From Thermoplasmatota archaeon (GTDB lineage: Archaea > Thermoplasmatota > Thermoplasmata > SG8-5 > JACRNV01), in assembly GCA_040753455.1 (NCBI GenBank), contig JBFMEL010000001.1:5810-69809 (forward strand): 64,000 nucleotides of DNA. Direction: 5' to 3'. Both the position numbers and the translations under genes were made by a program. Below, piece after piece: positions 1 through 64,000 of this stretch. How positions within the stretch are numbered: position 1 is the first letter of the stretch; each line of letters begins with the position of its first letter. The notes below the pieces were generated by a model. That model did not search any database. It had not been told where the DNA came from and worked only from the letters and a program-made list of their open reading frames with translations.

Positions 1-555
1 AGCAAACGAACGTTTGAACTCAACTACAGCTTCCTCAGGACACTGCTGGACGAGGGGCTCGTCCTCAGGCGCATAAATATTCGGCAGGTGGCATCACTTG
101 CGAGGGAGTTTCCACCCACTCGTTACTACCGCGAGTTCAGAAAGTTCAAGGAAAGGGTGCGCAGGGAGATAGACCTGCAGATGATGCGGTGCGTGACCCC
201 AAGAGGGCGCGTGCTCAGGCGCGTGTACACGGAAATAAGGATAGGCGGATGCACCTACGGGCGCCAGATCGGCAGCTATCCCATCCTTGTCACGTTCCCA
301 TATCATGCAGAACTCCACACATATAAGGACGCACTGGTGACAGGGCATGGACCGCGCAGCCTCACAGCCGTGGAAACGCCGTTGAGCGTCAACACAGCGC
401 CCATGGGCGCCCTGGAGGCGCTGCCCGGCATAGGGAAGAGAAGGGCGATGAGGATTGCGGCAGGGAGACCTTTTAGGGATCTCTCTGAGTTTCTTGGCGC
501 CCTTGATGATCGAGCAATTGGGGAGCGCGTTGCTGAGCACCTGTGCTTTGAGTGA
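1..555 (+). CDS. Helix-hairpin-helix (ComEA-like) domain protein, 5'-partial. The frame is open from position 1.
   Basis: C-terminal motif GALEALPGIGKRRAMRIAAGRPF is typical of an HhH DNA-binding domain. No in-frame stop lies upstream to the window edge. Confidence 0.45.
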   Translation, partial: SKRTFELNYSFLRTLLDEGLVLRRINIRQVASLAREFPPTRYYREFRKFKERVRREIDLQMMRCVTPRGRVLRRVYTEIRIGGCTYGRQIGSYPILVTFPYHAELHTYKDALVTGHGPRSLTAVETPLSVNTAPMGALEALPGIGKRRAMRIAAGRPFRDLSEFLGALDDRAIGERVAEHLCFE

Positions 556-2107
556 AGACACTAGAGACATCACGTTTCTGGGTGCTGAGCCGCGACCAAA
601 CAGCTGCCAGGATGATTATACCTAACACGACAATAGGCTCGATGTAAGGTATCCCTCGCCCAGGGATCCTTTTCACCTCCCCTGGAGAACCGCTGGAGAT
701 GGCATATATATTTCCGCGCTGCGCAGCCCCCTCCGTGGTTGTGGTGCCCAGCCATATGGTAGGATAGAGATGCTCTGCCACCGCTGTGTCATGCCACATC
801 TGAAGGGGACCCTGCACTCTGCCTGGGATTTGAAACTTGAAAGCATATCTTTCCGTCCTTATGCTTTCGTCCGTGAATCTGTAGAGCCAGGAGAAATCGT
901 CGGAGAGATCGTTCGCGGTGCCGCTCATGTCCCTGGCGACTGCATATACACCTTTCCTGTAACGGACATCGAAGAGCGCTGGGACCTCAAACGTCACTTG
1001 CATAGTGCCTTTTTCCGTGGCGTCGTAGCGCACCTTGACCTCCTGCGTTTGGCTGATCACCACATACATAAACCCGCTGCGGGAGGTAATATATATCTCT
1101 GTCCCGTCCTGGTTGATCGCAGGGGTGTTGAGCGGCCCCTCGTCCACATCGCTCGGCGTCTTCATGATCAGCATTCCCCCCGCCCATTCACTGTTCAGTG
1201 GGGTGCCGTTCACCACGTTGATCACATGCAGCCTTGCAGCATCCGTGGCAATGTATGCAACCCTGGGATTCCAAGGAGTGATGGCGATGTCTGAGGAGAC
1301 TGTTTCCATGGTCTCGTATCTCCATATAAGGCTGTGGTCGCTTATCGAGACCCCATAGACAGAGCCGTTCACATCTGAGACCGTCACTATCTCGTACACT
1401 TCCGCTACCGCAGGGGCGTTCAGGGATGCATTTGAAAGATGCAGATCCCATTCCCTGGTCAGTTGCGCGCTGTCGTTGGAAAAAGAAAAGGCATAGAGCG
1501 TGCCGTTCTCGGTGGTTATGAAAAGTCGATCGTTCGCGATGCCGTCAGGATTATATACTACAGGATCGTTCGATATTCGACCGTCCAGGGGTCCTGACCG
1601 AGCGAGATTAATCCCCCTCGGTGCCCCAGGAGAATCCGCATCTTCGTTGTCCATGAGACAGTACACATACCCCTCCACCGTGCCGAAGATCACCCTGAAC
1701 TCTGCCCTGTCACGCACCACCTTGTCCCCTATGTTCTTGCACACAGGTGCGGTGGTGATGAACGCTGTGGGAAAGTCAGATGCATCGTTGAAGCTGGCTC
1801 TCCACATGAAGGTTCCGTCCGGTTTGAACGCCTCTATCGTGTTCCCATGCACCGCATACACCCTGTCTGACCTGGAGTCGAGCGACTTGGTCTCACCCAC
1901 ACGATATCCTATGGAAGTGTTCACAGGCTCGGTGAGTTGTACATTGAAGTAAACCTCAGGCTCCCGTATGTAATCCCAGCGCGGAATGAAATAGAAGATG
2001 ACCCCTGCTAACACTATCCCTGTCACTATCACCACTGCGAGGAACGCTATCATCGGCTTATGATCTCCTTCCTTTCCGAAGGGCATAGCCTCATCACCTC
2101 TCTCCAT
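473..2107 (-). CDS. Membrane-anchored surface protein with N- and C-terminal TM helices and a beta-propeller-like repetitive core
   Basis: 544-aa ORF. Hydrophobic segments sit near both ends (MIAFLAVVIVTGIVLAGVIFYF and IVVLGIIILAAVW). The body is rich in Y/W/G/N/T. Its 3' end overlaps the HhH ORF by ~80 nt. Confidence 0.5.
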   Translation of the reverse strand: MERGDEAMPFGKEGDHKPMIAFLAVVIVTGIVLAGVIFYFIPRWDYIREPEVYFNVQLTEPVNTSIGYRVGETKSLDSRSDRVYAVHGNTIEAFKPDGTFMWRASFNDASDFPTAFITTAPVCKNIGDKVVRDRAEFRVIFGTVEGYVYCLMDNEDADSPGAPRGINLARSGPLDGRISNDPVVYNPDGIANDRLFITTENGTLYAFSFSNDSAQLTREWDLHLSNASLNAPAVAEVYEIVTVSDVNGSVYGVSISDHSLIWRYETMETVSSDIAITPWNPRVAYIATDAARLHVINVVNGTPLNSEWAGGMLIMKTPSDVDEGPLNTPAINQDGTEIYITSRSGFMYVVISQTQEVKVRYDATEKGTMQVTFEVPALFDVRYRKGVYAVARDMSGTANDLSDDFSWLYRFTDESIRTERYAFKFQIPGRVQGPLQMWHDTAVAEHLYPTIWLGTTTTEGAAQRGNIYAISSGSPGEVKRIPGRGIPYIEPIVVLGIIILAAVWSRLSTQKRDVSSVFTQSTGAQQRAPQLLDHQGRQETQRDP

Positions 2108-2217
2108 GGTGCACCGCGCTCATCTGCATGCCCTAACATGGTATCTGCGATAGGGTATAAGAAAATTCTCTTCATGCCATCCTTGGTTGGAGAACCGTTA
2201 TCTACCCTGACGCGATA

Positions 2218-3513
2218 ATGGTGGCTGGTGACCGCATGAGACACGAGGCGGAATGGGTGCGCCAGCAGGTCAGGGAGCACCACAGATGGTTCAGCGCGTC
2301 CCTGCCCATGATCGCGTCCGAGAACCTGATCAGCCCGCTGGCGCGGGAGCTCATGATCTGCGACTTCTGCGATCGGTACGCGGAGGGGCTGCCAGGCGAG
2401 CGCTACTACCAGGGGAACGTATACGTGGACAAGGTGGAGCTGAAGGCGATAGAGCTGGCAAGGAAGCTCTTCAAGGCAGAGCACGCGGACGTGCGCCCGA
2501 TTTCCGGCACTGTGGCGAACATGGCGGTGCTCTTCGCTCTTGCAAAGCCTGGCGACACGATCACCACCACCGCACTCTCCGATGGGGCACATATCAGCAC
2601 TGCGAAGTTCGGTGCGGTGGGGCTGCGGGGGCTGAACCCTGTCACATACCCGTTCGACACCAGGGAGATGGTGATCGATATTGATGGCACTGCAAAGCTG
2701 CTCAGGGAGGTGAAGCCCAGGATCGCGCTGTTCGGGCAGTCTGTCTTTCTGTTCCCAGTGCCGCTGAAGGAGCTGGCAGATCTCTTCCAGGAGATCGGCT
2801 GCTATGTCTGGTACGATGCGGCGCATGTCCTCGGGCTCATCGCTGGCGGCAGGTTCCAGGATCCGCTGCGAGAGGGCGCGGAGGTGATCACAGGGAGCAC
2901 GCACAAGACCCTGCCAGGACCGCAGCACGGGATCCTGCTTGCGAATCCAAGGGACGAGAAGATGAGACGCAGCTTAGAGCGCGGGACGTTCCCCGGAGTG
3001 GTGAGCAACCATCACCTCAACGCAATGGCAGCGCTGGCAATCACACTCGCAGAGCACATCGTCTTCGGCGAGGCATATGCCGATCAGGTGATCAGGAACG
3101 CCAGAGCCCTGGGTCAAGCACTGCATGACGAGGGTTTCAAGGTCCTGTGCGAGCACAAGGGGTTCACAGCATCGCACACCATCGCCGTGGATGTGACGGC
3201 ACAGGGCGGCGGAGCGAGCGTAGCCCTGGACCTCGAGAGGGCGAACATCATCGTCAACAAGAACCTCCTGCCCTGGGACACCAAGCCCAAGAGCCCCAGC
3301 GGGATCAGGCTGGGCAGCCAGGAGCTCACGCGCCTGGGGATGAGGGAAGGGGAGATGAGGGACGTGGCAAGGCTCATCGGGCGCGTGGCGATAGACAGGG
3401 AGTCGCCTGAGAAAGTAAAGGAGGACGTGGCAGAGCTCAGGCGCTCCTTCAACACTATTCATTACTGCTTCACAGAAGGGATGGAGGCTTACAAATACCA
3501 CAGCATCGTGTGA
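2218..3513 (+). CDS. glyA: Serine hydroxymethyltransferase
   Basis: Motifs IASENLISP, GSTHKTLPGP and YQGNVYVD over the full 431 aa. Confidence 0.9.
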   Translation: MVAGDRMRHEAEWVRQQVREHHRWFSASLPMIASENLISPLARELMICDFCDRYAEGLPGERYYQGNVYVDKVELKAIELARKLFKAEHADVRPISGTVANMAVLFALAKPGDTITTTALSDGAHISTAKFGAVGLRGLNPVTYPFDTREMVIDIDGTAKLLREVKPRIALFGQSVFLFPVPLKELADLFQEIGCYVWYDAAHVLGLIAGGRFQDPLREGAEVITGSTHKTLPGPQHGILLANPRDEKMRRSLERGTFPGVVSNHHLNAMAALAITLAEHIVFGEAYADQVIRNARALGQALHDEGFKVLCEHKGFTASHTIAVDVTAQGGGASVALDLERANIIVNKNLLPWDTKPKSPSGIRLGSQELTRLGMREGEMRDVARLIGRVAIDRESPEKVKEDVAELRRSFNTIHYCFTEGMEAYKYHSIV

Positions 3514-3588
3514 GGATGCTGTGTGGTGTGACTCTACCAGCCAGTATCCTATAGACACATCTCTACAGCGAATCCCATCACGCGCAGG

Positions 3589-4518
3589 TCAGCCATAGCT
3601 GTGAGTTCCGAGGAGTGCAACGATCCCCAGCTCCCTTCGTTCCCAGGCTTCGAGCGCGCTCACCATACATTCCAGGTTCGGGCATTTGGCTTCTAAGGCA
3701 TGCACGGTCTCGCGCTCTATTCTTTCGAGGTCATCCCCTGCCCTCAGCACAAAGAAGATGCTGGTGATAGTCCTCGGGTTCACCTGCAGCCATGGGGAGG
3801 CGAGGAGACGCTCCACCAGCGCGGTACCCCCTCCATCGGCAGGTATCTCCAGGCTCTCGAGCTCCAGGACGTCGGAGAGGCGGAGGACCTTCCGCAAGCT
3901 CCGCATTTCCTCTATTGAAACGAACCTGGAGACCTCGAGGGGTACGAGGGCAGCGAGGCATGACATCACGTCCAAAGCACGTGCAAAGGTCAAGCCTTTG
4001 GCTATAGCCGAGAGCCTGTCGTTCCTCAGGAGGAGCAGTCCATCACCCTCAGCCCTGAGCAGACGCGCCTGCTCCAGCGCACTCTCCCTTCTCACTGTGC
4101 CCTCCACCCCAAAGGGGACGATGGCTGTGCAGAGCGCAGGCACCTGCATGCGCCCGCATTCCCTCAGACCCGCGCGGGCAGACTCCCAGCCCGAATCGCC
4201 ACCTAACCCTGTGACCACTGTTGCGAAGTGCATGCCATCGAGCGCAGAGCGCAGGGCGTCCACAGCACGCACCCTTCCGCTCAGGTTTACCCTGGGGTCT
4301 GCGGTGAGGATCGCCCTTGCGTCCTCCATGCTCATCCGGATCTTCACATCTGCCTGAAGGGCGCTTAAGCGCTCCTGGGCACTGTTGAGCGCGATGGTCG
4401 TGATCCCCTCACTCTTAGGGAGGGAGTGCACAACGTTGCATCCGGCACCTCCGCAGCCTGCGATCGCCACTCTAGCCCTTGAACTGCCATCTATTCCTAT
4501 ACGGAGAAGGGTCATCAT
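3589..4518 (-). CDS. Divergent FtsZ/tubulin-superfamily GTPase. Likely start is the internal Met (MMTLLRIGIDG).
   Basis: N-terminal glycine loop AIAGCGGAGCNVV (FtsZ GGGTGN-like) and a tubulin-signature-like GLGGDSG. The ORF track extends it to 4653. Confidence 0.6.
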   Translation of the reverse strand: MMTLLRIGIDGSSRARVAIAGCGGAGCNVVHSLPKSEGITTIALNSAQERLSALQADVKIRMSMEDARAILTADPRVNLSGRVRAVDALRSALDGMHFATVVTGLGGDSGWESARAGLRECGRMQVPALCTAIVPFGVEGTVRRESALEQARLLRAEGDGLLLLRNDRLSAIAKGLTFARALDVMSCLAALVPLEVSRFVSIEEMRSLRKVLRLSDVLELESLEIPADGGGTALVERLLASPWLQVNPRTITSIFFVLRAGDDLERIERETVHALEAKCPNLECMVSALEAWERRELGIVALLGTHSYG

Positions 4519-4577
4519 CGCCCTCGAAGATATAGAAGGGCACGCATACTTTAAAATGACGGCATCATTGTCCCTCG

Positions 4578-5060
4578 ATGTTCGTCTTGGATGCCTCTGC
4601 CCTGCGCTCCGGTCGCTGCCTCTCAGTAGATGGGGAGATGGCCACCACCCCAAAGATACTGGAGGAGGTGAAGAGGGGTAACGCGGGAGAGATGGTTCAG
4701 TACCTCATAGAGGCGGGGCTGAAGGTCTTCTCACCTTCTCGGGATGCTCTGAGGGCTGTCAGCGAGGCAGCGAGGGAATGGGGAGAGGCAACACGCCTTT
4801 CCCAGAGCGACATAGAACTCCTGGCGCTTGCGCTCGAAACCCGCTCTACCATACTCACGGATGACTACTCGATCCAGAACATGGCGCGGGTATTGGGGAT
4901 CGATCACATGGGGATAGAGCAGGTTGGGATCACCGAGGTGTGGCGCTGGCGTGCGGTCTGCAGCGGCTGCAGAAGGGTGTATGACAGCCCGATGAGGGAG
5001 TGCCCTGTGTGCGGCTCTGAGATAAGATCTGGACGCCCTACAAGGGTGGGGCGAGCGTAA
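4578..5060 (+). CDS. nob1: Nob1-like endonuclease (PIN domain plus C-terminal zinc ribbon)
   Basis: PIN-like N-terminus (FVLDASAL) and CSGCRRVY...CPVCGS zinc ribbon. This is the archaeal Nob1 architecture. Confidence 0.7.
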   Translation: MFVLDASALRSGRCLSVDGEMATTPKILEEVKRGNAGEMVQYLIEAGLKVFSPSRDALRAVSEAAREWGEATRLSQSDIELLALALETRSTILTDDYSIQNMARVLGIDHMGIEQVGITEVWRWRAVCSGCRRVYDSPMRECPVCGSEIRSGRPTRVGRA

Positions 5061-5154
5061 GCCTCCGGCACCCCTTCAAGATCACGGGTTCTCCCTCGGA
5101 GCTCCCAGGAAAAATATATCGTTCTGATGGGTGATGATAAAAGCGAGGTGATAG

Positions 5155-5373
5155 ATGATGAGCGACTTGGACTCGCTTACTAACCTCAACAGAGAGGTCT
5201 CCGAGATACTGAAGGCGTACCTAGATTACTGCGGACGCATTGTGAGCGCAGCCGTGAGCTCACAGGGGTACCACCTGGACAAGTTCAGGCAGATCAGCGA
5301 CGAGCTGGTCATCACCCCCGAGGAAATAGTCCAGCTCGTGGACAGAATCCAGATCGCACTCAGCAGAGTCTGA
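5155..5373 (+). CDS. Small hypothetical protein (72 aa)
   Basis: A GAGGTGA RBS lies 5 nt upstream of the ATG. Codon usage matches the neighbours. No recognisable motif. Confidence 0.4.
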   Translation: MMSDLDSLTNLNREVSEILKAYLDYCGRIVSAAVSSQGYHLDKFRQISDELVITPEEIVQLVDRIQIALSRV

Positions 5374-5444
5374 GCACAGCGTCCCAGCGATTTCACACTG
5401 CCCCATCAAATACTATTTATCTAACCTGCCCATCCACAGGGCTC

Positions 5445-6404
5445 GTGAAGACCGCGCTAGTCACCGGGGGCTGCGGGTTCATAGGCAGCCATCTGATCGA
5501 TCGGCTCTTGGCCGAAGGGTATAAGGTGAGGAACATTGATAACCTCGCCACAGGGTTCGAGGTGCATGTAGCCCCTCACAAAGGCAACCCAGGGTTCGAG
5601 GACATGCGCTTCGATCTCTCCGACCTCGAAGCCACAGTGAAGGCGATGGAGGGGATCGAGGTGGTGTTTCATCTGGCGGCGAACGCGGATATCAGGCATG
5701 GCCTGGAGGACACCTTCAGGGACCTGGAAAGGAACCTGCACACCACCTACAACGTCCTGGAGGCGATGAGGATCGGGGATGTGAAGGAGATGATCTTCTC
5801 ATCCTCTGCAGCCATGTATGGCGATCAGGAGATCTTTCCCACCCTGGAGGATGCTCCGAAGGTGCAGACATCGTTCTACGGGGCATCGAAGCTCGCGTGC
5901 GAGGCATACATCGAGGCGTTCTGCGAAGCGTACGGCATGCGCGCGTGGATCTTCAGGTTCGTGTCTGTGGTCGGGGAGCGGCACCCGCATGGTGTGACCT
6001 ACGACTTCGTGCACAAGCTTCTATCCAATCCCAAGGAGCTGGAGATCTTGGGGGACGGCACGCAGCGCAAGTCCTTTTTGTACATAGGGGATTGCATCGA
6101 GGGCTTCCTGCATGCATACCATGCCACCAAAGGTAAAGTCAATCTCTTCAATATCGGCACAGAGGAGACGATGGTGGTGGACAGGGTCGCAGATATCATC
6201 ATCGATGAGATGGGACTACGAGGCGTGAAGCGCAGGTACACGGGCGGGAGGCGCGGGTGGATAGGTGACGCGCCCACAGTGCACCTCTCCATAGACAAGA
6301 TCAAAGCACTGGGCTGGAGCCCGCAGGTGGGTATAGAGGAGGGGATCAGGAGGACTGTGCGCTGGCTCCTGGCTAACCAGTGGATATACGAGAGAAGGCG
6401 GTGA
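5445..6404 (+). CDS. NAD-dependent nucleotide-sugar epimerase/dehydratase (SDR family)
   Basis: Rossmann motif VTGGCGFIGSHL and catalytic YGASK. It is adjacent to heptose nucleotide-sugar genes. Confidence 0.85.
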   Translation: MKTALVTGGCGFIGSHLIDRLLAEGYKVRNIDNLATGFEVHVAPHKGNPGFEDMRFDLSDLEATVKAMEGIEVVFHLAANADIRHGLEDTFRDLERNLHTTYNVLEAMRIGDVKEMIFSSSAAMYGDQEIFPTLEDAPKVQTSFYGASKLACEAYIEAFCEAYGMRAWIFRFVSVVGERHPHGVTYDFVHKLLSNPKELEILGDGTQRKSFLYIGDCIEGFLHAYHATKGKVNLFNIGTEETMVVDRVADIIIDEMGLRGVKRRYTGGRRGWIGDAPTVHLSIDKIKALGWSPQVGIEEGIRRTVRWLLANQWIYERRR

Positions 6405-6405
6405 G

Positions 6406-7107
6406 ATGGTCACCCAGGCAGTGATCCTAGCTGGTGGACTGGGCACCAGGCTTAGACCCATCACATACCGGCTTCCAAAGTCCATGGTAGATATCGGCGG
6501 AGAGCCGTTTCTATCCCATCTCGTCAGGTGGCTCGGCAGCCAGGGGATCGAGCGCGTGCTGCTGTGCATCGGGTACCTGGGGGAGGTGATAGAGCGTTAC
6601 TTCGGCGATGGTGCCCCCTTTGGTGTAAGGATCGAGTACGCCAAGGAGCAGGAGCCCATGGGCACGGGGGGTGCACTCAAGCTCGCCTCCCCCTTCCTGC
6701 ACGAGAGTTTCGTGGTGCTGTATGGTGACAGCTTCGTTCCCATCAGGATTGGCTCCCCTGCCTCATTCTTCTCAGCCAGAGACTGCCTGGGGATGATCAC
6801 TGTCTACGAGAACCGCCCAAAGATAGCGGAGAACAACGTGCGCCTGGAACCTGATGGGCGCATCACCTGCTACGACAAGACATCCTCTGCATCGAATCTG
6901 AACGGTGTGGAGGCTGGTGTCACCTTTCTGAGGAGAGAAGCTCTGAACCACCTGCCACCTGGGAGGTCGTCTATGGAACAGCACCTCTTTCCACAACTAA
7001 TAAGAATGGGACAGCTCATTGGGTACCCCACTCCCGAGCGCTTCTGGGATATCGGGACCCCAGAGGGGCTGGAGGCAGCCAGGAGGCACCTCTGTGACGC
7101 TCATTAG
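6406..7107 (+). CDS. hddC: Sugar-phosphate nucleotidyltransferase (D-glycero-D-manno-heptose 1-phosphate guanylyltransferase-like, HddC)
   Basis: AVILAGGLGTRLRPIT...PKSMV nucleotidyltransferase signature. It sits in a cluster with gmhA, hddA and gmhB. Confidence 0.75.
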   Translation: MVTQAVILAGGLGTRLRPITYRLPKSMVDIGGEPFLSHLVRWLGSQGIERVLLCIGYLGEVIERYFGDGAPFGVRIEYAKEQEPMGTGGALKLASPFLHESFVVLYGDSFVPIRIGSPASFFSARDCLGMITVYENRPKIAENNVRLEPDGRITCYDKTSSASNLNGVEAGVTFLRREALNHLPPGRSSMEQHLFPQLIRMGQLIGYPTPERFWDIGTPEGLEAARRHLCDAH

Positions 7108-8101
7108 CAGGGCACCGGTGCGCATCAGCTTCGGGGGCGGAGGCACAGACCTCGCCTCTTACTATGAGAAATACGAGGGGATGGTGGTCAGCGCAGCGAT
7201 CAGCAAGTACATCTACGCGATCCTAGAGCTGAGAGAGGACGACCGGATCCAGATCATCTCATCAGACCTGCAGTTGAACCAGACCGTGAGCGACTTCTAC
7301 CACCTGAGGTTCGGCGAAGGGCTGGACATCCCGGTGGCGGTGATCAAGCGCTTCGGGGTTCATCGGGGGATGAACATCTTCCTGGCATCGGAAGTGCCTC
7401 CGGGCACAGGGCTCGGATCCTCGGGCGCTGTCTGCGTCAGCATGGTGAACCTGTTCAACGAGCTGGAGCGCATGAAGATGGGGGAGCAGGAGATCGCTGA
7501 AACCGCTTATGCGATTGGTCACGACGACCTCGGGATGCCGATCGGCAAGCAGGACGAATATGCCTCGGCATTCGGGGGTGTGAACGCGATATACTTCTCC
7601 AAGGACGGGGTGCGGGTGGAACCCATGAAGATCACAGAGGAGGTGCGCAGGCGTCTCGAGGAGGACGTGCTCCTCTTCTTCACCGGGCGCACAAGGGATT
7701 CTTCGAAGATACTCACCTCCCAGGACAGCTCCGCCAGCAAGGGGGACAGCGCTGTAGTAGAGGGGCTGCACGAGATTAAAGCACTGGGGATGCAGATAAA
7801 GGAGAGTATCGAAGATGGGGATCTACAGAGGATGGGCGAGCTCCTTGACAGGTCCTGGGCGAGGAAGAGGCACCTTGTCAAAGGGATCAGCAACCCCAGG
7901 ATCGACGAGATATACGAGGTGGCGGCAGCGCACGGCGCTGTGGGCGGGAAGCTCACTGGCGCCGGGGGCGGTGGATATCTCATGCTCTACTGCCCGAAGA
8001 AGGACCAGCATGGTCTAAGGGCTGCACTTTCCAGGCTCGAGCTCAGGGAACTGGACTTCAAGTTCGACATGGAGGGGGCAGAGATCGTCACAGGAGGATG
8101 A
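7094..8101 (+). CDS. hddA: GHMP-family sugar kinase (D-glycero-D-manno-heptose 7-phosphate kinase-like, HddA)
   Basis: GHMP ATP-binding motif PPGTGLGSSGA. A GTG start at 7094 is preceded by AGGAGG. The ORF track start at 7019 would overlap the upstream gene. Confidence 0.75.
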   Translation: MTLISRAPVRISFGGGGTDLASYYEKYEGMVVSAAISKYIYAILELREDDRIQIISSDLQLNQTVSDFYHLRFGEGLDIPVAVIKRFGVHRGMNIFLASEVPPGTGLGSSGAVCVSMVNLFNELERMKMGEQEIAETAYAIGHDDLGMPIGKQDEYASAFGGVNAIYFSKDGVRVEPMKITEEVRRRLEEDVLLFFTGRTRDSSKILTSQDSSASKGDSAVVEGLHEIKALGMQIKESIEDGDLQRMGELLDRSWARKRHLVKGISNPRIDEIYEVAAAHGAVGGKLTGAGGGGYLMLYCPKKDQHGLRAALSRLELRELDFKFDMEGAEIVTGG

Positions 8102-8105
8102 AACG

Positions 8106-8693
8106 ATGAGCGATTTCAAACAGGGGTTCATGGACAGGTACTTGGAGGACGTGATCCAATGCCTCAGGAAGATGCAGGCAGACCTCGCACCCTTCGAGCA
8201 CCTGACCGAGGTGCTGCTGGATGCAAGAGCGCGAGGAGCTACGATCTTCCTCATGGGGAACGGCGGAAGCGCATCCACAGCCTCGCACTTCGCCAGCGAT
8301 CTGGCAAAGGGCACGATCTCCGAGGGCGCACCGAGATTCAGGGCTATCTCGCTCGCTGACAACATCCCCCAGCTCCTTGCCTGGGCGAACGATGCCTCAT
8401 ACGAGGATATATTCGTGGAGCAGCTGAAGAACCTCCTGAGCCCCGGGGATGTGGTGATAGGGATCAGCGGCAGCGGCAATTCCCCAAACGTGCTCAAGGC
8501 AGTGAGATATGCGAAGGAGCAAGGGGCGACGACGATAGGGCTCACAGGGTTCAAAGGCGGTAAGCTGGCAACACTGGCAGACCTCGTGTATGTGGTGCCG
8601 CTCCACTACATGCAGCAGATCGAGGACATCCATCTCCTGATCGAGCACATGATCACCTCAGCCATACGCGAGGAGGCAGGGCAGGTTGGCTGA
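8106..8693 (+). CDS. gmhA: Phosphoheptose isomerase (SIS domain)
   Basis: SIS motif IFLMGNGGSASTASHFASDL. 195 aa. Confidence 0.8.
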   Translation: MSDFKQGFMDRYLEDVIQCLRKMQADLAPFEHLTEVLLDARARGATIFLMGNGGSASTASHFASDLAKGTISEGAPRFRAISLADNIPQLLAWANDASYEDIFVEQLKNLLSPGDVVIGISGSGNSPNVLKAVRYAKEQGATTIGLTGFKGGKLATLADLVYVVPLHYMQQIEDIHLLIEHMITSAIREEAGQVG

Positions 8694-8761
8694 GCGTCCA
8701 TGAAAAAAGTGTATCCTTCCCTGGCGCATCTCTCTCCAAAACGATCCCTGGGGTATGACCT

Positions 8762-9292
8762 ATGAAGCAGATCGCTGATATCCAGAGACCGCCCAGCAAG
8801 GGGCTGAAAGCCATCTTCCTGGACAGGGATGGGGTGATCAACCGAGAGCTGGAGCACGGCTATGTGACGCGCTGGGAGCAGTTCGAGTTTCTTTCTGGAG
8901 TGCTGGACGCCCTTGCGCTGATAAAAAGAGCTGGCATCCCAGCGATCATCATCACGAACCAATCCTGCATCAACCGCGGCTTGGTCTCGAAGGAAGAGAT
9001 CGAGCGCATCCATGAGCTGATGGAGGCGGAGATCGAGCGCCGGGGTGGGCAGATCAGCGCCATATACCTCTGCCCTCACAGACCTGACGAGGGGTGCGAG
9101 TGCCGCAAGCCGCGTCCATGCTTGCTTCAGGATGCGATGCGGGACTTCGCGCTCAAGCCCGAAGAGGTGCTTTTCATCGGCGACCATGACAGGGACAGAG
9201 GCGCTGCAGAGGCGGCAGGGACCAGATTTGAGATCGTGCGGGAGGGCAGAGGGCTCCTGGCGATCGTGAGAGCGCTCATTGACTGCCCTTAA
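8762..9292 (+). CDS. gmhB: D,D-heptose 1,7-bisphosphate phosphatase (HAD family)
   Basis: HAD motif I (FLDRDGVIN) and motif III (FIGDHDRD). The CxH...CxC zinc motif typical of GmhB is present. Confidence 0.8.
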   Translation: MKQIADIQRPPSKGLKAIFLDRDGVINRELEHGYVTRWEQFEFLSGVLDALALIKRAGIPAIIITNQSCINRGLVSKEEIERIHELMEAEIERRGGQISAIYLCPHRPDEGCECRKPRPCLLQDAMRDFALKPEEVLFIGDHDRDRGAAEAAGTRFEIVREGRGLLAIVRALIDCP

Positions 9293-9358
9293 TGATCGTT
9301 TTTGGAGCGGGACAAGAGCAGCGCAACCCTTATCTCCCCAGTGCCCGTTTGCCCCGCC

Positions 9359-10378
9359 ATGGGGCTCGACATCAAGGGGATTGTAGAAGGCGAGCCGAGG
9401 GAGCTCTCGGACTTCAAAGGGCGCAGGATCGCCATCGATGCATACAACGCGCTCTATCAGTTCTTATCCAGCATAAGGCAGCCTGATGGCACACACCTCC
9501 TATCCCCGGATGGAAAGGTGACTTCGCACCTCGCAGGGCTCCTCTATCGAAGCACGAGCCTGGCGGAGGCTGGAATGTGGGCTGTCTATGTCTTTGATGG
9601 TGAGCCGCATCCGCTGAAATCCTCGACGATCGAGGGCAGAAGGCAGAGACGCCAGGAGGCAGAGGCGGAATGGCACGCAGCGCTCGAGGAGGGGGACATG
9701 GAGCGGGCGAGGACAAAGGCGATGCAGAGCACACGCCTCACTAGCGCAATGGTGGAGGAGGCAGTGGCACTGCTGGATGCGCTCGGGATACCGCACGTGC
9801 ACGCACCCGGTGAGGGAGAGGCTCAGGCGAGCCACATGGCATCCAAGGGCGATGTCTGGGCTGCGGCGTCGCAGGACTACGACAGCCTTCTGTTCGGCAC
9901 CCCCAGATTGGTCAGGAACCTCACGATCAGCGGCAGGCGCAAGGTCCCCAGGCGGAACATCTATGTCTCTGTGCAGCCGGAGATGGTGGAGAGCAAGGGC
10001 GTTCTCGATGCGCTGGGGATCACGCGGGAACAGCTGGTGGACCTCGGCATCCTGGTGGGCACTGATTTCAATGCAGGGCTCAAGGCCATAGGTCCGAAGA
10101 AGGCGCTGAAGATGATAAGGGAGTTCGGCAGCGCCGAGAAGGTGCTCAGCGCAAGAGGGTATGAGATCCCAGCCCTAGATACCGTGCGCGAGCTCTTTCT
10201 TCATCCCCAGGTCACGGATGATTACATCCTCAGGTGGCGACCGCCTGATCGCAATCGAGTGCTGGAGTTCCTGTGCGAAGCCCGCGGCTTTTCGAAAACG
10301 CGCGTAGAGGCTGCTGTGGAAAAGATAGCGGCAGTGGAGAGGACAGGGGCACAGAAAAGCCTAGATGCATGGTGCTAG
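9359..10378 (+). CDS. fen: Flap endonuclease 1 (XPG/Rad2 family)
   Basis: MGLDIKGIVEG...IAIDAYNALYQFL and the H3TH region. Start assigned to the internal ATG at 9359. Confidence 0.9.
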   Translation: MGLDIKGIVEGEPRELSDFKGRRIAIDAYNALYQFLSSIRQPDGTHLLSPDGKVTSHLAGLLYRSTSLAEAGMWAVYVFDGEPHPLKSSTIEGRRQRRQEAEAEWHAALEEGDMERARTKAMQSTRLTSAMVEEAVALLDALGIPHVHAPGEGEAQASHMASKGDVWAAASQDYDSLLFGTPRLVRNLTISGRRKVPRRNIYVSVQPEMVESKGVLDALGITREQLVDLGILVGTDFNAGLKAIGPKKALKMIREFGSAEKVLSARGYEIPALDTVRELFLHPQVTDDYILRWRPPDRNRVLEFLCEARGFSKTRVEAAVEKIAAVERTGAQKSLDAWC

Positions 10379-11221
10379 CATTCGTGCTATGATCTCATCC
10401 ACCGCCCCCTCCCCAAGCCCGACCAGCGGATAAAACACAGAGATCTGCCCTTTGAGAGGTGCTTCCAGCGCCCTTCGCATGTCCCAGCCCACCACTATTC
10501 CATGTGCCCTCAACTTCCGCGCGAGCGCCCATGGGTTCTCAGGCCATGGCAGTCTCCTCAACCCTGGTATCCAAGGTCTCAGCAGCTCCGCAGCACCTTC
10601 CTCCCGCTCCGCACATACGGGTGTGCAGCCGCGCTTTGCCAGGAGCCAGGCTGCTGCCGCATCCCTCTCGTCCTCCACAAGCGCAAGCACGCGCCCCTGC
10701 GTGCCGAGCGGCAGTCCGCCAGGACCTTTGAAGACCTCTGTGTAGAAGTAAGCAAGGTTCTGCCTCACCTCCACGAAGAGCTCGAGATCAGGCTGGGTGA
10801 GGTCCACGTGCACCCCTCTGCCTCTGTACGCGCTCAGCAGCGCAGTGCCCAGGGCTCTTGCCACGTCCATGCTCGTGAAAGGATGCTGCCCTGTCCTTGT
10901 GGCTCTCACAGCGAACCCCACCCCCTCGCGCATCAGGGGCTCGAAGAGCTCCACTGCCTTCTCTTCCAAGCTCCTCAGGTCCGCAGAGAGTTCGACCGCA
11001 GGGCTGAAGGAGACTATCCCGAAGGTATGGGAGAATATCTTTTTCGCATCCTCGAGATCATCCATGCTCACGAAGATGCGCCCCCTCTCCGTCCTGGTCA
11101 AACACTCCACCCCTTCCATGAGACACCTCTCGTGTATGTTGGCTACCAGTGTCTGCTCGAACCTGCGCCTCACCCTCGGGCTCTTGAGCCCCACTTCCCC
11201 GTATCTGAGGAGGAACAGCGT
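10361..11221 (-). CDS. THUMP-domain ThiI-like protein with an apparently degenerate PP-loop
   Basis: N-terminal MTLFLLRYGEVGLKS resembles the ThiI/THUMP start. The expected SGGxDS position reads VEDERD. Start set at the internal Met. Confidence 0.55.
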   Translation of the reverse strand, partial: TLFLLRYGEVGLKSPRVRRRFEQTLVANIHERCLMEGVECLTRTERGRIFVSMDDLEDAKKIFSHTFGIVSFSPAVELSADLRSLEEKAVELFEPLMREGVGFAVRATRTGQHPFTSMDVARALGTALLSAYRGRGVHVDLTQPDLELFVEVRQNLAYFYTEVFKGPGGLPLGTQGRVLALVEDERDAAAAWLLAKRGCTPVCAEREEGAAELLRPWIPGLRRLPWPENPWALARKLRAHGIVVGWDMRRALEAPLKGQISVFYPLVGLGEGAVDEIIARMLAPCI

Positions 11222-11301
11222 CATCGAGCAGCCCATGTCGAAACCAGATATAAGGTTGGCGCACCGTTTTATATCTGCAGCCTCTTCGCCCTCTGATCTC
11301 G

Positions 11302-12642
11302 ATGTCCCCCGATGTGAATCCCGCACTGCGCCTGCGGAGCATAGAGCTCAGCCCAGAGATGGACGGCAGGGAGGTGGTGATCGCAGGATGGGTTCAGGAC
11401 GTGCGAAACCTGGGCGGCATCTCCTTCATCCAGCTCAGGGACAGGGGCGGGGTGGTGCAGGTGACAGCACCGAGGAAGAAGGTGCCCATAGAGATCTTCA
11501 AGGCGCTCTCCGCCCTGCCGCGCGAGAGCGTCATCGCAATAAAAGGGGTGCTGAGGGCGAACAAAGAAGCCCGCGCAGGCTTCGAGGTCATCCCCTCCGC
11601 AATGGATGTGCTGAGCATTGCTGACGCTCCCCTTCCCATGGGGGTCATAGACAAAGTGGGCGTGGATCTCGATACAAGGCTGAACAACAGGTTCATGGAC
11701 CTCAGGCGCGAGCATGTCGCAGCCATCTTCAGAATAAGGGACTGCCTCCTTTCCTCGTGCAGGGAGTTCCTCTCAGAGGAAGGGTTCGTAGAGATCCATA
11801 CCCCTAAGATCGTGGGCGCGGGAGCAGAGGGCGGTGCCACCCTCTTCCCGATCTCATACTTCGGCAGGGAGGCGTACCTTGCCCAGAGCCCGCAACTCTA
11901 CAAGCAGAGCCTGATGGCATCAGGGTTCGAAAGAGTCTACGAGATCGCGCCCGCATACAGGGCAGAGAAGAGCGACACAGTGCGGCACCTCGCAGAGTTC
12001 CTTTCCCTGGACATGGAGATGGCGTTCATCAAGGGTCCTGAGGACATAATGAAGATGACCGAGCGCCTGACGGATCATGCGATGCGAGGGGTGGAGGGCA
12101 GATGCGCCAGAGAGCTGGCGCTTCTCAATGTGACACTGCCTGAGCAGCGCCCACCGTTTCCCAGGCTCTCATATGATGAGTGCATCTCCATGCTCCGCGC
12201 TGCGGGCAGGGATGTGCCTCCAGGGGTGGAGATAGACACAGAGAACGAAAAGCTGCTGGCAGAGCTCCTCAGGACTGAGTATGGTGCAAGGCACTTCTTC
12301 ATCACGGATTTCCCCACTGAGCTCAAGCACGGCACGTTCTACGCGATGAGGAGAGACGAAGACCCGAGGCTCACATGCTACTTCGATCTCGAGTTCGACG
12401 GCGAGGAGCTGGTCTCAGGGGGTCAGAGGGAGCACAGGTACGATGTGCTCGTTCGCCAGATACAAGAGGCGGGACTGGATCCCAGCGCCTTCGAGTTCTA
12501 CCTCAATGCGTTCAGATACGGGATGCCTCCCCATGGCGGCATAGGGATGGGGATCGAGCGGTTCCTGCACGTGCTCCTGCGTCTGCCGAACATCAGGGAG
12601 TGCGTGTTGTTCCCCAGGGACAGGACGCGGCTGGTGCCTTAG
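11302..12642 (+). CDS. aspS: Aspartyl-tRNA synthetase (archaeal class II, possibly non-discriminating)
   Basis: Class II motif 3 GMPPHGGIGMGIERF, motif 2 FRAE, and an N-terminal OB fold. Confidence 0.9.
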   Translation: MSPDVNPALRLRSIELSPEMDGREVVIAGWVQDVRNLGGISFIQLRDRGGVVQVTAPRKKVPIEIFKALSALPRESVIAIKGVLRANKEARAGFEVIPSAMDVLSIADAPLPMGVIDKVGVDLDTRLNNRFMDLRREHVAAIFRIRDCLLSSCREFLSEEGFVEIHTPKIVGAGAEGGATLFPISYFGREAYLAQSPQLYKQSLMASGFERVYEIAPAYRAEKSDTVRHLAEFLSLDMEMAFIKGPEDIMKMTERLTDHAMRGVEGRCARELALLNVTLPEQRPPFPRLSYDECISMLRAAGRDVPPGVEIDTENEKLLAELLRTEYGARHFFITDFPTELKHGTFYAMRRDEDPRLTCYFDLEFDGEELVSGGQREHRYDVLVRQIQEAGLDPSAFEFYLNAFRYGMPPHGGIGMGIERFLHVLLRLPNIRECVLFPRDRTRLVP

Positions 12643-12739
12643 CACCCACGGGATGGACGAGCGCCCTGAGGTGCAGATGCGCTGTGACCGGGGCATGACA
12701 GCTTCCATTCGAAAAGAAGATATCTGTGATCCTCTTTAG

Positions 12740-14455
12740 GTGCGAGCATGCAAAGGAGACCAGGAACGCTGCAGGAGGCAGCGGCAAAAGCCCTGGCTCA
12801 ACACCCCTACGGAGGGTGGTAAATTGGTAGAAGCGCTGTTTAGAATCCCTAAGCCAGAGAACGAACCTGTCCTCTCGTATGCTCCAGGCACGAAGGAGAG
12901 GGCAGAGCTGAAGAAGAAGATAGAGGAGCTGAGGAGCAAGGAGATAGAGATACCCCTGATCATCGGTGGCAAGGAGGTCAGGACAGGGAGGACGGGAGAA
13001 TGCAGGTGCCCCCATGACCATGCTCATCTCATAGGCAGGTATCACCAGGCAGGGGAGGATGAGATTGCCCAAGCTATTGACAGCGCGCTTGAAGTTAGGG
13101 AGAGATGGGCAGCGATGGAGTGGTACCAGAGGGCTTCGATCTTCCTCAAGGCTGCTGACCTGCTCAGCGGTCCGTACAGGCAGATATTGAACGCTGCCGC
13201 GATGCTCTGCCAGAGCAAGAACGTCTTTCAGGCGGAGATCGATGCTGTGTGCGAGCTCATAGACTTCTGGAGGTTCAACGCATACTACATGCAGGAGATA
13301 TACGAGCAGCAGCCCGAGTCTGCGAAGGGTATGTGGAACAGGATACAGCACCGCCCGCTCGAAGGTTTTGTATTCGCAGTCACGCCCTTCAACTTCACAT
13401 CGATAGGGGGCAACCTGCCCACCGCCCCGGCGCTCATGGGCAACGTGGCAGTATGGAAGCCCGCCTCATCCGCTGTGTACTCCAACTACTTCGTGATGGA
13501 GGTGCTGAGGAGCGCTGGGCTACCGGGAGGTGTCATAAACTTCGTGCCCGGTCCAGGCTCAAAGGTCGGACCGATCGCGCTCAGGCACCCAGCACTGGCG
13601 GGGGTGCACTTCACGGGAAGCACCTCAACGTTCCAAGAGATGTGGAGGACGATCGGGCAGCACATCGCCAGCTACCGCTCGTATCCCAGGATCGTTGGTG
13701 AGACAGGCGGCAAGGACTTCGTCTTCGTGCACAGCAGCGCAGACATAGAGGAAGTGGTGGTTGGGTTGATAAGGGGTGCATTCGAATATCAAGGACAGAA
13801 GTGCTCTGCAGCCTCCCGTGCATATATCCCCAGCTCGATGTGGCCAAAGTTGAAGCACCGGCTGCTCGACGAGATCGCCAGGATCAAGATGGGCGGGGTG
13901 GAGGACTTCACCAACCTCATGAACGCCGTGATAGACAGGGCTGCATACGACAACATCGTGAGATACATCGAGCACGCGAAGAAGGCTGAGGACGCAGAGG
14001 TGATCGCAGGCGGCGGGTATGATGACAGCAAGGGATACTTCATCGAGCCCACGGTGATCCTCACCACGAACCCGCAGTTCCGCACGATGCAGGAGGAGAT
14101 CTTCGGTCCTGTGCTGACCGTCTATGTTTATGCTGATGAGAAATACGAAGAGACGCTGAGGCTGTGCGACACCACCTCTCCGTACGGGCTCACTGGCGCG
14201 ATCTTCGCCAAGGACAGGTACGCCATAGCCGAGGGTGAGAGGGCGCTGGTTAACTCTGCTGGAAACTTCTACATCAACGACAAGCCCACGGGCGCAGTGG
14301 TGAACCAGCAGCCGTTCGGCGGCGCAAGAGCCTCGGGCACGAACGACAAAGCAGGCTCGATCCTCAATCTCTTGAGATGGGTCTCGCAGCGCACCCTCAA
14401 GGAGACCTTCGTCCCGCCCAAGGACTGGCGCTATCCCTTCATGGGTGAGAAGTAA
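12740..14455 (+). CDS. rocA: Delta-1-pyrroline-5-carboxylate dehydrogenase (aldehyde dehydrogenase family)
   Basis: ALDH catalytic motifs FEYQGQKCSAASR and GETGGKDF. An alternative TTG start at 12824 has a GGAGGG RBS. Confidence 0.8.
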   Translation: MRACKGDQERCRRQRQKPWLNTPTEGGKLVEALFRIPKPENEPVLSYAPGTKERAELKKKIEELRSKEIEIPLIIGGKEVRTGRTGECRCPHDHAHLIGRYHQAGEDEIAQAIDSALEVRERWAAMEWYQRASIFLKAADLLSGPYRQILNAAAMLCQSKNVFQAEIDAVCELIDFWRFNAYYMQEIYEQQPESAKGMWNRIQHRPLEGFVFAVTPFNFTSIGGNLPTAPALMGNVAVWKPASSAVYSNYFVMEVLRSAGLPGGVINFVPGPGSKVGPIALRHPALAGVHFTGSTSTFQEMWRTIGQHIASYRSYPRIVGETGGKDFVFVHSSADIEEVVVGLIRGAFEYQGQKCSAASRAYIPSSMWPKLKHRLLDEIARIKMGGVEDFTNLMNAVIDRAAYDNIVRYIEHAKKAEDAEVIAGGGYDDSKGYFIEPTVILTTNPQFRTMQEEIFGPVLTVYVYADEKYEETLRLCDTTSPYGLTGAIFAKDRYAIAEGERALVNSAGNFYINDKPTGAVVNQQPFGGARASGTNDKAGSILNLLRWVSQRTLKETFVPPKDWRYPFMGEK

Positions 14456-14602
14456 GCGCGATTGGTAGGGGCAACCCCTACCGTTCTCTCTGCTGTTCTT
14501 GGGTTGTGTTTGGAGAAAACCACTTCGCAGAGACTATCTCATCGAGCGCACCCTCGATCAGATAGCGCCATCTTTATATCGGCAGGTGTCCTTTCCTCTC
14601 TC

Positions 14603-15112
14603 ATGTCCTCCGGTGCGCTCCTGGGGCGCTTCCAGCCGATCCATAAGGGACACCTGTGGGTGCTGCGCAAGCTCCTCTCTGAGTGTGATGAGGCGATAGT
14701 GGTGATAGGCAGCGCGCAGGCAAGCCATGAGCCTGACAATCCCTTCTCCGCAGGGGAGCGCTACGAGATGGTGAGGGCATGCCTCTCCAAAGAGGAGATG
14801 GCAAGGGTTGCGATCGTGCCGTTGGAGGACCTGAACCGCTACCCGCTGTGGGCGGCGCACGTGCGCTCCCGCTGCCCTTCGTTCCAGAGGGTCTATACCC
14901 GCAACCCGCTCACCGCCGCGCTGTTCAGAGATGCTGGCTACGAGGTCGTGGAGCACGAGCACCACCGCAAGGAGCTGTACTCCGGCACAGAGGTCAGGCG
15001 CAGGATGATCGCCGCAGAGCCCTGGAAAGAGCTGGTGCCCCCGGGGGCTGTGCAGGTCATCGAGAGGATCAGGGGCGAGGAGAGGGTGAGGAGGCTTGCC
15101 ATCCGCAGTTGA
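14603..15112 (+). CDS. nadM: Nicotinamide-nucleotide adenylyltransferase (archaeal NadM type)
   Basis: GRFQPIHKGH signature, the archaeal NMNAT H/TxGH motif. Start at the internal ATG 14603. Confidence 0.8.
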   Translation: MSSGALLGRFQPIHKGHLWVLRKLLSECDEAIVVIGSAQASHEPDNPFSAGERYEMVRACLSKEEMARVAIVPLEDLNRYPLWAAHVRSRCPSFQRVYTRNPLTAALFRDAGYEVVEHEHHRKELYSGTEVRRRMIAAEPWKELVPPGAVQVIERIRGEERVRRLAIRS

Positions 15113-16229
15113 GGAGCTGGTAAATCTTTTGCGCTCTAAAGGGATGCGAATAGCAGTGGCTGAATCTTGCACTGGTGGACTCCTCTCAAAGATGATCGTG
15201 GATGTGCCTGGGGCATCGCGCTGCCACATGGGAGGCGTGGTCGCATATCACAACGATGCCAAGACAGCACTCTTGGGGGTGAGGTCTGCCACCCTGGAGG
15301 AGCATGGTGCAGTATCCCCAGAGACAGCGATCGAGATGGCGGAGGGCGCAGCACTGAGGTTCAGGACTGAAGTGGGTGTCGGCACCACAGGCATCATGGG
15401 TCCCGAGGGCGGGAGCGCGGAAAAGCCTGTGGGACTGGGGTACGCAGCAGTGTGCATCAGAGGGACTGCCCATTCCAAAGAACTGAGGCTTCAGGGCAGC
15501 AGGTGGGAGAAGATGCAAGCGCTTGCCGGCGCAGCACTGCAGATGGCGCTCGAAGAGATCGAGGGACTGCCTGCGACCCCCGGGCACACCCGCGTGTTTA
15601 GAATCGGAGTGCTGGCTTCAGGAGGCGGCACAGACCTCCAGAGCATACTAGATGCATGTGAATCAGGCTACATACCAGGGAGGGTGGTCGTGGTCGTGAG
15701 CAACAACCCAGATGCGTATGCGCTGGAAAGAGCTAAAAAGCATGGTGCTGAAGCGCTTTTCATAGACCACAGGGGCAAAGAGCGGGTGGAGCACGAGCGC
15801 GAGGTCTGCGACGCCCTACAAAACTATGGGGTGGAGCTGATCGTGCTGGCGGGATACATGCGCATGCTCACACCATACTTCGTGGAGCGGTTCAGGAATA
15901 GGATCATCAACATCCATCCTGCGCTGCTCCCCCTCTTCGGAGGCAAGGGGATGCACGGGCTCCATGTGCATCAGGCTGTGCTGGATGCAGGATGCAAGCT
16001 CTCGGGCTGCAGCGTGCACTTCGTGGACGAGAGGATCGATGGCGGGCCGATCATAGCGCAAAGGTGTGTGGAAGTGAGGGATGGGGATACACCAGAGACC
16101 CTTGCAGCAAGGGTGCTGGAGCAGGAGCACATCCTCCTGCCCTGGGTGGTGAGGATGTTCGCAGAGGACAGAGTGCGCCTGGAGGGCAGGAAGGTGAGGA
16201 TAATCGAGGGCGAGAGATCCCAGCCCTGA
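15096..16229 (+). CDS. Fusion protein: N-terminal CinA-C/PncC (NMN deamidase) domain plus C-terminal PurN (phosphoribosylglycinamide formyltransferase) domain
   Basis: N-terminal IAVAESCTGGLLS (CinA C-terminal domain). C-terminal VLASGGGTDLQ...INIHPALLP...GCSVHFVDE..IDGGPII (PurN/formyl-transferase). TTG start with a GAGGAGG RBS. Confidence 0.7.
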   Translation: MPSAVEELVNLLRSKGMRIAVAESCTGGLLSKMIVDVPGASRCHMGGVVAYHNDAKTALLGVRSATLEEHGAVSPETAIEMAEGAALRFRTEVGVGTTGIMGPEGGSAEKPVGLGYAAVCIRGTAHSKELRLQGSRWEKMQALAGAALQMALEEIEGLPATPGHTRVFRIGVLASGGGTDLQSILDACESGYIPGRVVVVVSNNPDAYALERAKKHGAEALFIDHRGKERVEHEREVCDALQNYGVELIVLAGYMRMLTPYFVERFRNRIINIHPALLPLFGGKGMHGLHVHQAVLDAGCKLSGCSVHFVDERIDGGPIIAQRCVEVRDGDTPETLAARVLEQEHILLPWVVRMFAEDRVRLEGRKVRIIEGERSQP

Positions 16230-16498
16230 GAAGAGAACGATAAGTTCGACCACGAGCGAATGGGTGTATCGAAGATTGGGTGATGCACCAAATTATACGC
16301 TTAATGATGACTGGCTTCACAAATAATAGCCAGAGGTAATTATGTGGTATATTCAAGGTCACTATCGAAAATTGTAATATCCGCAGACTAAATGACCTGA
16401 GTTTCCAGACCTTGGGCTGAGGATATAACCTGGCACAGTGCGCGCTTACGCCTAAGCGACATCTTAATAATCAATATAGGGATAGGGGGGGCGGTACG

Positions 16499-18418
16499 AT
16501 GGAACAGCAGACGGTAGCACTGATGCGGCTCGGTAAGAGTTCGATAGCGCTGGCTGTCCCTCCGTGGATCGTAGAAAAACTAAGGCTGGAGAAGGGCGCA
16601 GGTGTATATGTCTCGTGGGACAAGAGAAGCGGTAGGATAGCAGTCGAACCTGTCCATCGCGCAAAGGAAAGGCGCCCTCATGGCTACTGGAAGAACAAGG
16701 AGCACAGGATAAGGGCTGTGAGAGAGATGGTAGAAAAGACAGGGCTGCCGCCCTCGCGGATCACGGCCAAAGAGTTCATAGCAGCGGGTCTCCAGGCGGT
16801 CATCCACCACTGCGGTAACTCCCCTATACGGGCGCTGGAAGAGGCGGGCTACACCATTGCATATTATGGACCCGGCAAGAAGAAGCAGGTGCCACAGCGT
16901 CATTGGGACAAGCGAGAGAACAGGATAGCAGCGGTGAGGTGGCTGGTTGAACACCTCGGAAAGGCGCCCTCCCAGGTGACGGTGGATGATTTCCGGGAGT
17001 GCGAGCTCACCGGCCTCTTCGATCGCCGCATGACTGTGAGGGCAGCACTGCGGGAGGCGGGATACGATGTGCCCACCTGGCACAAGGCACCGCCCCATTA
17101 CTGGGACGACCGTGAACATAGGGTGAGGGCGATCAGGCGGATGGTGCAGCTTACTGGGGGACGTCCAGAGGCTATTACAAACAAGACGTTCAGGGCGTTC
17201 CACCTCACGGGTGTGCTCAGCCAATATTACAGGTCGATACGCAATGCCCTGAAAGACGCTGGTTATAGGGTCGAAGAGTTCTCAAAAAGGCCGCAGGGGT
17301 TCTGGCATCACCGCAAAAACAGGATCGAAGCGGTGCGCGAGATGGTGACGCGCTCCGGGAAGCCCATAGAAGAGATCACGGTGAACGATTTTCGTGAGGC
17401 TGGGATCATGTGCGTGATAAATGTATGCGGTTCCATACTAGCGGCTCTCGGTGAGGCAGGATATGCGATGAAGCCCTGGGAGCGGAGACCGATGCCCACG
17501 AGTTCTTGGCAGAGCAAAGAGCACAGGGTTGCAGCCACCAGATGGCTCGTGGAAAAGATTGGAAAAAAGCCGCTAGAGATCAACCAACGGGATTTCATGT
17601 CGCATGGTCTGGGGCGCCTGCTCAAAGCATACAGCAGAGAGCGCTGCGCCTCTTACGAGAGGGGGGATCTTTTCACAGATGAGCCGGGATACCTCCTCAA
17701 ATATCCCACACGGGTGACGAGGGCGCTCGTCGAAGCAGGTTTTGATATCAAGATCGAGGACCTTGCCGGCGCCCGGCGTTGGAAAGGGGGCGGGATCTCT
17801 AGGTACTGGAAGGAAAGGGAGCGCAGGATCGCAGTGATAAGAAAGGTGGTGGACGAGCTCGGCGATCCACGAAAGGTCTCAAGGCGTCATTTCATAGAGA
17901 GGGGGGTCACAGGGCTGCTGAAGTACTACGCCTCGTTGGAAGAGGCATTAAAAGATGCGGGATATCCACTGCACCCATGGGAACGTTCTCGGGTACCAAA
18001 CAGGTACTGGCTGGCGAGAGAGAACAGGATCAAGGCTGTCAGGTGGCTCGTCGAAAAGATCGGTGGCAACCCTCGAAAGATCATGAGGAGGGATTTCAGA
18101 GAGGCTGGGATAGAGGGGCTCCTCTCCCCTGCGGGCGGCGTACTCGGAGCTGTAAAGGAAGCGGGCTATGACCTGAAACCATGGGAATATGAGCACATGA
18201 GACCACCGAGAGATACATGGGCATCCAGAGAGAACAGAGCGGCTGCTGTGAAATGGCTGCTGGCGTCCCTGATGAAAGAGCCTTCGGAGGTAAGCAGGCG
18301 AGACTTTCGACTCCTTGGTCTCAGCAGGCTTGCGAACGAGTATGGAATACCGCGCCTTCTCGAAGAAGCAGGCTGCGAGGTAGATCGTGGAATGGGAAGG
18401 AAGGCGCCCGCGTCATAG
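16499..18418 (+). CDS. AbrB/SpoVT-like N-terminal domain protein followed by eight tandem ~66-aa repeats of an uncharacterised module
   Basis: N-terminal MEQQTVALMRLGKSSIALAVPPWIVEKL (swapped-hairpin-like). The repeat consensus is W..ENR..AVRWLVEK.GK.P..I...DF...GL.GLL.....AL.EAGY...PWE. An AT-rich promoter region and a G-rich RBS lie upstream. Confidence 0.7.
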   Translation: MEQQTVALMRLGKSSIALAVPPWIVEKLRLEKGAGVYVSWDKRSGRIAVEPVHRAKERRPHGYWKNKEHRIRAVREMVEKTGLPPSRITAKEFIAAGLQAVIHHCGNSPIRALEEAGYTIAYYGPGKKKQVPQRHWDKRENRIAAVRWLVEHLGKAPSQVTVDDFRECELTGLFDRRMTVRAALREAGYDVPTWHKAPPHYWDDREHRVRAIRRMVQLTGGRPEAITNKTFRAFHLTGVLSQYYRSIRNALKDAGYRVEEFSKRPQGFWHHRKNRIEAVREMVTRSGKPIEEITVNDFREAGIMCVINVCGSILAALGEAGYAMKPWERRPMPTSSWQSKEHRVAATRWLVEKIGKKPLEINQRDFMSHGLGRLLKAYSRERCASYERGDLFTDEPGYLLKYPTRVTRALVEAGFDIKIEDLAGARRWKGGGISRYWKERERRIAVIRKVVDELGDPRKVSRRHFIERGVTGLLKYYASLEEALKDAGYPLHPWERSRVPNRYWLARENRIKAVRWLVEKIGGNPRKIMRRDFREAGIEGLLSPAGGVLGAVKEAGYDLKPWEYEHMRPPRDTWASRENRAAAVKWLLASLMKEPSEVSRRDFRLLGLSRLANEYGIPRLLEEAGCEVDRGMGRKAPAS

Positions 18419-18569
18419 ATTCATTGGGGTGCGTATCAGTGCATCTATGCCCATCCCCATCGCCTGCTCGGCATGAAAGCGCTGGGTCTTCCCAGTGATA
18501 TCGAGATGGGCAGCTCTGCGGCCCCTACACTCGCTTGCCCGGCATGAAAGCGCTGGTCTCCTGTGTGGA

Positions 18570-19478
18570 TTACAGGGCTGTGCGCTGGTACCCCAGGTAC
18601 TGCCCGCAGTTGCTGCCGATGCTGTTCTCTGCTGGGTTTCCAATGCTCACTATGACCTCGAACCCCTCTCCCCTCAAGCGCTCTGCGAGCGGCTCGGCTG
18701 TTGCTGGATCATAGGGGTCGATGCGCGATGCGATCCCATGCTTCATGGCTCTTGCAGTGGGGTTCACAGGGGTGAGCTTGATGATGAATCTCGCAGGGTC
18801 GAAGTGCATGCGCAGGACCTCTGGTTCTATGTGCACGCCCTCTGCCGCAGCGAAGTTCAGCGCGATCTTCCTGTCCCCTAACTGTACCCAGTCCTCGCCG
18901 TAGGCGGCGATCTCCTCCAAGCCCCATTTTCTCACAGGGATCAGGACCGCCCTTGCCTCCTCGGAGGTGGAATGGAGGGAGAACTGCAGTTGAAATCTCC
19001 CCTTGGCATAGATCTCTTCCTTGATGTTCAGCAGTTCATTGAAGAACGCCTCGCGTCCTGCAGGCGCGATCGTGGACAGGCATGGCAGCAGCCCGGGGGC
19101 GCTGTACCTATGCCTCAGCATGCGGAGGGCACGCAGCACCTCCCAGTTCATCGAGGGCTCGCCCACGCGCGCGAACTGCACCTTGAACTTCGATGCGGGC
19201 ACCCGTCCATCAGGATAGCGGCGCAGCACCATGTAATCCACCTGGGCAAGGATCTCCTCCGCGCTCATCGGGCCTCTGTAATCCCCCCCGGCATCGCAGA
19301 ACAGGCAGCGCACAGGGCAGCCGTGCATGGACGAGACTATGAGCACCCACTTCTCGTCCCTGGGAATCGGGAACTGGAGCGACTCTGCGAACTCTATGTT
19401 CATGCCACTATGCTCCAGCCTGCCCACGTAGACCTTGGCGATCTCTTCGATGCCATGCTCCGCAAGCACCTCTATCAT
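18570..19478 (-). CDS. Radical SAM domain protein
   Basis: CPVRCLFCDAGG (CX3CX2C) motif near the N-terminus. ~300 aa. Confidence 0.7.
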   Translation of the reverse strand: MIEVLAEHGIEEIAKVYVGRLEHSGMNIEFAESLQFPIPRDEKWVLIVSSMHGCPVRCLFCDAGGDYRGPMSAEEILAQVDYMVLRRYPDGRVPASKFKVQFARVGEPSMNWEVLRALRMLRHRYSAPGLLPCLSTIAPAGREAFFNELLNIKEEIYAKGRFQLQFSLHSTSEEARAVLIPVRKWGLEEIAAYGEDWVQLGDRKIALNFAAAEGVHIEPEVLRMHFDPARFIIKLTPVNPTARAMKHGIASRIDPYDPATAEPLAERLRGEGFEVIVSIGNPAENSIGSNCGQYLGYQRTAL

Positions 19479-20344
19479 CCGCTGCCCTCCAGATATTCGA
19501 GCGCTCTCACCGCTGCCGCGATCCCATCACCGCATGCAGTTGCTATGTGCCGAAGGCTCCCCAGGCGCAGATCCCCGGCAAGGAAGAGCCCAGGGACCCG
19601 CGTGCGCCCCTGCGGGTCAGCGGTCAGTTCCTCGGGCGGGATATCCAGCCTGGGCAGCGCGGGCACTCTCCCCACCGCGCACAGGATGTAGTGGACAGCA
19701 GCCCTTCCCTTCGTGCAGTCGAGGAGATATTCATCGCCATGGGGCTGCGCGCCGAGCACCTCACACTCAGTCCAGACCTCTATTGCATCAGAGCGTTTTG
19801 CTTTCTCGACCAGCGCGCGGTTGGCACGCAGCACCTTCCCTCTGTGAATGATCAGCACCCTGTATCCCCTGGACGAGAGCGTGAGGGCGTAGTCCAGCGC
19901 TGCCTCCCCACCCCCGATCACAGCGACAGACCTTCTCCCACCCTCGGCAGGCAACTCCTTCAACTCATAGTGGCATGGGAGACCTGGCATCTCCAGCCTC
20001 TTGGGCATCGTGCCCGTGGCCAGTATCACCGCATCCGCCATGTGCGAAGCGATGGGGGTTTCGATCTCGAAGCCACTCTGGGACCGCCGAATCTCTATCA
20101 CCTCCTCGCGCACCACACCTATCTCATGGCGGGCTAGCTGCTGCTCGATGAGCGCGCAGAACGCTCTGCCCTCAATCCCACCAGGGAAGCCCAAATAGTC
20201 CTCGACGAGATGCGCGTTGAGCGCCAGGCCTCCTATCCGCTCCTTCTCGAAGAGGAGGGGCTCGCAGCCTGCGCGCTTCAGATATATGGCTGCGGAGCAG
20301 CCTGCAGGTCCTGCGCCGACCACCGCCACCCTACCCATCCCCAC
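19475..20344 (-). CDS. Thioredoxin-reductase-like FAD/NAD(P)-dependent disulfide oxidoreductase
   Basis: VAVVGAGPAGCSAA FAD motif, a second Rossmann VAVIGGGEAA, and a C-terminal ATACGDG redox-active region. Confidence 0.75.
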   Translation of the reverse strand: MGMGRVAVVGAGPAGCSAAIYLKRAGCEPLLFEKERIGGLALNAHLVEDYLGFPGGIEGRAFCALIEQQLARHEIGVVREEVIEIRRSQSGFEIETPIASHMADAVILATGTMPKRLEMPGLPCHYELKELPAEGGRRSVAVIGGGEAALDYALTLSSRGYRVLIIHRGKVLRANRALVEKAKRSDAIEVWTECEVLGAQPHGDEYLLDCTKGRAAVHYILCAVGRVPALPRLDIPPEELTADPQGRTRVPGLFLAGDLRLGSLRHIATACGDGIAAAVRALEYLEGSG

Positions 20345-21053
20345 CCCCTATCATCCTCAGTAGATCCTCAGTGGAGACGATGTACGCGAAGCCGTGCGCC
20401 AGCGTAGCCAGCGCAGCCACGTGGAGGCGCTCGTTGCTCGTCGCTGTCCCATCAGCCACGAAATACACGTCATACCCGTGATGGAACGCCTCACGTGCTG
20501 TGGTTTCGCAGCACAGGTCTGTCATCACACCACAGATCACCACAGACCTCGCACCCAGGGCTCTCAGCCGCCTGTCTATATCTGTGCAGAAGAAGGTGCC
20601 GTAGAGGTGCTTGCTCAGCACCACTGTCCCTGCTGGTAACCGCATCCTGGGGTCGAGCGCCGCCCATTCGCTCTCCGCCTCCAAGCGCTCGCCCCACCAT
20701 CTGACAGTGGGGTCATTATCCGAGGATGCATATCGAGTTGCGAAGATCGGCAGCCCCTTATCCTCAAAGGCATCGATCAGTGCCTGAACCTTGAATATCA
20801 CATGCTGCGCGCTCTCGTGGTACGCCGGTGCCTCAGGGTCGAGGAAGTAGCGCTGCATGTCTATCACGAGCAGCGCAGGGTTGCAAGGTAGGGGAGGCGC
20901 TCTCATCCCCAGAAGCCCGGAGATCGCCTCGCGCCACTCCTCCATCCTGGGCTCGTAGTCCTCGTGGATGTCTGCATCTCGCCATTCCATGCTGTACTCC
21001 CACGCTTCCTGGTTTAACGAGCTGGCAGCGTAGAACAATGCTCGAACCTGCAT
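20331..21053 (-). CDS. Isochorismatase-family cysteine hydrolase
   Basis: ALLVIDMQ..F and VVICGVMTDLCCETTAR catalytic-cysteine region. The true start may be the internal Met. Confidence 0.7.
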   Translation of the reverse strand: MQVRALFYAASSLNQEAWEYSMEWRDADIHEDYEPRMEEWREAISGLLGMRAPPLPCNPALLVIDMQRYFLDPEAPAYHESAQHVIFKVQALIDAFEDKGLPIFATRYASSDNDPTVRWWGERLEAESEWAALDPRMRLPAGTVVLSKHLYGTFFCTDIDRRLRALGARSVVICGVMTDLCCETTAREAFHHGYDVYFVADGTATSNERLHVAALATLAHGFAYIVSTEDLLRMIGGGDG

Positions 21054-21092
21054 TCCATGGTGCGATATGAAGTTTGTGTGCCTATGCCCTCG

Positions 21093-22196
21093 CTAGAACA
21101 GACCCAAGAGCCTGGCAGCGATCACTGCGCTGAGCGCGAGTGCTCCGAGGAGGCACAGGATCTTGCCCCAGCTGTACGGTGCCTCGCCCTGCACCTCCCC
21201 TGTCTGACCGTTGACCATGAACCGATACACCTTCTTCCCATATGCATAGGAGGAGATGTAAGCTGGGAGCAGGAGATGCTTCCATTTCACGTCTTTGAAC
21301 TCTGTGTGCACCTCCAGCCCCTGCTGCGTGTCCCCGTCCAGCAGTGCAGAACAGGCGCTGCCCTCCCTGCGGTACATCTCTGCGCGTGCTGATTGCCAGC
21401 AGTCCTTTGGATCAACGCTGTAGGCTTCTGCCCTGAGCCCTGACAGAAACTCCGGTCTGTAGGGCACCAGCCCGCTCAGGTGATATGGGTATATCTTTCG
21501 CAGTATCTCCTCGGGCAGCCCTCTCGAGGCATTGATCAGGAGATCATCGTAGAAGGCGCAGTGCGCTCCTGACCTGTGCTCCCAGCGCACCTTCCGAACC
21601 TGGCGAGAGCGCTGCACAGCCCTGCCGCCCTCGTATGTGACGTAGTGCTCTGTCACGTAATAGTAGTGCCCTGCCCAGCCGCTCCAGCGCGAGAATGCGC
21701 TGGCATCGAAGGTGAAGTAAGGTGCATAGATCCCATCGATCTGCGCCAGGGCTGCCCTGCGCTTGAGGTCGCTGGGGCGGAACCACAGTCCTCGAAGCCA
21801 ACCCTCAAATAGCTGGACCGCCCCTTCCCTGCTAACGCCGAACGGAACAAGGCTCTCGGGCATCACCATGCCAGGTAACGGTGGTGTATCCACTACCACC
21901 GGGGAATCGCAGAACGCGCACTGCGCTGCCATCAGGGTGCCCGGCAGAGAGGTGACCGCGCCGCACCTGTCGCATCTGAAGTGCCTTGCCTCGATCCCGA
22001 ACCCATGCTCCGCAGTGTAAGGGGTGGGCAGCTCCTCTATGGGATGCTCGGCGATCGTTCCCTCGCTCTTTATCCCCTGTTCCATGCCGCAGTGCGGGCA
22101 TCTCAAGATGCTCGTGCCCGCAGCATAGTGCAGCGTTGCGCCGCAGCCCGCGCACGCGAAGTTCAGCTCTGTGACCTCGAGATCTGGCTCCTGCAT
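21093..22196 (-). CDS. Zinc-ribbon protein with a C-terminal transmembrane anchor
   Basis: Multiple CxxC pairs (CAGCG...CPHCG, CDRCG...CAFCD) and a C-terminal hydrophobic helix ILCLLGALALSAVIAARLLGLF. Confidence 0.55.
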   Translation of the reverse strand: MQEPDLEVTELNFACAGCGATLHYAAGTSILRCPHCGMEQGIKSEGTIAEHPIEELPTPYTAEHGFGIEARHFRCDRCGAVTSLPGTLMAAQCAFCDSPVVVDTPPLPGMVMPESLVPFGVSREGAVQLFEGWLRGLWFRPSDLKRRAALAQIDGIYAPYFTFDASAFSRWSGWAGHYYYVTEHYVTYEGGRAVQRSRQVRKVRWEHRSGAHCAFYDDLLINASRGLPEEILRKIYPYHLSGLVPYRPEFLSGLRAEAYSVDPKDCWQSARAEMYRREGSACSALLDGDTQQGLEVHTEFKDVKWKHLLLPAYISSYAYGKKVYRFMVNGQTGEVQGEAPYSWGKILCLLGALALSAVIAARLLGLF

Positions 22197-22200
22197 CCTT

Positions 22201-23223
22201 TCATGCCACCGGGCTGCCGCACTGCCCGCAGAACCTTGAGCCGGATGGCACAGCAGCGCCGCACTTCGTGCAGAATCCCTGGGACTGCTTTGTGCCGCAC
22301 TGCCCGCAGAACGCCTGACCGACGGGTACCGGTGCCTGGCACTTCACGCATGGCTTTGTCTGCACTTGCTGTGCAGGCTGGGGCTGCTGCATCGTCTGAG
22401 CCATCTGCAGGCCCATGCCGATCCCTGCCCCTACGCCCACACCCGCTCCAGCAGCGCCCGAGGGGTTCACGGCAGCGTCGCGCATCGCATGTGCAGTCTG
22501 GTACTGCATGTAGCCCGTGCCTGTGATCTTCATCGCTGTTCTGGCATCCACTGCTCTCTGCACCTCCTCCGGCATGGTGATGTAGAGCCCGGAGATCTTC
22601 TGCACCTCTATCCCGTAAGGGGCAAAATGGGGATTTGCCTTCTCCAGCACGATCTGCTCGATCTCGTGGAGGTTCGCAGGTACGTCCAGCACACCCATGC
22701 CGCGCTCCTTCATCTCGCCCAGGACATCGAAGATCGAGACCACGATCTGCTCCTTCACCCTTTCCTCTATCTGCTGGTTTGTGACCAGCCCCTCTGTGCC
22801 CACGAACTGATTGATGAAGTTCGCAGGCTCCCTCACCTTCCAGCGCGCTTCGCCGAAGAGGCGCATGTTCACCAGCCCGAACTCCTCGTCCCGGAAGGCG
22901 TAGGGCTGCTTGCTGCCATACTTGATGTCGAACGCCCTTTTCTGCACGTAGTAGACCTCAGCGTCCTGCCTTACGCCTGTCAGGAATTCGACTATCCGCC
23001 CCACATAGGGCACGTCCAGGGAGGTCAGCGCATACCTGTCCGGCCTGTCGATATATGCCAAGGCTTTGCCATCACGATAGAACACGGCGATCTCGTCCTC
23101 GCGCACCACGATGTTGTCGTTGAGCCTGATGTTGCGCGGGAGCTTCCACAGGATCGTGTTCCCTTTCAGCCCCTCGGGCCATTCATATGTAGCCATTGCT
23201 CCACCTCTGTGATGAGCGCCCAC
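22201..23223 (-). CDS. SPFH/band-7-like domain protein with a C-terminal double zinc ribbon
   Basis: N-terminal region resembles SPFH (Band_7_1-type). C-terminus CVKCQAPV..CGQCG...CTKCGAAV..CGQCG. A low-complexity G/A/Q linker is present. Confidence 0.55.
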   Translation of the reverse strand: MGAHHRGGAMATYEWPEGLKGNTILWKLPRNIRLNDNIVVREDEIAVFYRDGKALAYIDRPDRYALTSLDVPYVGRIVEFLTGVRQDAEVYYVQKRAFDIKYGSKQPYAFRDEEFGLVNMRLFGEARWKVREPANFINQFVGTEGLVTNQQIEERVKEQIVVSIFDVLGEMKERGMGVLDVPANLHEIEQIVLEKANPHFAPYGIEVQKISGLYITMPEEVQRAVDARTAMKITGTGYMQYQTAHAMRDAAVNPSGAAGAGVGVGAGIGMGLQMAQTMQQPQPAQQVQTKPCVKCQAPVPVGQAFCGQCGTKQSQGFCTKCGAAVPSGSRFCGQCGSPVA

Positions 23224-23708
23224 CGGCGCTTGAACGTGCTCCTCAGCTCGGCGAGTGATGCAGAGATCTCTTTCACGATATCCATAGCCAGATCGGGTGA
23301 GGCGGTCAGTTGATCGACCTTTGAGTCAAGGGCTGCCACACCCTCTAGCAGCGAGAGATCAAACTCGTACAGCTTGTTCAGCTCTGGCTCCTCCACCCTT
23401 ATCGCCCAAGAGATGCCGGAGTAGCCCTGCTCCCCATGCCTGATCATCCCTTCCATCTCTTGCGCCTCGAAGATCGCGCCCCCCAAGGGCTCCAATGCCT
23501 TCACCAGATAGTTGTCGGACAGGGTTCCGCGCACCTTTTCCATGCGCTCTCTAGCGCCCCTCAACCTCTCCGCTACCTGGATGCGCAGGATGCTGTCCGC
23601 CTGGCGCATGTCCTCCCGCCTCCTGTACCCTGCGAACCCTGGGATGTGAAGCTGGATGCGCTTCAGCAGCCCTCTGTCCTCCGCCACCCTGTCGCGTATG
23701 TCCGACAT
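23166..23708 (-). CDS. Hypothetical protein (180 aa), co-oriented with SPFH gene
   Basis: ORF with consistent codon bias and no recognised motif. It overlaps the SPFH ORF start. Confidence 0.4.
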   Translation of the reverse strand: MSDIRDRVAEDRGLLKRIQLHIPGFAGYRRREDMRQADSILRIQVAERLRGARERMEKVRGTLSDNYLVKALEPLGGAIFEAQEMEGMIRHGEQGYSGISWAIRVEEPELNKLYEFDLSLLEGVAALDSKVDQLTASPDLAMDIVKEISASLAELRSTFKRRWALITEVEQWLHMNGPRG

Positions 23709-23712
23709 CGTC

Positions 23713-23919
23713 TCACCTCGCCAGCTTTGTCACCAGCAGCCAAACCCCCAGGATAATTACCAGCAATGGAAGGACTATCTCCATCTTTACGTCCACATAG
23801 CCCAGCGCACCCAAGAGCCATATCGTTCCCACGATGACCAGCACGATGCCCCAGAAGATGCCCCCGCGCCGGGTCGTCAGCGTCGTGCTATCTTGATATC
23901 CTCTGTCGCTGCCGTTCAT
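23713..23919 (-). CDS. Small two-TM membrane protein (68 aa)
   Basis: Two hydrophobic helices (IFWGIVLVIVGTIWLLGALG and IVLPLLVIILGVWLLV). First gene of the putative operon. Confidence 0.4.
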   Translation of the reverse strand: MNGSDRGYQDSTTLTTRRGGIFWGIVLVIVGTIWLLGALGYVDVKMEIVLPLLVIILGVWLLVTKLAR

Positions 23920-24501
23920 GCAAGCGCATAGCCCATTGATGATAAAAATCTATCGAGATATGGAGATCTGCCCTCTGTGCATAGTATCTCGCATTCCATG
24001 CAACGACCTTTGAGATGTGCATCTCCACCTGCAGGATTCCGTGCCCGACCACTCGTCACCAGCGCATTCCATGCAACGACCTTTGAGAGCAGGTCAACGA
24101 TCCCACGGGCAGGTTTCAGGGCAACATCTTTTTATAATCAGAACCCCTCTTCACCACGCTAGGCTCGACCGGGGCGCTCGGCGTGCCCTTATACACCGAA
24201 ATCGTCGATAGCGGGGGTGACAGCTGAGGGCGGCGTAACCTGCCCTGCACGCGCCCTGTGCTCGACTATGAGACCCTGTCCTGCCGGGCGGGTGGCGGCT
24301 CTGCGGCGCAGCCGGAGGGCGGCGCCCTCTGCCCTGATCGTGGGGAACGGGTCAGGCCCTGACGGGAGCAGCCTAACCACGGATTACCTGCGCTGGCAGG
24401 GTTGCGGGGTCGAGAAGAGCACAGACATCCGCGCGCAGGAAAGGGCGACCACCTCAGCGGCCTAGCTCCCATCATATAATCAACACCAGGCCGCTGATCA
24501 A

Positions 24502-24960
24502 GACCACCACACAGCTACCCAACAGGACAGCTAACCCAGTGGTCGAATCCAGGGCGAGGAAACAATCTCCCATCATATTCTCGCCCTGTTCTCATCAACT
24601 TCCCAACGTTGATAGGACGTGAGGAGCATAAAAGCAAATAGAAAGCACCTCACGTCCGTATCCACGGCGAGGAAACAACCTCCAAGCGTATCCTCGCCGT
24701 GCTGCAAGCAGATAGCAACAACGATAGGACGTGAGGAGCATAAAAGCAAATAGAAAGCACCTCACGTCCGTATCCACGGCGAGGAAACAACCTCCAAGCG
24801 TATCCTCGCCGTGCTGCAAGCAGATAGCAACAACGATAGGACGTGAGGAGCATAAAAGCAAATAGAAAGCACCTCACGTCCGTGTCCACGGCGAGGAAAC
24901 AACCTCACATCATATACTCGCCGTGATAGACCGTGCTAGAATCAGATAGAAAGACCCTCA
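24502..24960. repeat. Modular hairpin-repeat locus 1: X1 element, Y hairpin, then three tandem 112-bp units (24611-24722, 24723-24834, 24835-~24946). Each unit holds an X2 and a Y hairpin.
   Basis: Units 1 and 2 are identical. X2 is ggacgtgagg-N23-cctcacgtcc. Y is (c)acggcgagga-aacaa...-(t)cctcgccgt(g). Confidence 0.7.
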
Positions 24961-25497
24961 CATCCTTACATCTTCTACGATGTCGTCCAGGAATATGATC
25001 CTGTCCGCGATGCGCCTGAGTTCTGTGCTGAGTACGCCCCTGAAGGTGGCGATCTCCACGCGCTTGCCCTTGTACTTCACCTTGTCCACTGTCTGGGCGA
25101 AATCCGCATCGCCGCTGACCAGCACCGCTGTGTCGAAGGCGTTCTCCCAGCTCAAGCACAAGAGGTCTGTGACAAGCGCAACATCCACCCCTTTCTCTGC
25201 GAAGTATAACTCCCCGCTGTTCGGGTCTGTCCTCTGCTGCAGGGGTCTCAGCACCACCTGGATGCCGCTGTACTGCAGCGATTCGTAGAACCTTGCCTGG
25301 CTGCTCTCTATCGGATCCCTGTGGCTGGAATAGTAGTACGCACGTAGCAGGTAGCGCCCGGCTGCCAGTTTTTCTACAAGTCTCCCGTAGTTGATCTTCA
25401 GGCTCGTACCGCGCTCGTCGTTGAAATGCCTCAGGGCATAGTATGTGTTTGAACCATCGATGAATATAGCCACGCGCTCCCGGTCCGAGTAGCTCAT
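24958..25497 (-). CDS. NYN-domain (LabA-like) putative ribonuclease
   Basis: VAIFIDGSN and VLVSGDADF motifs of the NYN/PIN-like fold. Confidence 0.75.
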   Translation of the reverse strand: MSYSDRERVAIFIDGSNTYYALRHFNDERGTSLKINYGRLVEKLAAGRYLLRAYYYSSHRDPIESSQARFYESLQYSGIQVVLRPLQQRTDPNSGELYFAEKGVDVALVTDLLCLSWENAFDTAVLVSGDADFAQTVDKVKYKGKRVEIATFRGVLSTELRRIADRIIFLDDIVEDVRM

Positions 25498-25574
25498 CCA
25501 GAAGGTATCGTCCTGTGGATAATTAATCTTTTGGCGAGGGCAAACGGTACACCCTGTGCAAGATGTGCCATGCT

Positions 25575-26783
25575 CTATCGCCCCTTTCTCAACAGGGCTG
25601 CCACCTCGGTGATGATCGCTTCCGCCAGAGCGCTCTTCGATCCCTCGAACTTTGTCTTCCGCCCATCCCTGCGTATCAGGATCGCCCTGGTTTTCGAAGG
25701 GGAGAGATGGCGCAGGTCGTTGGCAACGATCATCTCCAGCCGATGCTCCTTCAGGCGCTCTTCTGCCCTTTTGATCAGCTCTTTTTCTTCAACGCCATAT
25801 TCTGCCTTGAACCCCACAAGGACCCCTTTGTGCCTCTTCCTGAGATGGGAAAGGATCTTCTCCTGCCTTCTCAGCCTCAGCACCATCTCCTCTCTGTCTG
25901 ATGGGGTCTTGCCCCTCGCCTTTTCAGGCGCATAATCAGGGATCGCTGCGGGCACGATGATCGCATCTGCCTTCTTCCCTCTCAGGACCTCCCGTAGCTC
26001 GGCGACTGTTCTTGCCCTCGTGGTCGGGATGAACTGCGGTGCAGGGATATCTCCGGCCATCACTAGTTCGACATCCGCACCGCGCCCGAACCCTTCCACA
26101 GCTATCGCTATCCCTGTCTGGCCAGTAGCAGTGCTCCTCAGCTCCCTTACCGCGTCCCAGGGCTCTGCATAGCCTCCAGCCACCACGAGCAGCCTGCAGT
26201 CCTTCATATCCATGGGTCCCAGGGTTCGAAGGACGTGTGCTACCACCTCTTCAACACTCGCCATCTTTGCCTTGTTCTCAGCCAGTACTGGCTCCAAGAC
26301 CTTGACGCCGATCTTCTCGAGGGCGCGCAGGTTCTCCCTGACAATGGGATGTGAATACATCGAGGAGTGCATCCCGGGCACGATCATCACTGGGATGCCA
26401 GCACCGATGGCTGTCGTAGCCATGGTGGTCACGGGCGTGTCGTCTATCCCGCAGGCGATCTTTGATATGGTGTTTGCAGTCGCAGGCGCGATCAGGAGAA
26501 GGTCTGCTCTGTCTGCCACGTTTCCGCATAGGTCCACGTGCTGCACAGAGCCGTCAAGTTCGAGTATGGGGACATGACCACAGGCAAACCTCACCGCCTC
26601 AGGGTGTATAATCTGCTGAGCAGCGTGGGACATCACTGGATATATATCCGTTCCGTGCCTGATCAATTCTCTAGCAAGCTTCACCACCTCCACGGCGGCT
26701 ATGCTCCCTGTGATCCCCAGCACTATCCTCTTGCCCATGAGCTTCTGGCTCCTCGTTGCTCGGATCTCCACGCTCGGATGCAT
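25575..26783 (-). CDS. coaBC: Bifunctional phosphopantothenoylcysteine decarboxylase / phosphopantothenate-cysteine ligase
   Basis: Flavoprotein motif GITGSIAAV and the C-terminal CoaB region. Start placed at the internal Met, because the ORF track start overlaps the divergent gene. Confidence 0.85.
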   Translation of the reverse strand: MHPSVEIRATRSQKLMGKRIVLGITGSIAAVEVVKLARELIRHGTDIYPVMSHAAQQIIHPEAVRFACGHVPILELDGSVQHVDLCGNVADRADLLLIAPATANTISKIACGIDDTPVTTMATTAIGAGIPVMIVPGMHSSMYSHPIVRENLRALEKIGVKVLEPVLAENKAKMASVEEVVAHVLRTLGPMDMKDCRLLVVAGGYAEPWDAVRELRSTATGQTGIAIAVEGFGRGADVELVMAGDIPAPQFIPTTRARTVAELREVLRGKKADAIIVPAAIPDYAPEKARGKTPSDREEMVLRLRRQEKILSHLRKRHKGVLVGFKAEYGVEEKELIKRAEERLKEHRLEMIVANDLRHLSPSKTRAILIRRDGRKTKFEGSKSALAEAIITEVAALLRKGR

Positions 26784-26988
26784 CACCATCCCCCACAGGA
26801 TAGGAGGATTTATCGTTTTTGATTCCAGTGCTGCGTGGCATGATTTTTTGCCAGCAGGCAACACAGACCTTGATGCAAACGATCTGGCTCATGATTCATA
26901 CCCCAGGACTGTGCAATTCATACCCCAGGACATCGCACCAAAATTTATTTATGCGATTAAAGACATAGAGCCATTAAGGAGGCATATC

Positions 26989-27540
26989 GTGGGCGGATCC
27001 CCGGACAGCTCGACATCTCCCCATACCTGCCCCAGGTGCTCGCGGCCAGTACCGAATGAGGGGCTATGCAATGAGTGCCTCGCGGAGCAGCCTCCTGAGA
27101 AAGATCCGCAGGAGCGCGTTCGAGAGGCTATGGAGTACGTCCAGCACGAGGCTCAGCGTGGGAAGAGGCTGGGGGTTGACCTGGGGGAGATCGAGGACCT
27201 TCTGCTCGGTGCTAAGCTCATGCTCGATGCTGGAAGCTATGAAGATGCACTGAGGCTGATCAATGAGTGCGGCGAGATGGCTGGGGAGCGCATCCTGCAG
27301 TACGAGATGCTCATGAACAGTATCCGAAGATCGGAGAAGAAGATTAAGGACGCTGAGGAATACGGCGGCGATGTCTCTGAGGCACGCACACTTTTAGAAG
27401 CAGCCCAACGGGCACTTCAAGAGTCGGACTACAAGCGCGGCATCAGTTATGCCATCAGGAGCGCCGATGTGGCTGAGAAGGTGAGGCGCCAGTACGACTC
27501 CTGGCGGGTGGAGGTAGGCACCTACCTGAAAGAGAAGTGA
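26989..27540 (+). CDS. Zinc-ribbon hypothetical protein (GTG start)
   Basis: CPRCSRPV...CNEC ribbon followed by a helical charged region. GTG at 26989 is preceded by a TTAAGGAGG RBS. The ORF track start at 26701 would overlap coaBC. Confidence 0.5.
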   Translation: MGGSPDSSTSPHTCPRCSRPVPNEGLCNECLAEQPPEKDPQERVREAMEYVQHEAQRGKRLGVDLGEIEDLLLGAKLMLDAGSYEDALRLINECGEMAGERILQYEMLMNSIRRSEKKIKDAEEYGGDVSEARTLLEAAQRALQESDYKRGISYAIRSADVAEKVRRQYDSWRVEVGTYLKEK

Positions 27541-27587
27541 TATCCAAATAGAAGGCACCTCACGTCTATTTTCGGGCTTGACAGAAC

Positions 27588-27594
27588 ATATAAA
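27588..27594 (+). promoter_or_regulatory. TATA box (atataaa) ~27 nt upstream of tRNA-Arg
   Basis: AT-rich heptamer at the canonical archaeal distance from the mature tRNA 5' end. Confidence 0.4.
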
Positions 27595-27617
27595 CCACCT
27601 GCGCATACCCATGGAAC

Positions 27618-27691
27618 GGGCCCGTGGGGTAGTCCGGACATCCTTTCGGCCTTCGGAGCCGATGACCCGAGTTCGAATCTCGGCGGGCCCG
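27618..27691 (+). tRNA. tRNA-Arg (anticodon TCG)
   Basis: Manual cloverleaf fold. Acceptor GGGCCCG/CGGGCCC. Anticodon stem TCGGC/GCCGA with loop CTTCGGA. T-arm CCGAG-TTCGAAT-CTCGG. Confidence 0.85.
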
Positions 27692-27729
27692 CTTACCCAC
27701 AACCCTTATAATCCACGCGCGCATACTAA

Positions 27730-27833
27730 TCCCGGCGGGCCCATGGTCTAGCGGTTACAGCTTGTGGTGTTGGCCAGGCAGCCGCAAATGACGGGTGTCT
27801 CACACACACCAGATCTCCGGTTCGAATCCGGAT
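27730..27833 (+). tRNA. tRNA-Val (anticodon CAC) with a ~31-nt intron at a non-canonical position in the D-loop/D-stem region
   Basis: Acceptor GGGCCCA/TGGGCCC. 5' D-stem and loop GTCT-AGCGGTTA (27739-27750). The insert is 27751-27781. Then TGAC-G-GGTGT-CTCACAC-ACACC-AGATC-TCCGG-TTCGAAT-CCGGA. The spliced product is 73 nt. Confidence 0.6.
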
Positions 27834-28215
27834 GGGCCCACATTTCTGTCCCGCAGAAAAAACGCAGCAGAAGAAATGTGGTAGGACGTGAGGAGCATAA
27901 AAGCAGATAGAAGCACCTCACGTCCGTGCCCAGGGCGAGGAAACACTCTCCTATCATATTCTCGCCCTGTTCGGAGCTCTAGGACAGACACAGCAAAAAC
28001 ACAGCAAAAGAAATGTGGTATAGACCACCTCACAGCTAACCAACAGGGCAGCTAACCAAGTGGTCGAACCCACGGCGAGGAAACAAACACACATCATATT
28101 CTCGCCGTGTTCTCAGCAAAAAAGAAACGCTGGTAGGACTACCGCACAACTAACCAATCGTGCAGTTAACCAAGTGGTCCGTACCCACGGCGAGGAAACA
28201 ATCTCTTCAGCCTAT
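27834..28215. repeat. Modular hairpin-repeat locus 2, immediately 3' of tRNA-Val: D hairpin, X2, Y, D-like, X1, Y, X1, Y
   Basis: D is cacatttctg-N-agaaatgtg. X2 is ggacgtgagg..cctcacgtcc. X1 is ggac(t/c)ac..cagctaacc..cagctaacc.agtggtcc. Y is ggcgagga-aaca..-ctcgcc. Confidence 0.65.
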
Positions 28216-28343
28216 CGCCCATCGAAATCACCCGTGCTATTCATTGACGATACCCCGCGCGACAAGGTGATTAAGCACCAGTGCCATATCACTCCACGGT
28301 GATATAAACGACGTATAGAAGGTTCAAGAATACCGCCACCCTC

Positions 28344-28547
28344 TTGATGTTCGGATATCTCTTCATCTTTCAGCTGATCGCATCCAGTTACGTGGCCATG
28401 TACCCGAAGGACCTCCTGGTGGCGCTCGGGCTCCTCATCGGTGTTGGGATGGTCATAGCCGCGGGTTATGGGCTCCTGGGCCCCGATACCAAGCGATCCA
28501 CCCCCTTCTCCCATCCTGCCTGGCGTCCCAAGGGGACACAGGCTTAG
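28344..28547 (+). CDS. Small putative membrane protein (67 aa)
   Basis: Two hydrophobic segments. GC3-rich codon usage like the neighbours. Weak RBS. Confidence 0.3.
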   Translation: MMFGYLFIFQLIASSYVAMYPKDLLVALGLLIGVGMVIAAGYGLLGPDTKRSTPFSHPAWRPKGTQA

Positions 28548-28554
28548 GCACGGC

Positions 28555-30195
28555 TCACACCACGGGCACCAGCGAAAGTCTTCCTAGGGCGGAGGGGTCC
28601 TCGATGATGAGGGCGTGCAGCCCGGTGTACGGCTTCTCCCCGTACAGGAATGTCTGATCGCCCAGGCGCTCGACCTTGACATGGATGCGCGCGGTGGACA
28701 TGATGAGGCGCTCGGTGTCGGGTTCCGAGGTGAAGCCAATGAATATAGCGCCCACCTTCCTCACCGCGTAGATGAGCGGTATGAGTGAGCCTTCCACGCG
28801 CTCATCGTACATCTTGCTGAGAGTGTCTAAGGAAAGGAGGATGACGAAAGGCTGTTGGGAGCCTGATAGGGCATATTCGATCCCTTCCCAGCGAAAGTCT
28901 GTCTCCACATTCGTCCCTTCCAGCAGGATGGTGTTCTTTAGGATGTCTTTGCTGAGACAGGTGGTAGGCTCGAAGACCCGCACGCGCTCGTAGAAGCGCT
29001 CCTCCCCGATCTGGCTGCTCAGCATCTGATAGGCTGTATGCCCTGTGCCATGCCTGGGGGGCAAGATGCAGACCCCTCTCTCCTGGGAGACGAAGTTAGC
29101 CACCATCGTATAACAGAGATTGCTCACGATGCTCGGTGAGACGTTATCTGCGAACTCGAAGACACCGACCGAGCCGTGCGCGAGTCCCCCGATGAGAAAA
29201 TCTATGTCTGCAGAGCCTGTGGACACGATATCTCCGCTGAGATCCGGAATAGGCTTGAAGTGCCTGGGCTTTCCTTCGCCGGAGCCTGGATCACCGATGG
29301 AATACCTCGGGCACTCGAAGACGCTCATTCGGCCGTCCAAAAGGGTGTAGCACACGGTCGGCTCGGTGATCGGACAGCCGCGGAGCTTCTCGATCGTTAA
29401 CACCCTCAACCGCCTTCCCTTGTGATACTGGGAGTGAAGGCGTATCACGCCGTCACCCAGATAGTCGAGCTGCGACTTCTCCGCCTCTTCGAGGATGTAC
29501 ACGAGGTTGGCTCCCGAGTTCTCGACCAGGTCCCTCTGAATAGTGTTCACGAGGCGCACCTGCGCCACTCCGTACTTCTCACTGAGGGAGTTGATGCTGT
29601 CGAACACGATCAGAGATTTCTTTGGCAACGCGCGCTCAACCACGTCATAGGCCCACTCGATCTCTGGGAGGTCGGACGACAGGTCAAGTGTCAACACCCC
29701 GTTCACCAGATCCCCGCGGTCCCCCTCTGCGGTCACGTCCGCCTCGCCCTCTATGATCTGGCCTTCGAGCTTCCTCAGTCCTGATCGATCCACTGCCACT
29801 GGCATGGTCTCGGTCCCCCTCAGCACCTTCAGGAGCGACTTCGCCTCCTGTTTGACAGCCTCGGGGAGACGCGCCTGGCATGTGCCCTTCCTCCCTCCGG
29901 GATGCAGGGCGTTCAGAAAACCACGTCCCCCGGCAATCAGGTCGTTCCTGCGCACCTTCTTCGCCAGCCATGGAAACTGGTTGTATAGACTCCTGTCAGT
30001 CACCCTCCCTGAGATGTAGTGCGTCGCCTCGATCCCCGAGAGCTCCTCGATGAGCTGCAGCGCGAACGTGGTCTTACCAGTGCCCGCATCCCCCTTTACT
30101 AGCAGGGAGTGCCCGCCAGGGCTCTCGAAGAAATCGAGTATCTGCTGAGGGATCTGTCCCTGGGCTGTTCCTCGCTTAGAACGCATTATACTCAA
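28555..30195 (-). CDS. KaiC/RecA-superfamily ATPase with two RecA-like domains. The second domain lacks a Walker A.
   Basis: Domain 1 Walker A GDAGTGKTTFALQ. Domain 2 has IGGLAHGSVGVFEFADN in the P-loop position. Confidence 0.8.
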   Translation of the reverse strand: MSIMRSKRGTAQGQIPQQILDFFESPGGHSLLVKGDAGTGKTTFALQLIEELSGIEATHYISGRVTDRSLYNQFPWLAKKVRRNDLIAGGRGFLNALHPGGRKGTCQARLPEAVKQEAKSLLKVLRGTETMPVAVDRSGLRKLEGQIIEGEADVTAEGDRGDLVNGVLTLDLSSDLPEIEWAYDVVERALPKKSLIVFDSINSLSEKYGVAQVRLVNTIQRDLVENSGANLVYILEEAEKSQLDYLGDGVIRLHSQYHKGRRLRVLTIEKLRGCPITEPTVCYTLLDGRMSVFECPRYSIGDPGSGEGKPRHFKPIPDLSGDIVSTGSADIDFLIGGLAHGSVGVFEFADNVSPSIVSNLCYTMVANFVSQERGVCILPPRHGTGHTAYQMLSSQIGEERFYERVRVFEPTTCLSKDILKNTILLEGTNVETDFRWEGIEYALSGSQQPFVILLSLDTLSKMYDERVEGSLIPLIYAVRKVGAIFIGFTSEPDTERLIMSTARIHVKVERLGDQTFLYGEKPYTGLHALIIEDPSALGRLSLVPVV

Positions 30196-30363
30196 TCAGG
30201 TTGGTATGCACTATATAATTCTTTTCATCTGGTTATCAGATGATTTTCCTGGGGCGATCGTCGCTCACCGTATCTATCGCCAGCACGGTGATACGCCGGG
30301 ATGATATTTGTCGTGCAGCGCACCTCCACATGCCCACCACTACCATTTTATATCCGGGCGCGG

Positions 30364-31563
30364 ATGCTTTTCCGTATGGAGCAGGGGGTCGCAGGTCTGC
30401 GCATCACGGTCGCCAGCAGGATACTACTCCATCTGCAGGATTACTGGTTGTGCGCAGATAGGCCGGAGTTCCCGCTGTCGGTCACCCAGCGGGGGATCGC
30501 GGATGCCACAGGGGTGCTGCTGACCCACGTGCCGAGAGCGCTGAAGCAGCTGAAGAAGGAAGGGCTCGTCCGGGAAGCCTCAGGGCATGTGGAAGGGGAG
30601 CGCAGGCGGTACAAGGTCTATTTCCTCACTGAGGAAGGGCTGCGCGTCGCTAAGGGGCTGAGGAGCTCGCTCCTGGAGACCATCGTGGCGTTCCGGGAGG
30701 ACGGAACTGTGAAAGATGCACCCCTTAAAACCCTCTTGGAGCGCATCCCCAGGGCGACGACTGGGCAGCTCATCTCCCGCATGGATGGGGAGGGGATCAT
30801 AGACCTCGGGACGAGGGCTGTAGCGCAGGGGAAGCGCACGCTGGACCAAGCACCACCTCTCGAAAAGATCATCGGAAGATCAGAGGAGATGAGGTACATG
30901 CGGCAGGCGCTGGAATCCCAGAGATGCAGGCTCCTCGTGGTCCTGGGCTCTCAGGGGGTGGGGAAGAGCGCGACAGTGCGCAGCTTCATAGAAGAAGAGT
31001 GCCCTGAGCTCGGGGCTGTCTGGATAGACCTAAGGTCTGCTCCCGGGCTCACCCATGTCTGGGAGGGGCTGAAGGCTCACTTCCACGCATTGAATGAGGC
31101 GCAGACCCCTGAAGAGATGGGGCGCGACCTCGCCCGCGCGCTCGAAGCCTCCAGGGATATAGTGGTCTTCGACGGCTACTGCGATGTGCCCGAAGCTACA
31201 GTGGAGTTCTTCGCAGCGCTGGTGGACGCGCTCCACACCTGTCGCGGTGGCGCAAAGGTGCTGATGACGATGCGCGAGGAGACCCCCTCCTACAACAGGT
31301 TCTACGAAAGGAACGATGTGGAGTCCGGACTGGTGGAGGAGATCCATCTTCGAGGCCTGGGTGCCGAGGACTCCGCCGCCCTCCTGGGTGCCGAGGGGAT
31401 AGATCCCGACGCCCTGCGCAGGATATACCTCATGACCAAGGGGAAGCCCCAGACCCTCAAGCTCATCGCCGCCGGGGACATGGAGCGCCTGAAGGCCACC
31501 ACGCGCCTCACCACGGAGGAGATACGCCTCCTGCTCTTCTTGAAGAATGTGAAGGGGGGGTGA
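30364..31563 (+). CDS. Winged-helix DNA-binding domain fused to an archaeal-ATPase-type (AAA+/ORC-like) P-loop domain
   Basis: N-terminal wHTH (ADATGVLLTHVPRALKQLKKEGLV). Walker A LGSQGVGKSA and Walker B IVVFDGY. Divergent from the KaiC-like gene. Confidence 0.65.
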   Translation: MLFRMEQGVAGLRITVASRILLHLQDYWLCADRPEFPLSVTQRGIADATGVLLTHVPRALKQLKKEGLVREASGHVEGERRRYKVYFLTEEGLRVAKGLRSSLLETIVAFREDGTVKDAPLKTLLERIPRATTGQLISRMDGEGIIDLGTRAVAQGKRTLDQAPPLEKIIGRSEEMRYMRQALESQRCRLLVVLGSQGVGKSATVRSFIEEECPELGAVWIDLRSAPGLTHVWEGLKAHFHALNEAQTPEEMGRDLARALEASRDIVVFDGYCDVPEATVEFFAALVDALHTCRGGAKVLMTMREETPSYNRFYERNDVESGLVEEIHLRGLGAEDSAALLGAEGIDPDALRRIYLMTKGKPQTLKLIAAGDMERLKATTRLTTEEIRLLLFLKNVKGG

Positions 31564-31634
31564 GTAGAGGTCCAGGGCCTCAGGTGCGCAACGAACGAAT
31601 ACCTGGAACAACAACGGTTGCCATTGTGCGCAGT

Positions 31635-31643
31635 TTTATATAG
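31635..31643 (+). promoter_or_regulatory. Strong TATA-like box (ttttatata) in a gene-free 270-bp spacer
   Basis: No protein gene lies downstream on + strand. Stable hairpins follow it (see findings). Confidence 0.3.
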
Positions 31644-31832
31644 GAAAACCGCATTACTCCTTTCAGTGATCTTACCTCTCGTTGCATAACGAGAGTAGTA
31701 TGTTGACCGCCGTTCCACGTGAACGGCGGCAAATTCCCGTTGGAGCGTCTTCTCGTGAAAGGTGTAAAAAAAGGCGTTCGTCCTTGTTGGTGGGGGCTAT
31801 TTAAACAGCCTCAAGTTGGGCGATAGCGCAGA

Positions 31833-32240
31833 CTATATGTCGAACAGCACCTCCGCCACCCCTCTCTCCACGTCAACGATTAGCATGTGGTACGTGACAG
31901 CCTTGACCTCCATCCTCAGTGTGTGTTTCTCGGGGTTCATGGGCTCACCCCAGGCGCGGGCAAGCAAACGCTCGCCATCCCTGCGCACCTCGAACCTGGA
32001 GAAGAGGAAGGCGTGCGCGTCCACCAGGTAGATGATCTCTGACAGAAAGCTGTAGAGCATTTCGTATGGTTCGCCAGGCTCCACGCTGATCTCCTTTATC
32101 TCTCTGCCCTCGACGGTCTCAGGGTCGCAGATGATGCTCATCATGCCCAGGGCAGCGCTCTCGAAGATCTCCTCCATGGTGCTGCCATGTGCCCTCACGC
32201 CAACATCTGCGGTGTGCTCTATGATCTCGAAGCGGGGCAT
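31833..32240 (-). CDS. Archease (RtcB ligase activator)
   Basis: MPRFEIIEHTADVGVRAHG is the archease N-terminal signature. 136 aa from the internal Met. Confidence 0.8.
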   Translation of the reverse strand: MPRFEIIEHTADVGVRAHGSTMEEIFESAALGMMSIICDPETVEGREIKEISVEPGEPYEMLYSFLSEIIYLVDAHAFLFSRFEVRRDGERLLARAWGEPMNPEKHTLRMEVKAVTYHMLIVDVERGVAEVLFDI

Positions 32241-32359
32241 CCTGCAGGCTGATACACCATGTGCTGATAACAGTTGCGCAGCGCGCCGCGATGACCCCCG
32301 AGCAAAACCTCGCGCGGATATTCCTGCTCTGGCTCGGATGATGGCGCTGGTCTCACTGC

Positions 32360-34195
32360 TCAGAAGAAGACAGGCGCCTTTCTCAGCCAGTCCACGTCCG
32401 AATTGTAGAGGGCGCGCATGTCCTCCAAGCCAAAGAGCACCATCGCCAGGCGCTCGAGCCCCTGACCCCATGCCATCACCGGGTGTTTGATTCCGAATGG
32501 GGCAAGCACCTCAGGGCGGAACATCCCTGCACCGCCCAGCTCCATCCACCTCCCCGCGTAGAAGGTCTCGACCTCCATGCTGGGCTCTGTGTACGGGAAG
32601 TAGCTGGGACGTATGCGGATCTGCTCGAACCCCATGCGCCTGTAGTATTCTGTGAGTATCCCCTTCAGCATCGCGAGGCTGGCATCCTCCTCCATCGCTA
32701 TGCCCTCCACCATCTGGAACTCCGCCAGGTGCCTTGCATCTATAGATTCTCTGCGGAAGACCCTTCCTATGGTGAATATCCTCACCGGGGGATCGGGATG
32801 CTCAGAAAGGTAGAGGATGCTGTTTACGGTGGTATGGGTCCGGAGGATCGCCTTCGTGGCATCCTCCTCCCTCCAGGCGTATCCCCAGCCCAGCGAGCCG
32901 TCTATGCCTTCTTCGTGGGCTTTCCTCACCTTCTTCACATACCCTTGCATGGGCAGGGGGATGCGGCTCGGTTGCGAAAGGTAGAAGGTGTCCTGCATCT
33001 CCCTCACTGGGTGATCCTGGGGGGTGAAGAGCGCGTCCATGTTCCAGAATGTGGACTGCACATAGCCGAACTCCACCTCGGTGAAGCCCATGGCCATGAA
33101 CGTCTCCCTGATCTTGGCGATGAACCTGCACAGCGGATGGCGCTTCCCGCCCTCGGCTGCTGGAGCATACGTGTCAGGGGCATAGGGTCTGAAACTGAGA
33201 TTTTTCCATGCGCCGGATACTAAGTGCTGCGGGGTGAGCTGGCTCACCTCTGAAACGATCCTCAGTCCTTCCTTTATCAGCGGCTCTGCCGCAGGGGCGA
33301 GGCTGGCCCAGCGCATCACCTCTTCCCTCGTTCTCAGCAGCCCCTGGCGCGACGTCAGCTGCCTCAGCACCACCTCATCGATCTCGCGCTCGTGCAGCTC
33401 CCCCATCTTTCCGAGCAGGGCAATCGTTTCCTCATCTTTCCCCTTGCGCTCGAGCGCCTCCTTCCCCTCCTCAGTGAGCACGAGGATCGTCTCTCCACCC
33501 ACCTTTTCAATCCTTGCCCATCCCTTGCGCTTCAGCCAGCCAACAGCGATGCTCACGTCGTCCTTGGAGAGCCTTGCGGCGGCGCCCAGCTCATCCATCC
33601 TTGCCTTTCCGCGCATCTTGCGCAGCGCCTTGAGCGCCTTTCTCTCTGGGAGGTCGGCTCCTGCCACATGCTTCCTGGCAAGAGAGTAGTAGCGCTCGAG
33701 GGTCTCTGAGATGAGCACGAGCCCTTTCGCCTGCAGCCAGGAGACAGCGTTCATCACCTCCACCTGCGATAGAAGCCCCACATCCCTCTTCTCCTCAGGG
33801 AGCACGGCGAGCTTCGACAGCGCGCTGCTGATCGCAGGCACTGCATCCCCAGTGAGATGCGCGAACCCCTTGCGCTGCAGCGGCACCTCGATACCGACCC
33901 AGGAGGGCAGGCAGCGGCTCGCCAGCACCCGCGTAACCTCCCCTCTGTAGTCCTCCTTTTCCTCGGCGATTATGGTGAGAAGGGCGCGCATGAGCTCGTC
34001 CACCTCGCGCTCCTTGGGCACCCTGCCCGCAGAGCTTTCTAGATCGAGCAGTGCCTGGCGCATCGTTGAGAGATGGGCCGCAACATCCTCCGGGGCAGAG
34101 CTGCGGATGATCTCCCATGGCGTGCCTGTGCCTCCGAGCTTCGAGAGCGCCAGGAGCACGCGCCGTTCGGCGCTGCTCAACTCCTCGACCTTCAT
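32360..34195 (-). CDS. pheS: Phenylalanyl-tRNA synthetase alpha subunit (archaeal/eukaryal type) with an extended N-terminal wHTH-repeat region
   Basis: Class II core FRPEVLAPFGI..WGQGLERLAMV and motif 2 region. Start at the Met MKVEEL. Confidence 0.85.
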   Translation of the reverse strand: MKVEELSSAERRVLLALSKLGGTGTPWEIIRSSAPEDVAAHLSTMRQALLDLESSAGRVPKEREVDELMRALLTIIAEEKEDYRGEVTRVLASRCLPSWVGIEVPLQRKGFAHLTGDAVPAISSALSKLAVLPEEKRDVGLLSQVEVMNAVSWLQAKGLVLISETLERYYSLARKHVAGADLPERKALKALRKMRGKARMDELGAAARLSKDDVSIAVGWLKRKGWARIEKVGGETILVLTEEGKEALERKGKDEETIALLGKMGELHEREIDEVVLRQLTSRQGLLRTREEVMRWASLAPAAEPLIKEGLRIVSEVSQLTPQHLVSGAWKNLSFRPYAPDTYAPAAEGGKRHPLCRFIAKIRETFMAMGFTEVEFGYVQSTFWNMDALFTPQDHPVREMQDTFYLSQPSRIPLPMQGYVKKVRKAHEEGIDGSLGWGYAWREEDATKAILRTHTTVNSILYLSEHPDPPVRIFTIGRVFRRESIDARHLAEFQMVEGIAMEEDASLAMLKGILTEYYRRMGFEQIRIRPSYFPYTEPSMEVETFYAGRWMELGGAGMFRPEVLAPFGIKHPVMAWGQGLERLAMVLFGLEDMRALYNSDVDWLRKAPVFF

Positions 34196-34432
34196 AGCAT
34201 CCCAGCGCAGAAGGACCATACAGATAAATCCTTTTCTGATTCGGGTGCCTATCCTGAGGGGACGCGAGATTCTCGGAACACTGGACATCGATTCCCATCA
34301 CCTACCTCTGCTCACGAAGTAGGAAGTTTCTGAGCGGATAGGGAAGATACGCAGCGGATTATTGTGATCTGGGGATAAATCCCCTGGGTGGAGGAGATCA
34401 AGGAGGGCGCTGTGACCTCTATTTACAAGGCC

Positions 34433-35503
34433 TTAGGACACGATCTCGTCCATTCTGCCTTTATCTATTCCTTCCTTAATTTCCTTGGCGATCCTCCGGC
34501 CTGTGGAGTATCCTGGCTCTATCAGATCGCTGTAGGGCGAGCCTGTGATGTGCACGTTTGTGCCCGCCACGATTCGGGCTGAGATCTCGAAGACCACGAA
34601 CTCCAACTGGTCTGTGACGATCGTTTCGAGGCAAAATGGTCCAATCATCCCGCCGAAGAGCTCGAAGGAGCGCTCCACCACCCTTTCACCCATCTCGAGC
34701 ACATTCGGCAGCAGCGACTCCCTTATGACCACTGGCACGTTCCCAGTGACCACGAAGGTGGGGTAGATGTCCAGGCGCTTCAGCTCCTCCTGTGCCCCCA
34801 GCTTGTACATCTCGTCCACGTTGCTCTCGTCCCTCCTGTCGAGCCCGAGCAGCTCTAGAGAGCCTTTTGAGAGCCTGTACCCCCTGTCCTTGAGGGGGGA
34901 GTAGAAGTAGTGGAGATAGTACCTTGTGCCCAGCACGTACTCCTGAATGTGGTATTTCTGGGTGTGATCTATCCCCAGTTTGAAATCGTGATAGTCCTTG
35001 GCGATGAAGAACCCGCGCCCACCTTTCGCACCATGATACTTCACCATCACCGGGCAGTCGATATCCTCCGGGCGCTCGATAAGAGCAGGCATCCTTATAC
35101 CTGCGGAGGTGAGCCACTCCCGTTCCTTTGTCCTGTCCGATTCCCAGTCCAGCACTGCTCGATTTCCGAAGGTGGGCACCTCAAGATTCTGAAAATTCTT
35201 TGCCCCGAAATACTCCACGAAAGAGCCATGGGGCACGAGGATGCAGTTCCGTGCTCGCAGCGCCTCCGTTCTCTCACCCAGTTCCCGCCAGTTCGCCAGC
35301 TCGAAGAATTCGTCAGGCTTCCCTTTGGGAAAGGCGTCGTAGTACCTCGGCGGATGTCCTATGCTCAACCCTAAGGTTCGAAACCCCTCCCTGCGGGCAC
35401 CATCGAAGATCTGAAGGCTGGTGTGAGAGCACACAGTGGCGATCGTGATCTCTTCCATGTCGTACCGCGCCAATATCTCCTTGATCTTCGCCTTAGGATC
35501 CAT
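34433..35503 (-). CDS. purP: 5-formaminoimidazole-4-carboxamide ribonucleotide synthetase (PurP, ATP-grasp)
   Basis: N-terminus ITIATVCSHTSLQI matches the archaeal PurP signature. Confidence 0.85.
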   Translation of the reverse strand: MDPKAKIKEILARYDMEEITIATVCSHTSLQIFDGARREGFRTLGLSIGHPPRYYDAFPKGKPDEFFELANWRELGERTEALRARNCILVPHGSFVEYFGAKNFQNLEVPTFGNRAVLDWESDRTKEREWLTSAGIRMPALIERPEDIDCPVMVKYHGAKGGRGFFIAKDYHDFKLGIDHTQKYHIQEYVLGTRYYLHYFYSPLKDRGYRLSKGSLELLGLDRRDESNVDEMYKLGAQEELKRLDIYPTFVVTGNVPVVIRESLLPNVLEMGERVVERSFELFGGMIGPFCLETIVTDQLEFVVFEISARIVAGTNVHITGSPYSDLIEPGYSTGRRIAKEIKEGIDKGRMDEIVS

Positions 35504-35718
35504 TATCTCCCGAATATGATGGAGGTATTAAACGTTATGCTCGGGGCGCTGGAGGTCGCCCTGCCACAACTCAACGCCTGCCTCGGCGTGTTGGCACCCG
35601 ACCCCGCCTCCTGTCTTTTTAGCCAGATAGAGGTCTTATGTCTTTACATCCCACCTCTATTGTGCTCTACCCTCATCTCATCATCCACCGTCCTGGGTTC
35701 GGGCGCTCCAGACAAAGG

Positions 35719-35725
35719 TTTAATA
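35719..35725 (+). promoter_or_regulatory. TATA box (tttaata) ~28 nt upstream of tRNA-Tyr
   Basis: Spacing consistent with an archaeal tRNA promoter. Confidence 0.35.
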
Positions 35726-35749
35726 CCCGATGCCGCATAATGGAAAGCG

Positions 35750-35857
35750 CCCGACTTAGCTCAGACTGGCTGGAGCGGCTGACTGTAGTAGGTCATCGGC
35801 AACGCCGATTCAGCTGCTGAAATCAGCAGGTCCCCGGTTCAAATCCGGGAGTCGGGA
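35750..35857 (+). tRNA. tRNA-Tyr (anticodon GTA) with a ~33-nt intron at the canonical 37/38 position
   Basis: Acceptor CCCGACT/AGTCGGG. D-arm GCTC..GAGC. Anticodon stem GCTGA/TCAGC with loop CTGTAG[intron]A. 5-nt variable loop. T-arm CCCGG-TTCAAAT-CCGGG. Confidence 0.65.
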
Positions 35858-35880
35858 TTATTTTATTAGCATATACGAGA

Positions 35881-36320
35881 CTCCTGGATAGGACTACCGC
35901 ACAGCTAACCAACTGGACAGCTAACCCAGTGGTCCGTTTCCGGGAGACGGGATCACATTTCTGTTTGCATCAATCAAGCAGAGAAAGAAATGTGATAGAC
36001 CGCAAGGAGCATAAAAGCAAACAAAAATCACCTTGCGGTCGTGTCTACGGCGAGGAAACAATCTCACATCGTATCCTCGCCGTGCTGCAAGCAGATAGAA
36101 ACACCGATAGGACTACCGCACAATTACCCAATATAACAGTTAACCAAGTGGTCCGTGTCCACGGCGAGGAAACAATCTCACATCGTATCCTCGCCGTGCT
36201 CTCATCATCCTCCCAGCAATGATAGGACGTGAGGAGCATAAAAGCAAGTAGAAAGCACCTCACGTCCGTGTCCAGGGCGAGGAAACAATCTCCCATCATA
36301 TACTCGCCGTGATAGAAGGA
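35881..36320. repeat. Modular hairpin-repeat locus 3, 3' of tRNA-Tyr: X1, D, X2 (variant stem), Y, X1, Y, X2, Y
   Basis: Same element families as loci 1 and 2. The X2 copy at ~36002-36040 has the stem gaccgcaagg/ccttgcggtc with the loop conserved. Confidence 0.65.
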
Positions 36321-36402
36321 GATAGAAACAAAGATAGGCCTCCTGGGTAGCTCACCCAATGAGGGGAGATCCCAATGGCCTCAGAAAATGTGAACCGTCC
36401 AT

Positions 36403-37506
36403 CTACACCGTCCATCTGCCATCCTTGTAGACCAGCGCGCCGTCGGCGTATATCCTTCCGCCTTTGGTCATGTCCTTCAGGAGGTCCCAATGTATCACTG
36501 AGAAGTTCTTCGATCCTGTCTCAGGATAGCCGTTGCCCAGCGCCATGTGGATCGTGCCGTCCATCTTCTCGTCGAAGAGCATGTGCTTGGTGAACCGCCT
36601 GATCCCTGGGTTGGTGCCTATCGCCACCTCGCCCAGCCTGCATGCGCCCTCGTCCGTTTTGAGGAGAGCCTTCAGCAGCTCTTCTCCTTTCAGCGCTTGA
36701 GCCCTCACCACCTTTCCACTGCGGAAGGTGAGGCGGATGTCCTCTATCTCGCGCCCCATGTATATCCCAGGGAAGGTGAACCTGATCCTGCCCTCCACGG
36801 AGCTCTCTGCAGGAGAGGTGAAGATCTCGCCATCGGGAAGGTTCTTCTTGCCGTCGCAGTTCTCCCATCTCCTGGATTCGATGGACATGGAGAGGTCTGT
36901 GTCCTCACCAGTGAAGCGCAGTTCGCTCACCCCTTTCAAGCGTGAGATCATCCCTGCCTGCAGTCTGGAGATCCTCTTCCATTCCTTGATGGGATCATCC
37001 CTGTCCACGAGGCAGGAGGCATAAACGAACTCCTCATACTCCATGAGTGACATCGAGGCTTCCTGAGCATCCGCGTTCCCAGGGAACGGCAGTCCAACCC
37101 ATTTCAGGAAGCCATCAGCGGTGCGCCTGTTGAATATCTCCACCAAATCCTTTCTGGATGCTGCGGTCATCCTTGACTTCTCAGGCGGTACATTGGTCAT
37201 ATTTCTGGTGTTCGTGCTCATCGCCACAGCAATGAGGGCGTCCATCTGTTCATAGAGGAACCTTCGGAAAGGGGATACATGGGTGAGCTGGTCTTTCGTC
37301 GCATACCTGAAAAAGATATCCTCCAAGCCATCGATGCTGCCGATGAAGGTGGGATATGCCCCAACATCCAAGCCCTCCTTGTACAATGCCCGTGCCAGCG
37401 CTGCGGCGCCCGGGGGCGCTGAGATTAATATCTCCTGCCCCTTCTTCGCTTCCACGGAGTACCTCACTGCAAGCCTGGCCAAACGCTCGATCCTCGGATC
37501 TGCCAT
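36403..37506 (-). CDS. Aminopeptidase, M29 (AmpS/PepS) family
   Basis: Full-length similarity pattern to thermophilic metalloaminopeptidases (e.g. EVAIGTNPG). Confidence 0.75.
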   Translation of the reverse strand: MADPRIERLARLAVRYSVEAKKGQEILISAPPGAAALARALYKEGLDVGAYPTFIGSIDGLEDIFFRYATKDQLTHVSPFRRFLYEQMDALIAVAMSTNTRNMTNVPPEKSRMTAASRKDLVEIFNRRTADGFLKWVGLPFPGNADAQEASMSLMEYEEFVYASCLVDRDDPIKEWKRISRLQAGMISRLKGVSELRFTGEDTDLSMSIESRRWENCDGKKNLPDGEIFTSPAESSVEGRIRFTFPGIYMGREIEDIRLTFRSGKVVRAQALKGEELLKALLKTDEGACRLGEVAIGTNPGIRRFTKHMLFDEKMDGTIHMALGNGYPETGSKNFSVIHWDLLKDMTKGGRIYADGALVYKDGRWTV

Positions 37507-37556
37507 CGTGCAACCCCAGGGGTCATGGCGTTAGGGTTATAATTCTGTTGCGCGGG

Positions 37557-38159
37557 TCAATCGTTCGGTGCAGGTTGGGTGCTGGGCAGATCCAGCTCTG
37601 CGCGATGCTCCGTGAGCAGCAGGTAGCCGCTGCCGAAGAGCGGGACGAAGATGATGGTGCTGGCGATGTGCACCAGAGTGAATGAGACCTGCCCAACTAA
37701 TACGACCTGGGCATCGTAGAGGGTGTGCTTGGTGAAGAAATACCAGACCCCCAGGTCTGTCCAGAGGTCGAAGACCAGCGTGGCGATGACCCCTGAGAAT
37801 GTGATGATCCCCATGTTCTTGATCCTCAGGGCATAGCGGTTCCTCAGTCTCCTGCCGATCAGTGTAGCCATCAAGAACCCTGTGTATACGAAGAAGGTGA
37901 GCCCCAGGATGGAGGCGAGGCCATAGCTGCCCTTCAACTGATAGGCGTAGATGATGTAGTCAGTGATCGCCATCATCGCCACTGGGACGATGGCAGCGAG
38001 GGCGAGGGGCAGCACCATCCCAGCCAGGAGGGATAGGGCGAGCACAGGCTCGATGTTCGCGTAGTCTAAAAGGAGCAGACGCCCAACCACACCTATGACG
38101 ATGAACGCTATCGCCTTCTCCACGTCCCTGCGCTCGAATCTCAACCATTCAGGGAGCAT
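37557..38159 (-). CDS. Polytopic membrane protein, ECF-transporter S-component-like
   Basis: Five to six predicted TM helices in 200 aa. It lies immediately downstream of the DUF4430-like gene. Confidence 0.45.
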   Translation of the reverse strand: MLPEWLRFERRDVEKAIAFIVIGVVGRLLLLDYANIEPVLALSLLAGMVLPLALAAIVPVAMMAITDYIIYAYQLKGSYGLASILGLTFFVYTGFLMATLIGRRLRNRYALRIKNMGIITFSGVIATLVFDLWTDLGVWYFFTKHTLYDAQVVLVGQVSFTLVHIASTIIFVPLFGSGYLLLTEHRAELDLPSTQPAPND

Positions 38160-38954
38160 CTACTCACCCGGGGGCTGAGAGGTAAAATCGTCCGTGTACC
38201 ACCAGACGATGACATCCCCGGTATGCACCTCCTTCTGAGAGGCACCAACGTCTCCTGGCACGCCGTTCACGCCATAGAGCCAGAAATGCGTCATGTTGCC
38301 GGATGTGCCGTTGATCCCTGTCACGAAGTCCCCGAAGCCGACGTAGTGAACAGTCTCCACAGAAAAATTATACCTGATGCTGGCGATCTGCAAGGCATCC
38401 AGGACAGTCGTGTTGTCAAGACCTATGAGGAGGGAGGGAACTGTGATCCTCCAGTCAGCTCCATAGATGTTCAGGGTCACTGTGACCAGCTCCCCCTCTA
38501 TGATCGGGGTGCTGTTCAAGGGGTCGTCAGAGTACCAGAGAACGATCACGTCCCCGTTTTGCACTGCCTTGACGTTCAAAGGAGTGGGCTCCAAATCCAC
38601 AGTCAGCGCCCCTGTTGAATTCTCTCTCACGAAACCATACGACCAGAAGTATCCCGACTGGTTCGATGTGCCGTTCACAGAGCGAATCACCCAATCCTCA
38701 TTCTGATTCCATATCTCAATGCCTATATCCTCCTGCGTCTCTGCTGCATTTAGCACGCTTAGAACCGTGGCGTTCTCCACCCCCACGTCATGTACGGTGA
38801 TCGTCCAGCCAGGGCCGTATATCTTGAGATCCACCACTGCGGCATGGGCCGGCGGCTGCGGTCGCATGTAGTGCAGCCCTGCCAAAAGCGCCGCTATCCC
38901 TATCACCGCAGCGAGCAGCACGACGAGCGCGCTCTTAGCTTCCTTCGAGATCAT
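38160..38954 (-). CDS. Membrane-anchored protein with two tandem DUF4430-like (transcobalamin-like) domains
   Basis: N-terminal signal anchor. An internal duplication carries IYG..W.ITV and GDVIV.WY.DD motifs twice. Confidence 0.5.
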   Translation of the reverse strand: MISKEAKSALVVLLAAVIGIAALLAGLHYMRPQPPAHAAVVDLKIYGPGWTITVHDVGVENATVLSVLNAAETQEDIGIEIWNQNEDWVIRSVNGTSNQSGYFWSYGFVRENSTGALTVDLEPTPLNVKAVQNGDVIVLWYSDDPLNSTPIIEGELVTVTLNIYGADWRITVPSLLIGLDNTTVLDALQIASIRYNFSVETVHYVGFGDFVTGINGTSGNMTHFWLYGVNGVPGDVGASQKEVHTGDVIVWWYTDDFTSQPPGE

Positions 38955-39080
38955 CTAATCGCCTCATTGGATAAGTTATCCAACCCTTATGCGCTATCGG
39001 TATATTAACCTGCCGTCTCGCATAACGTATTGGTGATCACGGATATCAGCTCTGCAGCGCTGGCTATGCGCGAAAGCCCC

Positions 39081-40274
39081 CTATTCCCCGCTCCGCTCCT
39101 TGGCAGCCCTTATCTCCTCGGTGAGCGCAGGGACGACCTCGAAGAGATCGCCCACGATGCCATAATCCGCGATCTGGAAGATGGGCGCAGAGGGGTCCTT
39201 GTTGATCGCAACTATGACCTTCGAGCCCTTCATCCCTACCTGGTGCTGGATGGTGCCAGAGATGCCGCAGGCTATGTACAGTTTTGGGGACACTGTCTTC
39301 CCTGTCTGACCCACCTGATCGGAGCGGGGGCGCCAGCCAGCGTCCACGGCAGCTCTGGATGCGCCGACCGCTCCTCCGAGCACTCCAGCCAGCTCTTCGA
39401 GGACACGGAAACCATCCGCACTGCCGATCCCTCTGCCACCTGAGACGATAATCGCTGCCTCTTCCAGTCCTTTGGCACCGCTCTTCGCAGTCCTTATGAC
39501 CTCCTTCACCACCACCCTCTGCTCTTCTTTCTCGTGCAGGGGGGATAGGTTCACCACCTCAGCAGTTCTCGAGTGGTCAGGGTTGATCGTTCCGAGCACA
39601 TTCGGGCGCACGGTAGCCATCTGTGGACGTGCATTGGGGCATAAGATATCTGCCATGATGTTGCCCCCGAATGCAGGTCGGGTCTGAAGGAGCAGACCAT
39701 CCTTTATCGAGAGCCCTGTGCAGTCTGCAGTTAAGCCCGTGCCCAGGCGTGCTGCCACCCTCGGGGCTAGATCCCTGCCGATGTGCGTCGCTGGGAAGAG
39801 CACGATGCTGGGCTTGCGCTCGCGGATCAGCCTATACAGCAGAGAGGAATAGCGTGCAGTGTCGTATCGCGACAGGCGCTCCTCTTCCGCCAGGTACACG
39901 GTGTCCGCACCATAGGCTGCGAGCTCGCCGCACAGCCCCCTCACCCCACTGCCAAAGAGGACAGCGCATGCCCTCTCGCCCAGCTGGGATGCCAGCTCTC
40001 TGGCTTTGCCCATTAATTCCAGTGTTACTTTCTTTATCGTTCCATCCCGCAGCTCGGCGAGCACCCATACATCCCTGTGCCCTGCCATCATCGGCTTTGC
40101 CTGCATCTCGATCTCCATCGCATCGAACTCGCAGACCTCGACACAAGCGCCGCACAGGGTGCAGGCATCACTCACTACCGCCTTGCCATACCTCAGCGAA
40201 AGGGCACCGAAAGGGCATGCATTCACGCAGATCCCGCAGCCAGTGCATCGCTCTGCAAGGATCCTCAAGCTCAT
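39081..40274 (-). CDS. etfA: Electron transfer flavoprotein alpha subunit with an N-terminal 2x[4Fe-4S] ferredoxin domain (FixB type)
   Basis: [12 protein letters not shown] and [12 protein letters not shown] at the N-terminus. EtfA FAD-binding region ([16 protein letters not shown]). Start at MSLRIL. Confidence 0.85.
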
Positions 40275-41074
40275 TGCTCTCCCTCTGTGATGAGCCTGTG
40301 CCTGGACAGGTGTTCCATCAAGTTTCTTGCCTTCTCCCTTGCCCTCTCTCCCTCGATCATGACCCCCTTCCCCCTGGGTGGAGGGGTGTAAGTCCTCACC
40401 ACCTGGGTGAAGGAGCCCTGTATGCCAAGCCTCGTGCGCTCGCCGCCTATGGCTTCGGCGTTCCACTCCTCGTAGGGCTTCTTCTTTGCCTTTAATATCC
40501 CGCTCATCGGCGGGTATCCCGGGGTGAAGGAAGTGGGGGGGAGGAGCGCCAGGAGCGCTGGCAGACGCACCTCCATCAGCAGATAGCCCTCCTCTGTCTG
40601 CTTGCGCACCTTCAACCCGCCATCTGCGCACTCCACGCTCTCCACATAGGTGACCTGCGGGATCTCCAGATGCTGAGCCAGCTCTGGTCCGACCTGTGCC
40701 GTATCGCCGTCTATCGCCTGCTGCCCGCAGAGGACGAGATCGAACGCACCGAGCTTCTTCGCAGCCAAGGACAGGGTGTAGGAGGTCGCCCATGTGTCAG
40801 CGCCTGCAAACGCCCTGTCTGTAAGCAGCACAGCGTCATCAGCGCCCAGTGCCAGGCATCTCATCAGTGCGCTCCTTGCCTGGGGTGGACCCATACTCAG
40901 CGCAGTGACCCTTCCGCCCTTGACCTCCCTCAGCCTCACAGCCTCCTCGACCGCGAACTGGTCATAGGGGTTCAGGATGCTCGGCACGCCCTCCCTTATC
41001 AGGGTATTGGTCCTTGGGTCTATCCTTACCTCGGTGGTGTCAGGCACCTGCTTCACGCAGACGATGATCCTCAT
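40271..41074 (-). CDS. etfB: Electron transfer flavoprotein beta subunit
   Basis: MRIIVCVKQVPDT is the EtfB N-terminal signature. ATGA overlap with etfA. Confidence 0.85.
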   Translation of the reverse strand: MRIIVCVKQVPDTTEVRIDPRTNTLIREGVPSILNPYDQFAVEEAVRLREVKGGRVTALSMGPPQARSALMRCLALGADDAVLLTDRAFAGADTWATSYTLSLAAKKLGAFDLVLCGQQAIDGDTAQVGPELAQHLEIPQVTYVESVECADGGLKVRKQTEEGYLLMEVRLPALLALLPPTSFTPGYPPMSGILKAKKKPYEEWNAEAIGGERTRLGIQGSFTQVVRTYTPPPRGKGVMIEGERAREKARNLMEHLSRHRLITEGEQ

Positions 41075-41418
41075 GCGGCCCGCCCCCTCGGTGATCTTGG
41101 CATGGGGCAAGGCTCGTCCCCTATCCTCTGAGTATAGGAAGGCTGGGTCAGCGCCATCCTGAGAGAGGTGAGGACGAGGCTGCAGAGCCCGAGGCGCTTC
41201 CTGCTGAGCTCGGTGATGTCCTGCCTTGCTATGATCCATGACTTGTGGCGGTTCATGTAGCGTTCACCCATGGTGAAACACTTATGAGATATCATCTTTT
41301 CTCTTTCAGGAGATATGTTAACACATCCATCAAAACCCATTAGAAACGAGGATCGAGAGGGCAATCTTGCTTCTGTTGGTAGTCCAGATGCAGAGCTATC
41401 GGCAATAACGGTAATTAT

Positions 41419-44400
41419 ATGTATGGCGATGCAGATAAAGGGATCATGTCAGATTCCGCCACCGGGGCGAAGGGCAAGAAGGGGCAGCAGAAGCACTCCA
41501 GGAAGATCGCGGCGCTCGCTGCAGTTATCGACGCCGCAAGGGCAAAGTTAAAGGAGACGGTGCAGAAACATTCTGGGAAGATCGCAGCACTCGGCGCTGT
41601 TATCGCCGGCGCGGCTGGCGGGTTCGGACTTGTCGGGCTCTTCACTGCAGCGCTGCCGTTCCTCGGTCACAGACTGGTCGGGGAGTTCGCAGCGGCTGTG
41701 GGCGTAGAAGGCCTTGTGAAACTCGGTGAGCGAGCAGTCACAGGCGAGCCTCTGAGAAAAGAGGACCTCAGGACGCTGGAGGAGGCGCAGAGCCGATTGA
41801 TGGAGTTGCTCGCAGACTCAGCGACAGCTACGCAAAACCTGCATGCTCTTTGCGCGCAACTTTTGCAGGAGGAGCAGCTCACCCAGCACCTGACGAGCGA
41901 CATGATCAAAAGCCTTCGCGACGATATAAATAAGCTCAGCGCAGAAAATCAGGAGCAGTTCTCTGAGATCATCGGAAAGCTCGACGCGCTCCAGGAGAAG
42001 CTCGAAGAAGTGCACGAAGAGGTGCGGCGCTGCGGGCTCGTCAGCTTGAAAGAGGAAGTCTCCAGCATCAGCCGGGAGGGTCTAGAAGAGCAGCACAAAA
42101 GATTCGATGAGTATTTTCTGGGCGGAGTCCCGTGGGGCGTAATCGTATACGAGATCGATGTGCGGCGCGAGGTCACGACAAAAATCATCAACAGATTGAA
42201 GGGGGGCAACAGCATGTTGCTCCTCGGCAAGAGTGGCTCCGGAAAGAGCACGATACTGAAGCGCGCGGCGTATCTGTTGTTTCTCGAAGGATACAACGTG
42301 TTTTACAACTGCGGCAGTATCGATGTGGAGCGCGCGTACAGGTTGCTCACGGAGGAAGAGGGTACAAAGGTCGTGGTTGTGGACGATGCTGATCTTCGCT
42401 GGGACGCTATCAAAGCACTGCACGAATGCTGCATAGAGCATGGGCGTACTGACATCGTGATGCTCTTAGCCGAGCGCACGGAGCGGTTCAAGCACGGCAC
42501 GGCAGGCACAGCTATCAAAGAAGAAAAATTGACACTCACCCGTAATGATGTAAAGGAGCTTTGGAGGTCCACTGGTGATGTTGTGCCAGTAAGAGATGAT
42601 GTGATGGACTTCCTCCTCCAGTGGTGCGGCGATGAGTATATCCTCGCCAAGATATACTCGCTGGGTTACACGGGCGATTCAGAAGAACGATTGGAGGAAC
42701 TGGCGCGCACACGGTATGAGGCGCTGAGGGAGTTGCCCCGAAACCTCAGGACACCACTATTTCCTATAGCATGCATGGCTGCGTACGATTGTGCGCTACC
42801 GCGAAGGGTGTTCGAGAGGTTAGGGCATGATGCTGCGGACCTTGAGGAGTTGGCGAGGCGCGGGTATGTATCTATCGAGGACAGTGCCCTGCGGGGCTAC
42901 CACCCGGTGATTGCGAAGAGGTTTCTCCGCTGCTATCTTGAAGGGGGGGCATATGATTTTGTAGATTGCGTTGTGAACCGCATCCTGCCGCGGCTCGGCG
43001 AGGGCGAAGAGAAAGAAGCTGACGCGGGACTGTGTTTCTCGCTGGGAACAAACATTGCTGTGGAGCAAGAAGATAGGATAGAAAAGGACAAAAAAGTGCT
43101 CGAGGTTGCATTGAAATCTCTGGACAGATGTCTCGAACTGACGCCCGACCACGCGGAGGCGTGGAACAACAAAGGCAACACGCTCGATAGCATGGACCGC
43201 TACGAGGACGCGCTCGTTGCTTATGATAAGGCGCTCGCCATCAACACGCAGTTGGCGGAGGCGTGGAATAACAAAGGCACCACACTCCACCATATGCAGC
43301 GCTGTGATGAGGCACTCGTCGCTTATGATATGGCACTTGCACTCAACCCAGACTATGTAGAGGCATGGAACAACAAAGGCACTCTGGTCTCCAACATGCA
43401 GCTGCATGATGAGGCACTAGCCGCTTATGATAAGGCACTTGCACTCAACCCCGACTATGCGGCGGCGTGGAACAACAAAGGTTTCATGCTCATACGCATG
43501 GAGCGCTATGATGAGGCGCTTGCCGCCTGCGACAAAGCGCTCCAGCTCAACTCGCGGTATGTGGAGGCGTGGAACAACAAAACCCTCGCGCTCGCCCACA
43601 TGCAGCGTTGTGATGAGGCGCTTGCCGCCTGCGAGGAAGCGCTCCAACTCAATCCACGGTATGCAGAGGCGTGGAACAACAAAGGCTTCACGCTCGCATG
43701 CATGGAGCGCTATGATGAGGCACTAGCCGCTTATGATAAGGCGCTCGAATTCAACCCGCAACTTGCAGAGGCCTGGAACAACAAAGGCAACACGCTCGCA
43801 CACATGCAGCGGTACGAGGAAGCGCTCGCCGCCCATGATAAGGCGCTCGAACTCAACCCGCAGTTGACGGAGGCGTGGTACAACAAAGGCAACACACTCA
43901 ACCAAATGCAACGCTATGATGAGGCGCTCGCCGCATACGACAAAGCGGTCGAACTCAATCCACAATTTGCGAAGGCGTGGAACAACAAAGGCCTCACGCT
44001 CGCACACGTGCAGCGCTACGAGGAAGCGCTCGCCGCTTATGATAGGGCGCTCGCCATCAACCATCAGCTTGCGGAGGTGTGGTACAACAAAGGCCTCACG
44101 CTCGCACACGTGCAGCGCTACGAGGAAGCGCTCGCCGCCTATGATAAGGCGCTTGCCATCAACCCGCAGTTGGCGAAGGGGTGGGGCGCGCGCGGGCTTA
44201 CGGAGCTGAGTATGGGGAGGTACGAACATGCGGCGTTTGATTCTGCATGTGCGCACTTTCTGACACGCCTTGGGATAGGGCAGGAGAGATTGTTGGAGCC
44301 AACCGCGCGTCAGTTCATGCAGGCTAGCGATGCGCTGCGCGGCACGGGTGCGTTCCACGATGCAGCCATCCTTTACGCTGTGATGGCTTTTGAGAAAAGG

Positions 44401-44691
44401 GCTGAAGTTGCTGCGCCATTGTGGCGTGAACGTGAGAAGATCACACACATACTTGCCCGCTGCATGCTGTACGATATCGTGGGCGAAGCGCTGACCGAGA
44501 TTAAGCCGGCGATGGATGAGGAGCGCAAAGTAATCGAATGGTATGCCCGCAGCTTGGCGGAGAAAAAGGTCCATGAGGAGTTCCGGGAATACCTTTGGGC
44601 GCTGGTGCGCGGCGACGCGCGGCGCGACGCGGCGTTTGCACTTGCCACATTGTACCTGCTCGTGGAAGAAGGCGTGATGGTTTCGCCATAG
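41419..44691 (+). CDS. STAND-type P-loop NTPase: N-terminal TM/coiled-coil region, central NTPase and ~13 C-terminal TPR repeats
   Basis: Walker A LLLGKSGSGKSTILKRAAYLL and Walker B VVVVDDAD. Hydrophobic segment AALGAVIAGAAGGFGLVGLFTAALPFL. The repeated AWNNKGxxLxxMxRYDEALAAYDKAL module is a TPR. The true start is possibly the Met at 41446. Confidence 0.75.
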   Translation: MYGDADKGIMSDSATGAKGKKGQQKHSRKIAALAAVIDAARAKLKETVQKHSGKIAALGAVIAGAAGGFGLVGLFTAALPFLGHRLVGEFAAAVGVEGLVKLGERAVTGEPLRKEDLRTLEEAQSRLMELLADSATATQNLHALCAQLLQEEQLTQHLTSDMIKSLRDDINKLSAENQEQFSEIIGKLDALQEKLEEVHEEVRRCGLVSLKEEVSSISREGLEEQHKRFDEYFLGGVPWGVIVYEIDVRREVTTKIINRLKGGNSMLLLGKSGSGKSTILKRAAYLLFLEGYNVFYNCGSIDVERAYRLLTEEEGTKVVVVDDADLRWDAIKALHECCIEHGRTDIVMLLAERTERFKHGTAGTAIKEEKLTLTRNDVKELWRSTGDVVPVRDDVMDFLLQWCGDEYILAKIYSLGYTGDSEERLEELARTRYEALRELPRNLRTPLFPIACMAAYDCALPRRVFERLGHDAADLEELARRGYVSIEDSALRGYHPVIAKRFLRCYLEGGAYDFVDCVVNRILPRLGEGEEKEADAGLCFSLGTNIAVEQEDRIEKDKKVLEVALKSLDRCLELTPDHAEAWNNKGNTLDSMDRYEDALVAYDKALAINTQLAEAWNNKGTTLHHMQRCDEALVAYDMALALNPDYVEAWNNKGTLVSNMQLHDEALAAYDKALALNPDYAAAWNNKGFMLIRMERYDEALAACDKALQLNSRYVEAWNNKTLALAHMQRCDEALAACEEALQLNPRYAEAWNNKGFTLACMERYDEALAAYDKALEFNPQLAEAWNNKGNTLAHMQRYEEALAAHDKALELNPQLTEAWYNKGNTLNQMQRYDEALAAYDKAVELNPQFAKAWNNKGLTLAHVQRYEEALAAYDRALAINHQLAEVWYNKGLTLAHVQRYEEALAAYDKALAINPQLAKGWGARGLTELSMGRYEHAAFDSACAHFLTRLGIGQERLLEPTARQFMQASDALRGTGAFHDAAILYAVMAFEKRAEVAAPLWREREKITHILARCMLYDIVGEALTEIKPAMDEERKVIEWYARSLAEKKVHEEFREYLWALVRGDARRDAAFALATLYLLVEEGVMVSP

Positions 44692-44793
44692 GGCTATATA
44701 TTCAGCAGTTCGTACTTGAGATACTGGCGAAAGTTCTTAGCCCTGGGCTTCACCATCCTGAAGAACCTCGTGTGTACGGTCGTGTGTACAGGC

Positions 44794-45993
44794 TCATCTG
44801 TACGCTATGAACTCCTTGCCCAGCAGCTCCCTTGCGATGATGAGCTTCATGATCTCCACGGAGCCCTCTGCCAGTGTGAAGGAGCGCACGCCGCGCAGCG
44901 CCCTCTGGTCCGGACATTCCTTTGTGTAGCCGAAGGCTCCCTGCCACTGCATCACATCGTTGATCGCGTCGAACGCCCATACCGGAGCTATGGATTTCGC
45001 CATCGCCACAGCCATGCTGACATCGAACCTCGATGCCTTGCCCAGCATCTCCTGGTCGTATGTCCATAGGGCTTTGTAGCTCAGCTCCCTCATCGCCTGC
45101 AGCTTTACATGATGCTCTGCGAGCCTGAACTGTATCCCCTCGTACTTGCCGATCGCCCTGCCGAACGCCTTGCGCTCCTTGAGGTAGGCGATGCCGTTCT
45201 CCAGGGACTTGGCAGCTGCACCTGTGCACACCAGCCCTATCAGCGACCTTGCCAGCTCGTAACCCTCATGCACGATGTAGAACCCCTTGTTCTCCTCGCC
45301 CAGCAGGTAGTGCTTCGGGATCTCCACGTTCTCTATGTTGAAGCCGCCGAACGATATCCCTTCCCTGCCCAGCTCCTCGATGTAGGTGGGCGTGATCCCC
45401 GGCGTATCCTTCAGAGGAAGGTAGAAGAGGCACATACCTCTGGTGCCCAGCTCCTCGGTCATCCTGGCAAGGGTGACGTGCCCCCCGCCGTACCTCATCA
45501 CCTCGCCCACACCGCTGATGTACATCTTCTCTCCATTGACCACATACTTCTCCCCATCCCTCTTGATCCTGGTCTTCATAGCGCCGAGGTCGGAGCCGAT
45601 ATCTGATTCTGTGGTCGCGATACCGAGGAACTCCTTGCCCTTGATGATCTTGGGAAGGAGCTCCTCCTTGGCAGCCTCTGTGCCGTACTTGTCCAGGACA
45701 TGTGCCCAGGAGTTCACCACCAGAAAGTATACCGGGATCGCGCAGCTCGGATCTGCTCTGGCCAGCTCTTCAGCAGCGATGCCTGCGGTGACCGCATCCC
45801 CTCCCAGACCTCCATACTGCGGATCTATAACCATGCCAAGGAGCTCGAAATCCGCAAGTGCTCGGATCACATCCTCGGGCATGATCTTCTCCTGCAACAG
45901 CTTCTCGGTCCTGGGAACGATCTCCCTGGCGCAAAATTCCTTCATGCTCTCTCTGAACATCTCCTGCTCCTCTGTGAAGCTGTAATCAACCAT
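44794..45993 (-). CDS. Acyl-CoA dehydrogenase
   Basis: ACAD N-, middle- and C-terminal domains, with the catalytic region near ...GAFGYTKE. Confidence 0.85.
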   Translation of the reverse strand: MVDYSFTEEQEMFRESMKEFCAREIVPRTEKLLQEKIMPEDVIRALADFELLGMVIDPQYGGLGGDAVTAGIAAEELARADPSCAIPVYFLVVNSWAHVLDKYGTEAAKEELLPKIIKGKEFLGIATTESDIGSDLGAMKTRIKRDGEKYVVNGEKMYISGVGEVMRYGGGHVTLARMTEELGTRGMCLFYLPLKDTPGITPTYIEELGREGISFGGFNIENVEIPKHYLLGEENKGFYIVHEGYELARSLIGLVCTGAAAKSLENGIAYLKERKAFGRAIGKYEGIQFRLAEHHVKLQAMRELSYKALWTYDQEMLGKASRFDVSMAVAMAKSIAPVWAFDAINDVMQWQGAFGYTKECPDQRALRGVRSFTLAEGSVEIMKLIIARELLGKEFIAYR

Positions 45994-46115
45994 CTGTCCA
46001 GCCCCCTCAGGGTGCACGGGTATCATAAGGACGCTATAATAAGTTTCGCTCCCCCGGCAAGCCAACGCCATAGAAAGGTTTAACTACCGATTGGTGTATT
46101 CAGTCAGACGAGAGC

Positions 46116-46382
46116 ATGAAGACCTACCTGACGGTCATGTTCAACAGCGATGGCGGGCGCCCGTCCGAGGTAGCCCAGAGGCTCTACATGATGGGCTTCA
46201 GGCCCACGCATGGAAACTACGACTTCGTCTATGACTGGGGGAACACCGAGGTCTCGGTGGATGAGGCGGTTGTGTTCGCAGACAGGGTGCACGAAGCCCT
46301 GAGAGGTATGAACGTGCACTTCAAGCTTGAGACCCAGATTTACAAATCGGGTGGAGAGGTGGACGAGGAGGACGTGCTCTAG
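46116..46382 (+). CDS. Small hypothetical protein (88 aa)
   Basis: ORF only. No motif. Confidence 0.3.
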   Translation: MKTYLTVMFNSDGGRPSEVAQRLYMMGFRPTHGNYDFVYDWGNTEVSVDEAVVFADRVHEALRGMNVHFKLETQIYKSGGEVDEEDVL

Positions 46383-46763
46383 CCCTGCAGAGCATCCTCC
46401 GTGGTAACGTTCCCTTGGGAGGAGAGCTGAGCTCCCAGTTCCGCGCATGGGGACTGATATACCGTACGAACAACCAGGTAGGGCTCCGAGGTGCTGCTCG
46501 GTGCGAAACTCTAAGGTCTGGATCGATCAAATACAAGGGGTAGATTGTTTGGACATGAGATGCCTTTACATGGCATTCAACATAGAAAAATGGACTGTGC
46601 AGGTCTGAAGTGCAATCAAAATTACGAAAAGCCCGGGTGTGAATAACAATGCTGCGAGTGCTCAGGCGAAAAACTTTTTATGGAAATGGTGGATATCCGC
46701 ATCCCACGCCCCAGCGATGGATGGGTGCATGACGCTGCACCTATGGCTGGAGGGAGGGCAGGG

Positions 46764-47210
46764 ATGGCAGAAGCGATCAGAGAGGCTGTCAAGGACGAGT
46801 GCCGTGATCTCCTGCAGGGAGCGGTCACGAAGCCAGAGCGCAGTCTCGTCGAGGAGTTGCGGGAGATGTGCGCCGAGAACCCATACGCCTGCTATCAATG
46901 TGGCACCTGCTCTGCTGGCTGCCCGTACATCGAGGAGATGGACCTCACACCTGATGAGGTCATAAGGCATGTGGTCATGGACAAGAAGGAGGTGCTGGGT
47001 TCAAAGACGATATGGCTCTGCAGCTCCTGCTACACCTGTGCCGAGCGCTGTCCCAGGGACCTGAACATCACCAAGATCATGGAGGCACTGCGCCAGATCG
47101 TGCTGCGCAAGAACGTGGATGCAACGAGCATCCCCTGCATCGCAGAGGAGAAGAGGAGGGGGATACCGCAGATCGCGTTCGTATGCCTCTTCAGAAAGAA
47201 CATCGGATGA
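46764..47210 (+). CDS. hdrC: Heterodisulfide reductase subunit C-like (2x[4Fe-4S])
   Basis: CYQCGTCSAGCP and CSSCYTCAERCP. Start placed at the Met with a GGAGGGA RBS. A TATA-like element lies at ~46670. Confidence 0.75.
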   Translation: MAEAIREAVKDECRDLLQGAVTKPERSLVEELREMCAENPYACYQCGTCSAGCPYIEEMDLTPDEVIRHVVMDKKEVLGSKTIWLCSSCYTCAERCPRDLNITKIMEALRQIVLRKNVDATSIPCIAEEKRRGIPQIAFVCLFRKNIG

Positions 47211-47211
47211 G

Positions 47212-48090
47212 ACCATGGAGCTCTTGTATTTTCCAGGATGCACATTGAAGACCTATGCCAAGGGGCTCGAGACCTCTGCGTATGCTGTGATGAACGCACT
47301 GGGACACAGCATGGTGGAGATGAAGGAGTGGAACTGCTGCGGTGCTGTAGCCTCTCTCACAACGGATGACCTCATGCATCACATTGCCCCTTTACGTAAT
47401 CTGATCCATGTGGAGGACGAGGGGAAGGACAGGGTCATCGTCCTCTGCGACATGTGCTGCAACACCCTGAAGCAGACGCACTTACGGGTAAGGGAGCATC
47501 CCGAGGACCTGGAGAAGTTGAGCCTCTTCATGGACACCGAGCACAGGTACAATATGACTGTGAAGGTGCAGCACTTTCTGGAATTCCTGAGGGATGAAGT
47601 GACCTTCAAGGCCCTCAAGAAGATGGCGAAGCGCCCGTTGAAGGGGATGAGGCTGATGCCCTACTACGGCTGCATGCTCCTTCGGCCCAGGGAGGTCGCT
47701 ATAGACGATGCAGAGGAGCCCAGGATCATGGCAGAGCTGCTCGCAGCACTCGGCGCACAAGCAGTGGACAATCCTTACAAAATCGAATGCTGCGGCTCAT
47801 ATCACACGATAGAGCAGAAGGAGCTCACAGCCAAAAGGGCGCAGAAGATCTCGAGCTTCGCGATACAGCGCGGGGCGGATGCGATAGTGCTCTCATGCCC
47901 GCTGTGCAAGTTCAACATCGACCAGAGGGGCAAGGATGCTGAGCTCCTGTTCCCTGGTTATCGCCAGATCCCGGTCTATTATTACACTCAGCTCATCGCC
48001 GTTGCCCTCAACCTGGACATCGAGGTCTGCCAGTTCGGCGCGAACGCGGTGGACGCGGTGCCGCTGCTGAGGGAGAAGGGGGTGGCATAG
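47212..48090 (+). CDS. hdrB: Heterodisulfide reductase subunit B-like (two CCG domains)
   Basis: Two cysteine-rich CCG motifs (EWNCCGA, IECCGSYH), C-x31-39-CCG type. Confidence 0.8.
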   Translation, partial: TMELLYFPGCTLKTYAKGLETSAYAVMNALGHSMVEMKEWNCCGAVASLTTDDLMHHIAPLRNLIHVEDEGKDRVIVLCDMCCNTLKQTHLRVREHPEDLEKLSLFMDTEHRYNMTVKVQHFLEFLRDEVTFKALKKMAKRPLKGMRLMPYYGCMLLRPREVAIDDAEEPRIMAELLAALGAQAVDNPYKIECCGSYHTIEQKELTAKRAQKISSFAIQRGADAIVLSCPLCKFNIDQRGKDAELLFPGYRQIPVYYYTQLIAVALNLDIEVCQFGANAVDAVPLLREKGVA

Positions 48091-48112
48091 ATCATGACAG
48101 GGAGGGGGCTCA

Positions 48113-48853
48113 TTGGCTGAGGCGGCTGTGGCTCATGCAAGGAACCGAGAGATGGAAGGCGCGGAGAAGAGGACATACGACATCTACATCATGGGAAAGA
48201 GGTACCAGGTGCCTGTGGGTCTGACGATCATGAGCGCGATAGAGTATGCGGGCTACCAGTTCATCCGTGGCTGCGGGTGCAGGGCAGGGTTCTGCGGCGC
48301 GTGTTCCACAGTGTATCGGAAGGAAGATGAGCAGAAGCTCCACTTCGTGCTGGCGTGCCAGACGCTGGTCGAGGACGGGATGTATCTCGTGCAGATTCCG
48401 TTCGTGCCCGCCACAAAAGCGCTTTACGACATCGCTGCCCTGAAACCCGAGGAGAACACCGTGCTCTCCATCTACCCGGAGATCGCCAGGTGCGTGGCAT
48501 GCAACACATGCACCAAGTCATGCCCGCAGGAGATCAACGTGATGATGTACATCCAGAACGCCCTGAGGGGGGATATCGCAAGAGCAGCAGAGATCTCGTT
48601 CGACTGCATACAGTGCGGGCTGTGCGCCATGCGGTGCCCTGCGGATATCAAGCACTATCATGTGGGGCAGTTAGTGAGGAGGCTGCGCGGAAAATACTTG
48701 GACAAAAGATCCGAGCAACTGAGGGCGCGTCTCGAAGAGGTGAGAAGCGGGAGATACAAGGCAGAGATCGATGGGATGCTCTCTTTGCCCATCCAGGAGC
48801 TGAAGCTGATGTACAAGAACAGGAAGCTCGAGGCAGGTGCAGAGGAGGACTGA
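48113..48853 (+). CDS. sdhB: Succinate dehydrogenase / fumarate reductase iron-sulfur subunit
   Basis: [2Fe-2S] GCGCRAGFCGACS, then CVACNTCTKSCP and CIQCGLCAMRCP. Confidence 0.75.
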   Translation: MAEAAVAHARNREMEGAEKRTYDIYIMGKRYQVPVGLTIMSAIEYAGYQFIRGCGCRAGFCGACSTVYRKEDEQKLHFVLACQTLVEDGMYLVQIPFVPATKALYDIAALKPEENTVLSIYPEIARCVACNTCTKSCPQEINVMMYIQNALRGDIARAAEISFDCIQCGLCAMRCPADIKHYHVGQLVRRLRGKYLDKRSEQLRARLEEVRSGRYKAEIDGMLSLPIQELKLMYKNRKLEAGAEED

Positions 48854-50507
48854 TCGCTTGAAGCTCATCGAGGGCTATCCAGAGTATATGTGGAACTCGA
48901 TTCAGAAGGTGGAGGAGACGAGGGAGAAGCGCGCGGGTGTGATCCCCAGAGCCATGAGCCCGGAGGAGCGCGAGGAGGTGCTGAGGAAGTTCCACCCTGA
49001 TTTCATGGAGGGCACACGCCGCGAGGTCAGGATCGGGGCTAACAAGAACGAACACATATACAACGAGATCGTGGACCTGATAGAGGCAAAGCCGAAGATC
49101 GAGCCGAAGGATATAGACCTCGGCAGGGTGGATTACGATGTGGACGTGCTGGTCATAGGGGGTGGAGGCGCTGGTACGGTCGCAGCGATCTTCGCTCATG
49201 AATCTGGGATCCCGGTGGATCGCATCCTGCTGTGCACGAAGCTCAGGCATGGGGATTCCAATTCGATGATGGCGCAGGGCGGGATACAGGCAGCGGACAG
49301 GCCTGGGGACAGCCCGGCGATCCACTTCTTGGACGCGTACGGCGGCGGGCATTTCACCAACAAGCCCGAACTGGTCAGCGCGCTGGTGCAGGACGCGCTG
49401 GAGGTAGTCAAGTGGCATGAGGAGCTGGGCGTGATGTACGACCGCACCGAGGAGGGGAACTTCGTGGAGCTCTCGGGCGGAGGCACATCGCGCAACCGCA
49501 TGCACTCTGCCAAGGACTACACCGGGATGGAGCTGATGAGGACGATCCGCGATCACGCGAGGAACCTGAGGATCCCTGTGCTGGAGTTCGCTCCTGTGGT
49601 CGAGCTGCTGATGGATGACCATGGTGCGGTCTCAGGGGGGGTTGCGGTAAACCTCGAGACCCAGGAATATTACGTGATCAGAGCCAAAGCCACGATCCTA
49701 GCCACCGGAGGAAGTGGACGACTGCACCTGGCTAACTACGCGACCACGAACCACTATGGTGCCACGGGGGACGGGCTAATCATGGCTTACCATGCGGGTG
49801 CGAAGCTGCGCGACCTGGACACGGCACAGATTCATCCCACGGGCGCTGCCTATCCCGAGGCGATAGTAGGGTTCCTGTGCACCGAGAAGATCAGGGGGCT
49901 GGGCGGGCAGCCCGTGAACAAGGACGGCGAGCTCTTCGTCTTCCCGCTGGAACCGAGGGACGTGGAATCCGCAGCGTTCATCAGGGAGTGCAGGGAGCGC
50001 GGCAAGGGGCTCGTGACCCCCACGGGAATGCCCGGGATATGGCTCGACACCCCGATGATCGATCTGCTGCACGGCAAGGGAACGATCGAGCGCTCGCTGG
50101 CTGCGATGGTGCGGCAGTTCAAGCGCGTGGGGATCGACATGGTGAAATATCCGATCTTCGTGTATCCAACGCTGCACTATCAGAATGGCGGGGTGGAGAT
50201 CAACGAGCGCTGTGAGACCGGTGTGCTGGGGCTCTTCGCGGCGGGAGAGGTCAGCGGAGGGGTGCATGGCAAGAACCGCCTGATGGGCAACTCGCTCCTG
50301 GATTACAACGTCTTCGGGCGCAGGGCAGGGAGATATGCTGCGGAGTATGCGAAGGATCGCACTGTGGGCAAACTCTCCCTTCATCATCTCGACCACTACA
50401 TGCACATGCTGGAAGGAGCCCATATTAGATTCGACAGGAGCGCGCCGATCATCCTGCCCGAGTACCGTGGTAAGGAGGCGCTCGCACGCGCCCTCGATGT
50501 GCTGTGA
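48837..50507 (+). CDS. sdhA: Succinate dehydrogenase / fumarate reductase flavoprotein subunit with a ~100-aa N-terminal extension
   Basis: FAD motif DVLVIGGGGAGTVAA, covalent-FAD region H..SNSMMAQGG, and the active-site HPTG. Confidence 0.85.
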   Translation: MQRRTDRLKLIEGYPEYMWNSIQKVEETREKRAGVIPRAMSPEEREEVLRKFHPDFMEGTRREVRIGANKNEHIYNEIVDLIEAKPKIEPKDIDLGRVDYDVDVLVIGGGGAGTVAAIFAHESGIPVDRILLCTKLRHGDSNSMMAQGGIQAADRPGDSPAIHFLDAYGGGHFTNKPELVSALVQDALEVVKWHEELGVMYDRTEEGNFVELSGGGTSRNRMHSAKDYTGMELMRTIRDHARNLRIPVLEFAPVVELLMDDHGAVSGGVAVNLETQEYYVIRAKATILATGGSGRLHLANYATTNHYGATGDGLIMAYHAGAKLRDLDTAQIHPTGAAYPEAIVGFLCTEKIRGLGGQPVNKDGELFVFPLEPRDVESAAFIRECRERGKGLVTPTGMPGIWLDTPMIDLLHGKGTIERSLAAMVRQFKRVGIDMVKYPIFVYPTLHYQNGGVEINERCETGVLGLFAAGEVSGGVHGKNRLMGNSLLDYNVFGRRAGRYAAEYAKDRTVGKLSLHHLDHYMHMLEGAHIRFDRSAPIILPEYRGKEALARALDVL

Positions 50508-50518
50508 GGTGCAGAGCC

Positions 50519-50779
50519 ATGATCACCGTATTAGAGGACTGGTGCAAGGGCTGCGCGATCTGCATCAAGCGCTGCCCGCGCGACGCGCTGGAGCTCTCCA
50601 CCAAGCTGAATAAGAGGGGCGTGTATCCCCCCAAGCTCAAGGAGGTGAACGACTGCAATTACTGCCGCCTCTGCGAGCTGCTCTGTCCTGATTTCGCGCT
50701 CAGTGTGACCCCTGACGAGGGGTACGTGCCCAAGGATTTCAAGAAGCTCATAATCGGAGGGATTGCAGGTGAGGTATAA
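50519..50779 (+). CDS. korD: 2-oxoacid:ferredoxin oxidoreductase delta subunit (2x[4Fe-4S] ferredoxin)
   Basis: CKGCAICIKRCP and CNYCRLCELLCP. Confidence 0.75.
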   Translation: MITVLEDWCKGCAICIKRCPRDALELSTKLNKRGVYPPKLKEVNDCNYCRLCELLCPDFALSVTPDEGYVPKDFKKLIIGGIAGEV

Positions 50780-50804
50780 GCGAGATCCTGAGAGGATCAG
50801 GAGG

Positions 50805-51953
50805 GTGTTGGGACCCAAGGTCCAGTTTATACAGGGTGATATGGCAATAACGCACGGCGCACTCCTCGCAGGCTGCTCCTTCTTCGCAGGATATCCGATC
50901 ACCCCTGCTTCTGAGGTCGCGGAAACAGCTGCACGTCTGTTCCCGAGGGCGGGCGGGATGTTCATACAGATGGAGGACGAGATCGCCAGCATCGGGGCGG
51001 TGATCGGCGCTGCATGGGGTGGCGCAAAGGCTATGACAGCCACATCTGGACCTGGATTCTCGCTGATGATGGAGAACTATGGGTACGCGGTGATGACCGA
51101 AACCCCATGCGTGATAGCGAACGTGCAGCGCACCGGTCCATCCACGGGGCAGCCGACGCTGGGCGCGCAGGGGGACATGATGCAGGTGAGATGGGGCTCG
51201 CACGGGGACATGGAAGCCATAGCACTGGCACCGAGCACCGTGCAGGAATCGCTGGACATGACGATCGAATCGTTCAACCTCTCTGAGAAGTACAGGCATC
51301 CAGTATGCCTGATGACCGATGGCGAGATCGGCCATCTGAGGGAAAAGGTGGTGATCCCAGGAGAGGAGGAGATGACCGTTGTTGAGAGGGTGACTGCCAC
51401 GATCGAGAAGGAGAAGTTCCTGCCCTTCACAGGATCGCAGACGAGGGACAGCAAGGTGCCCGACTTCCCCACCTTCGGCACAGGATACAGGACATATGTG
51501 ACTGGCTTGACGCACAACAAGAGGGGCTTTCCAGCCACGGACAAGCAGAAGGATCATGAGGAGCTGATCACGAGGATCGTGTCAAAGATCGCAGACGACA
51601 GGGAGGCGCTGACCTCTGTTGAGAGGATGCAACTGGACGATGCAGAGATTGCCTTCGTGACATATGGAGCAAGCGCTAGACCTGCCGAGACCGCGGTGGC
51701 GATGGGGAGAAAGAACAGGATCAGGGTCGGGATGCTGCGGCTCAAGGTTGTGTGGCCCTTCCCCAGGCACGTGATAGAGGCGCTGTCCAGGCAGGTGCAC
51801 AGGATCATCGTCGCGGAGATGAACTTAGGGCAGATCATGCACACTGTGAGGGAGTTCGCGGTGGACGACTGCGATGTTGTCTTGGCATCCAAGGTAGGCG
51901 GCGAGATGCACCTGCCGCACGAACTCTATGAATATCTGGAGGTGAAGGGATGA
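50805..51953 (+). CDS. korA: 2-oxoacid (2-oxoglutarate/pyruvate):ferredoxin oxidoreductase alpha subunit
   Basis: GDMAITHGALLAG..FAGYPITPASE is the OFOR alpha N-terminus. GTG/TTG start after AGGAGG. Confidence 0.85.
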   Translation: MLGPKVQFIQGDMAITHGALLAGCSFFAGYPITPASEVAETAARLFPRAGGMFIQMEDEIASIGAVIGAAWGGAKAMTATSGPGFSLMMENYGYAVMTETPCVIANVQRTGPSTGQPTLGAQGDMMQVRWGSHGDMEAIALAPSTVQESLDMTIESFNLSEKYRHPVCLMTDGEIGHLREKVVIPGEEEMTVVERVTATIEKEKFLPFTGSQTRDSKVPDFPTFGTGYRTYVTGLTHNKRGFPATDKQKDHEELITRIVSKIADDREALTSVERMQLDDAEIAFVTYGASARPAETAVAMGRKNRIRVGMLRLKVVWPFPRHVIEALSRQVHRIIVAEMNLGQIMHTVREFAVDDCDVVLASKVGGEMHLPHELYEYLEVKG

Positions 51954-52825
51954 TTACTGCTGAGCAACTGCGCGAGAAATATCTGCGGGACGGCATGCTG
52001 CCCACGATCTTCTGTGACGGCTGCGGTCATGGTTCCGCTATCGACTACACGCTGCATGCGATCGAGGAGCTCGGTCTGGACATGGACAGCGTGGCTTTAG
52101 CCTCAGGGATAGGCTGCTCCTCCCGCATCCCTGGCTACATCAATGTAGATGGGCTGCACACCACCCATGGCAGGGCGATAGCGTTCGCCACAGGGATCAA
52201 GGCTGCGAACCCTGATCTCACCGTGATCGTATTCACAGGGGACGGTGACTGCGCAGGGATAGGGGGGAATTACTTCATACACGCTGCCAGGAGGAACATA
52301 GACATCACCGTGATCCTGCTCAACAACTTCATCTATGGGATGACTGGAGGACAGCTCGCGCCCACCGCGCCGTTCAACAGCATCTCCACCACCTCTCCCT
52401 ACGGCAACATCGAGCAGGCGTTCGACCTCTGCGAGCTCGCGAAGGCGTTGGGTGCGGCGTACGTGGCGCGCTGGCCCATCCATTACCCCTACCAGCCGAT
52501 CAAGTCCATAAAGGAAGGGATTCAGAAGAGAGGGTTCGCGCTGATAGAGCTGATGTCCCCCTGCCCCACGGCATACGGCAGGAGGAACAAGTTAGGCGAG
52601 ATCGATGCACTGTGGAACTGGTACGAGGAGAACGTGATCCTCATCGAGGACTACGAGCGCGTGATGAGCTACGGCACCGAGGAGGAGAAGGTGCAGGTGA
52701 AGGGGAAGATGCAGATCGGGGTGTTTCAGAACACGGACAAGCCAGGGTTCTTCGAGGAGCACGAGAAGCTGGTGCGGCGCCTGATGGAGAAGGACGATGC
52801 CAAGCGCAAGGGGGGCTCAGTTTGA
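51950..52825 (+). CDS. korB: 2-oxoacid:ferredoxin oxidoreductase beta subunit (TPP-binding)
   Basis: FCDGCGHG cluster-binding motif and TPP motif GDGD. ATGA overlap with korA. Confidence 0.85.
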   Translation: MITAEQLREKYLRDGMLPTIFCDGCGHGSAIDYTLHAIEELGLDMDSVALASGIGCSSRIPGYINVDGLHTTHGRAIAFATGIKAANPDLTVIVFTGDGDCAGIGGNYFIHAARRNIDITVILLNNFIYGMTGGQLAPTAPFNSISTTSPYGNIEQAFDLCELAKALGAAYVARWPIHYPYQPIKSIKEGIQKRGFALIELMSPCPTAYGRRNKLGEIDALWNWYEENVILIEDYERVMSYGTEEEKVQVKGKMQIGVFQNTDKPGFFEEHEKLVRRLMEKDDAKRKGGSV

Positions 52826-52874
52826 CAGGGAGCAAAGGTCTGTGTCTCGGGTGCTGCACGCAGGGGGCGATGAA

Positions 52875-53414
52875 ATGAAGAAAGAGATAAGGATCGCGGG
52901 CTTCGGGGGTCAGGGCGTGGTGCTGGCAGGTGTCATCCTCGGCAGGGCTGCATGCGTGTATTCTGAGTACAACGCTGTGCAGAGCCAGTCCTATGGCCCA
53001 GAGGCAAGGGGTGGTGCGGCGAGATCCGAGGTCATCATATCCGATGAAAAGATCGGCTATCCCAGACCCACCAGTGTGGATCTGTTCGCTGCCATGGCGC
53101 AGGAGGCGTTCGACACCTATGTGAAGGACGTGAGAGAGGATACGATCATCATCATAGACCCAGACCTCGTGCCCCGTCATGATATCGGGCGCCCGCTGTA
53201 CAAAGTGAGGGCGCAGAAGATCGCTGAGGAGCTGGGGAATAAGGTGGTGACAAATATCGCAATGGTCGGCGGGATCACAGGGATCTTCACACTCTTGAGC
53301 CCGGAGGCTGTGAAGCAGGCGGTGATAGACTCCGTGCCCGCGCGCTTCAAGGAACTGAACGTCAAGGCGTTCGAGAAAGGCTTAGAGGCAGGTAGAGATG
53401 CCAGACCCGAGTGA
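52875..53414 (+). CDS. korG: 2-oxoacid:ferredoxin oxidoreductase gamma subunit
   Basis: MKKEIRIAGFGGQGVVLAG is the canonical gamma-subunit start. Confidence 0.8.
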   Translation: MKKEIRIAGFGGQGVVLAGVILGRAACVYSEYNAVQSQSYGPEARGGAARSEVIISDEKIGYPRPTSVDLFAAMAQEAFDTYVKDVREDTIIIIDPDLVPRHDIGRPLYKVRAQKIAEELGNKVVTNIAMVGGITGIFTLLSPEAVKQAVIDSVPARFKELNVKAFEKGLEAGRDARPE

Positions 53415-56400
53415 GATCATTCACAGGTACTACGAGGACGTCCCCCTTGCAGACGATTACCTCGTCCTTGTACCAGAGATCATGATGCTGGACGACGAGG
53501 TCTCAGAGGGATATGCCCCAGCCCTGAGGGCGGAGATGGCGATCCGCAGGATCAAGAGAACGATGGAGGGGGACGTGCTGGTCGTGGGTGCGGGCATCGC
53601 GGGCATGCAGGCTGCGCTCGACATCGCGGACAAGGGCTACAGGGTGGTGCTGGTGGAGAAATCCTCCACCATCGGGGGAAATATGGTCAAGCTGGACAAG
53701 ACCTTCCCCACCAACGACTGCTCGATCTGCACCTCCGCGCCGAAGATGGTGGAAGTATCAAGGCACCCGAACATCAAGCTGCTGACCTATGCCGAGCTCG
53801 CAAGGTTAGAGGGCAGTGCCGGAGACTTCACGGCTCATGTATACAGAAAGAGCAGGTACGTGGATCCCGAGAAGTGCACAGGCTGCGACGACTGCGCTGT
53901 GGTGTGCCCCGTGGAGATCGTCAATCCCTTCGATGAGCGCTTGTCCAAGCGCAAGGCGATATACATCGAGTTCCCGCAGGCTGTGCCCATCGTGTACACC
54001 ATCGATTACGAGCACTGCGTGGGCTGCGGCGCATGCGAGCGCGCGTGCGAGCCTGGCGCGATCTCCTTTCTACAGAAATCTGAAGATATAGAGGTAAGGG
54101 TGGGCAGCGTCATCGTCGCCACGGGCTACGAGCTCTTCGAGCCCCTGGAGATGCGCAGAGAGTATGGATATGGAAAATATTCAAATGTAATTACAGCGAT
54201 GCAGTTCGAGCGCCTCTTATCCTCCTTCGGACCCACTGAGGGAAAGGTCAGACGCCCGTCGGACGGTGCCAAGCCCAGGTCTATCGCATGGATCCAGTGC
54301 GTTGGGTCGAGGAGCAAGCAGCTCGGGTTCCCGTACTGCTCCAGGGTCTGCTGCATGTACGCGACCAAGGAAGCCTCGATCACTAAGGAGGCAGAGCCAG
54401 ATACAGATATCACGATATTCTACATGGACCTCCGCGCCTATGGGAAGGACTTCCAGCAGTATTACGAGGATGCCAAGAAACTGGGCGTGAACTATGTGCG
54501 TGCTCGCCCCTCCTCCATATACCAGAACGAGGACAAGAGCATCACGATCAGGTACATGGACACCCACACCAGGGAGGTGAAGGAAAAAACTGTGGACCTG
54601 CTGGTGCTCTCCACAGCGATCATGCCGTCGAGGGAGAACAAGCGCCTTGCCAGCGTTCTGGGGATAGAGGTGGACGAGAGCGGTTTCTTCAGGGCAAGAT
54701 CCACAGTCACTGACCCTATCGCCTCCACGCGCGATGGCGTCTACCTTGCAGGCTGCATCCAGGGTCCGAAGGACATCCCGGACAGCGTGGCGATGGGCAG
54801 CGGTGCAGCCGCGAGAGCCATGGTGCCGATCATTGGAAGGGCGAAGACCGCGCCGCCACCCCCGCCGCCGGAGAGGGACGTGAGCTCAGAGCCTCCTAAG
54901 ATAGGGGTATTTGTCTGCCACTGCGGCAAGAACATCGCCAACTACGTGGATGTGGAGGCTGTGACCAGGTACGCGCAGTCCCTGCCTAACGTGGTGTACG
55001 CCACGCACGAGATGTTCGTCTGCTCCGAGGATATCCAGAAGAAGATCAAGGAGCAGATCAAGGAGGAGGGGCTGAACAGGGTCATTGTGGCGGCATGCTC
55101 CCCGCGCACCCATGGTCCCCTGTTCCAGGATACGATGGTCGCAGCAGGGCTGAACAAGTACCTCTTCGAGATGGCGAACATCCGCAACCAGTGCTCGTGG
55201 GTGCACTCTCACGAGCCCGAGAGGGCGACACAGAAATCCAAGGGGTTGGTGGCGATGGCAGTGACCAGGGCATCGCTGCTCGAGCCACTAACGGAGAGCG
55301 ATTTCACGGTGATTCCAAGGACGCTGGTGATCGGTGGAGGGCTGTCCGGGATGAGGGCAGCGATCGCGCTGTCAGAGATGGGGATCGAATCGTTCATCGT
55401 CGAGCGGGAAGAGGAGCTGGGTGGCATCCTCAAACACCTTCATTCCCTATTCCCCGCAGAGACCAAAGCCTCGGATATCATAGAGCCGCTCATCACCAGG
55501 GTGAAGAACGATCCACGCATCACCGTGTACACTGGGGCGGAGCTGCTCAGCGTCGAGGGTTTCATCGGCAACTTCAAGGCTAAGCTCAACACGCACGAGG
55601 GCGAGAAGGAGATAGAGTTCGGCACTGCGATCATCGCCACAGGGTTCAGGGAGATTGACCTCAAGGGGAGATACGCTCATGGCACGCATCCCGGGATCGT
55701 CACACAGACAGAGCTCGAGAGGATGCTGAAGGAGGGCACGGTGCCCCCACTAAAGCACGTGGTGATCATCAACTGCGCAGGTGCGATGGACGACGAGCGC
55801 CCGTACTGCTGCCGCATAGGCTGCGGCGTCTCGATAAAGAACGCGAAACTGCTCAAGGATATCAATCCCAACATGGAAATAACCATCCTCTACCGCGACA
55901 TCAGAGTGTTCGGGAAGGACGAGGAGGAATACTACGGGCGCGTGATAGAAGACAAGAGGGTGAAGATCATACGGTACCTGAAGGAAGAACAGCCAGCAGT
56001 ATCCGTGAGCGAGAAGGGTGATTTAGGCGTCAGGGTGAGGGATGCTGTGTACGGTGATGAGTTCGAGCTGCCCGCGGACCTGGTGGTGCTCACTGCTCAG
56101 ACAGAGGGAGGTGCTGATGTCGAGCGGCTTAAGAAGATGCTGAAGGTGCCCACTGACGCAGGCGGCTTCTTCACCGAGGCACATGCAAAGATACGCCCCC
56201 TGGATTTCGCTTCAGATGGTGTGTATGTGTGCGGCAGTGCCCACTATCCCAAGAACCTCGCGGACACGATCGCGCAGGCTGAGGGTGCTGCATCGCGCGC
56301 TGCGATACCGATACTGCGGGGGATGGTCAGGGGAGAGGGCATAGTATCCTCCATAGACCCGGACAGATGCTCGGGCTGCGGTCTCTGCGTCGGCGTATGC

Positions 56401-56562
56401 CCTTACGGCGCCATCTCCCTGGAGAGGGGTGTGGGGGTGGTGAACGTCGCGCTCTGCAAGGGCTGCGGCGCCTGTGCAGCCATCTGCCCATCGGGCAGCG
56501 CCAGGCAGATGGGATACAGGGACAACCAGATCTTAGCGATGTTAGGGGCTGCGATGACGTAG
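53398..56562 (+). CDS. hdrA: Giant (1054 aa) tandem-duplicated heterodisulfide reductase subunit A-like flavoprotein
   Basis: Two successive FAD-dependent HdrA modules (VLVVGAGIAGMQAALD and TLVIGGGLSGMRAA). Each has inserted ferredoxin CxxCxxCxxxCP motifs. An internal HdrA N-terminal Cys cluster (VFVCHCGKNIA) is present. Confidence 0.8.
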   Translation: MPDPSEIIHRYYEDVPLADDYLVLVPEIMMLDDEVSEGYAPALRAEMAIRRIKRTMEGDVLVVGAGIAGMQAALDIADKGYRVVLVEKSSTIGGNMVKLDKTFPTNDCSICTSAPKMVEVSRHPNIKLLTYAELARLEGSAGDFTAHVYRKSRYVDPEKCTGCDDCAVVCPVEIVNPFDERLSKRKAIYIEFPQAVPIVYTIDYEHCVGCGACERACEPGAISFLQKSEDIEVRVGSVIVATGYELFEPLEMRREYGYGKYSNVITAMQFERLLSSFGPTEGKVRRPSDGAKPRSIAWIQCVGSRSKQLGFPYCSRVCCMYATKEASITKEAEPDTDITIFYMDLRAYGKDFQQYYEDAKKLGVNYVRARPSSIYQNEDKSITIRYMDTHTREVKEKTVDLLVLSTAIMPSRENKRLASVLGIEVDESGFFRARSTVTDPIASTRDGVYLAGCIQGPKDIPDSVAMGSGAAARAMVPIIGRAKTAPPPPPPERDVSSEPPKIGVFVCHCGKNIANYVDVEAVTRYAQSLPNVVYATHEMFVCSEDIQKKIKEQIKEEGLNRVIVAACSPRTHGPLFQDTMVAAGLNKYLFEMANIRNQCSWVHSHEPERATQKSKGLVAMAVTRASLLEPLTESDFTVIPRTLVIGGGLSGMRAAIALSEMGIESFIVEREEELGGILKHLHSLFPAETKASDIIEPLITRVKNDPRITVYTGAELLSVEGFIGNFKAKLNTHEGEKEIEFGTAIIATGFREIDLKGRYAHGTHPGIVTQTELERMLKEGTVPPLKHVVIINCAGAMDDERPYCCRIGCGVSIKNAKLLKDINPNMEITILYRDIRVFGKDEEEYYGRVIEDKRVKIIRYLKEEQPAVSVSEKGDLGVRVRDAVYGDEFELPADLVVLTAQTEGGADVERLKKMLKVPTDAGGFFTEAHAKIRPLDFASDGVYVCGSAHYPKNLADTIAQAEGAASRAAIPILRGMVRGEGIVSSIDPDRCSGCGLCVGVCPYGAISLERGVGVVNVALCKGCGACAAICPSGSARQMGYRDNQILAMLGAAMT

Positions 56563-56582
56563 GGAGAATGACGATAATGTGA

Positions 56583-57029
56583 TTGATGGAGGTTGCATGG
56601 ATGGACGAGAAAAACGGTTTCGAGCCGAAGATCATCGGGTTTCTCTGCAACTGGTGCAGCTATGCCGGTGCAGACCTGGCAGGGGTGAGCAGGATCCAGT
56701 ACCCGCCCAACGTGCGGGTAATAAGGGTCATGTGCTCCAGCAGGGTGGACCCTATCTTTGTGCTCAGGGCATTGACGGATGGAGCAGACGGCGTATTGAT
56801 AGCAGGCTGTCATCCTGGTGATTGCCATTACATCGAGGGGAACTACCGCACGAGGCGGAGGGTTGCTGCACTGAAAAGGATCCTCGAGAAGTATGGGCTG
56901 AGCGACAGGCTCTTCCTTGAATGGGTGAGCGCAAGCGAGGGAAAGAAGTTCGCGGAGGTGGTGACAAAGGTCACCAACACCATCAAGGAGCTTGGACCAA
57001 ACCCGCACAGAAAGATATGGGAGATCTAG
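56583..57029 (+). CDS. mvhD: MvhD/FlpD-like [2Fe-2S] subunit
   Basis: [17 protein letters not shown]...[10 protein letters not shown] is the MvhD signature. Confidence 0.8.
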   Translation: MMEVAWMDEKNGFEPKIIGFLCNWCSYAGADLAGVSRIQYPPNVRVIRVMCSSRVDPIFVLRALTDGADGVLIAGCHPGDCHYIEGNYRTRRRVAALKRILEKYGLSDRLFLEWVSASEGKKFAEVVTKVTNTIKELGPNPHRKIWEI

Positions 57030-57039
57030 GGGTGAAAGG

Positions 57040-58062
57040 ATGCCTACGTATAAAATAGAGGAGAGGGAAATCCAGAGGATCCTCGAACATCTGCTGGTCA
57101 AGGGTATCGTCGAAGGGGTCATGCTCCAGGTCAGGGGGGAGCATGGTGTCTTTACAGCCCTCGTCGCAGATCCTGCACGTATCGCAAGTGCTGTGCCGCT
57201 GGCTCCGCTGTTCTCCGGCAACACCGCCGTCTACCTTCAGAACAATGGAAGGAGGAAGATCGCAGTTGTGGTGAAGCCGTGCGAAGCCAGGGCGATCAAC
57301 GAGCTGAAGAAATTAAATCAGATAAACCTGGACGATCTCATCGTGATATGCAGCGACTGCCTGGGGACGGTGGATCCCAAGGGGGTCACGGAGCCGCTGA
57401 CCGATGCAAAAAAGAAGGAGCTCATGAGGAGCGCGTGCAGGGTCTGCGAGCACTTCACGCCCCCAGAGGTGGATCTCAGCATCCTGACCATTGGGACTGG
57501 GGATGGGTGCATCGTTGCCACTGAGAGGGCAGAGCTCCTCGAAGGCTTGAACCTGAGGTGTGAGGAGATCCCAGAGGCACGGGAGCACGAGATCCAAAAG
57601 ATCCGAAAGGAGCGGCTCAAGCACAAGGAAGAGATGACCAAGGAGATGATAAAAAAGTTATCTGCTCCAGGTTCGCTTGCAGAGGCATTGAGCCACTGCA
57701 TACGCTGCGACAACTGCAGGGAGGTGTGCCCACTCTGCTACTGCAAGGAATGCTACTTCGAAACCCCTTTGGGGGATCTAAGAACAGACGGGATGCTGCA
57801 TCAGGCAGCGATAAAAGGGATACTGAGAGTTCCCCCGGACATCCTTTTCTATCATCTCACCAGGCAGATCCATGTCGCCGCGGGATGCGTGGGATGCGGA
57901 GCATGCGAAGAAGCATGCCCGAGAGAGATCCCCCTGCTGTCGATATGGAAGGCGGTGGCACCTGATGTCCAGGCGCTGTTCGACTATGTGGCAGGGATGG
58001 AGAAGGACGTGCCGCTGCCCATGGTGCAGTTCAAAGAGGAAGAGCTCGAAGAGGTGAAGTGA
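57040..58062 (+). CDS. FrhB/FdhB-family (coenzyme F420-reducing hydrogenase beta subunit-like) iron-sulfur flavoprotein
   Basis: FrhB-type N-terminal domain plus C-terminal CIRCDNCREVCP and CVGCGACEEACP. Start at MPTYKI. Confidence 0.7.
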   Translation: MPTYKIEEREIQRILEHLLVKGIVEGVMLQVRGEHGVFTALVADPARIASAVPLAPLFSGNTAVYLQNNGRRKIAVVVKPCEARAINELKKLNQINLDDLIVICSDCLGTVDPKGVTEPLTDAKKKELMRSACRVCEHFTPPEVDLSILTIGTGDGCIVATERAELLEGLNLRCEEIPEAREHEIQKIRKERLKHKEEMTKEMIKKLSAPGSLAEALSHCIRCDNCREVCPLCYCKECYFETPLGDLRTDGMLHQAAIKGILRVPPDILFYHLTRQIHVAAGCVGCGACEEACPREIPLLSIWKAVAPDVQALFDYVAGMEKDVPLPMVQFKEEELEEVK

Positions 58063-60047
58063 GGTTGGAGGGAGCTACGAAGATAGGCGTATACGTCTGC
58101 GAGTGCGGGATCAATATCTCAGCCGCTGTGGACGTGGCAAAGGTCGCAGAGCATGCAAAGGGATTGCCTGATGTTGTGGTGAGCAGGTACTACAAATACA
58201 TGTGCTCCGACCCTGGACAGTCCCTCATAAAGAATGATATAAAGGAGATGGGGCTCACCCACGTGGTGGTAGCCTCCTGCTCCCCGAGGATGCACGAGCC
58301 CACCTTCAGAGCGGTGGTCGAGGAGGGGGGGGTGAACCCCTACTGCTTCGAGATGGCGAACATCAGGGAGCACTGCTCCTGGGCGCACATGCGTGAAAAG
58401 GATAAGGCGACAGAGAAAGCAAAGGACCTGGTGAGGATGGCCGTAGCCAAGGCAAGGCTGCTTCGACCGCTGCAGAGAAAGCAGGTGCCCGTCACGCCCG
58501 CCGCGCTGGTGATCGGGGGTGGGATCGCAGGCATACAAGCCGCGCTGGAGATCGCAGAGAGCGGGTTCAAGACCTACCTGGTAGAGCGGACACCGAGCAT
58601 CGGGGGTCGCATGGCGCAATTAGACAAGACCTTCCCCACACTGGACTGCTCCGCCTGCATCCTCACACCTAAGATGGTGGATGTCGCCAGGCACCCCAAC
58701 ATCGAGCTGCTCACATACTCGGAGGTCACGGGTGTCGAGGGATACATCGGCAACTTCAAGGCGACAGTAAAGAAGAAAGCCAGATATGTGGACATAGACA
58801 AATGCGTGGGCTGCGGTCGGTGCGCCGAGGCATGCAGGCTAAAGGGACGTGTAGCCGACGAGTTCAATGAGAAACTCGGCAAACGCAGTGCGATATACGT
58901 GCCGTTTCCTCAGGCAGTGCCGCTGAAGTACACGATCGACCCAGAGCGTTGCATATTTTTAAAGACTGGTAAATGCGGCGACTCCCCGCTGTGCGTGGAA
59001 GCCTGTGAGGCAAATGCCATCGACCATCAGCAGAAAGATGATGTCGTTGACCTTGAAGTGGGCACCATCGTTGTGGCGACAGGCTTCGATCTATACGATC
59101 CATCCCAGAAACCAGAATACGGGTATGGAAAGATCAAAAATGTGATCACTGGCTTGGAGTTCGAGAGGCTCGTATCCGCCTCTGGTCCCACAGGGGGGCA
59201 CATCGAGGTAAACGGTAAGGAGCCCAGGAGGGTGGTCTTCATCCAGTGCGTGGGATCGAGGGACAAGGAGGGCAACGAGTACTGCTCGCGCGTGTGCTGC
59301 ATGTACACAGCCAAGCACGCGCATCTCGTGAGGGAGAAGATCCCCGGCGCCAATGTCACGATCTATTATACCGATGTAAGAGCCTTTGGTAAAGGTTTCG
59401 AGGAGTTCTACAACAGGGTGAAGGGCGAGGGCGTTGCATACCGCAGAAGGGAGCTGGACGATGCCATCGAGGTCGTGGAGGATGATGGCAGGACCATCGT
59501 CAAAGCCCAGGGCCACGAAGATATAGAGGCAGACTTGGTGGTGCTGGCGACCGCGATCGTTCAGCGAACAGATATCGAAGAGCTTGCCAGGGTGTTGAAG
59601 GTCTCACGCGGTGCAGACGGCTTCTTCCTGGAGATTCATCCAAAACTAAGACCCATGGACACTGCCACCGGAGGGATATTCATAGCAGGCTGCTGCCAGT
59701 CCCCAAAGGATATCCCTGACACGGTCGCGCAGGCGAGCGGTGCGGCAGCCAAGGCATCGATACCCCTCTCGCAGGGGAAGATCGATCTAGACCCCCAGAG
59801 GTCTGAGGTCATCGATGAGAACTGCGACGGCTGCGCATACTGCATAGAGCCGTGTCCGTTCAAGGCACTGACATTAATCGAGTATATGCGGGATGGCGCG
59901 ATCAAGAAGACGGTGGAAGCAAATGAGGCTCTGTGCCAGGGCTGCGGTGTCTGCCAAGCCACGTGTCCCAAACAGGGGATCATCGTGAGAGGGTTCACGA
60001 CCAAGCAGATCTCTGCAATGGTCGATGCCCTTCTCGGGGTGGTGTAG
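58059..60047 (+). CDS. hdrA: Heterodisulfide reductase subunit A
   Basis: N-terminal Cys cluster [13 protein letters not shown] motif [13 protein letters not shown], and inserted ferredoxin domains. GTGA overlap start. Confidence 0.9.
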   Translation: MRLEGATKIGVYVCECGINISAAVDVAKVAEHAKGLPDVVVSRYYKYMCSDPGQSLIKNDIKEMGLTHVVVASCSPRMHEPTFRAVVEEGGVNPYCFEMANIREHCSWAHMREKDKATEKAKDLVRMAVAKARLLRPLQRKQVPVTPAALVIGGGIAGIQAALEIAESGFKTYLVERTPSIGGRMAQLDKTFPTLDCSACILTPKMVDVARHPNIELLTYSEVTGVEGYIGNFKATVKKKARYVDIDKCVGCGRCAEACRLKGRVADEFNEKLGKRSAIYVPFPQAVPLKYTIDPERCIFLKTGKCGDSPLCVEACEANAIDHQQKDDVVDLEVGTIVVATGFDLYDPSQKPEYGYGKIKNVITGLEFERLVSASGPTGGHIEVNGKEPRRVVFIQCVGSRDKEGNEYCSRVCCMYTAKHAHLVREKIPGANVTIYYTDVRAFGKGFEEFYNRVKGEGVAYRRRELDDAIEVVEDDGRTIVKAQGHEDIEADLVVLATAIVQRTDIEELARVLKVSRGADGFFLEIHPKLRPMDTATGGIFIAGCCQSPKDIPDTVAQASGAAAKASIPLSQGKIDLDPQRSEVIDENCDGCAYCIEPCPFKALTLIEYMRDGAIKKTVEANEALCQGCGVCQATCPKQGIIVRGFTTKQISAMVDALLGVV

Positions 60048-60461
60048 ATGACGAACGATCATGAGCCCCTGCTCGTGGCATTCTGCTGCAACTGGTGCTC
60101 GTACGCAGGCGCTGATTTAGCCGGCACATCCAGAACCCAGTATCCGCCCAATGTCAGGATAATAAGGGTGATGTGCTCAGGGATGGTGCACCCCAACCTT
60201 GTGATCGACACGCTCACCAAGGGCGCTGATGGCGTCCTGATGTGCGGCTGTCATCCCGGTGATTGCCACTACATCGAGGGGAATCTAAGGGCTGAGAAGC
60301 GCGCGGAGGCGATACGTCTCATGCTGGAGGACATGGGGTTTGAACCTGAACGATACAGGTTGGAATGGATCTCTGCCTCGGAAGGGCAGCGGTTCGCCGA
60401 GGTCGTGAAAGAGATGGTCGAACAATTGAAGGCGCTAGGTCCGAACCCATACAGGGCGTAG
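60048..60461 (+). CDS. mvhD: MvhD/FlpD-like subunit (second copy)
   Basis: [17 protein letters not shown]...[10 protein letters not shown]. Confidence 0.85.
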
Positions 60462-60529
60462 GTGATCATACGAGCAATGAGGCGGATGTATCAGGCGGCG
60501 AGGTCGCGACGACCAACGATAAACCAAGG

Positions 60530-61792
60530 GTGGGCGTATACGTCTGCGAGTGCGGGATCAATATCTCAGCCACTGTGGATGTGCCTGAGGTCGCAGAGGA
60601 TGCAAAGGGATTGCCTGATGTGGCAGTGAGCAGGTACTACAAATACATGTGCTCCGACCCTGGGCAGTCCCTCATAAAGAATGATATAAAGGAGCTCGGG
60701 CTCACCCACGTGGTGGTAGCCTCCTGCTCACCGAGGATGCACGAGCCCACCTTCAGAGCAGCGGTCGAGGAAGCGGGAGTGAACCCCTACTGCTTCGAGA
60801 TGGCGAACATCAGGGAGCACTGCTCCTGGGCGCACATGCATGAAAAGGATAAGGCGACAGAGAAAGCAAAGGACCTGGTGAGGATGGCCGTAGCCAAGGC
60901 AAGGCTTCTTCGGCCCATAGAAAAGATGCGTGTGCCCGTCACCCCCGCCGCACTGGTGATTGGTGGGGGGATCGCAGGCATACAAGCCGCGCTGGACATA
61001 GCAGACAGAGGGTTCAAGACCTACCTGATAGAGCGGACACCGAGCATCGGGGGTCGCATGGCGCAATTAGACAAGACCTTCCCCACACTGGACTGCTCCG
61101 CCTGCATCCTCACGCCCAAGATGGTGGATGTCGCCAGGCACCCCAACATCGAACTGCTCACATACTCGGAGGTCGCCGGGATCGGTGGATATGTAGGCAA
61201 TTACAAAGTGAAGGTCAAGAAGAAGGCAAGATCGGTGGACGGATCGAAATGTACCGGGTGCGGGCTGTGCACAGAGCACTGCCCAGTGATCCTTCAGCCG
61301 CAGATACAGGAGATGCCAAAAGAGGCGCCTTCTGTGAGAGACAAGGAATTCATCGAGGGGCTGATCGCCAAGCATTCGCATCTTAAGGCTCCTGTGGTGC
61401 AGATCCTGCTGGACGTGAACGAGAAATACAGATACCTTCCAAAGGAGATCCTGAGATATCTCTCCTTTAGGCTGGAGATGCCGCTGAGCACCATATACAG
61501 AGTCGCTACCTTCTATAAAGCGCTCAGTCTCGAAATGAGGGGGAAATACCATATAAAAGCCTGCCTGGGCACCGCCTGCCACGTGAGAGGCGCCAGAAAG
61601 GTCGTTGACGCGATCAGGGACTACATCGCCAAGACAGAAGAAGGGCTCTTCTCCCTCGAGCCCGTGAACTGCCTCGGCGCATGCGCCCTTGGTCCTATCA
61701 TGGTGGTGAACGAGGAGTACCATGGACACATGACCATCGACAAGGTAGCTGAAATACTCACATCCCTGGAGGGAGGCAATGAAAAAGATTAA
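60530..61792 (+). CDS. Chimeric protein: N-terminal ~240 aa of HdrA fused to a NuoE-like thioredoxin-fold [2Fe-2S] domain
   Basis: The first ~700 nt are ~93% identical to hdrA at 58083-58790. The C-terminus has NuoE/HoxF-type motifs [10 protein letters not shown]...[12 protein letters not shown] start at 60530. Confidence 0.7.
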
Positions 61793-63644
61793 GAACCCCG
61801 AAGAACTGAGAAACCTGCGAAAGGCGATCCAGGATGGAAAGGACCCAGATAAAACAGTCGTTACTGTTTGCAAGGGCACGGGGTGTGTAGCATCCGGGTC
61901 CGAGCCCCTCATCAACGCCTTCAGGGAAGAGATAGAAAAGCGGAAGATCCAGGACAGGGTCGAGGTGCGGGTCACCGGGTGTCATGGTTTCTGTGAAAAA
62001 GGGCCTATCGTCGTCATATATCCCAGCAGGATATTCTATCCCATGGTCATCCCGGAGAAGGTGCCTGCTATTATCTCCGAGACGGTGCTTGAGAACAGAA
62101 TCATCGAGGATATGCTATATGTCGATCCCACCACGGGTGAGAAGATCATCTATGAGCATGATGTCCCGTTCTACAAGAAGCAGACCAGAACGATCCTGGC
62201 CAACAACGGACTGATAGATCCAACGAGCATAGAAGATTACATCGGTACGGGCGGTTATTTCGCGCTCGCAAAAGCACTTACCAGTATGACGCCAGAAGAG
62301 ATCATCAGCGAGGTCAAAGCCTCTGGGTTGAGGGGGCGCGGGGGCGCAGGTTTCCCCACAGGGGTCAAATGGGAGTTCTGCAGAGCTGCGAAGGGCGAGC
62401 AGAAGTACATCATCTGCAACGGTGACGAGGGCGATCCCGGTGCCTACATGGACAGGAGCGTGCTGGAGGGCAATCCGCACAGCGTGATAGAGGGGATGAT
62501 CATAGGAGCCTATGCCATAGGTGCGAGCAAGGGCGTAGCCTATGTGAGAGCCGAGTATCCGCTGGCAGTCCATAACCTCGACATTGCGATCAACCAGGCA
62601 AAGGAGCTCGGCTTGCTGGGCGACAACATCCTTGGAAGCGGGTTTGATTTCGAGCTCTGGATTTACAGAGGTGGTGGAGCCTTTGTGTGCGGCGAAGAAT
62701 CTGCTCTTATCGCATCGATCGAGGGCAGGTCGGGGGAACCGAGACAGCGCCCGCCGTTCCCTGCGCAGTCCGGGCTCTGGGGCTGCCCCACGAATATCAA
62801 CAATGTGGAGACATGGGCGAACGTTCCCCACATCATAAGCAGGGGGGCTGAGTGGTATGCCAGCATCGGGACCGAGAGCAGCAAGGGCACGAAGATCTTC
62901 TCGCTCGTGGGGAAGGTGAACAATACCGGTCTGGTGGAGGTGCCCTTTGGCACAACGCTGAGGACGATCATATTCGAGATCGGTGGGGGCATTCCGGGGG
63001 CTCGAAAATTCAAGGCGGTACAGTCCGGAGGACCATCGGGGGGATGCATCCCTGCTGAACATATAGATACCCAGGTCGATTACGCGGAGCTTACCAAGCT
63101 GGGCTCGATCATGGGCTCCGGCGGTTTGATCGTCATGGACGAGGACACATGCATGGTCGATGTTGCCAGATACTTCATATCCTTCACCCTGGACGAATCC
63201 TGCGGGAAGTGCACGTCGTGCAGGGAAGGCAACGCCCAGATGTTAGAGATGCTGAAGGATATCTGCGATGGCAAAGGCAAGGAGAGCTACCTGCCCATGC
63301 TCGAGGAACTGTGTGGGTACATCAAGGAGACCTCGATGTGCGCCCTCGGGGGCACAGCCCCGAACCCTGTGCTCACCACACTGAGATATTTCAGGGACGA
63401 ATATATGGCTCACATACAAAGGAAAGAATGCCCTGCCAAGGTGTGCAAAGCCCTGATCTTTTATCAGATTGACCCAGAGAAATGCACTGGATGCGGCATG
63501 TGCGCCAAGAAATGCCCGATGGGCGCCATATCAGGGGAGAGGAGGCAGCCACATGTGATAGACAGGGAGATATGCACGAGATGTGGCACGTGCCATGCCA
63601 CGTGCAAGTTCGATGCCATCCTTGTCAGGACAGGAGGGGGTTGA
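61779..63644 (+). CDS. nuoF: NuoF-like NAD(H)-binding FMN iron-sulfur subunit with an N-terminal thioredoxin-like [2Fe-2S] domain and C-terminal 2x[4Fe-4S]
   Basis: [15 protein letters not shown] (FMN/NADH site), [10 protein letters not shown] ([4Fe-4S]), and C-terminal [12 protein letters not shown] / [11 protein letters not shown]. Confidence 0.85.
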
Positions 63645-63646
63645 AC

Positions 63647-64000
63647 ATGGTGACTGTAGAGCTCGACGGCACTAAGTTCGATGTCGATGAAGGCATGACC
63701 GTCCTCGATGCTGCCAGGAAACACAACATCGAGATCCCCACCCTCTGCTACAACAAGGCGCTCTCTCCTTACGGCGCATGCCGCCTGTGCGTGGTGGAGA
63801 TACTGAGCGCGAGGGGAGCGCAGTTAGCATCTGCGTGCACGTATCCAGTATCCGAGGGGCTGAGGGTGATCACAAACTCCGAAAAGGTGCAGAAGAGCAG
63901 AAGGCTGACGCTCGAACTATTACTAGCGCGCTGCCCGGAGGAGGAAGTGGTAATCAACCTGGCAAAGGAGCATGGGATCAGCGAGACGAGGTTCAAGAAG
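63647..64000 (+). CDS. NuoG/formate-dehydrogenase/HndD-like subunit, N-terminal [2Fe-2S] ferredoxin domain (3'-truncated by the window end)
   Basis: MVTVELDGTKFDVDEGMTVLDAARKHNIEIPTLCY...CRLC is the standard NuoG-type 2Fe-2S N-terminus. An RBS GGAGGGGG lies upstream. Confidence 0.55.
   Translation, partial: MVTVELDGTKFDVDEGMTVLDAARKHNIEIPTLCYNKALSPYGACRLCVVEILSARGAQLASACTYPVSEGLRVITNSEKVQKSRRLTLELLLARCPEEEVVINLAKEHGISETRFKK

Follow-up and report, generated by a model that had tools for sequence, protein, structure and literature searches.

Candidate Hdr-Bfu electron-bifurcating complex with a split HdrA encoded by a Thermoplasmatota archaeon

HdrA and NAD(H)-reactive modules in described systems

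The purified class II benzoyl-CoA reductase BamBCDEFGHI brings HdrA/MvhD and NuoEFG together; within the part of the 2022 Bfu classification available to us, no other characterised enzyme unites HdrA and Bfu modules, and Schut et al. propose Bfu as the mid-potential donor to HdrA in the Bam complex (PMC9304861). In Geobacter and Desulfosarcina, tandem HdrA (BamE), MvhD (BamF) and NuoE/F/G-like BfuCBA (BamGHI) are encoded in one operon; HdrA is unsplit, and both the NuoE-like BamG (150-178 aa) and the NuoG-like BamI (about 200 aa) are short and plain. HdrA/MvhD also co-occur with NuoEFG in clusters of Desulfotignum phosphitoxidans (PMC4046663). An operon of this kind, called not a textbook arrangement in an earlier note on the archaeal DNA described here, is thus already known from Bam, the Bfu family and Desulfotignum.

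The methanogen complexes MvhAGD-HdrABC, Fdh-Hdr-Fmd and Elp-Hdr contain HdrA with an MvhD connector and HdrBC. [quoted passage not shown] In a predicted “type III HdrA,” a GltD (NADH) domain has been added beside the inserted ferredoxin domain; it was read as a repurposed ferredoxin-reduction site and occurs with mvhADG (PMC12054007). The BfuABC family includes HydABC, NiFe-HydABCSL, NfnABC, and Wor-Bfu, together with predicted Por-/Codh-Bfu. FlxABCD-HdrABC, the NADH dehydrogenase/heterodisulfide reductase of Desulfovibrio, is, as proposed below for the archaeal locus, an NADH-linked HdrABC system and has been proposed to bifurcate; it uses an NADH module with no relation to NuoEF-type BfuBC, and we know of no gene fusion or split in it.

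Gene content of the operon

The locus closes a 64-kb stretch of DNA, the whole of which is called here the window. Two of its products, the intact HdrA (100% identical to MEW5936252.1) and the FrhB-like protein (100% identical to P0124, 340 aa), match proteins of an NCBI “Candidatus Thermoplasmatota archaeon” MAG, in agreement with the archaeal host proposed earlier; unlike the hosts of the methanogen complexes mentioned above, it is not a methanogen. Gene identities were assigned from ORFs and Pfam/NCBIfam profile matches, and these bore out the eight genes and domain calls of the earlier note. The cluster does not begin at 53398, as had been claimed: ORF and domain calls show a run of 17 co-directional, packed genes starting at 46680, with a widest gap of 68 nt. 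The eight genes are preceded by hdrC and hdrB (46680-48090, where an upstream hdrCB pair had been reported), SdhB-like and TfrA/SdhA-like genes, and four genes of a 2-oxoacid:ferredoxin oxidoreductase:

46680..47210, +, HdrC-like 2x[4Fe-4S] subunit (Fer4_17/Fer4_8)
47119..48090, +, HdrB-like protein with two CCG domains (PF02754 CCG, two stretches, 75.6 bits)
48113..48853, +, SdhB/TfrB-N-like Fe-S protein, [2Fe-2S] and [4Fe-4S] motifs (Fer2_4, Fer2, Fer4_9)
48837..50507, +, TfrA/SdhA-like FAD flavoprotein of the fumarate reductase family (FAD_binding_2, 244.6 bits)
50504..53414, +, four-subunit 2-oxoacid:ferredoxin oxidoreductase (Fer4, POR_N + PFOR_II, TPP_enzyme_C, POR): delta 50504-50779, alpha 50763-51953, beta 51950-52825, gamma 52797-53414
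53398..56562, +, tandem (“type II”) HdrA, BamE homologue (1054 aa, three HdrA stretches)
56583..57029, +, MvhD copy 1, [2Fe-2S] connector (PF02662 FlpD, 186 bits)
57040..58062, +, FdhB/ElpB-like (FrhB-family) Fe-S protein (weak FrhB_FdhB_C and Fer4_8)
58059..60047, +, intact five-domain HdrA, type I (662 aa)
58086..58385, +, gene-conversion tract shared with 60533-60832
60048..60461, +, MvhD copy 2 (PF02662, 189 bits)
60530..61792, +, split HdrA N-half::BfuC/NuoE-like [2Fe-2S] (ORF from 60365; HdrA model positions 1-259)
61779..63644, +, BfuB/HydB-type NuoF homologue (Complex1_51K 159 bits, NADH_4Fe-4S 108 bits)
63647..64000, +, start of BfuA (NuoG-N)::HdrA C-half (598-aa product extending beyond the window edge)

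HdrA, HdrB and HdrC all score under the NCBIfam equivalog cut-offs: 837 bits against 1100 for the intact HdrA (HdrA2 model positions 1-641), 140 against 345 for HdrB (TIGR03288), and 80 against 160 for HdrC (TIGR03290 CoB_CoM_SS_C). The HdrB-like protein also reaches 119 bits with the SdhE-type fumarate reductase anchor model. The TfrA/SdhA-like protein, whose gene shows synteny in the related locus L001, scores 325 bits with the TfrA model NF004900 (cut-off 718), and the TfrB and dhsB matches of the SdhB/TfrB-N-like protein are weak. The oxidoreductase gene order is identical in L001. Unlike in Bam, HdrC and HdrB are separate proteins here, and the locus also encodes another, intact HdrA, a further copy of MvhD and the FdhB-like subunit; the 64-kb window lacks AOR-type BamB, BamC, and fused HdrD-type BamD, as well as ElpA/FdhA and hydrogenase genes.

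The tandem HdrA has the domain order of BamE, FADa-insFd-FADb followed by Nterm-FADa-FADb-CFd, its module 1 being without the N-terminal and C-terminal ferredoxin domains and its module 2 without the inserted one. Its counterparts in Bam-type loci, among them that of Desulfosarcina variabilis L062, share 42-45% identity with it over the full length; the tandem form is absent from the PDB copy searched. The FrhB-like ORF spans 56992-58062, with the start placed at about 57040 because the annotated P0124 has 340 aa. It matches FrhB_FdhB_C weakly, at 27.6 bits. The AF2 model (pLDDT 87.2) finds its best PDB folds in the methanogen subunits FdhB (7bkb_E) and ElpB (8rvu_E), with TM 0.75/0.74 and E about 1e-18, and the protein is probably an FdhB/ElpB-type donor-arm subunit and putative flavoprotein. 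Of the two FrhB-type modules claimed before, one gene was found. The F420 link suggested earlier goes back to the weak FrhB match and is at most possible: the fold is of FdhB/ElpB type, but the subunit is conserved in bacterial loci as well.

Split HdrA, the Bfu cassette and their relatives

The last gene had been described as a NuoG-like subunit. The NuoG/HoxU-like [2Fe-2S] N-terminus was correctly recognised, but the full product, P0391 (598 aa, on the same 77-kb contig), is a NuoG-N::HdrA C-half fusion; the window ORF from 63647 is identical (100%) to its first 118 aa. Residues 185-594 of P0391 correspond to HdrA2 model positions 248-642 and the chimera to positions 1-259, so the genome holds both halves without redundancy. 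On this alignment, the “HdrA-Nterm::NuoE chimera” of the earlier note, whose fusion was rightly seen and whose split partner was missed, and the “NuoG-like” gene are two halves of one split HdrA. The N-half (5odc_A residues 2-260, 422 bits; the NuoE part matches HydC 7p5h_C) contains the N-terminal cluster domain, the opening section of the FAD domain, which includes GxGxxG, and motif 1 (CxxCxxCxxxC) of the inserted ferredoxin-like domain. Motif 2 of that domain (Cx8CxxCxxxC), the remaining FAD domain and the C-terminal ferredoxin domain belong to the C-half. The chimera has motif 1 but lacks motif 2, the BfuA fusion has motif 2 but lacks motif 1, and the alignment places the break between them. 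The CCMYTAK and EFER sequences of the C-half can be equated by motif with K409 and E356, named as FBEB residues of HdrA in PMC12054007. Given the fusion seen in P0391, hdrA is interrupted by a HydCBA/Bfu-type NAD(H)/ferredoxin cassette, which lies within the inserted ferredoxin-like domain, the low-potential exit of the published work. For the chimera, GTG 60530 (420 aa) is a more probable start than 60365, where the ORF opens, because it is the sole in-frame start downstream of the mvhD stop and most relatives have 417-447 aa, spanning about 88% of the long ORF.

All cofactor motifs are retained in the split-HdrA/Bfu genes. BfuB and BfuC carry the full cofactor signature of the BfuABC family. 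Over its entire length, BfuB can be aligned with 7t2r_B, the bifurcating HydB from Acetomicrobium mobile (876 bits), and the Cys motifs are conserved in this alignment; it has every domain of the structurally characterised HydB: the FMN/NAD(H) site, N-terminal [2Fe-2S], [4Fe-4S], and C-terminal 2x[4Fe-4S]. The NuoE/NuoF calls therefore proved robust. BfuA-N contains one [2Fe-2S] and two [4Fe-4S] motifs (CxxCxxCxxxC) and no HxxxCxxCxxxxxC (His-type cluster) motif, which by its motifs is the Type-2 BfuA pattern (A1, A2, A4); among PDB entries, the short BfuA 9mqx_A matches it best. The last [4Fe-4S] motif, ~20-30 residues from the HdrA segment, is taken as the putative A4 port of Type-2 Bfu enzymes. 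Unlike in the BfuABC family, the “third-substrate” domain of BfuA is here half of another bifurcating flavoprotein, with BfuC carrying the other half. BfuB shares 57-58% identity with Desulfosarcina BamH and 59% with its L001 counterpart; the latter value and a BfuB::GltD fusion in L086 make BfuB look exchangeable.

The module was also found in Asgard, Theionarchaea, Planctomycetota, Spirochaetota, Chloroflexota, and others, and each architecture, HdrA N-half::BfuC and BfuA::HdrA C-half, is shared by >100 clusters (90% identity). In type A loci, the chimera and BfuA::HdrA-C occur together in all eight loci with both positions on the contig and, via P0391, also in the window; L002 and L022 end early on the contig, with content consistent with co-occurrence. 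In type B, complete in L006, L055, L073, L077, and L078 and partial in L082 and L027, a BamE-like tandem HdrA is split at the same point. Usual neighbours are hdrA, mvhD, the FdhB/ElpB-like gene and hdrCB, often with mvhAG hydrogenase genes, and the block hdrA-chimera-bfuB-bfuA::hdrA-C-mvhD-frhB-like is conserved across phyla. hdrC-hdrB immediately precedes the module in L003, L006, L023, L027, and L082. In L003 and L023, the module adjoins hdrCB and mvhD (plus mvhGA in L003) and no intact hdrA, so the split protein must serve as HdrA there. As in predicted Por-/Codh-Bfu, oxidoreductase (OFOR) genes lie upstream in the window and CooS downstream in L001; CooS also follows the module in L078 and is absent in L086. 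Among 80 loci fetched with the window BfuB, 14 have a whole or partial Bam-like gene order, and L009, L030, L067, L064, and L084 are Por-Bfu-like/Codh-Bfu-like without HdrA.

Between the window and L001, pS is about 0.77 (synonymous sites saturated) and pN about 0.15; selection on the split-HdrA/Bfu genes is purifying. The intact hdrA and the split hdrA N-half share a 300-nt tract (58086..58385 and 60533-60832) that is 94% identical, and pS between the hdrA paralogues is 0.24 in the window vs 0.80 in L001; this pattern points to gene conversion. The C-half of P0391 and the intact HdrA also share a long, near-unbroken identical run of roughly 90 aa.

Proposed electron path and its alternatives

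We see a slightly better than even chance that the operon encodes a hard-wired hybrid “Hdr-Bfu” two-stage bifurcating complex, a proposal built on the observed fusions, cofactor motifs, conserved neighbours and purifying selection. The bfuC-bfuB-bfuA cassette corresponds to the NuoE/F/G-like core with which HydABC-type bifurcating enzymes react with NAD(H) and ferredoxin. It lies within hdrA and each of its ends is joined in frame to hdrA sequence, so that the products are HdrA(N-half)::BfuC, BfuB, and BfuA::HdrA(C-half). The halves would co-assemble, as they must, into one FAD-binding protomer, whose partner is probably the intact HdrA from the gene shortly upstream. Because the break lies between the inserted-domain Cys motifs, Bfu would be tethered at the low-potential exit of HdrA, in the place of the methanogen polyferredoxin. 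[quoted passage not shown] The high-potential electron would reach a disulfide via HdrC/HdrB, perhaps in connection with the TfrA/SdhB-like fumarate reductase whose genes lie between, and the low-potential one would travel through the split ferredoxin domain and BfuA to the BfuBC core, which would exchange electrons with NAD(H) and ferredoxin. This direction and these substrates are tentative, and confurcation is equally possible. The tandem BamE-like HdrA, which has an MvhD of its own, may form a second stage or stand apart as a unit. Several points count against this path: low-potential electrons entering a second bifurcating core would be energetically odd, the subthreshold HdrB/HdrC and adjoining fumarate-reductase-like genes make a disulfide a tentative high-potential acceptor, and the apparent exchangeability of BfuB and the lack of hydrogenase genes in the window do not favour it.

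In the related Bam complex, the part of PMC9304861 available to us gives Bfu the opposite role. This model, put forward for the homologous BamGHI/BamE pair, agrees with the earlier note: the NuoEFG-like module would give the FAD of HdrA mid-potential electrons from NADH, oxidised alone or confurcated with reduced ferredoxin, and the outputs would be a disulfide, reached via HdrBC, and a very low-potential acceptor (such as ferredoxin, CooS, or a reductive 2-oxoacid oxidoreductase). It is supported by the interpretation of Desulfotignum nuoEFG-mvhD-hdrA clusters as NADH-to-ferredoxin devices (PMC4046663), by the identities to BamE-type HdrA and BamH given above, and by OFOR upstream and CooS downstream (L001, L078), both operating near -500 mV. 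However, the cassette is located in the structurally identified exit domain, on the ferredoxin side, and not at the MvhD entry port, which is why NADH feeding HdrA is not favoured; the module is consistently accompanied by a donor arm of its own, made of the FdhB/ElpB-like protein with MvhD or, in relatives, of MvhAG, and BfuB retains the extra clusters typical of ferredoxin-coupled HydB, unlike a plain NADH dehydrogenase. We regard an NADH-driven Hdr as rather unlikely.

It is still less probable that independent enzymes share the operon without a supercomplex, namely an Hdr of tandem HdrA, MvhD and the FdhB-like subunit dependent on F420H2 or similar, an HdrA/MvhD unit, and a Por-/Codh-type BfuABC. 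Type II HdrA-MvhD-FdhB clusters do stand alone in methane-cycling archaea (PMC12054007), Por-/Codh-Bfu-like loci without HdrA exist among those fetched, and CooS is variably present (L001, not L086). Yet covalent fusions bind the Bfu subunits to HdrA halves, neither of which is predicted to be FAD-competent alone, and the block is kept across phyla. That the cassette merely hit a duplicated hdrA, leaving functionless, decaying fragments, is hardly credible, although the gene order is the one expected from such an insertion and an intact hdrA adjoins: both fragments keep every Cys and flavin motif in archaea and bacteria at 50-78% identity, pN is far under pS, some loci have no intact hdrA adjoining the module, and the clusters of each half are numerous. 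Conservation effectively refutes this reading.

The Hdr-Bfu arrangement has an analogue in the predicted “type III” HdrA, with an NAD(H)-reactive module at the same HdrA site; there it is one GltD domain in one polypeptide, whereas here a three-gene FMN/Fe-S cassette leads to two chains. The exact gene order is absent from characterised enzymes, as the earlier note had expected, fusions of BfuA/BfuC to HdrA halves were not found in the part of the 2022 Bfu classification available to us (PMC9304861), and no description of the split/fusion architecture was found in the literature. At the gene level, the layout joins two known electron-bifurcation machines in an uncharacterised form that recurs in many anaerobes.

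Gene run and split HdrA

The redox region consists of 17 tightly packed or overlapping genes, all on the + strand, running from 46680 to the window end with a largest gap of 68 nt. The eight genes which the earlier note had assigned to an HdrA/MvhD/FrhB/NuoEFG-like cluster are all real, and each of the domain calls was upheld by Pfam and NCBIfam.

Genes of the run 46680-64000 (coordinates of the whole window)
46680-50507, +, hdrC and hdrB, then genes of an SdhB-like Fe-S protein and a TfrA/SdhA-like flavoprotein; 5' part of the run
5' part of the run, +, four-subunit 2-oxoacid:ferredoxin oxidoreductase
among the eight genes, +, tandem HdrA, 1054 aa
after the tandem HdrA and after the 662-aa HdrA, +, MvhD, two copies
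adjoining mvhD, +, FrhB-like Fe-S protein, weak FrhB match
among the eight genes, +, HdrA, 662 aa, single intact chain
60530-61792, +, chimera; N-part corresponding to HdrA model positions 1-259, C-part NuoE-like
61779-63644, +, NuoF-like protein with extra N-terminal [2Fe-2S] domain and C-terminal 2x[4Fe-4S] domain
63647 to window end, +, NuoG/HoxU-like [2Fe-2S] protein, last gene, first 118 residues in the window

The 662-aa HdrA is 100% identical to MEW5936252.1 from a "Candidatus Thermoplasmatota archaeon" MAG, and P0124 (340 aa) is a 100% match to the FrhB-like protein. When it was checked whether the exact gene order is common and characterised, a 14-gene order of the window was found in one other MAG only (contig L001, GCA_016214785.1). 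The claim that this is not a textbook arrangement is only partly right, since operons with HdrA/MvhD and NuoEFG are already known; it stands insofar as no characterised enzyme has this order. For the chimera, the start at GTG 60530 was preferred to ATG 60365, as the extra 55 residues overlap mvhD and are absent from most relatives. The homologue P0001 retains an N-terminal extension like that of the long chimera ORF, which presumably stems from a conserved overlapping mvhD frame.

The identity of the last gene becomes apparent from its full-length product. In L001, the NuoG-like gene encodes a 607-aa protein, of which residues 1-180 are NuoG-N-like and residues 189-598 correspond to HdrA model positions 252-646. 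The window's own gene product, P0391 (598 aa), is encoded on the same 77,233-bp contig as MEW5936252.1; it agrees with the window ORF in all of the first 118 residues, and its residues 185-594 match HdrA2 model positions 248-642. Since the chimera covers HdrA 1-259 and P0391 covers HdrA2 248-642, the chimera and the "NuoG-like" gene are the two halves of one HdrA, and NuoE, NuoF, and NuoG-N are encoded between these halves, with fusion to the halves themselves. The top NCBIfam match of the 118-aa fragment is FeFe_hydrog_A6, and the fragment could be taken for the start of an [FeFe]-hydrogenase, a formate dehydrogenase or a GltD-type subunit; these readings were rejected, as the rest of the full-length protein is the HdrA C-half.

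In an alignment with intact HdrAs, the break point falls inside the inserted ferredoxin domain, whose first CxxCxxCxxxC motif lies in the N-half, while the second (Cx8CxxCxxxC) and everything after it lie in the C-half. The FAD GxGxxG motif is in the N-half (GGGIAG in the chimera), and CCMYTAK and MEFER (EFER) are in the C-half (P0391). The latter two are probably, mapped by motif, the equivalents of the FBEB residues K409 and E356 of HdrA named in PMC12054007. All domains of a five-domain HdrA are thus present in the split copy, but over two chains rather than one. As neither half could be a flavoprotein alone, we infer that the two must co-assemble. The interpretation of split hdrA as a pseudogene was also considered. 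It is ruled out by the comparison of the window with L001, in which synonymous sites are saturated (pS ~0.77) and pN is far lower (~0.15) for both chimera parts, BfuB, and the BfuA N-terminus. Because the annotations of the halves read "NAD(P)H-dependent oxidoreductase subunit E" and "(2Fe-2S)-binding" or "4Fe-4S dicluster" protein, HdrA surveys and metabolic reconstructions would not pick them up.

The window also encodes HdrAs in single chains. The 662-aa protein contains the N-terminal cluster, the TrxR-like FAD domain, and the inserted and C-terminal ferredoxin domains of a five-domain single-chain HdrA; it remains below the NCBIfam methanogen cut-offs (837 vs. 1100 bits for HdrA2, 620 vs. 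1400 for HdrA), as does the tandem HdrA (1045 bits vs. the HdrA2 cut-off of 1100). The window HdrAs are family members, not equivalogs. The tandem HdrA has the domain order FADa-insFd-FADb followed by Nterm-FADa-FADb-CFd, shares 42-45% identity with BamE-type proteins along the whole chain, and is equivalent to what a 2025 survey named "type II HdrA" and found in methane-cycling archaea in gene clusters with MvhD and FdhB (PMC12054007). A sequence match against the PDB copy searched gave neither a tandem HdrA chain nor split-HdrA chains among solved structures. Intact hdrA and the N-half of split hdrA share a 300-nt direct repeat that is 94% identical (58086-58385 vs. 60533-60832), and P0391 ~324-427 and HdrA ~398-501 share a long, almost unbroken identical run of roughly 90 aa. 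Synonymous divergence between the paralogues is low in the window (pS = 0.24) when compared to L001 (0.80). This points to concerted evolution of intact hdrA with both split halves, and to probable recent gene conversion in the window lineage.

Bfu module and candidate partners

The NuoEFG-like part has the domain and motif content of a Bfu module, i.e., of the HydABC-type NAD(H)/ferredoxin bifurcating family. The NuoF-like protein carries the Pfam domains of BfuB (Complex1_51K, NADH_4Fe-4S, 2Fe-2S_thioredx, and two Fer4), and it aligns over residues 28-614 (876 bits), with Cys motifs conserved in the printed alignment, with 7t2r_B, the HydB of the structurally characterised bifurcating NiFe-HydABCSL. 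The BfuC domain, at residues 331-468 of the long ORF (PF01257, 131.8 bits), forms one protein with the HdrA N-half; HydC 7p5h_C matches this NuoE part with E 5e-36, and the Cx4C and Cx3C motifs are present. For BfuA, P0391 contains Fer2_4 and two CxxCxxCxxxC motifs, hence one [2Fe-2S] and two [4Fe-4S] motifs, and no His-type cluster motif (HxxxCxxCxxxxxC); the best PDB match of the NuoG-N part is the short BfuA 9mqx_A. By its motif set, the P0391 N-part follows the Type-2 BfuA pattern (A1, A2, A4). In enzymes of this type, A4 is the cluster by which electrons enter. We take the second [4Fe-4S] motif, located ~20-30 residues before the HdrA segment, as the probable A4.

BfuB itself varies among the modules. 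Between the window (61779-63644) and L001 (11270-13138) it is 59% identical, with values of 73% for the flanking chimera and 82% for HdrA, and the closest GTDB BfuB among species representatives (67%) sits in the type B locus L006, which suggests that BfuB may have been exchanged between modules. In the close relative L086 (GCA_030670795.1, 2377-5541), whose chimera is 78% identical, BfuB of the split-HdrA module carries a fused GltD/NfnB-like Pyr_redox_2 domain (1054 aa in all), by which this complex may gain an NADP(H) site. Further BfuB fusions, 1036-1082 aa long, occur in L015, L021, L057, L059, and L076 (Aminicenantes, Anaerolineales, and Myxococcales MAGs).

Several genes of the run are candidates for a donor arm. 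The FrhB-like protein matches in fold 7bkb_E and 8rvu_E (TM 0.75/0.74), which are FdhB and ElpB, respectively. Its invariant Cys groups could hold several [4Fe-4S] clusters, and the predicted FdhB/ElpB-like fold supports a role in the donor arm. In Elp/Fdh-Hdr complexes, the FdhB/ElpB subunit oxidises F420H2 and electrons pass via MvhD/ElpC to HdrA (PMC12350162). A dedicated F420-dependent FrhB is weakly supported (FrhB_FdhB_C 27.6 bits, no FrhB_FdhB_N match), and the subunit is conserved in bacterial loci too. The operon contains no molybdopterin-family gene for an ElpA/FdhA partner, and no hydrogenase subunit gene was found in 46680-64000 despite two mvhD copies. In relatives, mvhG-mvhA follow the module (L003, L004, L077, L082), or a [NiFe] large-subunit gene lies downstream on the other strand (L001, L087).

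The HdrB-like and HdrC-like genes belong to the same co-directional run; they score 140 vs. 345 and 80 vs. 160 bits relative to the equivalog cut-offs. Together with the SdhB-like and TfrA-like genes that follow them, they resemble, by sequence, a TfrAB thiol:fumarate reductase in four genes or a type-E succinate dehydrogenase, and this "hdrCB" may act in fumarate reduction, besides or instead of an Hdr role. The 2-oxoacid:ferredoxin oxidoreductase genes end 7 kb 5' of bfuC in the same run.

In L001, the module is directly followed by CooS, the anaerobic CO dehydrogenase (TIGR01702, 701 bits), which is also present in L078 and absent in L086. CooS genes downstream of Bfu modules lie at L001:14983-16899, L078:16819-17214, L064:5937-7340, and L084:6093-6665, and represent Thermoplasmatota with type A, Spirochaetia with type B, and Pirellulales with plain Bfu. 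With these three unrelated lineages, the Codh-Bfu association reaches beyond the Firmicutes, for which it was reported in 2022. PHP-domain, DRTGG, CBS, and HATPase_c genes follow the module in two Thermoplasmatota relatives (L001:16990-20371, L086:7409-9686), similar CBS/HATPase genes interrupt it in the Thermoguttaceae-like L003, and the set may be a regulatory unit. In the window, the - strand beside the operon encodes EtfA (39081-40793; 2x[4Fe-4S] ferredoxin domain at its N-terminus), a probable EtfB (40271-41239), and an acyl-CoA dehydrogenase (44794-46071), which suggests a second, Etf-type bifurcating system (39081-46071). Just 5' of the redox region lies the gene of a 1090-aa STAND NTPase with a long TPR array (41419-44691, +), and further 5' that of a GvpD-like P-loop protein (28555-30195, -); neither has an obvious link to the split-HdrA finding.

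Spread of the split architectures

Each HdrA half is represented in public data by more than 100 distinct 90%-identity clusters. The archaeal sources include Thermoplasmatota, Promethearchaeota, Heimdallarchaeaceae, Theionarchaea, Methanofastidiosia, and Syntropharchaeia, and the bacterial ones Spirochaetales, Planctomycetota/Thermoguttaceae, Gemmatimonadota, Dehalococcoidia, and Anaerolineae. The best 150 of the 50%-identity clusters comprise ~4 of type A and 3 of type B, the rest being ordinary or tandem HdrAs; the split types are few at this level because the family is well conserved.

Annotation of 87 fetched loci by custom domain BLAST showed that Bfu and HdrA genes occur together in three architectures in the loci of the closest BfuB relatives. 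The Bam-type, seen in full or partial order in 14 loci, comprises HdrD-like, tandem HdrA, MvhD, plain NuoE (150-178 aa), BfuB, and a short BfuA (~200 aa). Type A, the split HdrA of the window, is complete in L001, L003-L005, L023, L086, and L087; in L002 and L022 the locus is truncated. Type B is a BamE-like tandem HdrA, split in its first module at the same point as type A, which gives an FADa::NuoE protein of ~295 aa and a BfuA::insFd-FADb::full HdrA protein of ~1080-1115 aa; it is complete in L006, L055, L073, L077, and L078, and L082 and L027 show a part of it. Intact hdrA, mvhD, an FrhB-like gene, and hdrC-hdrB are recurrent neighbours of both split types, and mvhG-mvhA with hyp/hycI genes are often near them. 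In L003 and L023, where the module has no intact hdrA beside it, the role of HdrA must fall to the split protein. In the literature that could be searched, no account of the split with its two fusions was found, although one may exist.

Comparison with Bam and proposed wiring

The window operon resembles class II benzoyl-CoA reductase (Bam) in its BamE-like tandem HdrA, its BamF (MvhD), and its NuoEFG-like BamGHI. In contrast, it lacks the tungsten AOR-family BamB, BamC, and the fused HdrD-like BamD, and its HdrC and HdrB are separate genes; no AFOR_N/AFOR_C protein was found in the 17 operon genes or in other window ORFs of at least 540 aa. In L062 (Desulfosarcina variabilis), a bona fide bam locus, AOR-type BamB and BamC lie upstream and BamD is present as a fused HdrD-like protein. 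Without BamB, BamC, and BamD, the window operon cannot be counted as Bam. A second likeness is with the "type III HdrA" predicted in PMC12054007, where the same HdrA site holds an inserted GltD NADH domain and the ferredoxin-reduction site would thereby be repurposed. The split HdrA/Bfu places a complete NAD(H)/ferredoxin-reactive BfuBC core at that site.

The best reading of the operon is a hard-wired Hdr-Bfu complex, for which we infer co-assembly, electron path, direction, and substrates. A donor arm consisting of the FdhB-like protein and MvhD (MvhAG in relatives) would deliver electrons to the HdrA FAD. The high-potential branch would lead to HdrC/HdrB and a putative disulfide, possibly coupled to the fumarate-reductase-like proteins, and the low-potential branch via the two-chain ferredoxin domain to BfuA and the BfuBC core, which would exchange electrons with NAD(H) and ferredoxin. 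In a fermenter, the direction may reverse. The main rival is the Schut model of Bam (PMC9304861), in which Bfu gives mid-potential electrons to HdrA; the fusion site makes this model less likely.

The hard-wired complex can be taken a step further. It is plausible, though somewhat short of probable, that the bfuCBA cassette in frame inside hdrA is an "operon inside a gene" that has given rise to a natural machine for bifurcation in two stages, and that it is a Rosetta stone for the docking of BamGHI on BamE. The HdrA FAD site and the Bfu FMN/Fe-S "flavobicluster" site would then be joined via the two-polypeptide ferredoxin domain, and the HdrA low-potential branch would be delivered directly to NAD+/ferredoxin or, in reverse, drawn from them. 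The docking part follows from type B, where the break in a BamE-like tandem HdrA has the same position. If this is true, the fusions would show the BamGHI docking site on BamE in class II benzoyl-CoA reductase.

[quoted passage not shown] Given this broad conservation and these frequent neighbours, it may be a common, overlooked way in which H2 (or F420H2), NAD(H), and ferredoxin are connected to a thiol/disulfide or fumarate couple in sediment and subsurface habitats.

Follow-up and report, generated by a model that had tools for sequence, protein, structure and literature searches.

Is the long hdrA gene at nt 53398..56562 (+) of the window—the whole stretch of 64,000 nucleotides from a Thermoplasmatota archaeon that was analyzed—a genuine fusion, how do its two parts relate to each other, and which electron acceptors does its operon connect it to? 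The reading frame is single, starts with ATG, and encodes 1054 aa plus stop without interruption. Its product is 100% identical to the NCBI protein MEW5936249.1, whose source is a 'Candidatus Thermo…' archaeal MAG; the single polypeptide described in the initial annotation is hence encoded here. More than 100 homologue clusters from NCBI, JGI, ENA, and Logan assemblies share 62–78% identity with the fused HdrA at a coverage of 98–100% and lengths of 1055–1072 aa, and 106 representatives with 35–51% identity are collinear with it. Since more than 100 orthologues of 1055–1072 aa stem from independent assemblies, the frameshift or split gene against which the initial annotation had cautioned is excluded as origin of this reading frame, as is an assembly artefact.

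An accidental merger of two adjacent hdrA genes could be imagined, as tandem hdrA genes exist in other organisms (PMC9012536), and so could a circularly permuted single HdrA; no other support was found for either. Taken together, we regard these two explanations as next to inconceivable: the homologue lengths refute an artefact, more than 200 full-length collinear homologues are known from independent assemblies, the in-frame junction region between the modules is conserved in the consensus of homologues, and the chain bears two complete FAD domains. A permutation had been proposed from the internal position of the HdrA Cys cluster VFVCHCGKNIA. This cluster indeed lies internally, at residues 504–514 (nt 54907–54939); it belongs to the N-terminal domain of a second module, and with two complete thioredoxin-reductase-like (TrxR) domains the permutation has to be dropped.

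The domain-by-domain alignment that had been suggested was run with the solved HdrA structures 5ODC and 8RVU as references and revealed two complementary, incomplete modules. In the chain itself, two Pyr_redox_2/FAD stretches, two GxGxxG Rossmann/FAD motifs at G64xG66xxG69 and at G646xG648xxG651, and four ferredoxin motifs of the form CxxCxxCxxxC are directly visible. Residues 1–54 (53398..53559, +) form an N-terminal extension that is conserved in the Thermoplasmata subfamily only—with Y21, P26, and E27 invariant—and for which no family match was found and model confidence is low. Module 1 (residues 55–476) corresponds to HdrA residues ~145–570 only. Part 1 of its FAD domain (residues 55–149; 53560..53844, +) carries the first GxGxxG motif (64–69) and Cys108/Cys111, the counterparts of Cys194/Cys197 in 5ODC. 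It is followed by the inserted ferredoxin domain (residues 150–231; 53845..54090, +) with C160/163/166/170 and C207/210/213/217, and by part 2 of the FAD domain (residues 232–476; 54091..54825, +), in which E271 and K324 equal the FAD-site residues E356 and K409 of canonical HdrA, and C301/C314/C318/C319 are the cluster Cys. In the alignment to 5ODC and 8RVU, module 1 lacks both terminal parts of HdrA, the N-terminal domain as well as the C-terminal ferredoxin.

A Pro-rich linker (residues 477–498, PIIGRAKTAPPPPPPERDVSSEPP; 54826..54891, +) leads over to module 2, which in the same alignment comprises HdrA residues 4–234 plus 318–643 and skips the inserted ferredoxin domain (HdrA 235–317). Its N-terminal-type domain (residues 499–636; 54892..55305, +) contains VFVCHCGKNIA and bears C507, C509, C542, and C567 (and C599). 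The module 2 FAD domain (residues 637–975; 55306..56322, +) carries the second GxGxxG motif (646–651), the cluster Cys C793/C804/C805/C809, and the residues E774 and K814. It has no inserted ferredoxin and no Cys at the 194/197 positions, where non-Cys residues (FPAETKAS) are found instead. The C-terminal ferredoxin domain (residues 976–1054; 56323..56559, +) closes the chain with C991/994/997/1001 and C1020/1023/1026/1030.

In total, the chain bears two FAD domains and exactly a single copy each of the N-terminal domain, Cys197, the inserted ferredoxin, and the C-terminal ferredoxin. Both modules show the E356/K409 pair and the four TrxR-cluster Cys typical of canonical HdrA, whereas the four domain types, which a canonical chain holds in a single module set, are split over the two. 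The NCBIfam HdrA models NF041778, NF041891, and NF040770 each match in three separate stretches and remain below cut-off (1045 versus 1100 bits for HdrA2, 795 versus 1400, and 733 versus 1300). Because each accessory domain occurs once and the FAD domain twice, it is very probable, judged by sequence, that the fused HdrA is a single-chain heterodimer of unlike, complementary halves. From the initial description as 'two full FAD/ferredoxin HdrA modules', the two FAD domains can be kept, but each module is incomplete and the accessory domains are single-copy; likewise, the 'covalently fused HdrA dimer' is correct as to the fusion, while the dimer is one of long-diverged halves.

Between the two FAD domains, identity is only 25% (E 1e-43), and each is closer to the canonical HdrA of the same window (47% and 37%) than to the other, by which the halves are judged to have diverged long ago. 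The complementary split is common to the 106 divergent relatives: Cys108/Cys111 occur in module 1 only and the N-terminal domain in module 2 only. Within this set, the module 1 Cys194/197 pair, the eight inserted-ferredoxin Cys, the four cluster Cys, and the E and K residues are kept in 91–105 of 106 sequences, the N-domain Cys of module 2 in 100–103, and all eight Cys of the C-terminal ferredoxin are kept as well; Cys at the 194/197 positions of module 2 never occur. The hallmark position of the second FAD is K in 69/106 and Q in 4/106. The tally of ligands—8 + 8 ferredoxin Cys, 4 + 4 TrxR Cys, and 4–5 N-domain Cys plus Cys111—fits the predicted cofactors, two FAD and seven [4Fe-4S] clusters. 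The AF2 model of the whole chain reaches a pTM of 0.78, is poor at residues 94–112 and 153–226, and superposes in Foldseek on single HdrA chains only (TM 0.75–0.77).

A double HdrA as such is already known elsewhere; less familiar is the gene context. For the class II benzoyl-CoA reductase of Geobacter metallireducens, a cryo-EM preprint of 2026 describes BamE as a 'fused HdrA dimer' in which TrxR1 carries the bifurcating FAD (Lys280) and TrxR2 an FAD that does not bifurcate (Gln768), with a Cys59–Cys62 pair and clusters E1–E7 (bioRxiv 10.64898/2026.04.10.717634). BamE resembles the fused HdrA by its two TrxR domains; it binds FAD in both and bears seven [4Fe-4S] clusters, the complement predicted for the fused HdrA. 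Both would use the C-terminal ferredoxin as input and the inserted ferredoxin as low-potential output, together with an MvhD-like adaptor (BamF) and an HdrBC-like partner (BamD). Compared by residue numbers only—the BamE sequence was not aligned—Cys59/62, Lys280, and position 768 correspond to C108/C111, K324, and K814 with a constant offset of 44–49. The fused HdrA differs from BamE by its extra N-terminal extension of about 50 residues and by the hallmark residues E774 and K814 retained in module 2, where the BamE subtype bears Gln768. The partners differ as well: BamE has the tungsten enzyme BamBC, BamGHI, and ETF, while the operon of the fused hdrA encodes a Tfr-like putative fumarate reductase, Kor, and an FdhB-like protein.

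Type II HdrA of ANME, Methanosarcinales, and relatives (HdrA3, HdrA4), compared by description, likewise consists of two fused HdrA units with complementary Cys197 and N-domain. It has been proposed that its two units pair with each other as a heterodimer and that the fusion arose from a class A6-like and an A12-like unit; MvhD and FdhB are encoded alongside (PMC9012536, PMC12054007). Its clusters, however, contain a non-catalytic molybdopterin protein and belong to CoM-S-S-CoB metabolism. The unit order reported in PMC9012536, with the N-domain-bearing unit first, is the reverse of that in the fused HdrA; the resemblance of A12 to the C-terminal part (PMC12054007) agrees with it. The ANME/Methanosarcinales home suggested at first is wrong for the present copy, which belongs to a Thermoplasmatota lineage. 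HdrA of Moorella thermoacetica also binds two FAD (Mock et al. 2014, as reviewed in PMC5861303); its MetFV-HdrABC-MvhD methylene-tetrahydrofolate reductase complex, again compared by description, has the two FAD per chain that are predicted for the fused HdrA and the gene order hdrCBA-mvhD, but uses MetFV as acceptor and NADH as donor instead of a Tfr-like acceptor. In comparison with canonical HdrA of MvhAGD-HdrABC (5ODC, 8RVU, 7BKB; E 1e-173 to 1e-215), all domain types, cluster Cys, and FAD-site residues are recognizable. Canonical HdrA is a homodimer in which each chain of about 650 aa carries every domain, giving two symmetric bifurcation sites, whereas with one accessory set per fused chain no more than one wiring could be complete. 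In the relatives with MvhAG, all components of the Mvh-Hdr system are encoded. In sulfate reducers, QmoA and QmoB—two different HdrA-like flavoproteins—pair and pass electrons to AprAB of the fumarate-reductase superfamily; the two are not joined in one chain, and QmoC links them to the membrane.

The neighbours of the fused hdrA all lie on the + strand. Upstream, an HdrC-like 2x[4Fe-4S] protein (46680..47210), an HdrB-like CCG-domain protein (47119..48090; likely start 47215, MELLYFPGC), an FrdB-like iron-sulfur protein with [2Fe-2S] plus 4Fe-4S dicluster (48113..48853), and a TfrA/FrdA-like flavoprotein of 556 aa (48837..50507) are encoded. They are followed by a KorD-like 2x[4Fe-4S] ferredoxin subunit of 86 aa (50519..50779), KorA (50763–51953), KorB (51950–52825), and KorG (52797–53414; likely start 52875), whose stop overlaps the start of the fused hdrA by 17 nt. 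KorABG (50763..53414) was tentatively assigned from sequence to the 2-oxoglutarate type of 2-oxoacid:ferredoxin oxidoreductases. Downstream, MvhD (FlpD family, [2Fe-2S] adaptor; 56583..57029) begins 20 nt 3' of the fused hdrA. Both MvhD and an HdrBC-like partner—the adjacent genes by which a fused double HdrA is recognized—are present in the same operon. An FdhB-like iron-sulfur protein of 356 aa (56992..58062; the true start may be 57040) comes next; it is shorter than solved FdhB chains, matches no NCBIfam model, and is a candidate entry module for mid-potential electrons.

The flavoprotein displays the fumarate-site motifs HPTG, RGxGG, HYxxGG, and NRLxGNSL and bears Asn at the position of the covalent-FAD His, which is absent. 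Its best match is TfrA (325 bits versus a cut-off of 718), not AprA. The TfrB-like parts are distributed over two genes, the FrdB-like one (48113) matching the N-terminal part and the HdrB-like one (47119) the C-terminal half, with 37 and 50 bits versus 385; with TfrA below its equivalog cut-off and TfrB not one FeS-plus-CCG polypeptide, the pair does not qualify as TfrAB. The HdrB-like protein matches HdrB best (TIGR03288, 140 bits) and also SdhE of type E (NF042965, 119 bits). Kor alpha passes the generic 2-oxoacid model (541 versus 411), beta (267 versus 364) and gamma (214 versus 235) stay under their family cut-offs, and a delta-like reading frame is found at 50519–50779. As TfrA, HdrB, HdrC, KorB, and KorG all score under their NCBIfam equivalog cut-offs, the substrates are open to doubt and not proven.

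The gene context was surveyed in 80 species-representative loci of fused hdrA. HdrCB-like, FrdB-like, TfrA-like, and KorDABG genes adjoin it in 34–35 of them, and MvhD is found in 68. This linkage is a direct observation. Loci with the full acceptor set belong mostly to closer relatives with at least about 53% identity—L074 with 43% being the exception—and their hosts are Thermoplasmata and Chloroflexaceae with three gene orders. The cluster as a whole seems to have been transferred between archaea and bacteria. For most closer relatives without the acceptor set, the contig is short or truncated; in L035 and L036, several kb of downstream flank are available and the set is absent. In distant relatives, MetVF replaces the whole acceptor set, and collinear homologues at 42–47% identity lie in hdrCBA-mvhD-metVF clusters, as in Desulforadius tongensis (L079).

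Gene linkage is not proof of a physical complex, and clusters of metabolic genes often encode proteins that do not assemble into one. Hence, the FrdAB-like and HdrBC-like proteins could be an independent type E-like succinate:quinone/fumarate reductase—in line with the SdhE match—next to an ordinary Kor of the TCA cycle, with the fused HdrA, MvhD, and the FdhB-like protein serving another acceptor. This is quite improbable: archaea and bacteria alike keep these genes next to the fused hdrA, in three orders; distant relatives swap the set as a whole for MetVF, which would be expected of an acceptor defined by the adjacent genes; and in most of the full-set loci of the survey no other HdrBC pair for the fused HdrA was detected. 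A second, weaker HdrB/HdrC-like match with 25–45% identity occurs in L004, L006, L010, L011, L014, and L032.

By homology with canonical HdrA and BamE, the high-potential electron would travel via the module 1 cluster (C301/314/318/319) to the HdrC/HdrB-like proteins. The low-potential electron would pass the N-terminal-domain cluster—for which Cys111 of module 1 is presumably the completing ligand from the same chain—to the inserted ferredoxin domain. For the second FAD, a structural or accessory role is probable; as module 2 keeps E774, K814, and four Cys beside this FAD, a purely structural role is not established. From these branches, HdrCB-like and FrdB-like proteins would feed the Tfr-like fumarate reductase, and reduced ferredoxin/KorD would drive the 2-oxoglutarate synthase. 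The donor would be the FdhB-like protein in the present operon and MvhAG hydrogenase in relatives. We infer electron path, direction, substrates, and the complex itself from the sequences. As a whole, the single-chain heterodimer with this bifurcating fumarate/2-oxoglutarate wiring is the best explanation and somewhat favoured, while the coupling of fumarate reduction to 2-oxoglutarate synthesis, which the operon context suggests, is plausible but short of probable when taken separately. More tentatively still, the fused HdrA might be the core of a CoM/CoB-independent, electron-bifurcating fumarate reductase—an uncharacterized Hdr-type enzyme receiving electrons from H2 via MvhAG in many Thermoplasmata or from the FdhB-like module here and in Chloroflexaceae, with the low-potential branch leading to a four-subunit 2-oxoglutarate synthase. 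If true, two consecutive reductive TCA steps would be coupled 1:1.

Coupling of a similar kind has been proposed in other bacteria (PMC6315080). Methanothermobacter TfrAB with Mvh/HdrABC and Kor combines the same three activities, as do kor/tfr/flx-hdr clusters in tubeworm symbionts and in Thioflavicoccus: fumarate reduction, Hdr-type bifurcation, and 2-oxoglutarate synthase. In these clusters the genes are interspersed, and direct electron shuttling to both enzymes was proposed (PMC6315080). Here, in contrast, TfrB is split into FrdB-like and HdrB-like genes, HdrC is added, HdrA is fused, the donor is FdhB-like or MvhAG instead of FlxABCD, and the hosts are Thermoplasmata and Chloroflexaceae. 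The methanogen precedent (PMC6315080) and the best matches of the HdrB-like protein—HdrB plus the CCG half of TfrB—and of the flavoprotein would also fit a genuine disulfide reductase, in which the HdrBC-like proteins reduce a low-molecular-weight or protein heterodisulfide that the Tfr-like enzyme regenerates via thiol-dependent fumarate reduction. The methanogen scheme needs two separate sites for thiol/disulfide chemistry (HdrB and TfrB), while a single CCG protein is encoded in the conserved gene set; all scores are under equivalog cut-offs, and the hosts are non-methanogenic lineages and Chloroflexaceae. With BamD as precedent for an HdrBC-like module that merely relays electrons to a flavoprotein and not to a disulfide (bioRxiv 10.64898/2026.04.10.717634), we consider such a disulfide reductase unlikely.

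The bifurcating wiring could also run in reverse, with electrons from 2-oxoglutarate (Kor) and succinate (Frd-like) merging at the HdrA flavin; the product would be H2 (in MvhAG-bearing relatives) or a mid-potential carrier in its reduced form—a quinone-free succinate oxidation in a fermenter. Gene linkage would be identical, and the two steps are consecutive and 1:1 in the oxidative direction, too. HdrA systems are reversible in principle (PMC12054007), and the reverse direction gains from Thermoprofundales, usually seen as peptide fermenters and amino-acid degraders, using Kor oxidatively (PMC6461988, PMC9585477). On the contrary, the flavoprotein matches the reductase TfrA best and bears Asn where succinate-oxidizing enzymes have the covalent-FAD His, which favours the reductase direction. 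Textbook potentials of about −500 mV and +30 mV average about −235 mV; hence, formation of H2, NADH, or F420H2 would be uphill except at very low product levels. Such confurcation is about as unlikely as the disulfide reductase.

The donor module is variable: within the 80 loci, MvhG plus MvhA are found in 22–24 and an FdhB-like protein in 18. Next to the FdhB-like gene, the window encodes the canonical HdrA (58059–60047, +), a second MvhD (60048–60461, +), a truncated HdrA fused to NuoE (60365–61792, +), and a NuoF-like protein (61779–63644, +); no match to this gene set was found beside the closest same-order relatives, L003 and L038. Together, the genes at 58059..63644 possibly form an NADH entry module.

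The fused HdrA is encoded by an uninterrupted ORF (53398..56562, + strand; ATG start, 1054 codons plus stop), with only short ORFs in the other frames and on the reverse strand. The protein is 100% identical to NCBI MEW5936249.1 from a 'Candidatus Thermo…' archaeal MAG, where it is annotated as 'CoB--CoM heterodisulfide reductase iron-sulfur subunit A family protein'. Stemming from NCBI, JGI, ENA, and Logan assemblies, the 120 best-matching clusters cover 98 to 100% of the query at 62 to 78% identity and are 1051 to 1114 aa long, with a few of ~1200 aa that bear an MvhD domain fused at the end. At E ≤ 1e-30, a library clustered at 50% identity contains 2858 matching proteins, and 106 among the best 150 of these are collinear over both halves (~1000 aa, 35–51% identity). 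An identical NCBI protein and collinear full-length homologues from several independent assembly sources hence exclude a frameshift or assembly error—the outcome that the initial annotation named as refuting its reading—and the homologue lengths together with the conserved junction rule out merged genes.

Domain-by-domain alignment to solved HdrA yields a three-piece match plus a second, diverged HdrA copy. The best PDB matches are the canonical chains 5ODC, 8RVU, 8RVV, 9SFI, and 7BKB (E 1e-173 to 1e-215), and in each case residues 55–476 align to HdrA about 145–570 (thioredoxin-reductase-like FAD domain with inserted ferredoxin domain), residues 492–651 to HdrA 4–163 (N-terminal cluster domain), and residues 909–1053 to HdrA 509–653 (end of the FAD domain and C-terminal ferredoxin domain). 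Searched alone, residues 499–1054 appear as the more diverged HdrA, which aligns to 5ODC 4–234 and 318–643 and skips the inserted ferredoxin domain at 235–317. Module 1 (residues 55–476) carries the motif KTFPTNDCSIC, whose Cys108 and Cys111 equal Cys194 and Cys197 of 5ODC, both ferredoxin motifs of the insert, and the FAD-domain cluster cysteines C301, C314, C318, and C319; its E271 and K324 equal E356 and K409, which are treated as hallmarks of bifurcating HdrA (PMC12054007). Module 2 (residues 499–1054) opens with the N-terminal domain (C507, C509, C542, C567, and C599), including the internal VFVCHCGKNIA that had been noticed before (residues 504–514, nt 54907–54939), and continues with a second GxGxxG, the stretch FPAETKAS in place of the Cys pair, no insert, C793/C804/C805/C809, E774, K814, and both C-terminal ferredoxin motifs. 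As read from these alignments, the chain consists of two FAD domains and a single copy of each accessory domain, and its ligand count would fit 2 FAD and 7 [4Fe-4S] clusters.

This arrangement bears on how the protein had been described. The 'covalently fused dimer' was right in substance, as two FAD domains sit in complementary halves, and 'two full modules' was a misnomer, as at the residue level the accessory domains occur once each. The circular permutation that had been offered alongside is ruled out by two complete FAD domains in one chain. These share 25% identity with each other, versus 47% (module 1) and 37% (module 2) with the 662-aa canonical HdrA whose gene lies 1.5 kb downstream, a divergence that marks the protein as a fusion of long-separated paralogues and not as a recent tandem duplication. 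An AlphaFold2 model from 40 homologues (pTM 0.78, mean pLDDT 74; poor at residues 1–52, 94–112, and 153–226) matches single HdrA chains in Foldseek with TM 0.75–0.77 relative to the target; in the PDB copy searched, which does not yet include the BamE entries, a fused HdrA was found neither by sequence nor by fold search.

The split pattern is conserved in the 106 divergent collinear relatives. The Cys pair of module 1, its eight insert cysteines, its four cluster cysteines, and its Glu and Lys are kept in 91 to 105 of them, and cysteines at the module 2 positions of Cys194/197 in none (0/106). Module 2 keeps its N-domain cysteines (100–103/106) and the eight cysteines of the C-terminal ferredoxin domain (105/106). 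Three cysteines of its FAD-domain cluster are invariant; position 805 (nt 55810–55812), the fourth cysteine by the second FAD, is Ser in 93 of the 106 and Cys only in the window subfamily, which leaves three conserved cysteines for this cluster. E774 and K814 are present in 78 and 69 relatives, respectively, versus 104 and 102 for their module 1 counterparts. The equivalent of Cys197 is retained in the module without an N-terminal domain and lost from the module with one. In canonical HdrA, Cys197 completes the N-domain cluster across the dimer interface (PMC9012536), and this complementarity is the pattern expected if Cys111 did the same for the cluster in the internal N-terminal domain. Longer versions of ~1300–1530 aa (library proteins P0123, P0126, P0136, P0143, and others, e.g., from Thermosulfurimonas dismutans; locus L077, 10001–14268) match only query residues 200–1053, starting at their own residue ~450–670, and thus appear to carry a large extra segment inside module 1's inserted ferredoxin region or ahead of it.

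Proteins of this kind are already known—biochemically from Moorella, by catalogue in archaea, and by cryo-EM from BamE. In the MetFV-HdrABC-MvhD complex of Moorella thermoacetica, HdrA binds two FAD, as summarized by Buckel and Thauer (PMC5861303). Fused HdrAs have been suggested to be their own heterodimeric partner, with the Moorella protein noted as alike (PMC9012536). 'Type II' HdrA as defined by Lyu et al., with 176 sequences, joins a class A6-like to a class A12-like unit (PMC12054007), and a survey of archaeal fusions lists HdrA doublings from Asgard and TACK lineages, frequently with an attached MvhD (PMC11237513). BamE of the Geobacter metallireducens class II benzoyl-CoA reductase bears the bifurcating FAD in its N-terminal TrxR1 (Lys280), a non-bifurcating FAD in TrxR2 (Gln768), a Cys59-Cys62 pair, and clusters E1–E7; electrons enter via the C-terminal ferredoxin domain, and their high-potential exit leads via E4 to the HdrBC-like BamD, the low-potential one via E3 and the inserted ferredoxin domain (bioRxiv 10.64898/2026.04.10.717634). 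Compared by residue numbers only, C108/C111, K324, and K814 differ from BamE by a constant offset of 44–49—equal to the length by which the window protein is extended at its N terminus—which argues for collinearity. By analogy, BamE suggests a structural role for the second FAD; where BamE has Gln768, however, the window protein retains K814 together with E774 and an adjacent four-Cys cluster. The order of units differs from the text of PMC9012536, where the N-domain-bearing unit comes first; in the window protein and all collinear relatives the Cys197-bearing unit does, in agreement with the resemblance of A12 to the C-terminal part of type II (PMC12054007). The window copy is thus a further fused HdrA, in a Thermoplasmatota lineage, of a kind with structural precedent. 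By itself it adds little for specialists, and its value lies in the comparison of contexts.

The fused gene belongs to a dense + strand run of genes in the window: hdrC-like (from 46680), hdrB-like (47119), frdB-like (48113), and tfrA/frdA-like (48837) genes, an 86-aa 2x[4Fe-4S] korD-like ORF (50519–50779), korA, korB, and korG (50763–53414), the fused hdrA (53398, overlapping korG by 17 nt), mvhD (56583), and an fdhB-like gene (56992). Directly downstream follow a canonical hdrA (from 58059; all domains plus the Cys pair) with a second mvhD (60048; the pair spans 58059–60461), a truncated hdrA fused to nuoE (60365–61792), and a nuoF-like gene whose product has an additional [2Fe-2S] part at the N terminus and a ferredoxin part at the C terminus (61779–63644). 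In the 475-aa chimera, a NuoE-type [2Fe-2S] thioredoxin-like domain is attached to an HdrA part made up of the N-terminal domain and the beginning of the FAD domain; this part includes the Cys194/197 pair and extends as far as the insert's first CxxCxxCxxxCP motif. Homologues of the chimera occur at loci L005 (73%) and L074 (50%). Three different HdrA forms are thus found within 9 kb.

For the neighbourhood survey, window proteins were used as tblastn queries against the 80 best relative loci (numbered with the prefix L; one genome per species), all of which encode the fused form, bar a few cut by contig ends. The HdrC-like, HdrB-like, FrdB-like, and TfrA-like proteins and the KorD/A/B/G set recur at 34–35 of the 80 loci, mostly among closer relatives (at least about 53% identity; L074 at 43% is an exception). 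Closer relatives without the set mostly lie on short or truncated contigs; L035 and L036 lack it despite several kb of downstream flank. Three gene orders occur: hdrCB-frdB-tfrA-kor-hdrA-mvhD, frdB-tfrA-kor-hdrA-hdrCB-…-mvhD, and hdrA-mvhD-(fdhB)-hdrCB-frdB-tfrA-kor. Mere co-location of neighbouring genes is a rival reading of this linkage, which is conserved and, as far as the literature was searched, undescribed as a context of fused HdrA; two papers on Thermoprofundales (PMC6461988, PMC9585477) and one preprint on HdrA evolution report nothing on this cluster or on fusions. MvhD is encoded at 68 of the 80 loci. The 3 kb gap between hdrB and mvhD in the second order, found in many Thermoplasmata, is filled by genes for both [NiFe] hydrogenase subunits, small and large, and for a maturation protease (L009, 14516–18006), where the FdhB-like gene is replaced. 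MvhG/MvhA homologues occur at 22–24 loci, all archaeal, and the FdhB-like gene at 18, including the window and Chloroflexaceae; these two donor modules are almost mutually exclusive, occurring together at L005 and L007. NADH as a conserved donor via the NuoEF-like genes was considered as well; these genes were not detected beside the closest same-order relatives, L003 and L038, and are hence treated as a window-specific addition. More distant bacterial relatives (12 loci) bear metV-metF in place of the Tfr/Kor set—as in Desulforadius L079, whose order hdrC-hdrB-hdrA-mvhD-metV-metF is the Moorella arrangement. In the 'Methanomicrobia' MAG L036, mvhD, an hdrD-like gene, an HdrA-MvhD fusion, and hdrCB adjoin the fused gene, which resembles the type II clusters of PMC12054007.

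Among NCBIfam models, TfrA is the best match of the 556-aa flavoprotein (325 bits, cut-off 718), followed by SdhA/FrdA and NadB. It keeps the motifs HPTG, RGxGG, HYxxGG, and NRLxGNSL, and bears Asn at the position of the covalent-FAD His of succinate dehydrogenases. In established enzymology, a missing covalent-FAD His is associated with fumarate reduction and not with succinate oxidation. An APS reductase, by analogy to Qmo/Apr, was rejected, with AprA absent among the best 25 NCBIfam matches listed; TfrA/FrdA ranking first and the presence of a [2Fe-2S]-bearing FrdB-like partner speak against both this enzyme and L-aspartate oxidase, although on motifs alone a NadB identity would be formally possible. 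Similarity to TfrB is divided between two proteins, its N-terminal part being matched by the FrdB-like and its C-terminal CCG part by the HdrB-like one; the pair resembles a split TfrB to which an HdrC has been added. The 356-aa FdhB-like protein matched no NCBIfam model; it is homologous to, and shorter than, the HdrA-bridging FdhB chains of three solved Hdr supercomplexes (E 1e-20 to 1e-26). Among the Kor subunits, KorA scores above the cut-off of a generic 2-oxoacid model, and KorB and KorG fall just under the cut-offs of their best matches, which are 2-oxoglutarate-type models. A PorD_KorD match in the fused HdrA had suggested the inserted ferredoxin domain as a stand-in for a missing KorD, which is ruled out by the KorD-like ORF, kept at 35 of the 80 loci.

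What the analysis establishes is the architecture, the pattern of ligands, and a conserved linkage in which the donor module can be swapped; from these, we infer the remainder of a mechanism. One electron would pass from the C301–C319 cluster via HdrC, the HdrB-like protein, and the FrdB-like protein to the FAD of the TfrA-like protein, reducing fumarate. The other would pass from the N-domain cluster via the inserted ferredoxin domain to ferredoxin or KorD, for use by 2-oxoglutarate synthase. The two reactions, fumarate reduction and succinyl-CoA carboxylation, follow each other almost directly and at a stoichiometry of 1:1, and the potential drop to fumarate is larger than that to the heterodisulfide used by canonical Hdr. 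If true, this large drop would drive the low-potential electron supply. The same complex might also run in the reverse, confurcating direction, or the HdrB-like protein might take part in a true thiol/disulfide cycle; in BamD, an HdrBC-like module relays electrons to a flavoprotein with no disulfide reduction (bioRxiv 10.64898/2026.04.10.717634). An idea related to the bifurcating coupling proposed here has been published for the kor/tfr/flx-hdr clusters of tubeworm symbionts (PMC6315080).

Across contexts, fused HdrA and MvhD together act as a portable core for bifurcation. The acceptor module varies by neighbourhood—MetFV, the BamBC tungsten enzyme, heterodisulfide, and here a Tfr-like fumarate reductase, always with Kor—and so does the donor module, MvhAG or FdhB-like. 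If the coupling is true, fumarate would join the short list of high-potential acceptors for HdrA-type bifurcation, and the very-low-potential electron supply for 2-oxoglutarate synthase in non-methanogenic anaerobes would be explained. The same cluster is present in cultured Chloroflexaceae (Candidatus Chloroploca, Viridilinea, and Oscillochloris relatives), which makes the idea experimentally approachable.

The distribution of the fused form spans both domains. Thermoplasmata/Thermoplasmatota loci share 55–68% identity with the window protein, followed, unexpectedly, by Chloroflexaceae (Candidatus Chloroploca, Viridilinea, Oscillochloris-like) at 53–61%, while Bathyarchaeia, Caldatribacteriota, many Desulfobacterota, Thermosulfurimonas, Desulforadius, and one Methanomassiliicoccales MAG lie at 42–47%; cluster look-ups add Asgard and Pseudomonadota MAGs. 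The Chloroflexaceae loci (L015–L018, L025, L028, L030, L031, L034, L037, and L056) are nearer to Thermoplasmata (L001–L043) than other archaeal copies are, at 53–61% versus 47% for Bathyarchaeia, and come with the whole Tfr/Kor/HdrBC/FdhB-like gene set. This suggests that the complete cluster might have moved between the domains. Some loci bear two to four fused hdrA-mvhD pairs within ~20 kb (L044, L046, L047, L054, L057, L060, L061, L072, and L076), with three fused copies and one canonical hdrA in L046 of the Bathyarchaeia.

Elsewhere in the window, the stretch 39081–41239 (−) codes for an EtfA whose N terminus bears a 2x[4Fe-4S] ferredoxin domain and, beside it and overlapping, for a 322-aa ORF (40271–41239) that we would guess to be a putative EtfB. 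With an acyl-CoA dehydrogenase gene nearby (44794–46071, −), they may make up another flavin-based bifurcation system, of the Bcd/Etf type. The gene between the Etf genes and the dehydrogenase gene (41419–44691, +) encodes a 1090-aa STAND NTPase-domain protein with a long TPR array. A further ORF at 28555–30195 (−) shows similarity to GvpD, a regulator of gas vesicles, with matches to its P-loop and basic-region domains.

Follow-up and report, generated by a model that had tools for sequence, protein, structure and literature searches.

A conserved split-HdrA fusion gene very probably overwritten in patches by a neighbouring hdrA gene in a Thermoplasmatota archaeon

The gene starting at position 60530 of the 64,000-nucleotide stretch of Thermoplasmatota archaeon DNA analysed here (the window) joins the N-terminal part of HdrA to a NuoE-type domain. 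It is very probably an old and conserved split-HdrA gene whose HdrA-like parts were recently overwritten by the adjacent hdrA through gene conversion. As judged from the sequences compared, the identity between the two genes reflects a patchy, fairly recent conversion of the fusion gene by hdrA, and the operon encodes an HdrA in two pieces, separated by a NuoE-NuoF-NuoG(N) module. The original prediction had read the same identity as a sign that a recent duplication had produced a new fusion.

Similarity between hdrA and the fusion gene

An ungapped comparison of 58086-58793 with 60533-61240 (offset 2447) gave 64 mismatches in 708 nt, i.e. 91.0% identity, and the first 630 nt alone (58086-58715 against 60533-61162) showed 44 mismatches and no gaps, i.e. 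93.0%. The identity of about 93% originally reported for 58083-58790 and 60530-61240 was thereby reproduced, and it does lie far above that of the other HdrA paralogues, the third one in the window (55147-55280) being just 71-72% identical across the same region. The predicted divergence downstream was likewise seen: identity drops to 74% behind position 61162 and amounts to only 10-30% past 58850/61297. The antisense open reading frames at 58119-58619 and 60728-61066 (minus strand) both exist and share their translations, which is a trivial by-product of the identity. The features of the region are compiled in Table 1.

Table 1. Features of the hdrA/fusion gene region (positions in the window)
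Feature	Position	Strand	Basis or remark
Double HdrA, 1054 aa, upstream context	within 53398-58062	+	ORF and Pfam
mvhD, upstream context	56583-57029	+	Pfam
FrhB/FdhB-like FeS protein, upstream context	56992-58062	+	Pfam
Full-length hdrA, 662 aa, MEW5936252.1, putative donor of the conversion tracts	58059-60047	+	NCBIfam HdrA2; exact match P0065
Part of hdrA 93% identical to the fusion gene, codons 10-219	58086-58715	+	Ungapped comparison
hdrA codons 398-497, putative second conversion tract	59250-59549	+	Protein identity to P0245
mvhD, 137 aa, PF02662	60048-60461	+	Pfam; not homogenised with the other mvhD (56583-57029)
HdrA(1-~255)::NuoE/HydC/BfuC fusion, 420 aa from predicted start GTG 60530	60530-61792	+	Structure and Pfam matches
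Putatively converted region of the fusion gene	60533-61162	+	Near-identical tracts; contains HdrA-type block with 1-residue insertion
Near-identical tract	60533-60571	+	100% identity to hdrA
Tract I	60626-60904	+	96.4% identity to hdrA, pS 0.10
Linker patch, apparently unconverted	60905-60931	+	55.6% nt identity to hdrA, pS 0.84
Tract II (short)	60932-60994	+	92.1% identity to hdrA, pS 0.25
Tract III	61031-61162	+	97.7% identity to hdrA, pS 0.09
hdrA-homologous segment, apparently unconverted	61163-61240	+	74% identity, pS 0.65; groups with orthologous fusions
CxxCxxCxxxC(P) motif, C241, C244, C247, C251	61250-61282	+	Alignment to 5ODC_A
NuoE/HydC-type thioredoxin-like [2Fe-2S] domain	61355-61768	+	PF01257, 132 bits; ligands C345, C350, C381, C385
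NuoF/HydB/BfuB-like subunit, 621 aa, MEW5936254.1	61779-63644	+	Pfam and NCBIfam
Third gene, 5' end, runs past the window end	63647-64000	+	First 117 aa of P0245 identical

The fusion protein and its operon

Residues 1-255 of the fusion protein match residues 6-260 of HdrA 5ODC_A without gaps (E=4.7e-123, 70% identity), and residues 271-414 match HydC 7P5H_C (E=3.9e-36). As predicted, the second copy runs on into a thioredoxin-like [2Fe-2S] domain of the NuoE type (PF01257, residues 276-413, E=1.8e-38, 132.1 bits against a cut-off of 24.8), whose four ligands (C-x4-C ... C-x3-C) are 100% conserved in 118 homologues. The HdrA N-domain cysteines and the equivalent of Cys197 are retained (C6, C8, C41, C66, C98, C189 and C192; 96-100% conserved), the latter being C192, as the numbering in 5ODC is +5. 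The motif C241/C244/C247/C251, 99-100% conserved in the 118 family members, is the counterpart of the first motif in the inserted ferredoxin domain of HdrA, and the homology to HdrA stops just after it. Across these family members the FeS-ligand cysteines and GxGxxG are 96-100% conserved, and the HdrA-N half (mean top-residue frequency 0.75) is better conserved than the NuoE half.

The N-terminus of the fusion comprises the FeS domain from the start of HdrA, the opening portion of the thioredoxin-reductase-like FAD domain with the counterpart of Cys197, and one cysteine motif, the first, of the inserted ferredoxin domain. The FAD domain is not complete on this polypeptide, the homology ending at 5ODC residue 260. 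In Pfam searches and in the alignment to 5ODC only the first CxxCxxCxxxCP motif and no C-terminal ferredoxin domain was detected. The NCBIfam HdrA2 score of 396 bits lies below the cut-off of 1100; the full-length HdrA encoded at 58059-60047 reaches 837 bits over residues 8-659.

The gene is no orphan chimera; the missing two thirds of HdrA are encoded two genes downstream. The NuoF-like protein in between contains an N-terminal Trx-like [2Fe-2S] domain (partial PF01257 at residues 23-101), an FMN/NADH site, a [4Fe-4S] cluster and a C-terminal 2x[4Fe-4S] domain (two Fer4 motifs at 562-613); it carries PF01512 and PF10589 and passes NF010120 with 395.6 bits against 389. The third protein, P0245 (598 aa), joins a NuoG/HoxU-like N-terminus to HdrA residues ~257-650. 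Its ortholog in L085, a Euryarchaeota MAG, aligns to residues 249-659 of HdrA, 252-646 of the HdrA2 model and 257-646 of 5ODC_A, and contains Fer2_4 at 1-78 and Fer4_21 at 119-175, residues 3-176 matching the NuoG-like chain 9MQX_A; the N-terminus of P0245 is of the same kind. When the first 117 aa encoded by the third gene served as a database query, the matches were all short 2Fe-2S proteins and included neither P0245 nor the L085 ortholog (69% identical). The possibility that the third gene is short or unannotated here was dismissed once the annotated P0245 had been matched.

Because HdrA residues ~257-650 are encoded behind a NuoG-like N-terminus after nuoF, the operon, in the order HdrA(1-258)::NuoE, NuoF, NuoG-N::HdrA(257-650), encodes a split HdrA, the fusion covering residues 6-260 and the third protein residues 257-646 of 5ODC_A. 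This split architecture was present in each of the 13 loci extending as far as the third gene (12 fetched loci and that of L095, a Spirochaetales bacterium), and the adjoining NuoF/HydB partner has a conserved gene order in 12 loci. Carriers of this arrangement include Thermoplasmatota, Asgard archaea, Dehalococcoidia and Spirochaetales. Literature searches found no earlier description of an HdrA-NuoE fusion or a split HdrA, and a keyword search did not find the split type in the Bfu classification.

Age of the fusion

The high nucleotide identity over ~630 nt followed by a sharp loss of similarity is what led to the idea that the 5' third of hdrA was recently duplicated and joined to nuoE in this lineage. 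We now regard this origin as highly improbable, since archaea and bacteria carry the same fusion at 52-78% identity, and it is also found in syntenic operons. In a protein search against 90%-identity clusters with the best 120 listed, 117 proteins had the HdrA-N::NuoE architecture, down to 52% identity; they are 416-534 aa long and come from archaea and bacteria, e.g. Euryarchaeota, Spirochaetales and Gemmatimonadota, the best homologue among the matches listed being 78% identical to the window fusion. A scan of genome contigs with the whole fusion yielded mostly ordinary HdrA genes, with fusions only in L002 and L076 among the matches listed, and a scan of metagenome contigs with the NuoE half gave nothing over 48% identity; no relative close enough to date the conversion turned up in these searches. 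L085, L087 and L095 share the fusion operon, the gene order in L085 matching also upstream (53398-58062; double HdrA, mvhD, FrhB/FdhB-like), and L091 carries the fusion too.

In these four genomes the synonymous divergence (pS) between hdrA and the fusion gene is saturated (0.78 in L085, 0.81 in L087, 0.78 in L091 and 0.73 in L095), and the nucleotide identity, measured in L085 only, is about 76%. Thus, the database fusions are not independent recent events, and the claim of a newborn fusion falls, since relatives carry the same fusion with low hdrA/fusion nucleotide identity, an outcome that the prediction itself had named as speaking against it. Neither recent domain shuffling nor the recombination seen in the window is supported as the origin of the fusion. 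What stands of the original prediction is that hdrA and the downstream gene recombined fairly recently.

Evidence for gene conversion

The pS of the hdrA/fusion pair in the window is 0.218 (236 codons), with values of ~0.1 inside tracts I and III and 0.65-0.84 in the unconverted patches. Third positions are identical in runs of up to 42 and 34 codons (permutation P=0.0003 for the top three runs). As the same pairs are synonymously saturated in four other genomes, the identity in the window far exceeds that expected from chance or protein constraint. HdrA-N is in general very conserved, so that constraint or convergence at the protein level might be thought to keep the N-terminal thirds alike without recombination; this is hardly conceivable given that the identity extends to synonymous sites (pS ~0.1 against 0.73-0.81 for the same codons in the four genomes). 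The two mvhD genes of the window are not homogenised (pS 0.70, pN 0.31).

Sliding-window comparisons revealed a mosaic. Up to position 61162 the window fusion shares 88-100% identity with its own hdrA and 53-88% with the best orthologous fusion; from 61163 on the ranking flips, and the orthologous fusions are closer than hdrA. The borders of the converted region lie at ~60533 and 61162. The last (3') fifth of the homologous region, like the junction and the NuoE domain, has its orthologues in other fusions and not in hdrA. The divergent patches inside the similar region hold paralogue-specific residues that match the orthologues; the linker patch retains the fusion-type PIEKMRV (PLEKMKI in P0002). 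These fusion-type patches, together with the last ~80 nt of HdrA homology and the junction, speak further against a new chimera. Block B of the window fusion is 97% identical to its own HdrA, 83% to P0003, a fusion with an HdrA-type block, and 51-63% to fusions without such a block. Among 96 fusion-length proteins that could be parsed (21 more could not), 92 contained a 49-aa block, three the HdrA-type block of 50 aa, which carries a diagnostic 1-residue insertion, and one a block of 47 aa.

Bootstrapped neighbour-joining trees of individual gene regions were in line with this mosaic. For residues 93-153, the window fusion is sister to the HdrA of its own genome with 82% bootstrap support, and the split between HdrAs and all fusions receives 0%. 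For residues 215-262 this split receives 93% and the sister pairing 0%; this region and the NuoE part of the window gene group with the orthologous fusions. The N-terminal half of the window fusion has a lower dN to the HdrA of L085 (0.124) than to the L085 fusion (0.170), which indicates transfer from hdrA to the fusion gene. For residues 2-92 the direction cannot be polarised because the closest clade has HdrA and fusions interspersed in the tree.

A second tract was found in a different gene. Residues 398-497 of HdrA and ~324-423 of P0245 are identical at 100 of 100 positions, a comparison made at the protein level, as the DNA encoding P0245 lies beyond the window end. Orthologous third proteins are just 79-80% identical to P0245 in this region, and the intragenomic pairs of other genomes 65-85%. 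Thus, both HdrA halves were probably converted, and a single segmental duplication cannot account for both tracts, which also counts against a new chimera.

HdrA-type blocks are also present in fusions from other samples (P0003, P0010, P0012); comparable blocks occur in at least two other fusion lineages. The case of P0010/L091 is suggestive only; the adjacent HdrA was tested as the source of its block and is not the donor.

The window belongs to a MAG contig, and repeats at a distance of 2.4 kb are known to trouble assemblers, so that hdrA reads mixed into the fusion locus, or a cross-strain consensus, could have produced a false mosaic. We consider such an assembly or binning artefact very unlikely: each copy is intact and in frame, the two differ at 64 positions, many of them paralogue-specific, and path switching swaps sequence and creates no similarity. 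The longest exact run between the copies is 85 nt, which is under typical read length, so an assembler can resolve them. Furthermore, P0245, annotated separately on the same contig, shows the same phenomenon, and HdrA-type blocks are found independently in P0003, P0010 and P0012.

Three hallmarks of gene conversion were observed here: paralogues closer than orthologues, low pS in the tract, and tree incongruence with discrete borders. By non-reciprocal homologous recombination, hdrA would have replaced its counterpart in the fusion gene at several places, in stretches of ~40-280 nt, and would also have overwritten 300 nt or more of the third gene. The conversion probably took place long after the paralogues diverged, judging from a tract pS of ~0.1 against saturation elsewhere. 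The tufA/tufB genes of Salmonella are prokaryotic paralogues in concerted evolution by gene conversion. Here as there, intragenomic paralogues are far closer than orthologues through non-reciprocal recombination, with mosaic tracts and low synonymous divergence, but the recipient in the window would be two separate fragments of a split homologue within fusion genes and not a whole-gene duplicate.

Integrity of the fusion gene

Conversion could be real and the recipient a decaying pseudogene, the event being without functional meaning. The fusion gene has no NCBI protein accession, the accessions of MvhD and NuoF being consecutive. The start codon of its relatives is absent, and GTG 60530, the sole canonical in-frame start after the mvhD stop, sits right at the first beta-strand; a Shine-Dalgarno-like GGTGAT precedes an ATG that is out of frame. 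A frameshift as the cause of the missing start codon was rejected, as the upstream region is in frame with that of L083 and merely 3 nt shorter. Several relatives also begin just two residues ahead of GVYVCECG. The frame stays open over 420 codons, none of the 15 conserved ligand cysteines is lost, pN/pS is ~0.1 within the converted tracts, and nuoF and the third gene alongside are both annotated and intact. These findings make a pseudogene rather unlikely.

Comparison with known enzymes

In the class II benzoyl-CoA reductase Bam(B-I) of Geobacter metallireducens, BamGHI is HydBC/NuoEFG-like, BamF MvhD-like and BamE a fused HdrA dimer (bioRxiv 10.64898/2026.04.10.717634); the complex is named Bam-Bfu by Schut et al. 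2022 (PMC9304861). The window cluster likewise has nuoE-, nuoF- and nuoG-like genes, two mvhD and several hdrA genes, and thus the same combination of a NuoE/NuoF/NuoG-like NADH/ferredoxin module, an HdrA-type FAD module and MvhD-like adaptors. Whereas the HdrA of Bam is a complete doubled polypeptide linked via BamF and BamI, that of the window operon is broken at ~residue 258, with one piece covalently joined to the NuoE-like subunit and the other to the NuoG-like subunit. Within the window, no gene for a tungsten BamB or an HdrBC-like BamD was seen beside the split operon.

With HydABC/Bfu (Schut et al. 2022, PMC9304861; HydC 7P5H_C, 8A6T_C) the operon shares the HydC/NuoE-type [2Fe-2S] domain, a HydB-type NuoF with an extra N-terminal [2Fe-2S] and a C-terminal 2x[4Fe-4S] domain, and a third gene with a BfuA/NuoG-like start. 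What differs is the 'third-substrate' domain, which is two-thirds of HdrA on BfuA and one-third on BfuC. Compared with the HdrA of HdrABC-MvhAGD (PDB 5ODC; domains described by Chadwick et al. 2022, PMC9012536), the fusion retains the cysteines of the N-domain and the one equivalent to Cys197, and the third protein covers residues 257-646, but no single polypeptide of the split operon has the full HdrA fold. ANME archaea possess heterodimeric and fused HdrA paralogues with complementary loss of the N-domain and Cys197 (Chadwick et al. 2022, PMC9012536); the 1054-aa double HdrA of the window is of the same kind as the fused ones. In both cases the domains are spread over several polypeptides, and the N-domain cluster is completed only when these pair. 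ANME HdrAs, however, lose or duplicate whole domains, whereas the break in the split HdrA lies inside the inserted ferredoxin domain, with NuoEFG(N) in between.

From homology and gene order, the two HdrA pieces would reassemble into an HdrA-type FAD module, which the NuoG-N clusters would connect with an NADH/ferredoxin-reactive HydBC-type core, and the enzyme may work with the neighbouring MvhD and HdrA in the manner of BamGHI-BamF-BamE. An NAD(H)- and ferredoxin-coupled bifurcating activity of the split operon is thus predicted. One may speculate further, although we think it doubtful, that the operon represents a so far undescribed, widespread class of tandem-bifurcating enzymes in which the conversion of both pieces was selected and not accidental. 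Split and full-length HdrA would then form one heterodimer in which the partner's Cys197 completes the N-domain clusters in trans, with the HydBC-type core inserted in the ferredoxin-exit domain of HdrA and matching interfaces favoured. If this were true, repeated overwriting by hdrA would be favoured through the matching interfaces of split and full-length HdrA.

Conclusions

Overall, high intragenomic identity alone is no proof of the birth of a gene, and the case presented here is not one. It would instead provide a clean example of concerted evolution in prokaryotes, in which a whole gene serves as template for two fragments of a split homologue, and such conversion can mislead HdrA phylogenies as well as automatic annotation. 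As the operon shows, HdrA can be broken within the inserted ferredoxin domain, its two pieces being separated by a NuoE-NuoF-NuoG(N) module. The split operon predicts an NADH/ferredoxin-linked HdrA enzyme that may couple two bifurcation modules, comparable to class II benzoyl-CoA reductase.

Results

The 5' part of hdrA is repeated in the HdrA-N::NuoE fusion gene. hdrA positions 58086-58793 and fusion gene positions 60533-61240 are colinear and align without gaps at a constant offset of 2447 nt, with 64 mismatches in 708 nt. The identity amounts to 93.0% across the first 630 nt and to 74% over the final 78 nt and falls to 10-30% past 58850/61297, as compared to just 71-72% for the third HdrA paralogue of the window over the best-conserved 134 nt of the repeat. 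This pairwise alignment agrees with the original prediction in that the similarity of the two stretches is real, lies far above that to the other HdrA paralogue and is lost downstream, the second copy entering a NuoE-type domain (PF01257 match). The minus-strand ORFs described as duplicated are both present with a common translation, as a side effect of the repeat. As the longest exact repeat comprises 85 nt, the assembly of this region should, as far as can be judged from the sequence, be resolvable.

Features of the window; nucleotide identity and pS refer to the hdrA/fusion alignment
Feature	Position	Identity	pS	Remark
Archaeal SRP RNA	24157-24467
Tandem array	24530-24950			directly 3' of SRP RNA
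tRNA	27618-27691
Tandem array	27850-28205			3' of tRNA
Tandem array	35880-36340
ORF	41419-44691			1090 aa
102-nt repeats	43132-44247			within ORF
Double hdrA	53398-56562
mvhD	56583-57029
FrhB-like FeS gene	56992-58062
hdrA	58059-60047
mvhD	60048-60461
Fusion gene	60530-61792
Converted	60533-60571	100%	0
Partly diverged patch	60572-60625	83.3%	0.29
Converted	60626-60904	96.4%	0.10
Unconverted linker	60905-60931	55.6%	0.84
Converted	60932-60994	92.1%	0.25
Partly diverged patch	60995-61030	86.1%	0.13
Converted	61031-61162	97.7%	0.09
Unconverted	61163-61240	74.4%	0.65
nuoF-like gene	61779-63644
Third gene	63647 onward			cut at window end

The further claim that recombination had recently made a new fusion did not hold. 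A protein database search with the 420-aa fusion product yielded at least 8000 matches. Among the best 120 of these, 117 proteins of 416-534 aa combine HdrA-N with PF01257 at 95-100% query coverage and identities from 78% down to 52%; where named, the fusions among these best 120 belong to Euryarchaeota, Spirochaetales, Gemmatimonadota and unclassified bacteria. The Euryarchaeota MAG L085 (GCA_016214785.1) shares the gene order of the window gene for gene, including the upstream pyruvate:ferredoxin oxidoreductase genes. hdrA lies immediately upstream of the fusion in locus L087 and in L095 from a Spirochaetales bacterium, and loci L001, L088, L089 and L091 contain the fusion without hdrA upstream. 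Thus, the same fusion is found in relatives at low nucleotide identity, which the original prediction itself had named as evidence for an ancient origin, and the fusion gene is old. The divergence of hdrA/fusion pairs was determined over 236 homologous codons (Nei-Gojobori). The window pair has a pS of 0.218 and a pN of 0.052, as compared to 0.78 and 0.157 in L085, 0.81 and 0.204 in L087, 0.78 and 0.23 in L091, and 0.73 and 0.173 in L095. Thus, hdrA and the fusion are ancient paralogues, and among the compared pairs that of the window alone has been homogenised.

Identical runs at third positions reach 42 and 34 codons, the top three runs having P=0.0003 against random placement of the differences. 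In divergent patches the fusion product reads, for example, PIEKMRV and ALDIADRG, and HdrA PLQRKQV and ALEIAESG. Since each copy matches its own orthologues here, these patches were never converted, as opposed to having mutated later. The pS of 0-0.25 in the converted tracts upholds a fairly recent recombination; the new chimera it was proposed to have made is an old gene in relatives.

Fusion residues 93-128 share 97% identity with the genome's own HdrA and 92% and 89% with two HdrA orthologues, as compared to just 51-63% with fusions lacking an HdrA-type block. The diagnostic block of the window fusion has a one-residue insertion typical of HdrA. In 96 parsable fusion-length proteins, with 21 unparsable sequences left out, this block comprises 49 aa in 92, the HdrA-type 50 aa in 3 and 47 aa in 1. 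In NJ bootstrap analysis, the fusion and the HdrA of the window were sisters in 82% of replicates for residues 93-153, where a split of HdrAs versus all fusions received 0%; for residues 215-262 this split received 93%, and the window fusion nested among the fusion homologues P0002 and P0004. In sliding windows, the fusion resembles its own hdrA more than it does any of the orthologous fusions through 61162, and the order flips from 61163. The dN of the fusion N-half is lower to L085 HdrA (0.124) than to the L085 fusion (0.170), which together with the HdrA-type block identifies hdrA as the donor at least from fusion residue 93 onward; over residues 2-92, HdrAs and fusions of the nearest clade are intermingled.

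Instead of the usual 49-aa block, the fusion homologues P0003 (L001 2660-3973), P0010 (L091 7745-9034) and P0012 also contain an HdrA-type 50-aa block. The NuoE part of P0003 is 65% identical to that of the window fusion, as compared to 72% for P0001 and P0002. P0003 is thus not its sister, and its block therefore looks like an independent event; its contig lacks hdrA. The block of P0003 resembles the HdrA protein P0114, those of P0010 and P0012 the L087-type HdrA; comparison ruled out the adjacent HdrA in L091 as donor for P0010. These blocks hint at independent conversions in other lineages.

The remainder of HdrA is found in the third gene, NuoG-N::HdrA-C. In L085, residues 189-598 of its product align to positions 252-646 of the HdrA2 model (NCBIfam, E=6.6e-131) and residues 163-593 to window HdrA 249-659 with 59% identity (BLASTP, E=7e-173). 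Against the PDB, it spans 5ODC_A 257-646, its first 176 residues matching a NuoG-like chain; the fusion product spans 5ODC_A 6-260. From these spans, the two products are exactly complementary in their coverage of HdrA. The break point lies just past the first cysteine motif of the inserted ferredoxin domain. All 12 fetched loci whose contig reaches the third gene have the order fusion, nuoF, NuoG-N::HdrA-C, and the Spirochaetales locus shows this same order. The first 117 residues of P0245 (598 aa, from the same 77,233-bp contig) equal the translation of window positions 63647-63997; thus, the window genome carries the complete split set. A word-indexed search with this 117-aa fragment missed both P0245, an exact match, and its L085 ortholog (69% identical), which the full-length query recovered, so that absence from the fragment search is weak evidence. 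The full-length search revealed a large, generically named family in archaea (Thermoplasmatota, Promethearchaeota, Heimdallarchaeaceae, Theionarchaea, Methanofastidiosia, Syntropharchaeia) and bacteria (Spirochaetales, Dehalococcoidia, Anaerolineae, Planctomycetota). A literature search, with the main HdrA-module review outside its reach, found no published description of the split architecture.

Variants of the operon were also observed. MAG GCA_030670795.1 contains two copies (L082, L083), in which split-HdrA genes flank a fusion of the NuoF-like subunit with a GltD/NfnB-like FAD/NAD(P) domain (1054-1057 aa; L082 2377-5541, L083 2093-5266). In the uncultured archaeon LFW-68_2 (L076 11938-18065), the HdrA-N::NuoE ORF is shorter (~316 aa) and the third ORF, bearing NuoG-N and HdrA-C, much longer (~1080 aa).

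A second converted tract is apparent in the third gene. P0245 and window HdrA are 100% identical over HdrA residues 398-497 and 95.7% over 336-497 (protein level only), as compared to 79-81% between P0245 and orthologous third proteins across this region. Over residues 398-497, the corresponding pairs within L085, L087 and L095 reach 85%, 66% and 65%; in the flanks the window pair (51%, 76%, 32%) is not more alike than those of other genomes. Judging from these protein comparisons, hdrA appears to have overwritten both split-HdrA pieces, in two separate genes. A single segmental duplication cannot yield similarity in two different genes, gene conversion can; the converted stretches therefore argue for gene conversion.

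Window HdrA, MvhD and NuoF exactly match MEW5936252.1, MEW5936253.1 and MEW5936254.1, which are encoded on the 77,233-bp contig, part of a 'Candidatus Thermoplasmatota archaeon' MAG. The MvhD and NuoF accessions are consecutive despite the intervening fusion gene, and neither possible translation of the latter is present in the protein collection searched. Thus, the fusion gene presumably lacks an NCBI protein record, either because it was not called or because it was flagged as a pseudogene. The closest fusion orthologue (L083) starts with TTG, and the corresponding window codon (60462-60532 region) is GCG. The GTG at 60530, the putative start, is the sole canonical in-frame start downstream of the mvhD stop; a strong Shine-Dalgarno-like GGTGAT motif at 60461-60466 precedes an ATG (60477) that lies in another reading frame.

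Elsewhere in the window, a ~112-114-nt element forms three short intergenic tandem arrays of 2-4 units. Each unit contains two perfect hairpins, GGACGTGAGG...CCTCACGTCC and ACGGCGAGG...CCTCGCCGT; folding of one unit gave -44.6 kcal/mol (z = -6.9), and no matching family was found in Rfam. Within the 1090-aa ORF, a unit of 102 nt (34 codons) occurs in tandem in at least 9 copies, 66-76% identical, which look like a repetitive protein-domain array.

Discussion

The N-domain cysteines, C189 and C192 (5ODC 194 and 197), GxGxxG, the single ferredoxin motif and the four NuoE ligands are 96-100% conserved among 118 family members, with a conservation of 0.75 for the HdrA-N half versus 0.59 for the NuoE half. 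In HdrA, the partner protomer contributes Cys197 to complete the N-domain cluster, which is located along the route to ferredoxin (Chadwick et al. 2022, PMC9012536). The window NuoF-like protein shows HydB/BfuB hallmarks. In function, the operon's closest analogue would be class II benzoyl-CoA reductase, whose HydBC-like arm, BamGHI, leads via MvhD-like BamF to HdrA-type BamE (bioRxiv 10.64898/2026.04.10.717634). We infer that the two HdrA pieces would rebuild a single FAD module, which would be wired through the NuoG-N clusters to the NADH/ferredoxin-reactive core, with MvhD and the neighbouring HdrA proteins as probable additional partners.

The genes downstream of the operon differ by genome, being Flx-like genes, MetF/MetV or NiFe hydrogenase (L091 12688-16383, L092 5595-9593, L087-L090). 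One type is hdrA-mvhD-DUF5981-MTHFR (MetFV-like); another comprises mvhD, two FeS proteins, an FAD/NAD-binding protein (Flx-like) and then the NiFe-hydrogenase small subunit. This variety suggests that one NADH-linked module serves several acceptors.

Overall, our results are best explained if hdrA has, in patches and fairly recently, served as the donor for gene conversion of the two halves of an ancient split HdrA, which are fused to NuoE- and NuoG-like subunits. Such conversion is nothing unusual in itself; for electron bifurcation specialists, the split-HdrA operon and the repeated homogenisation it has undergone should be of moderate interest.
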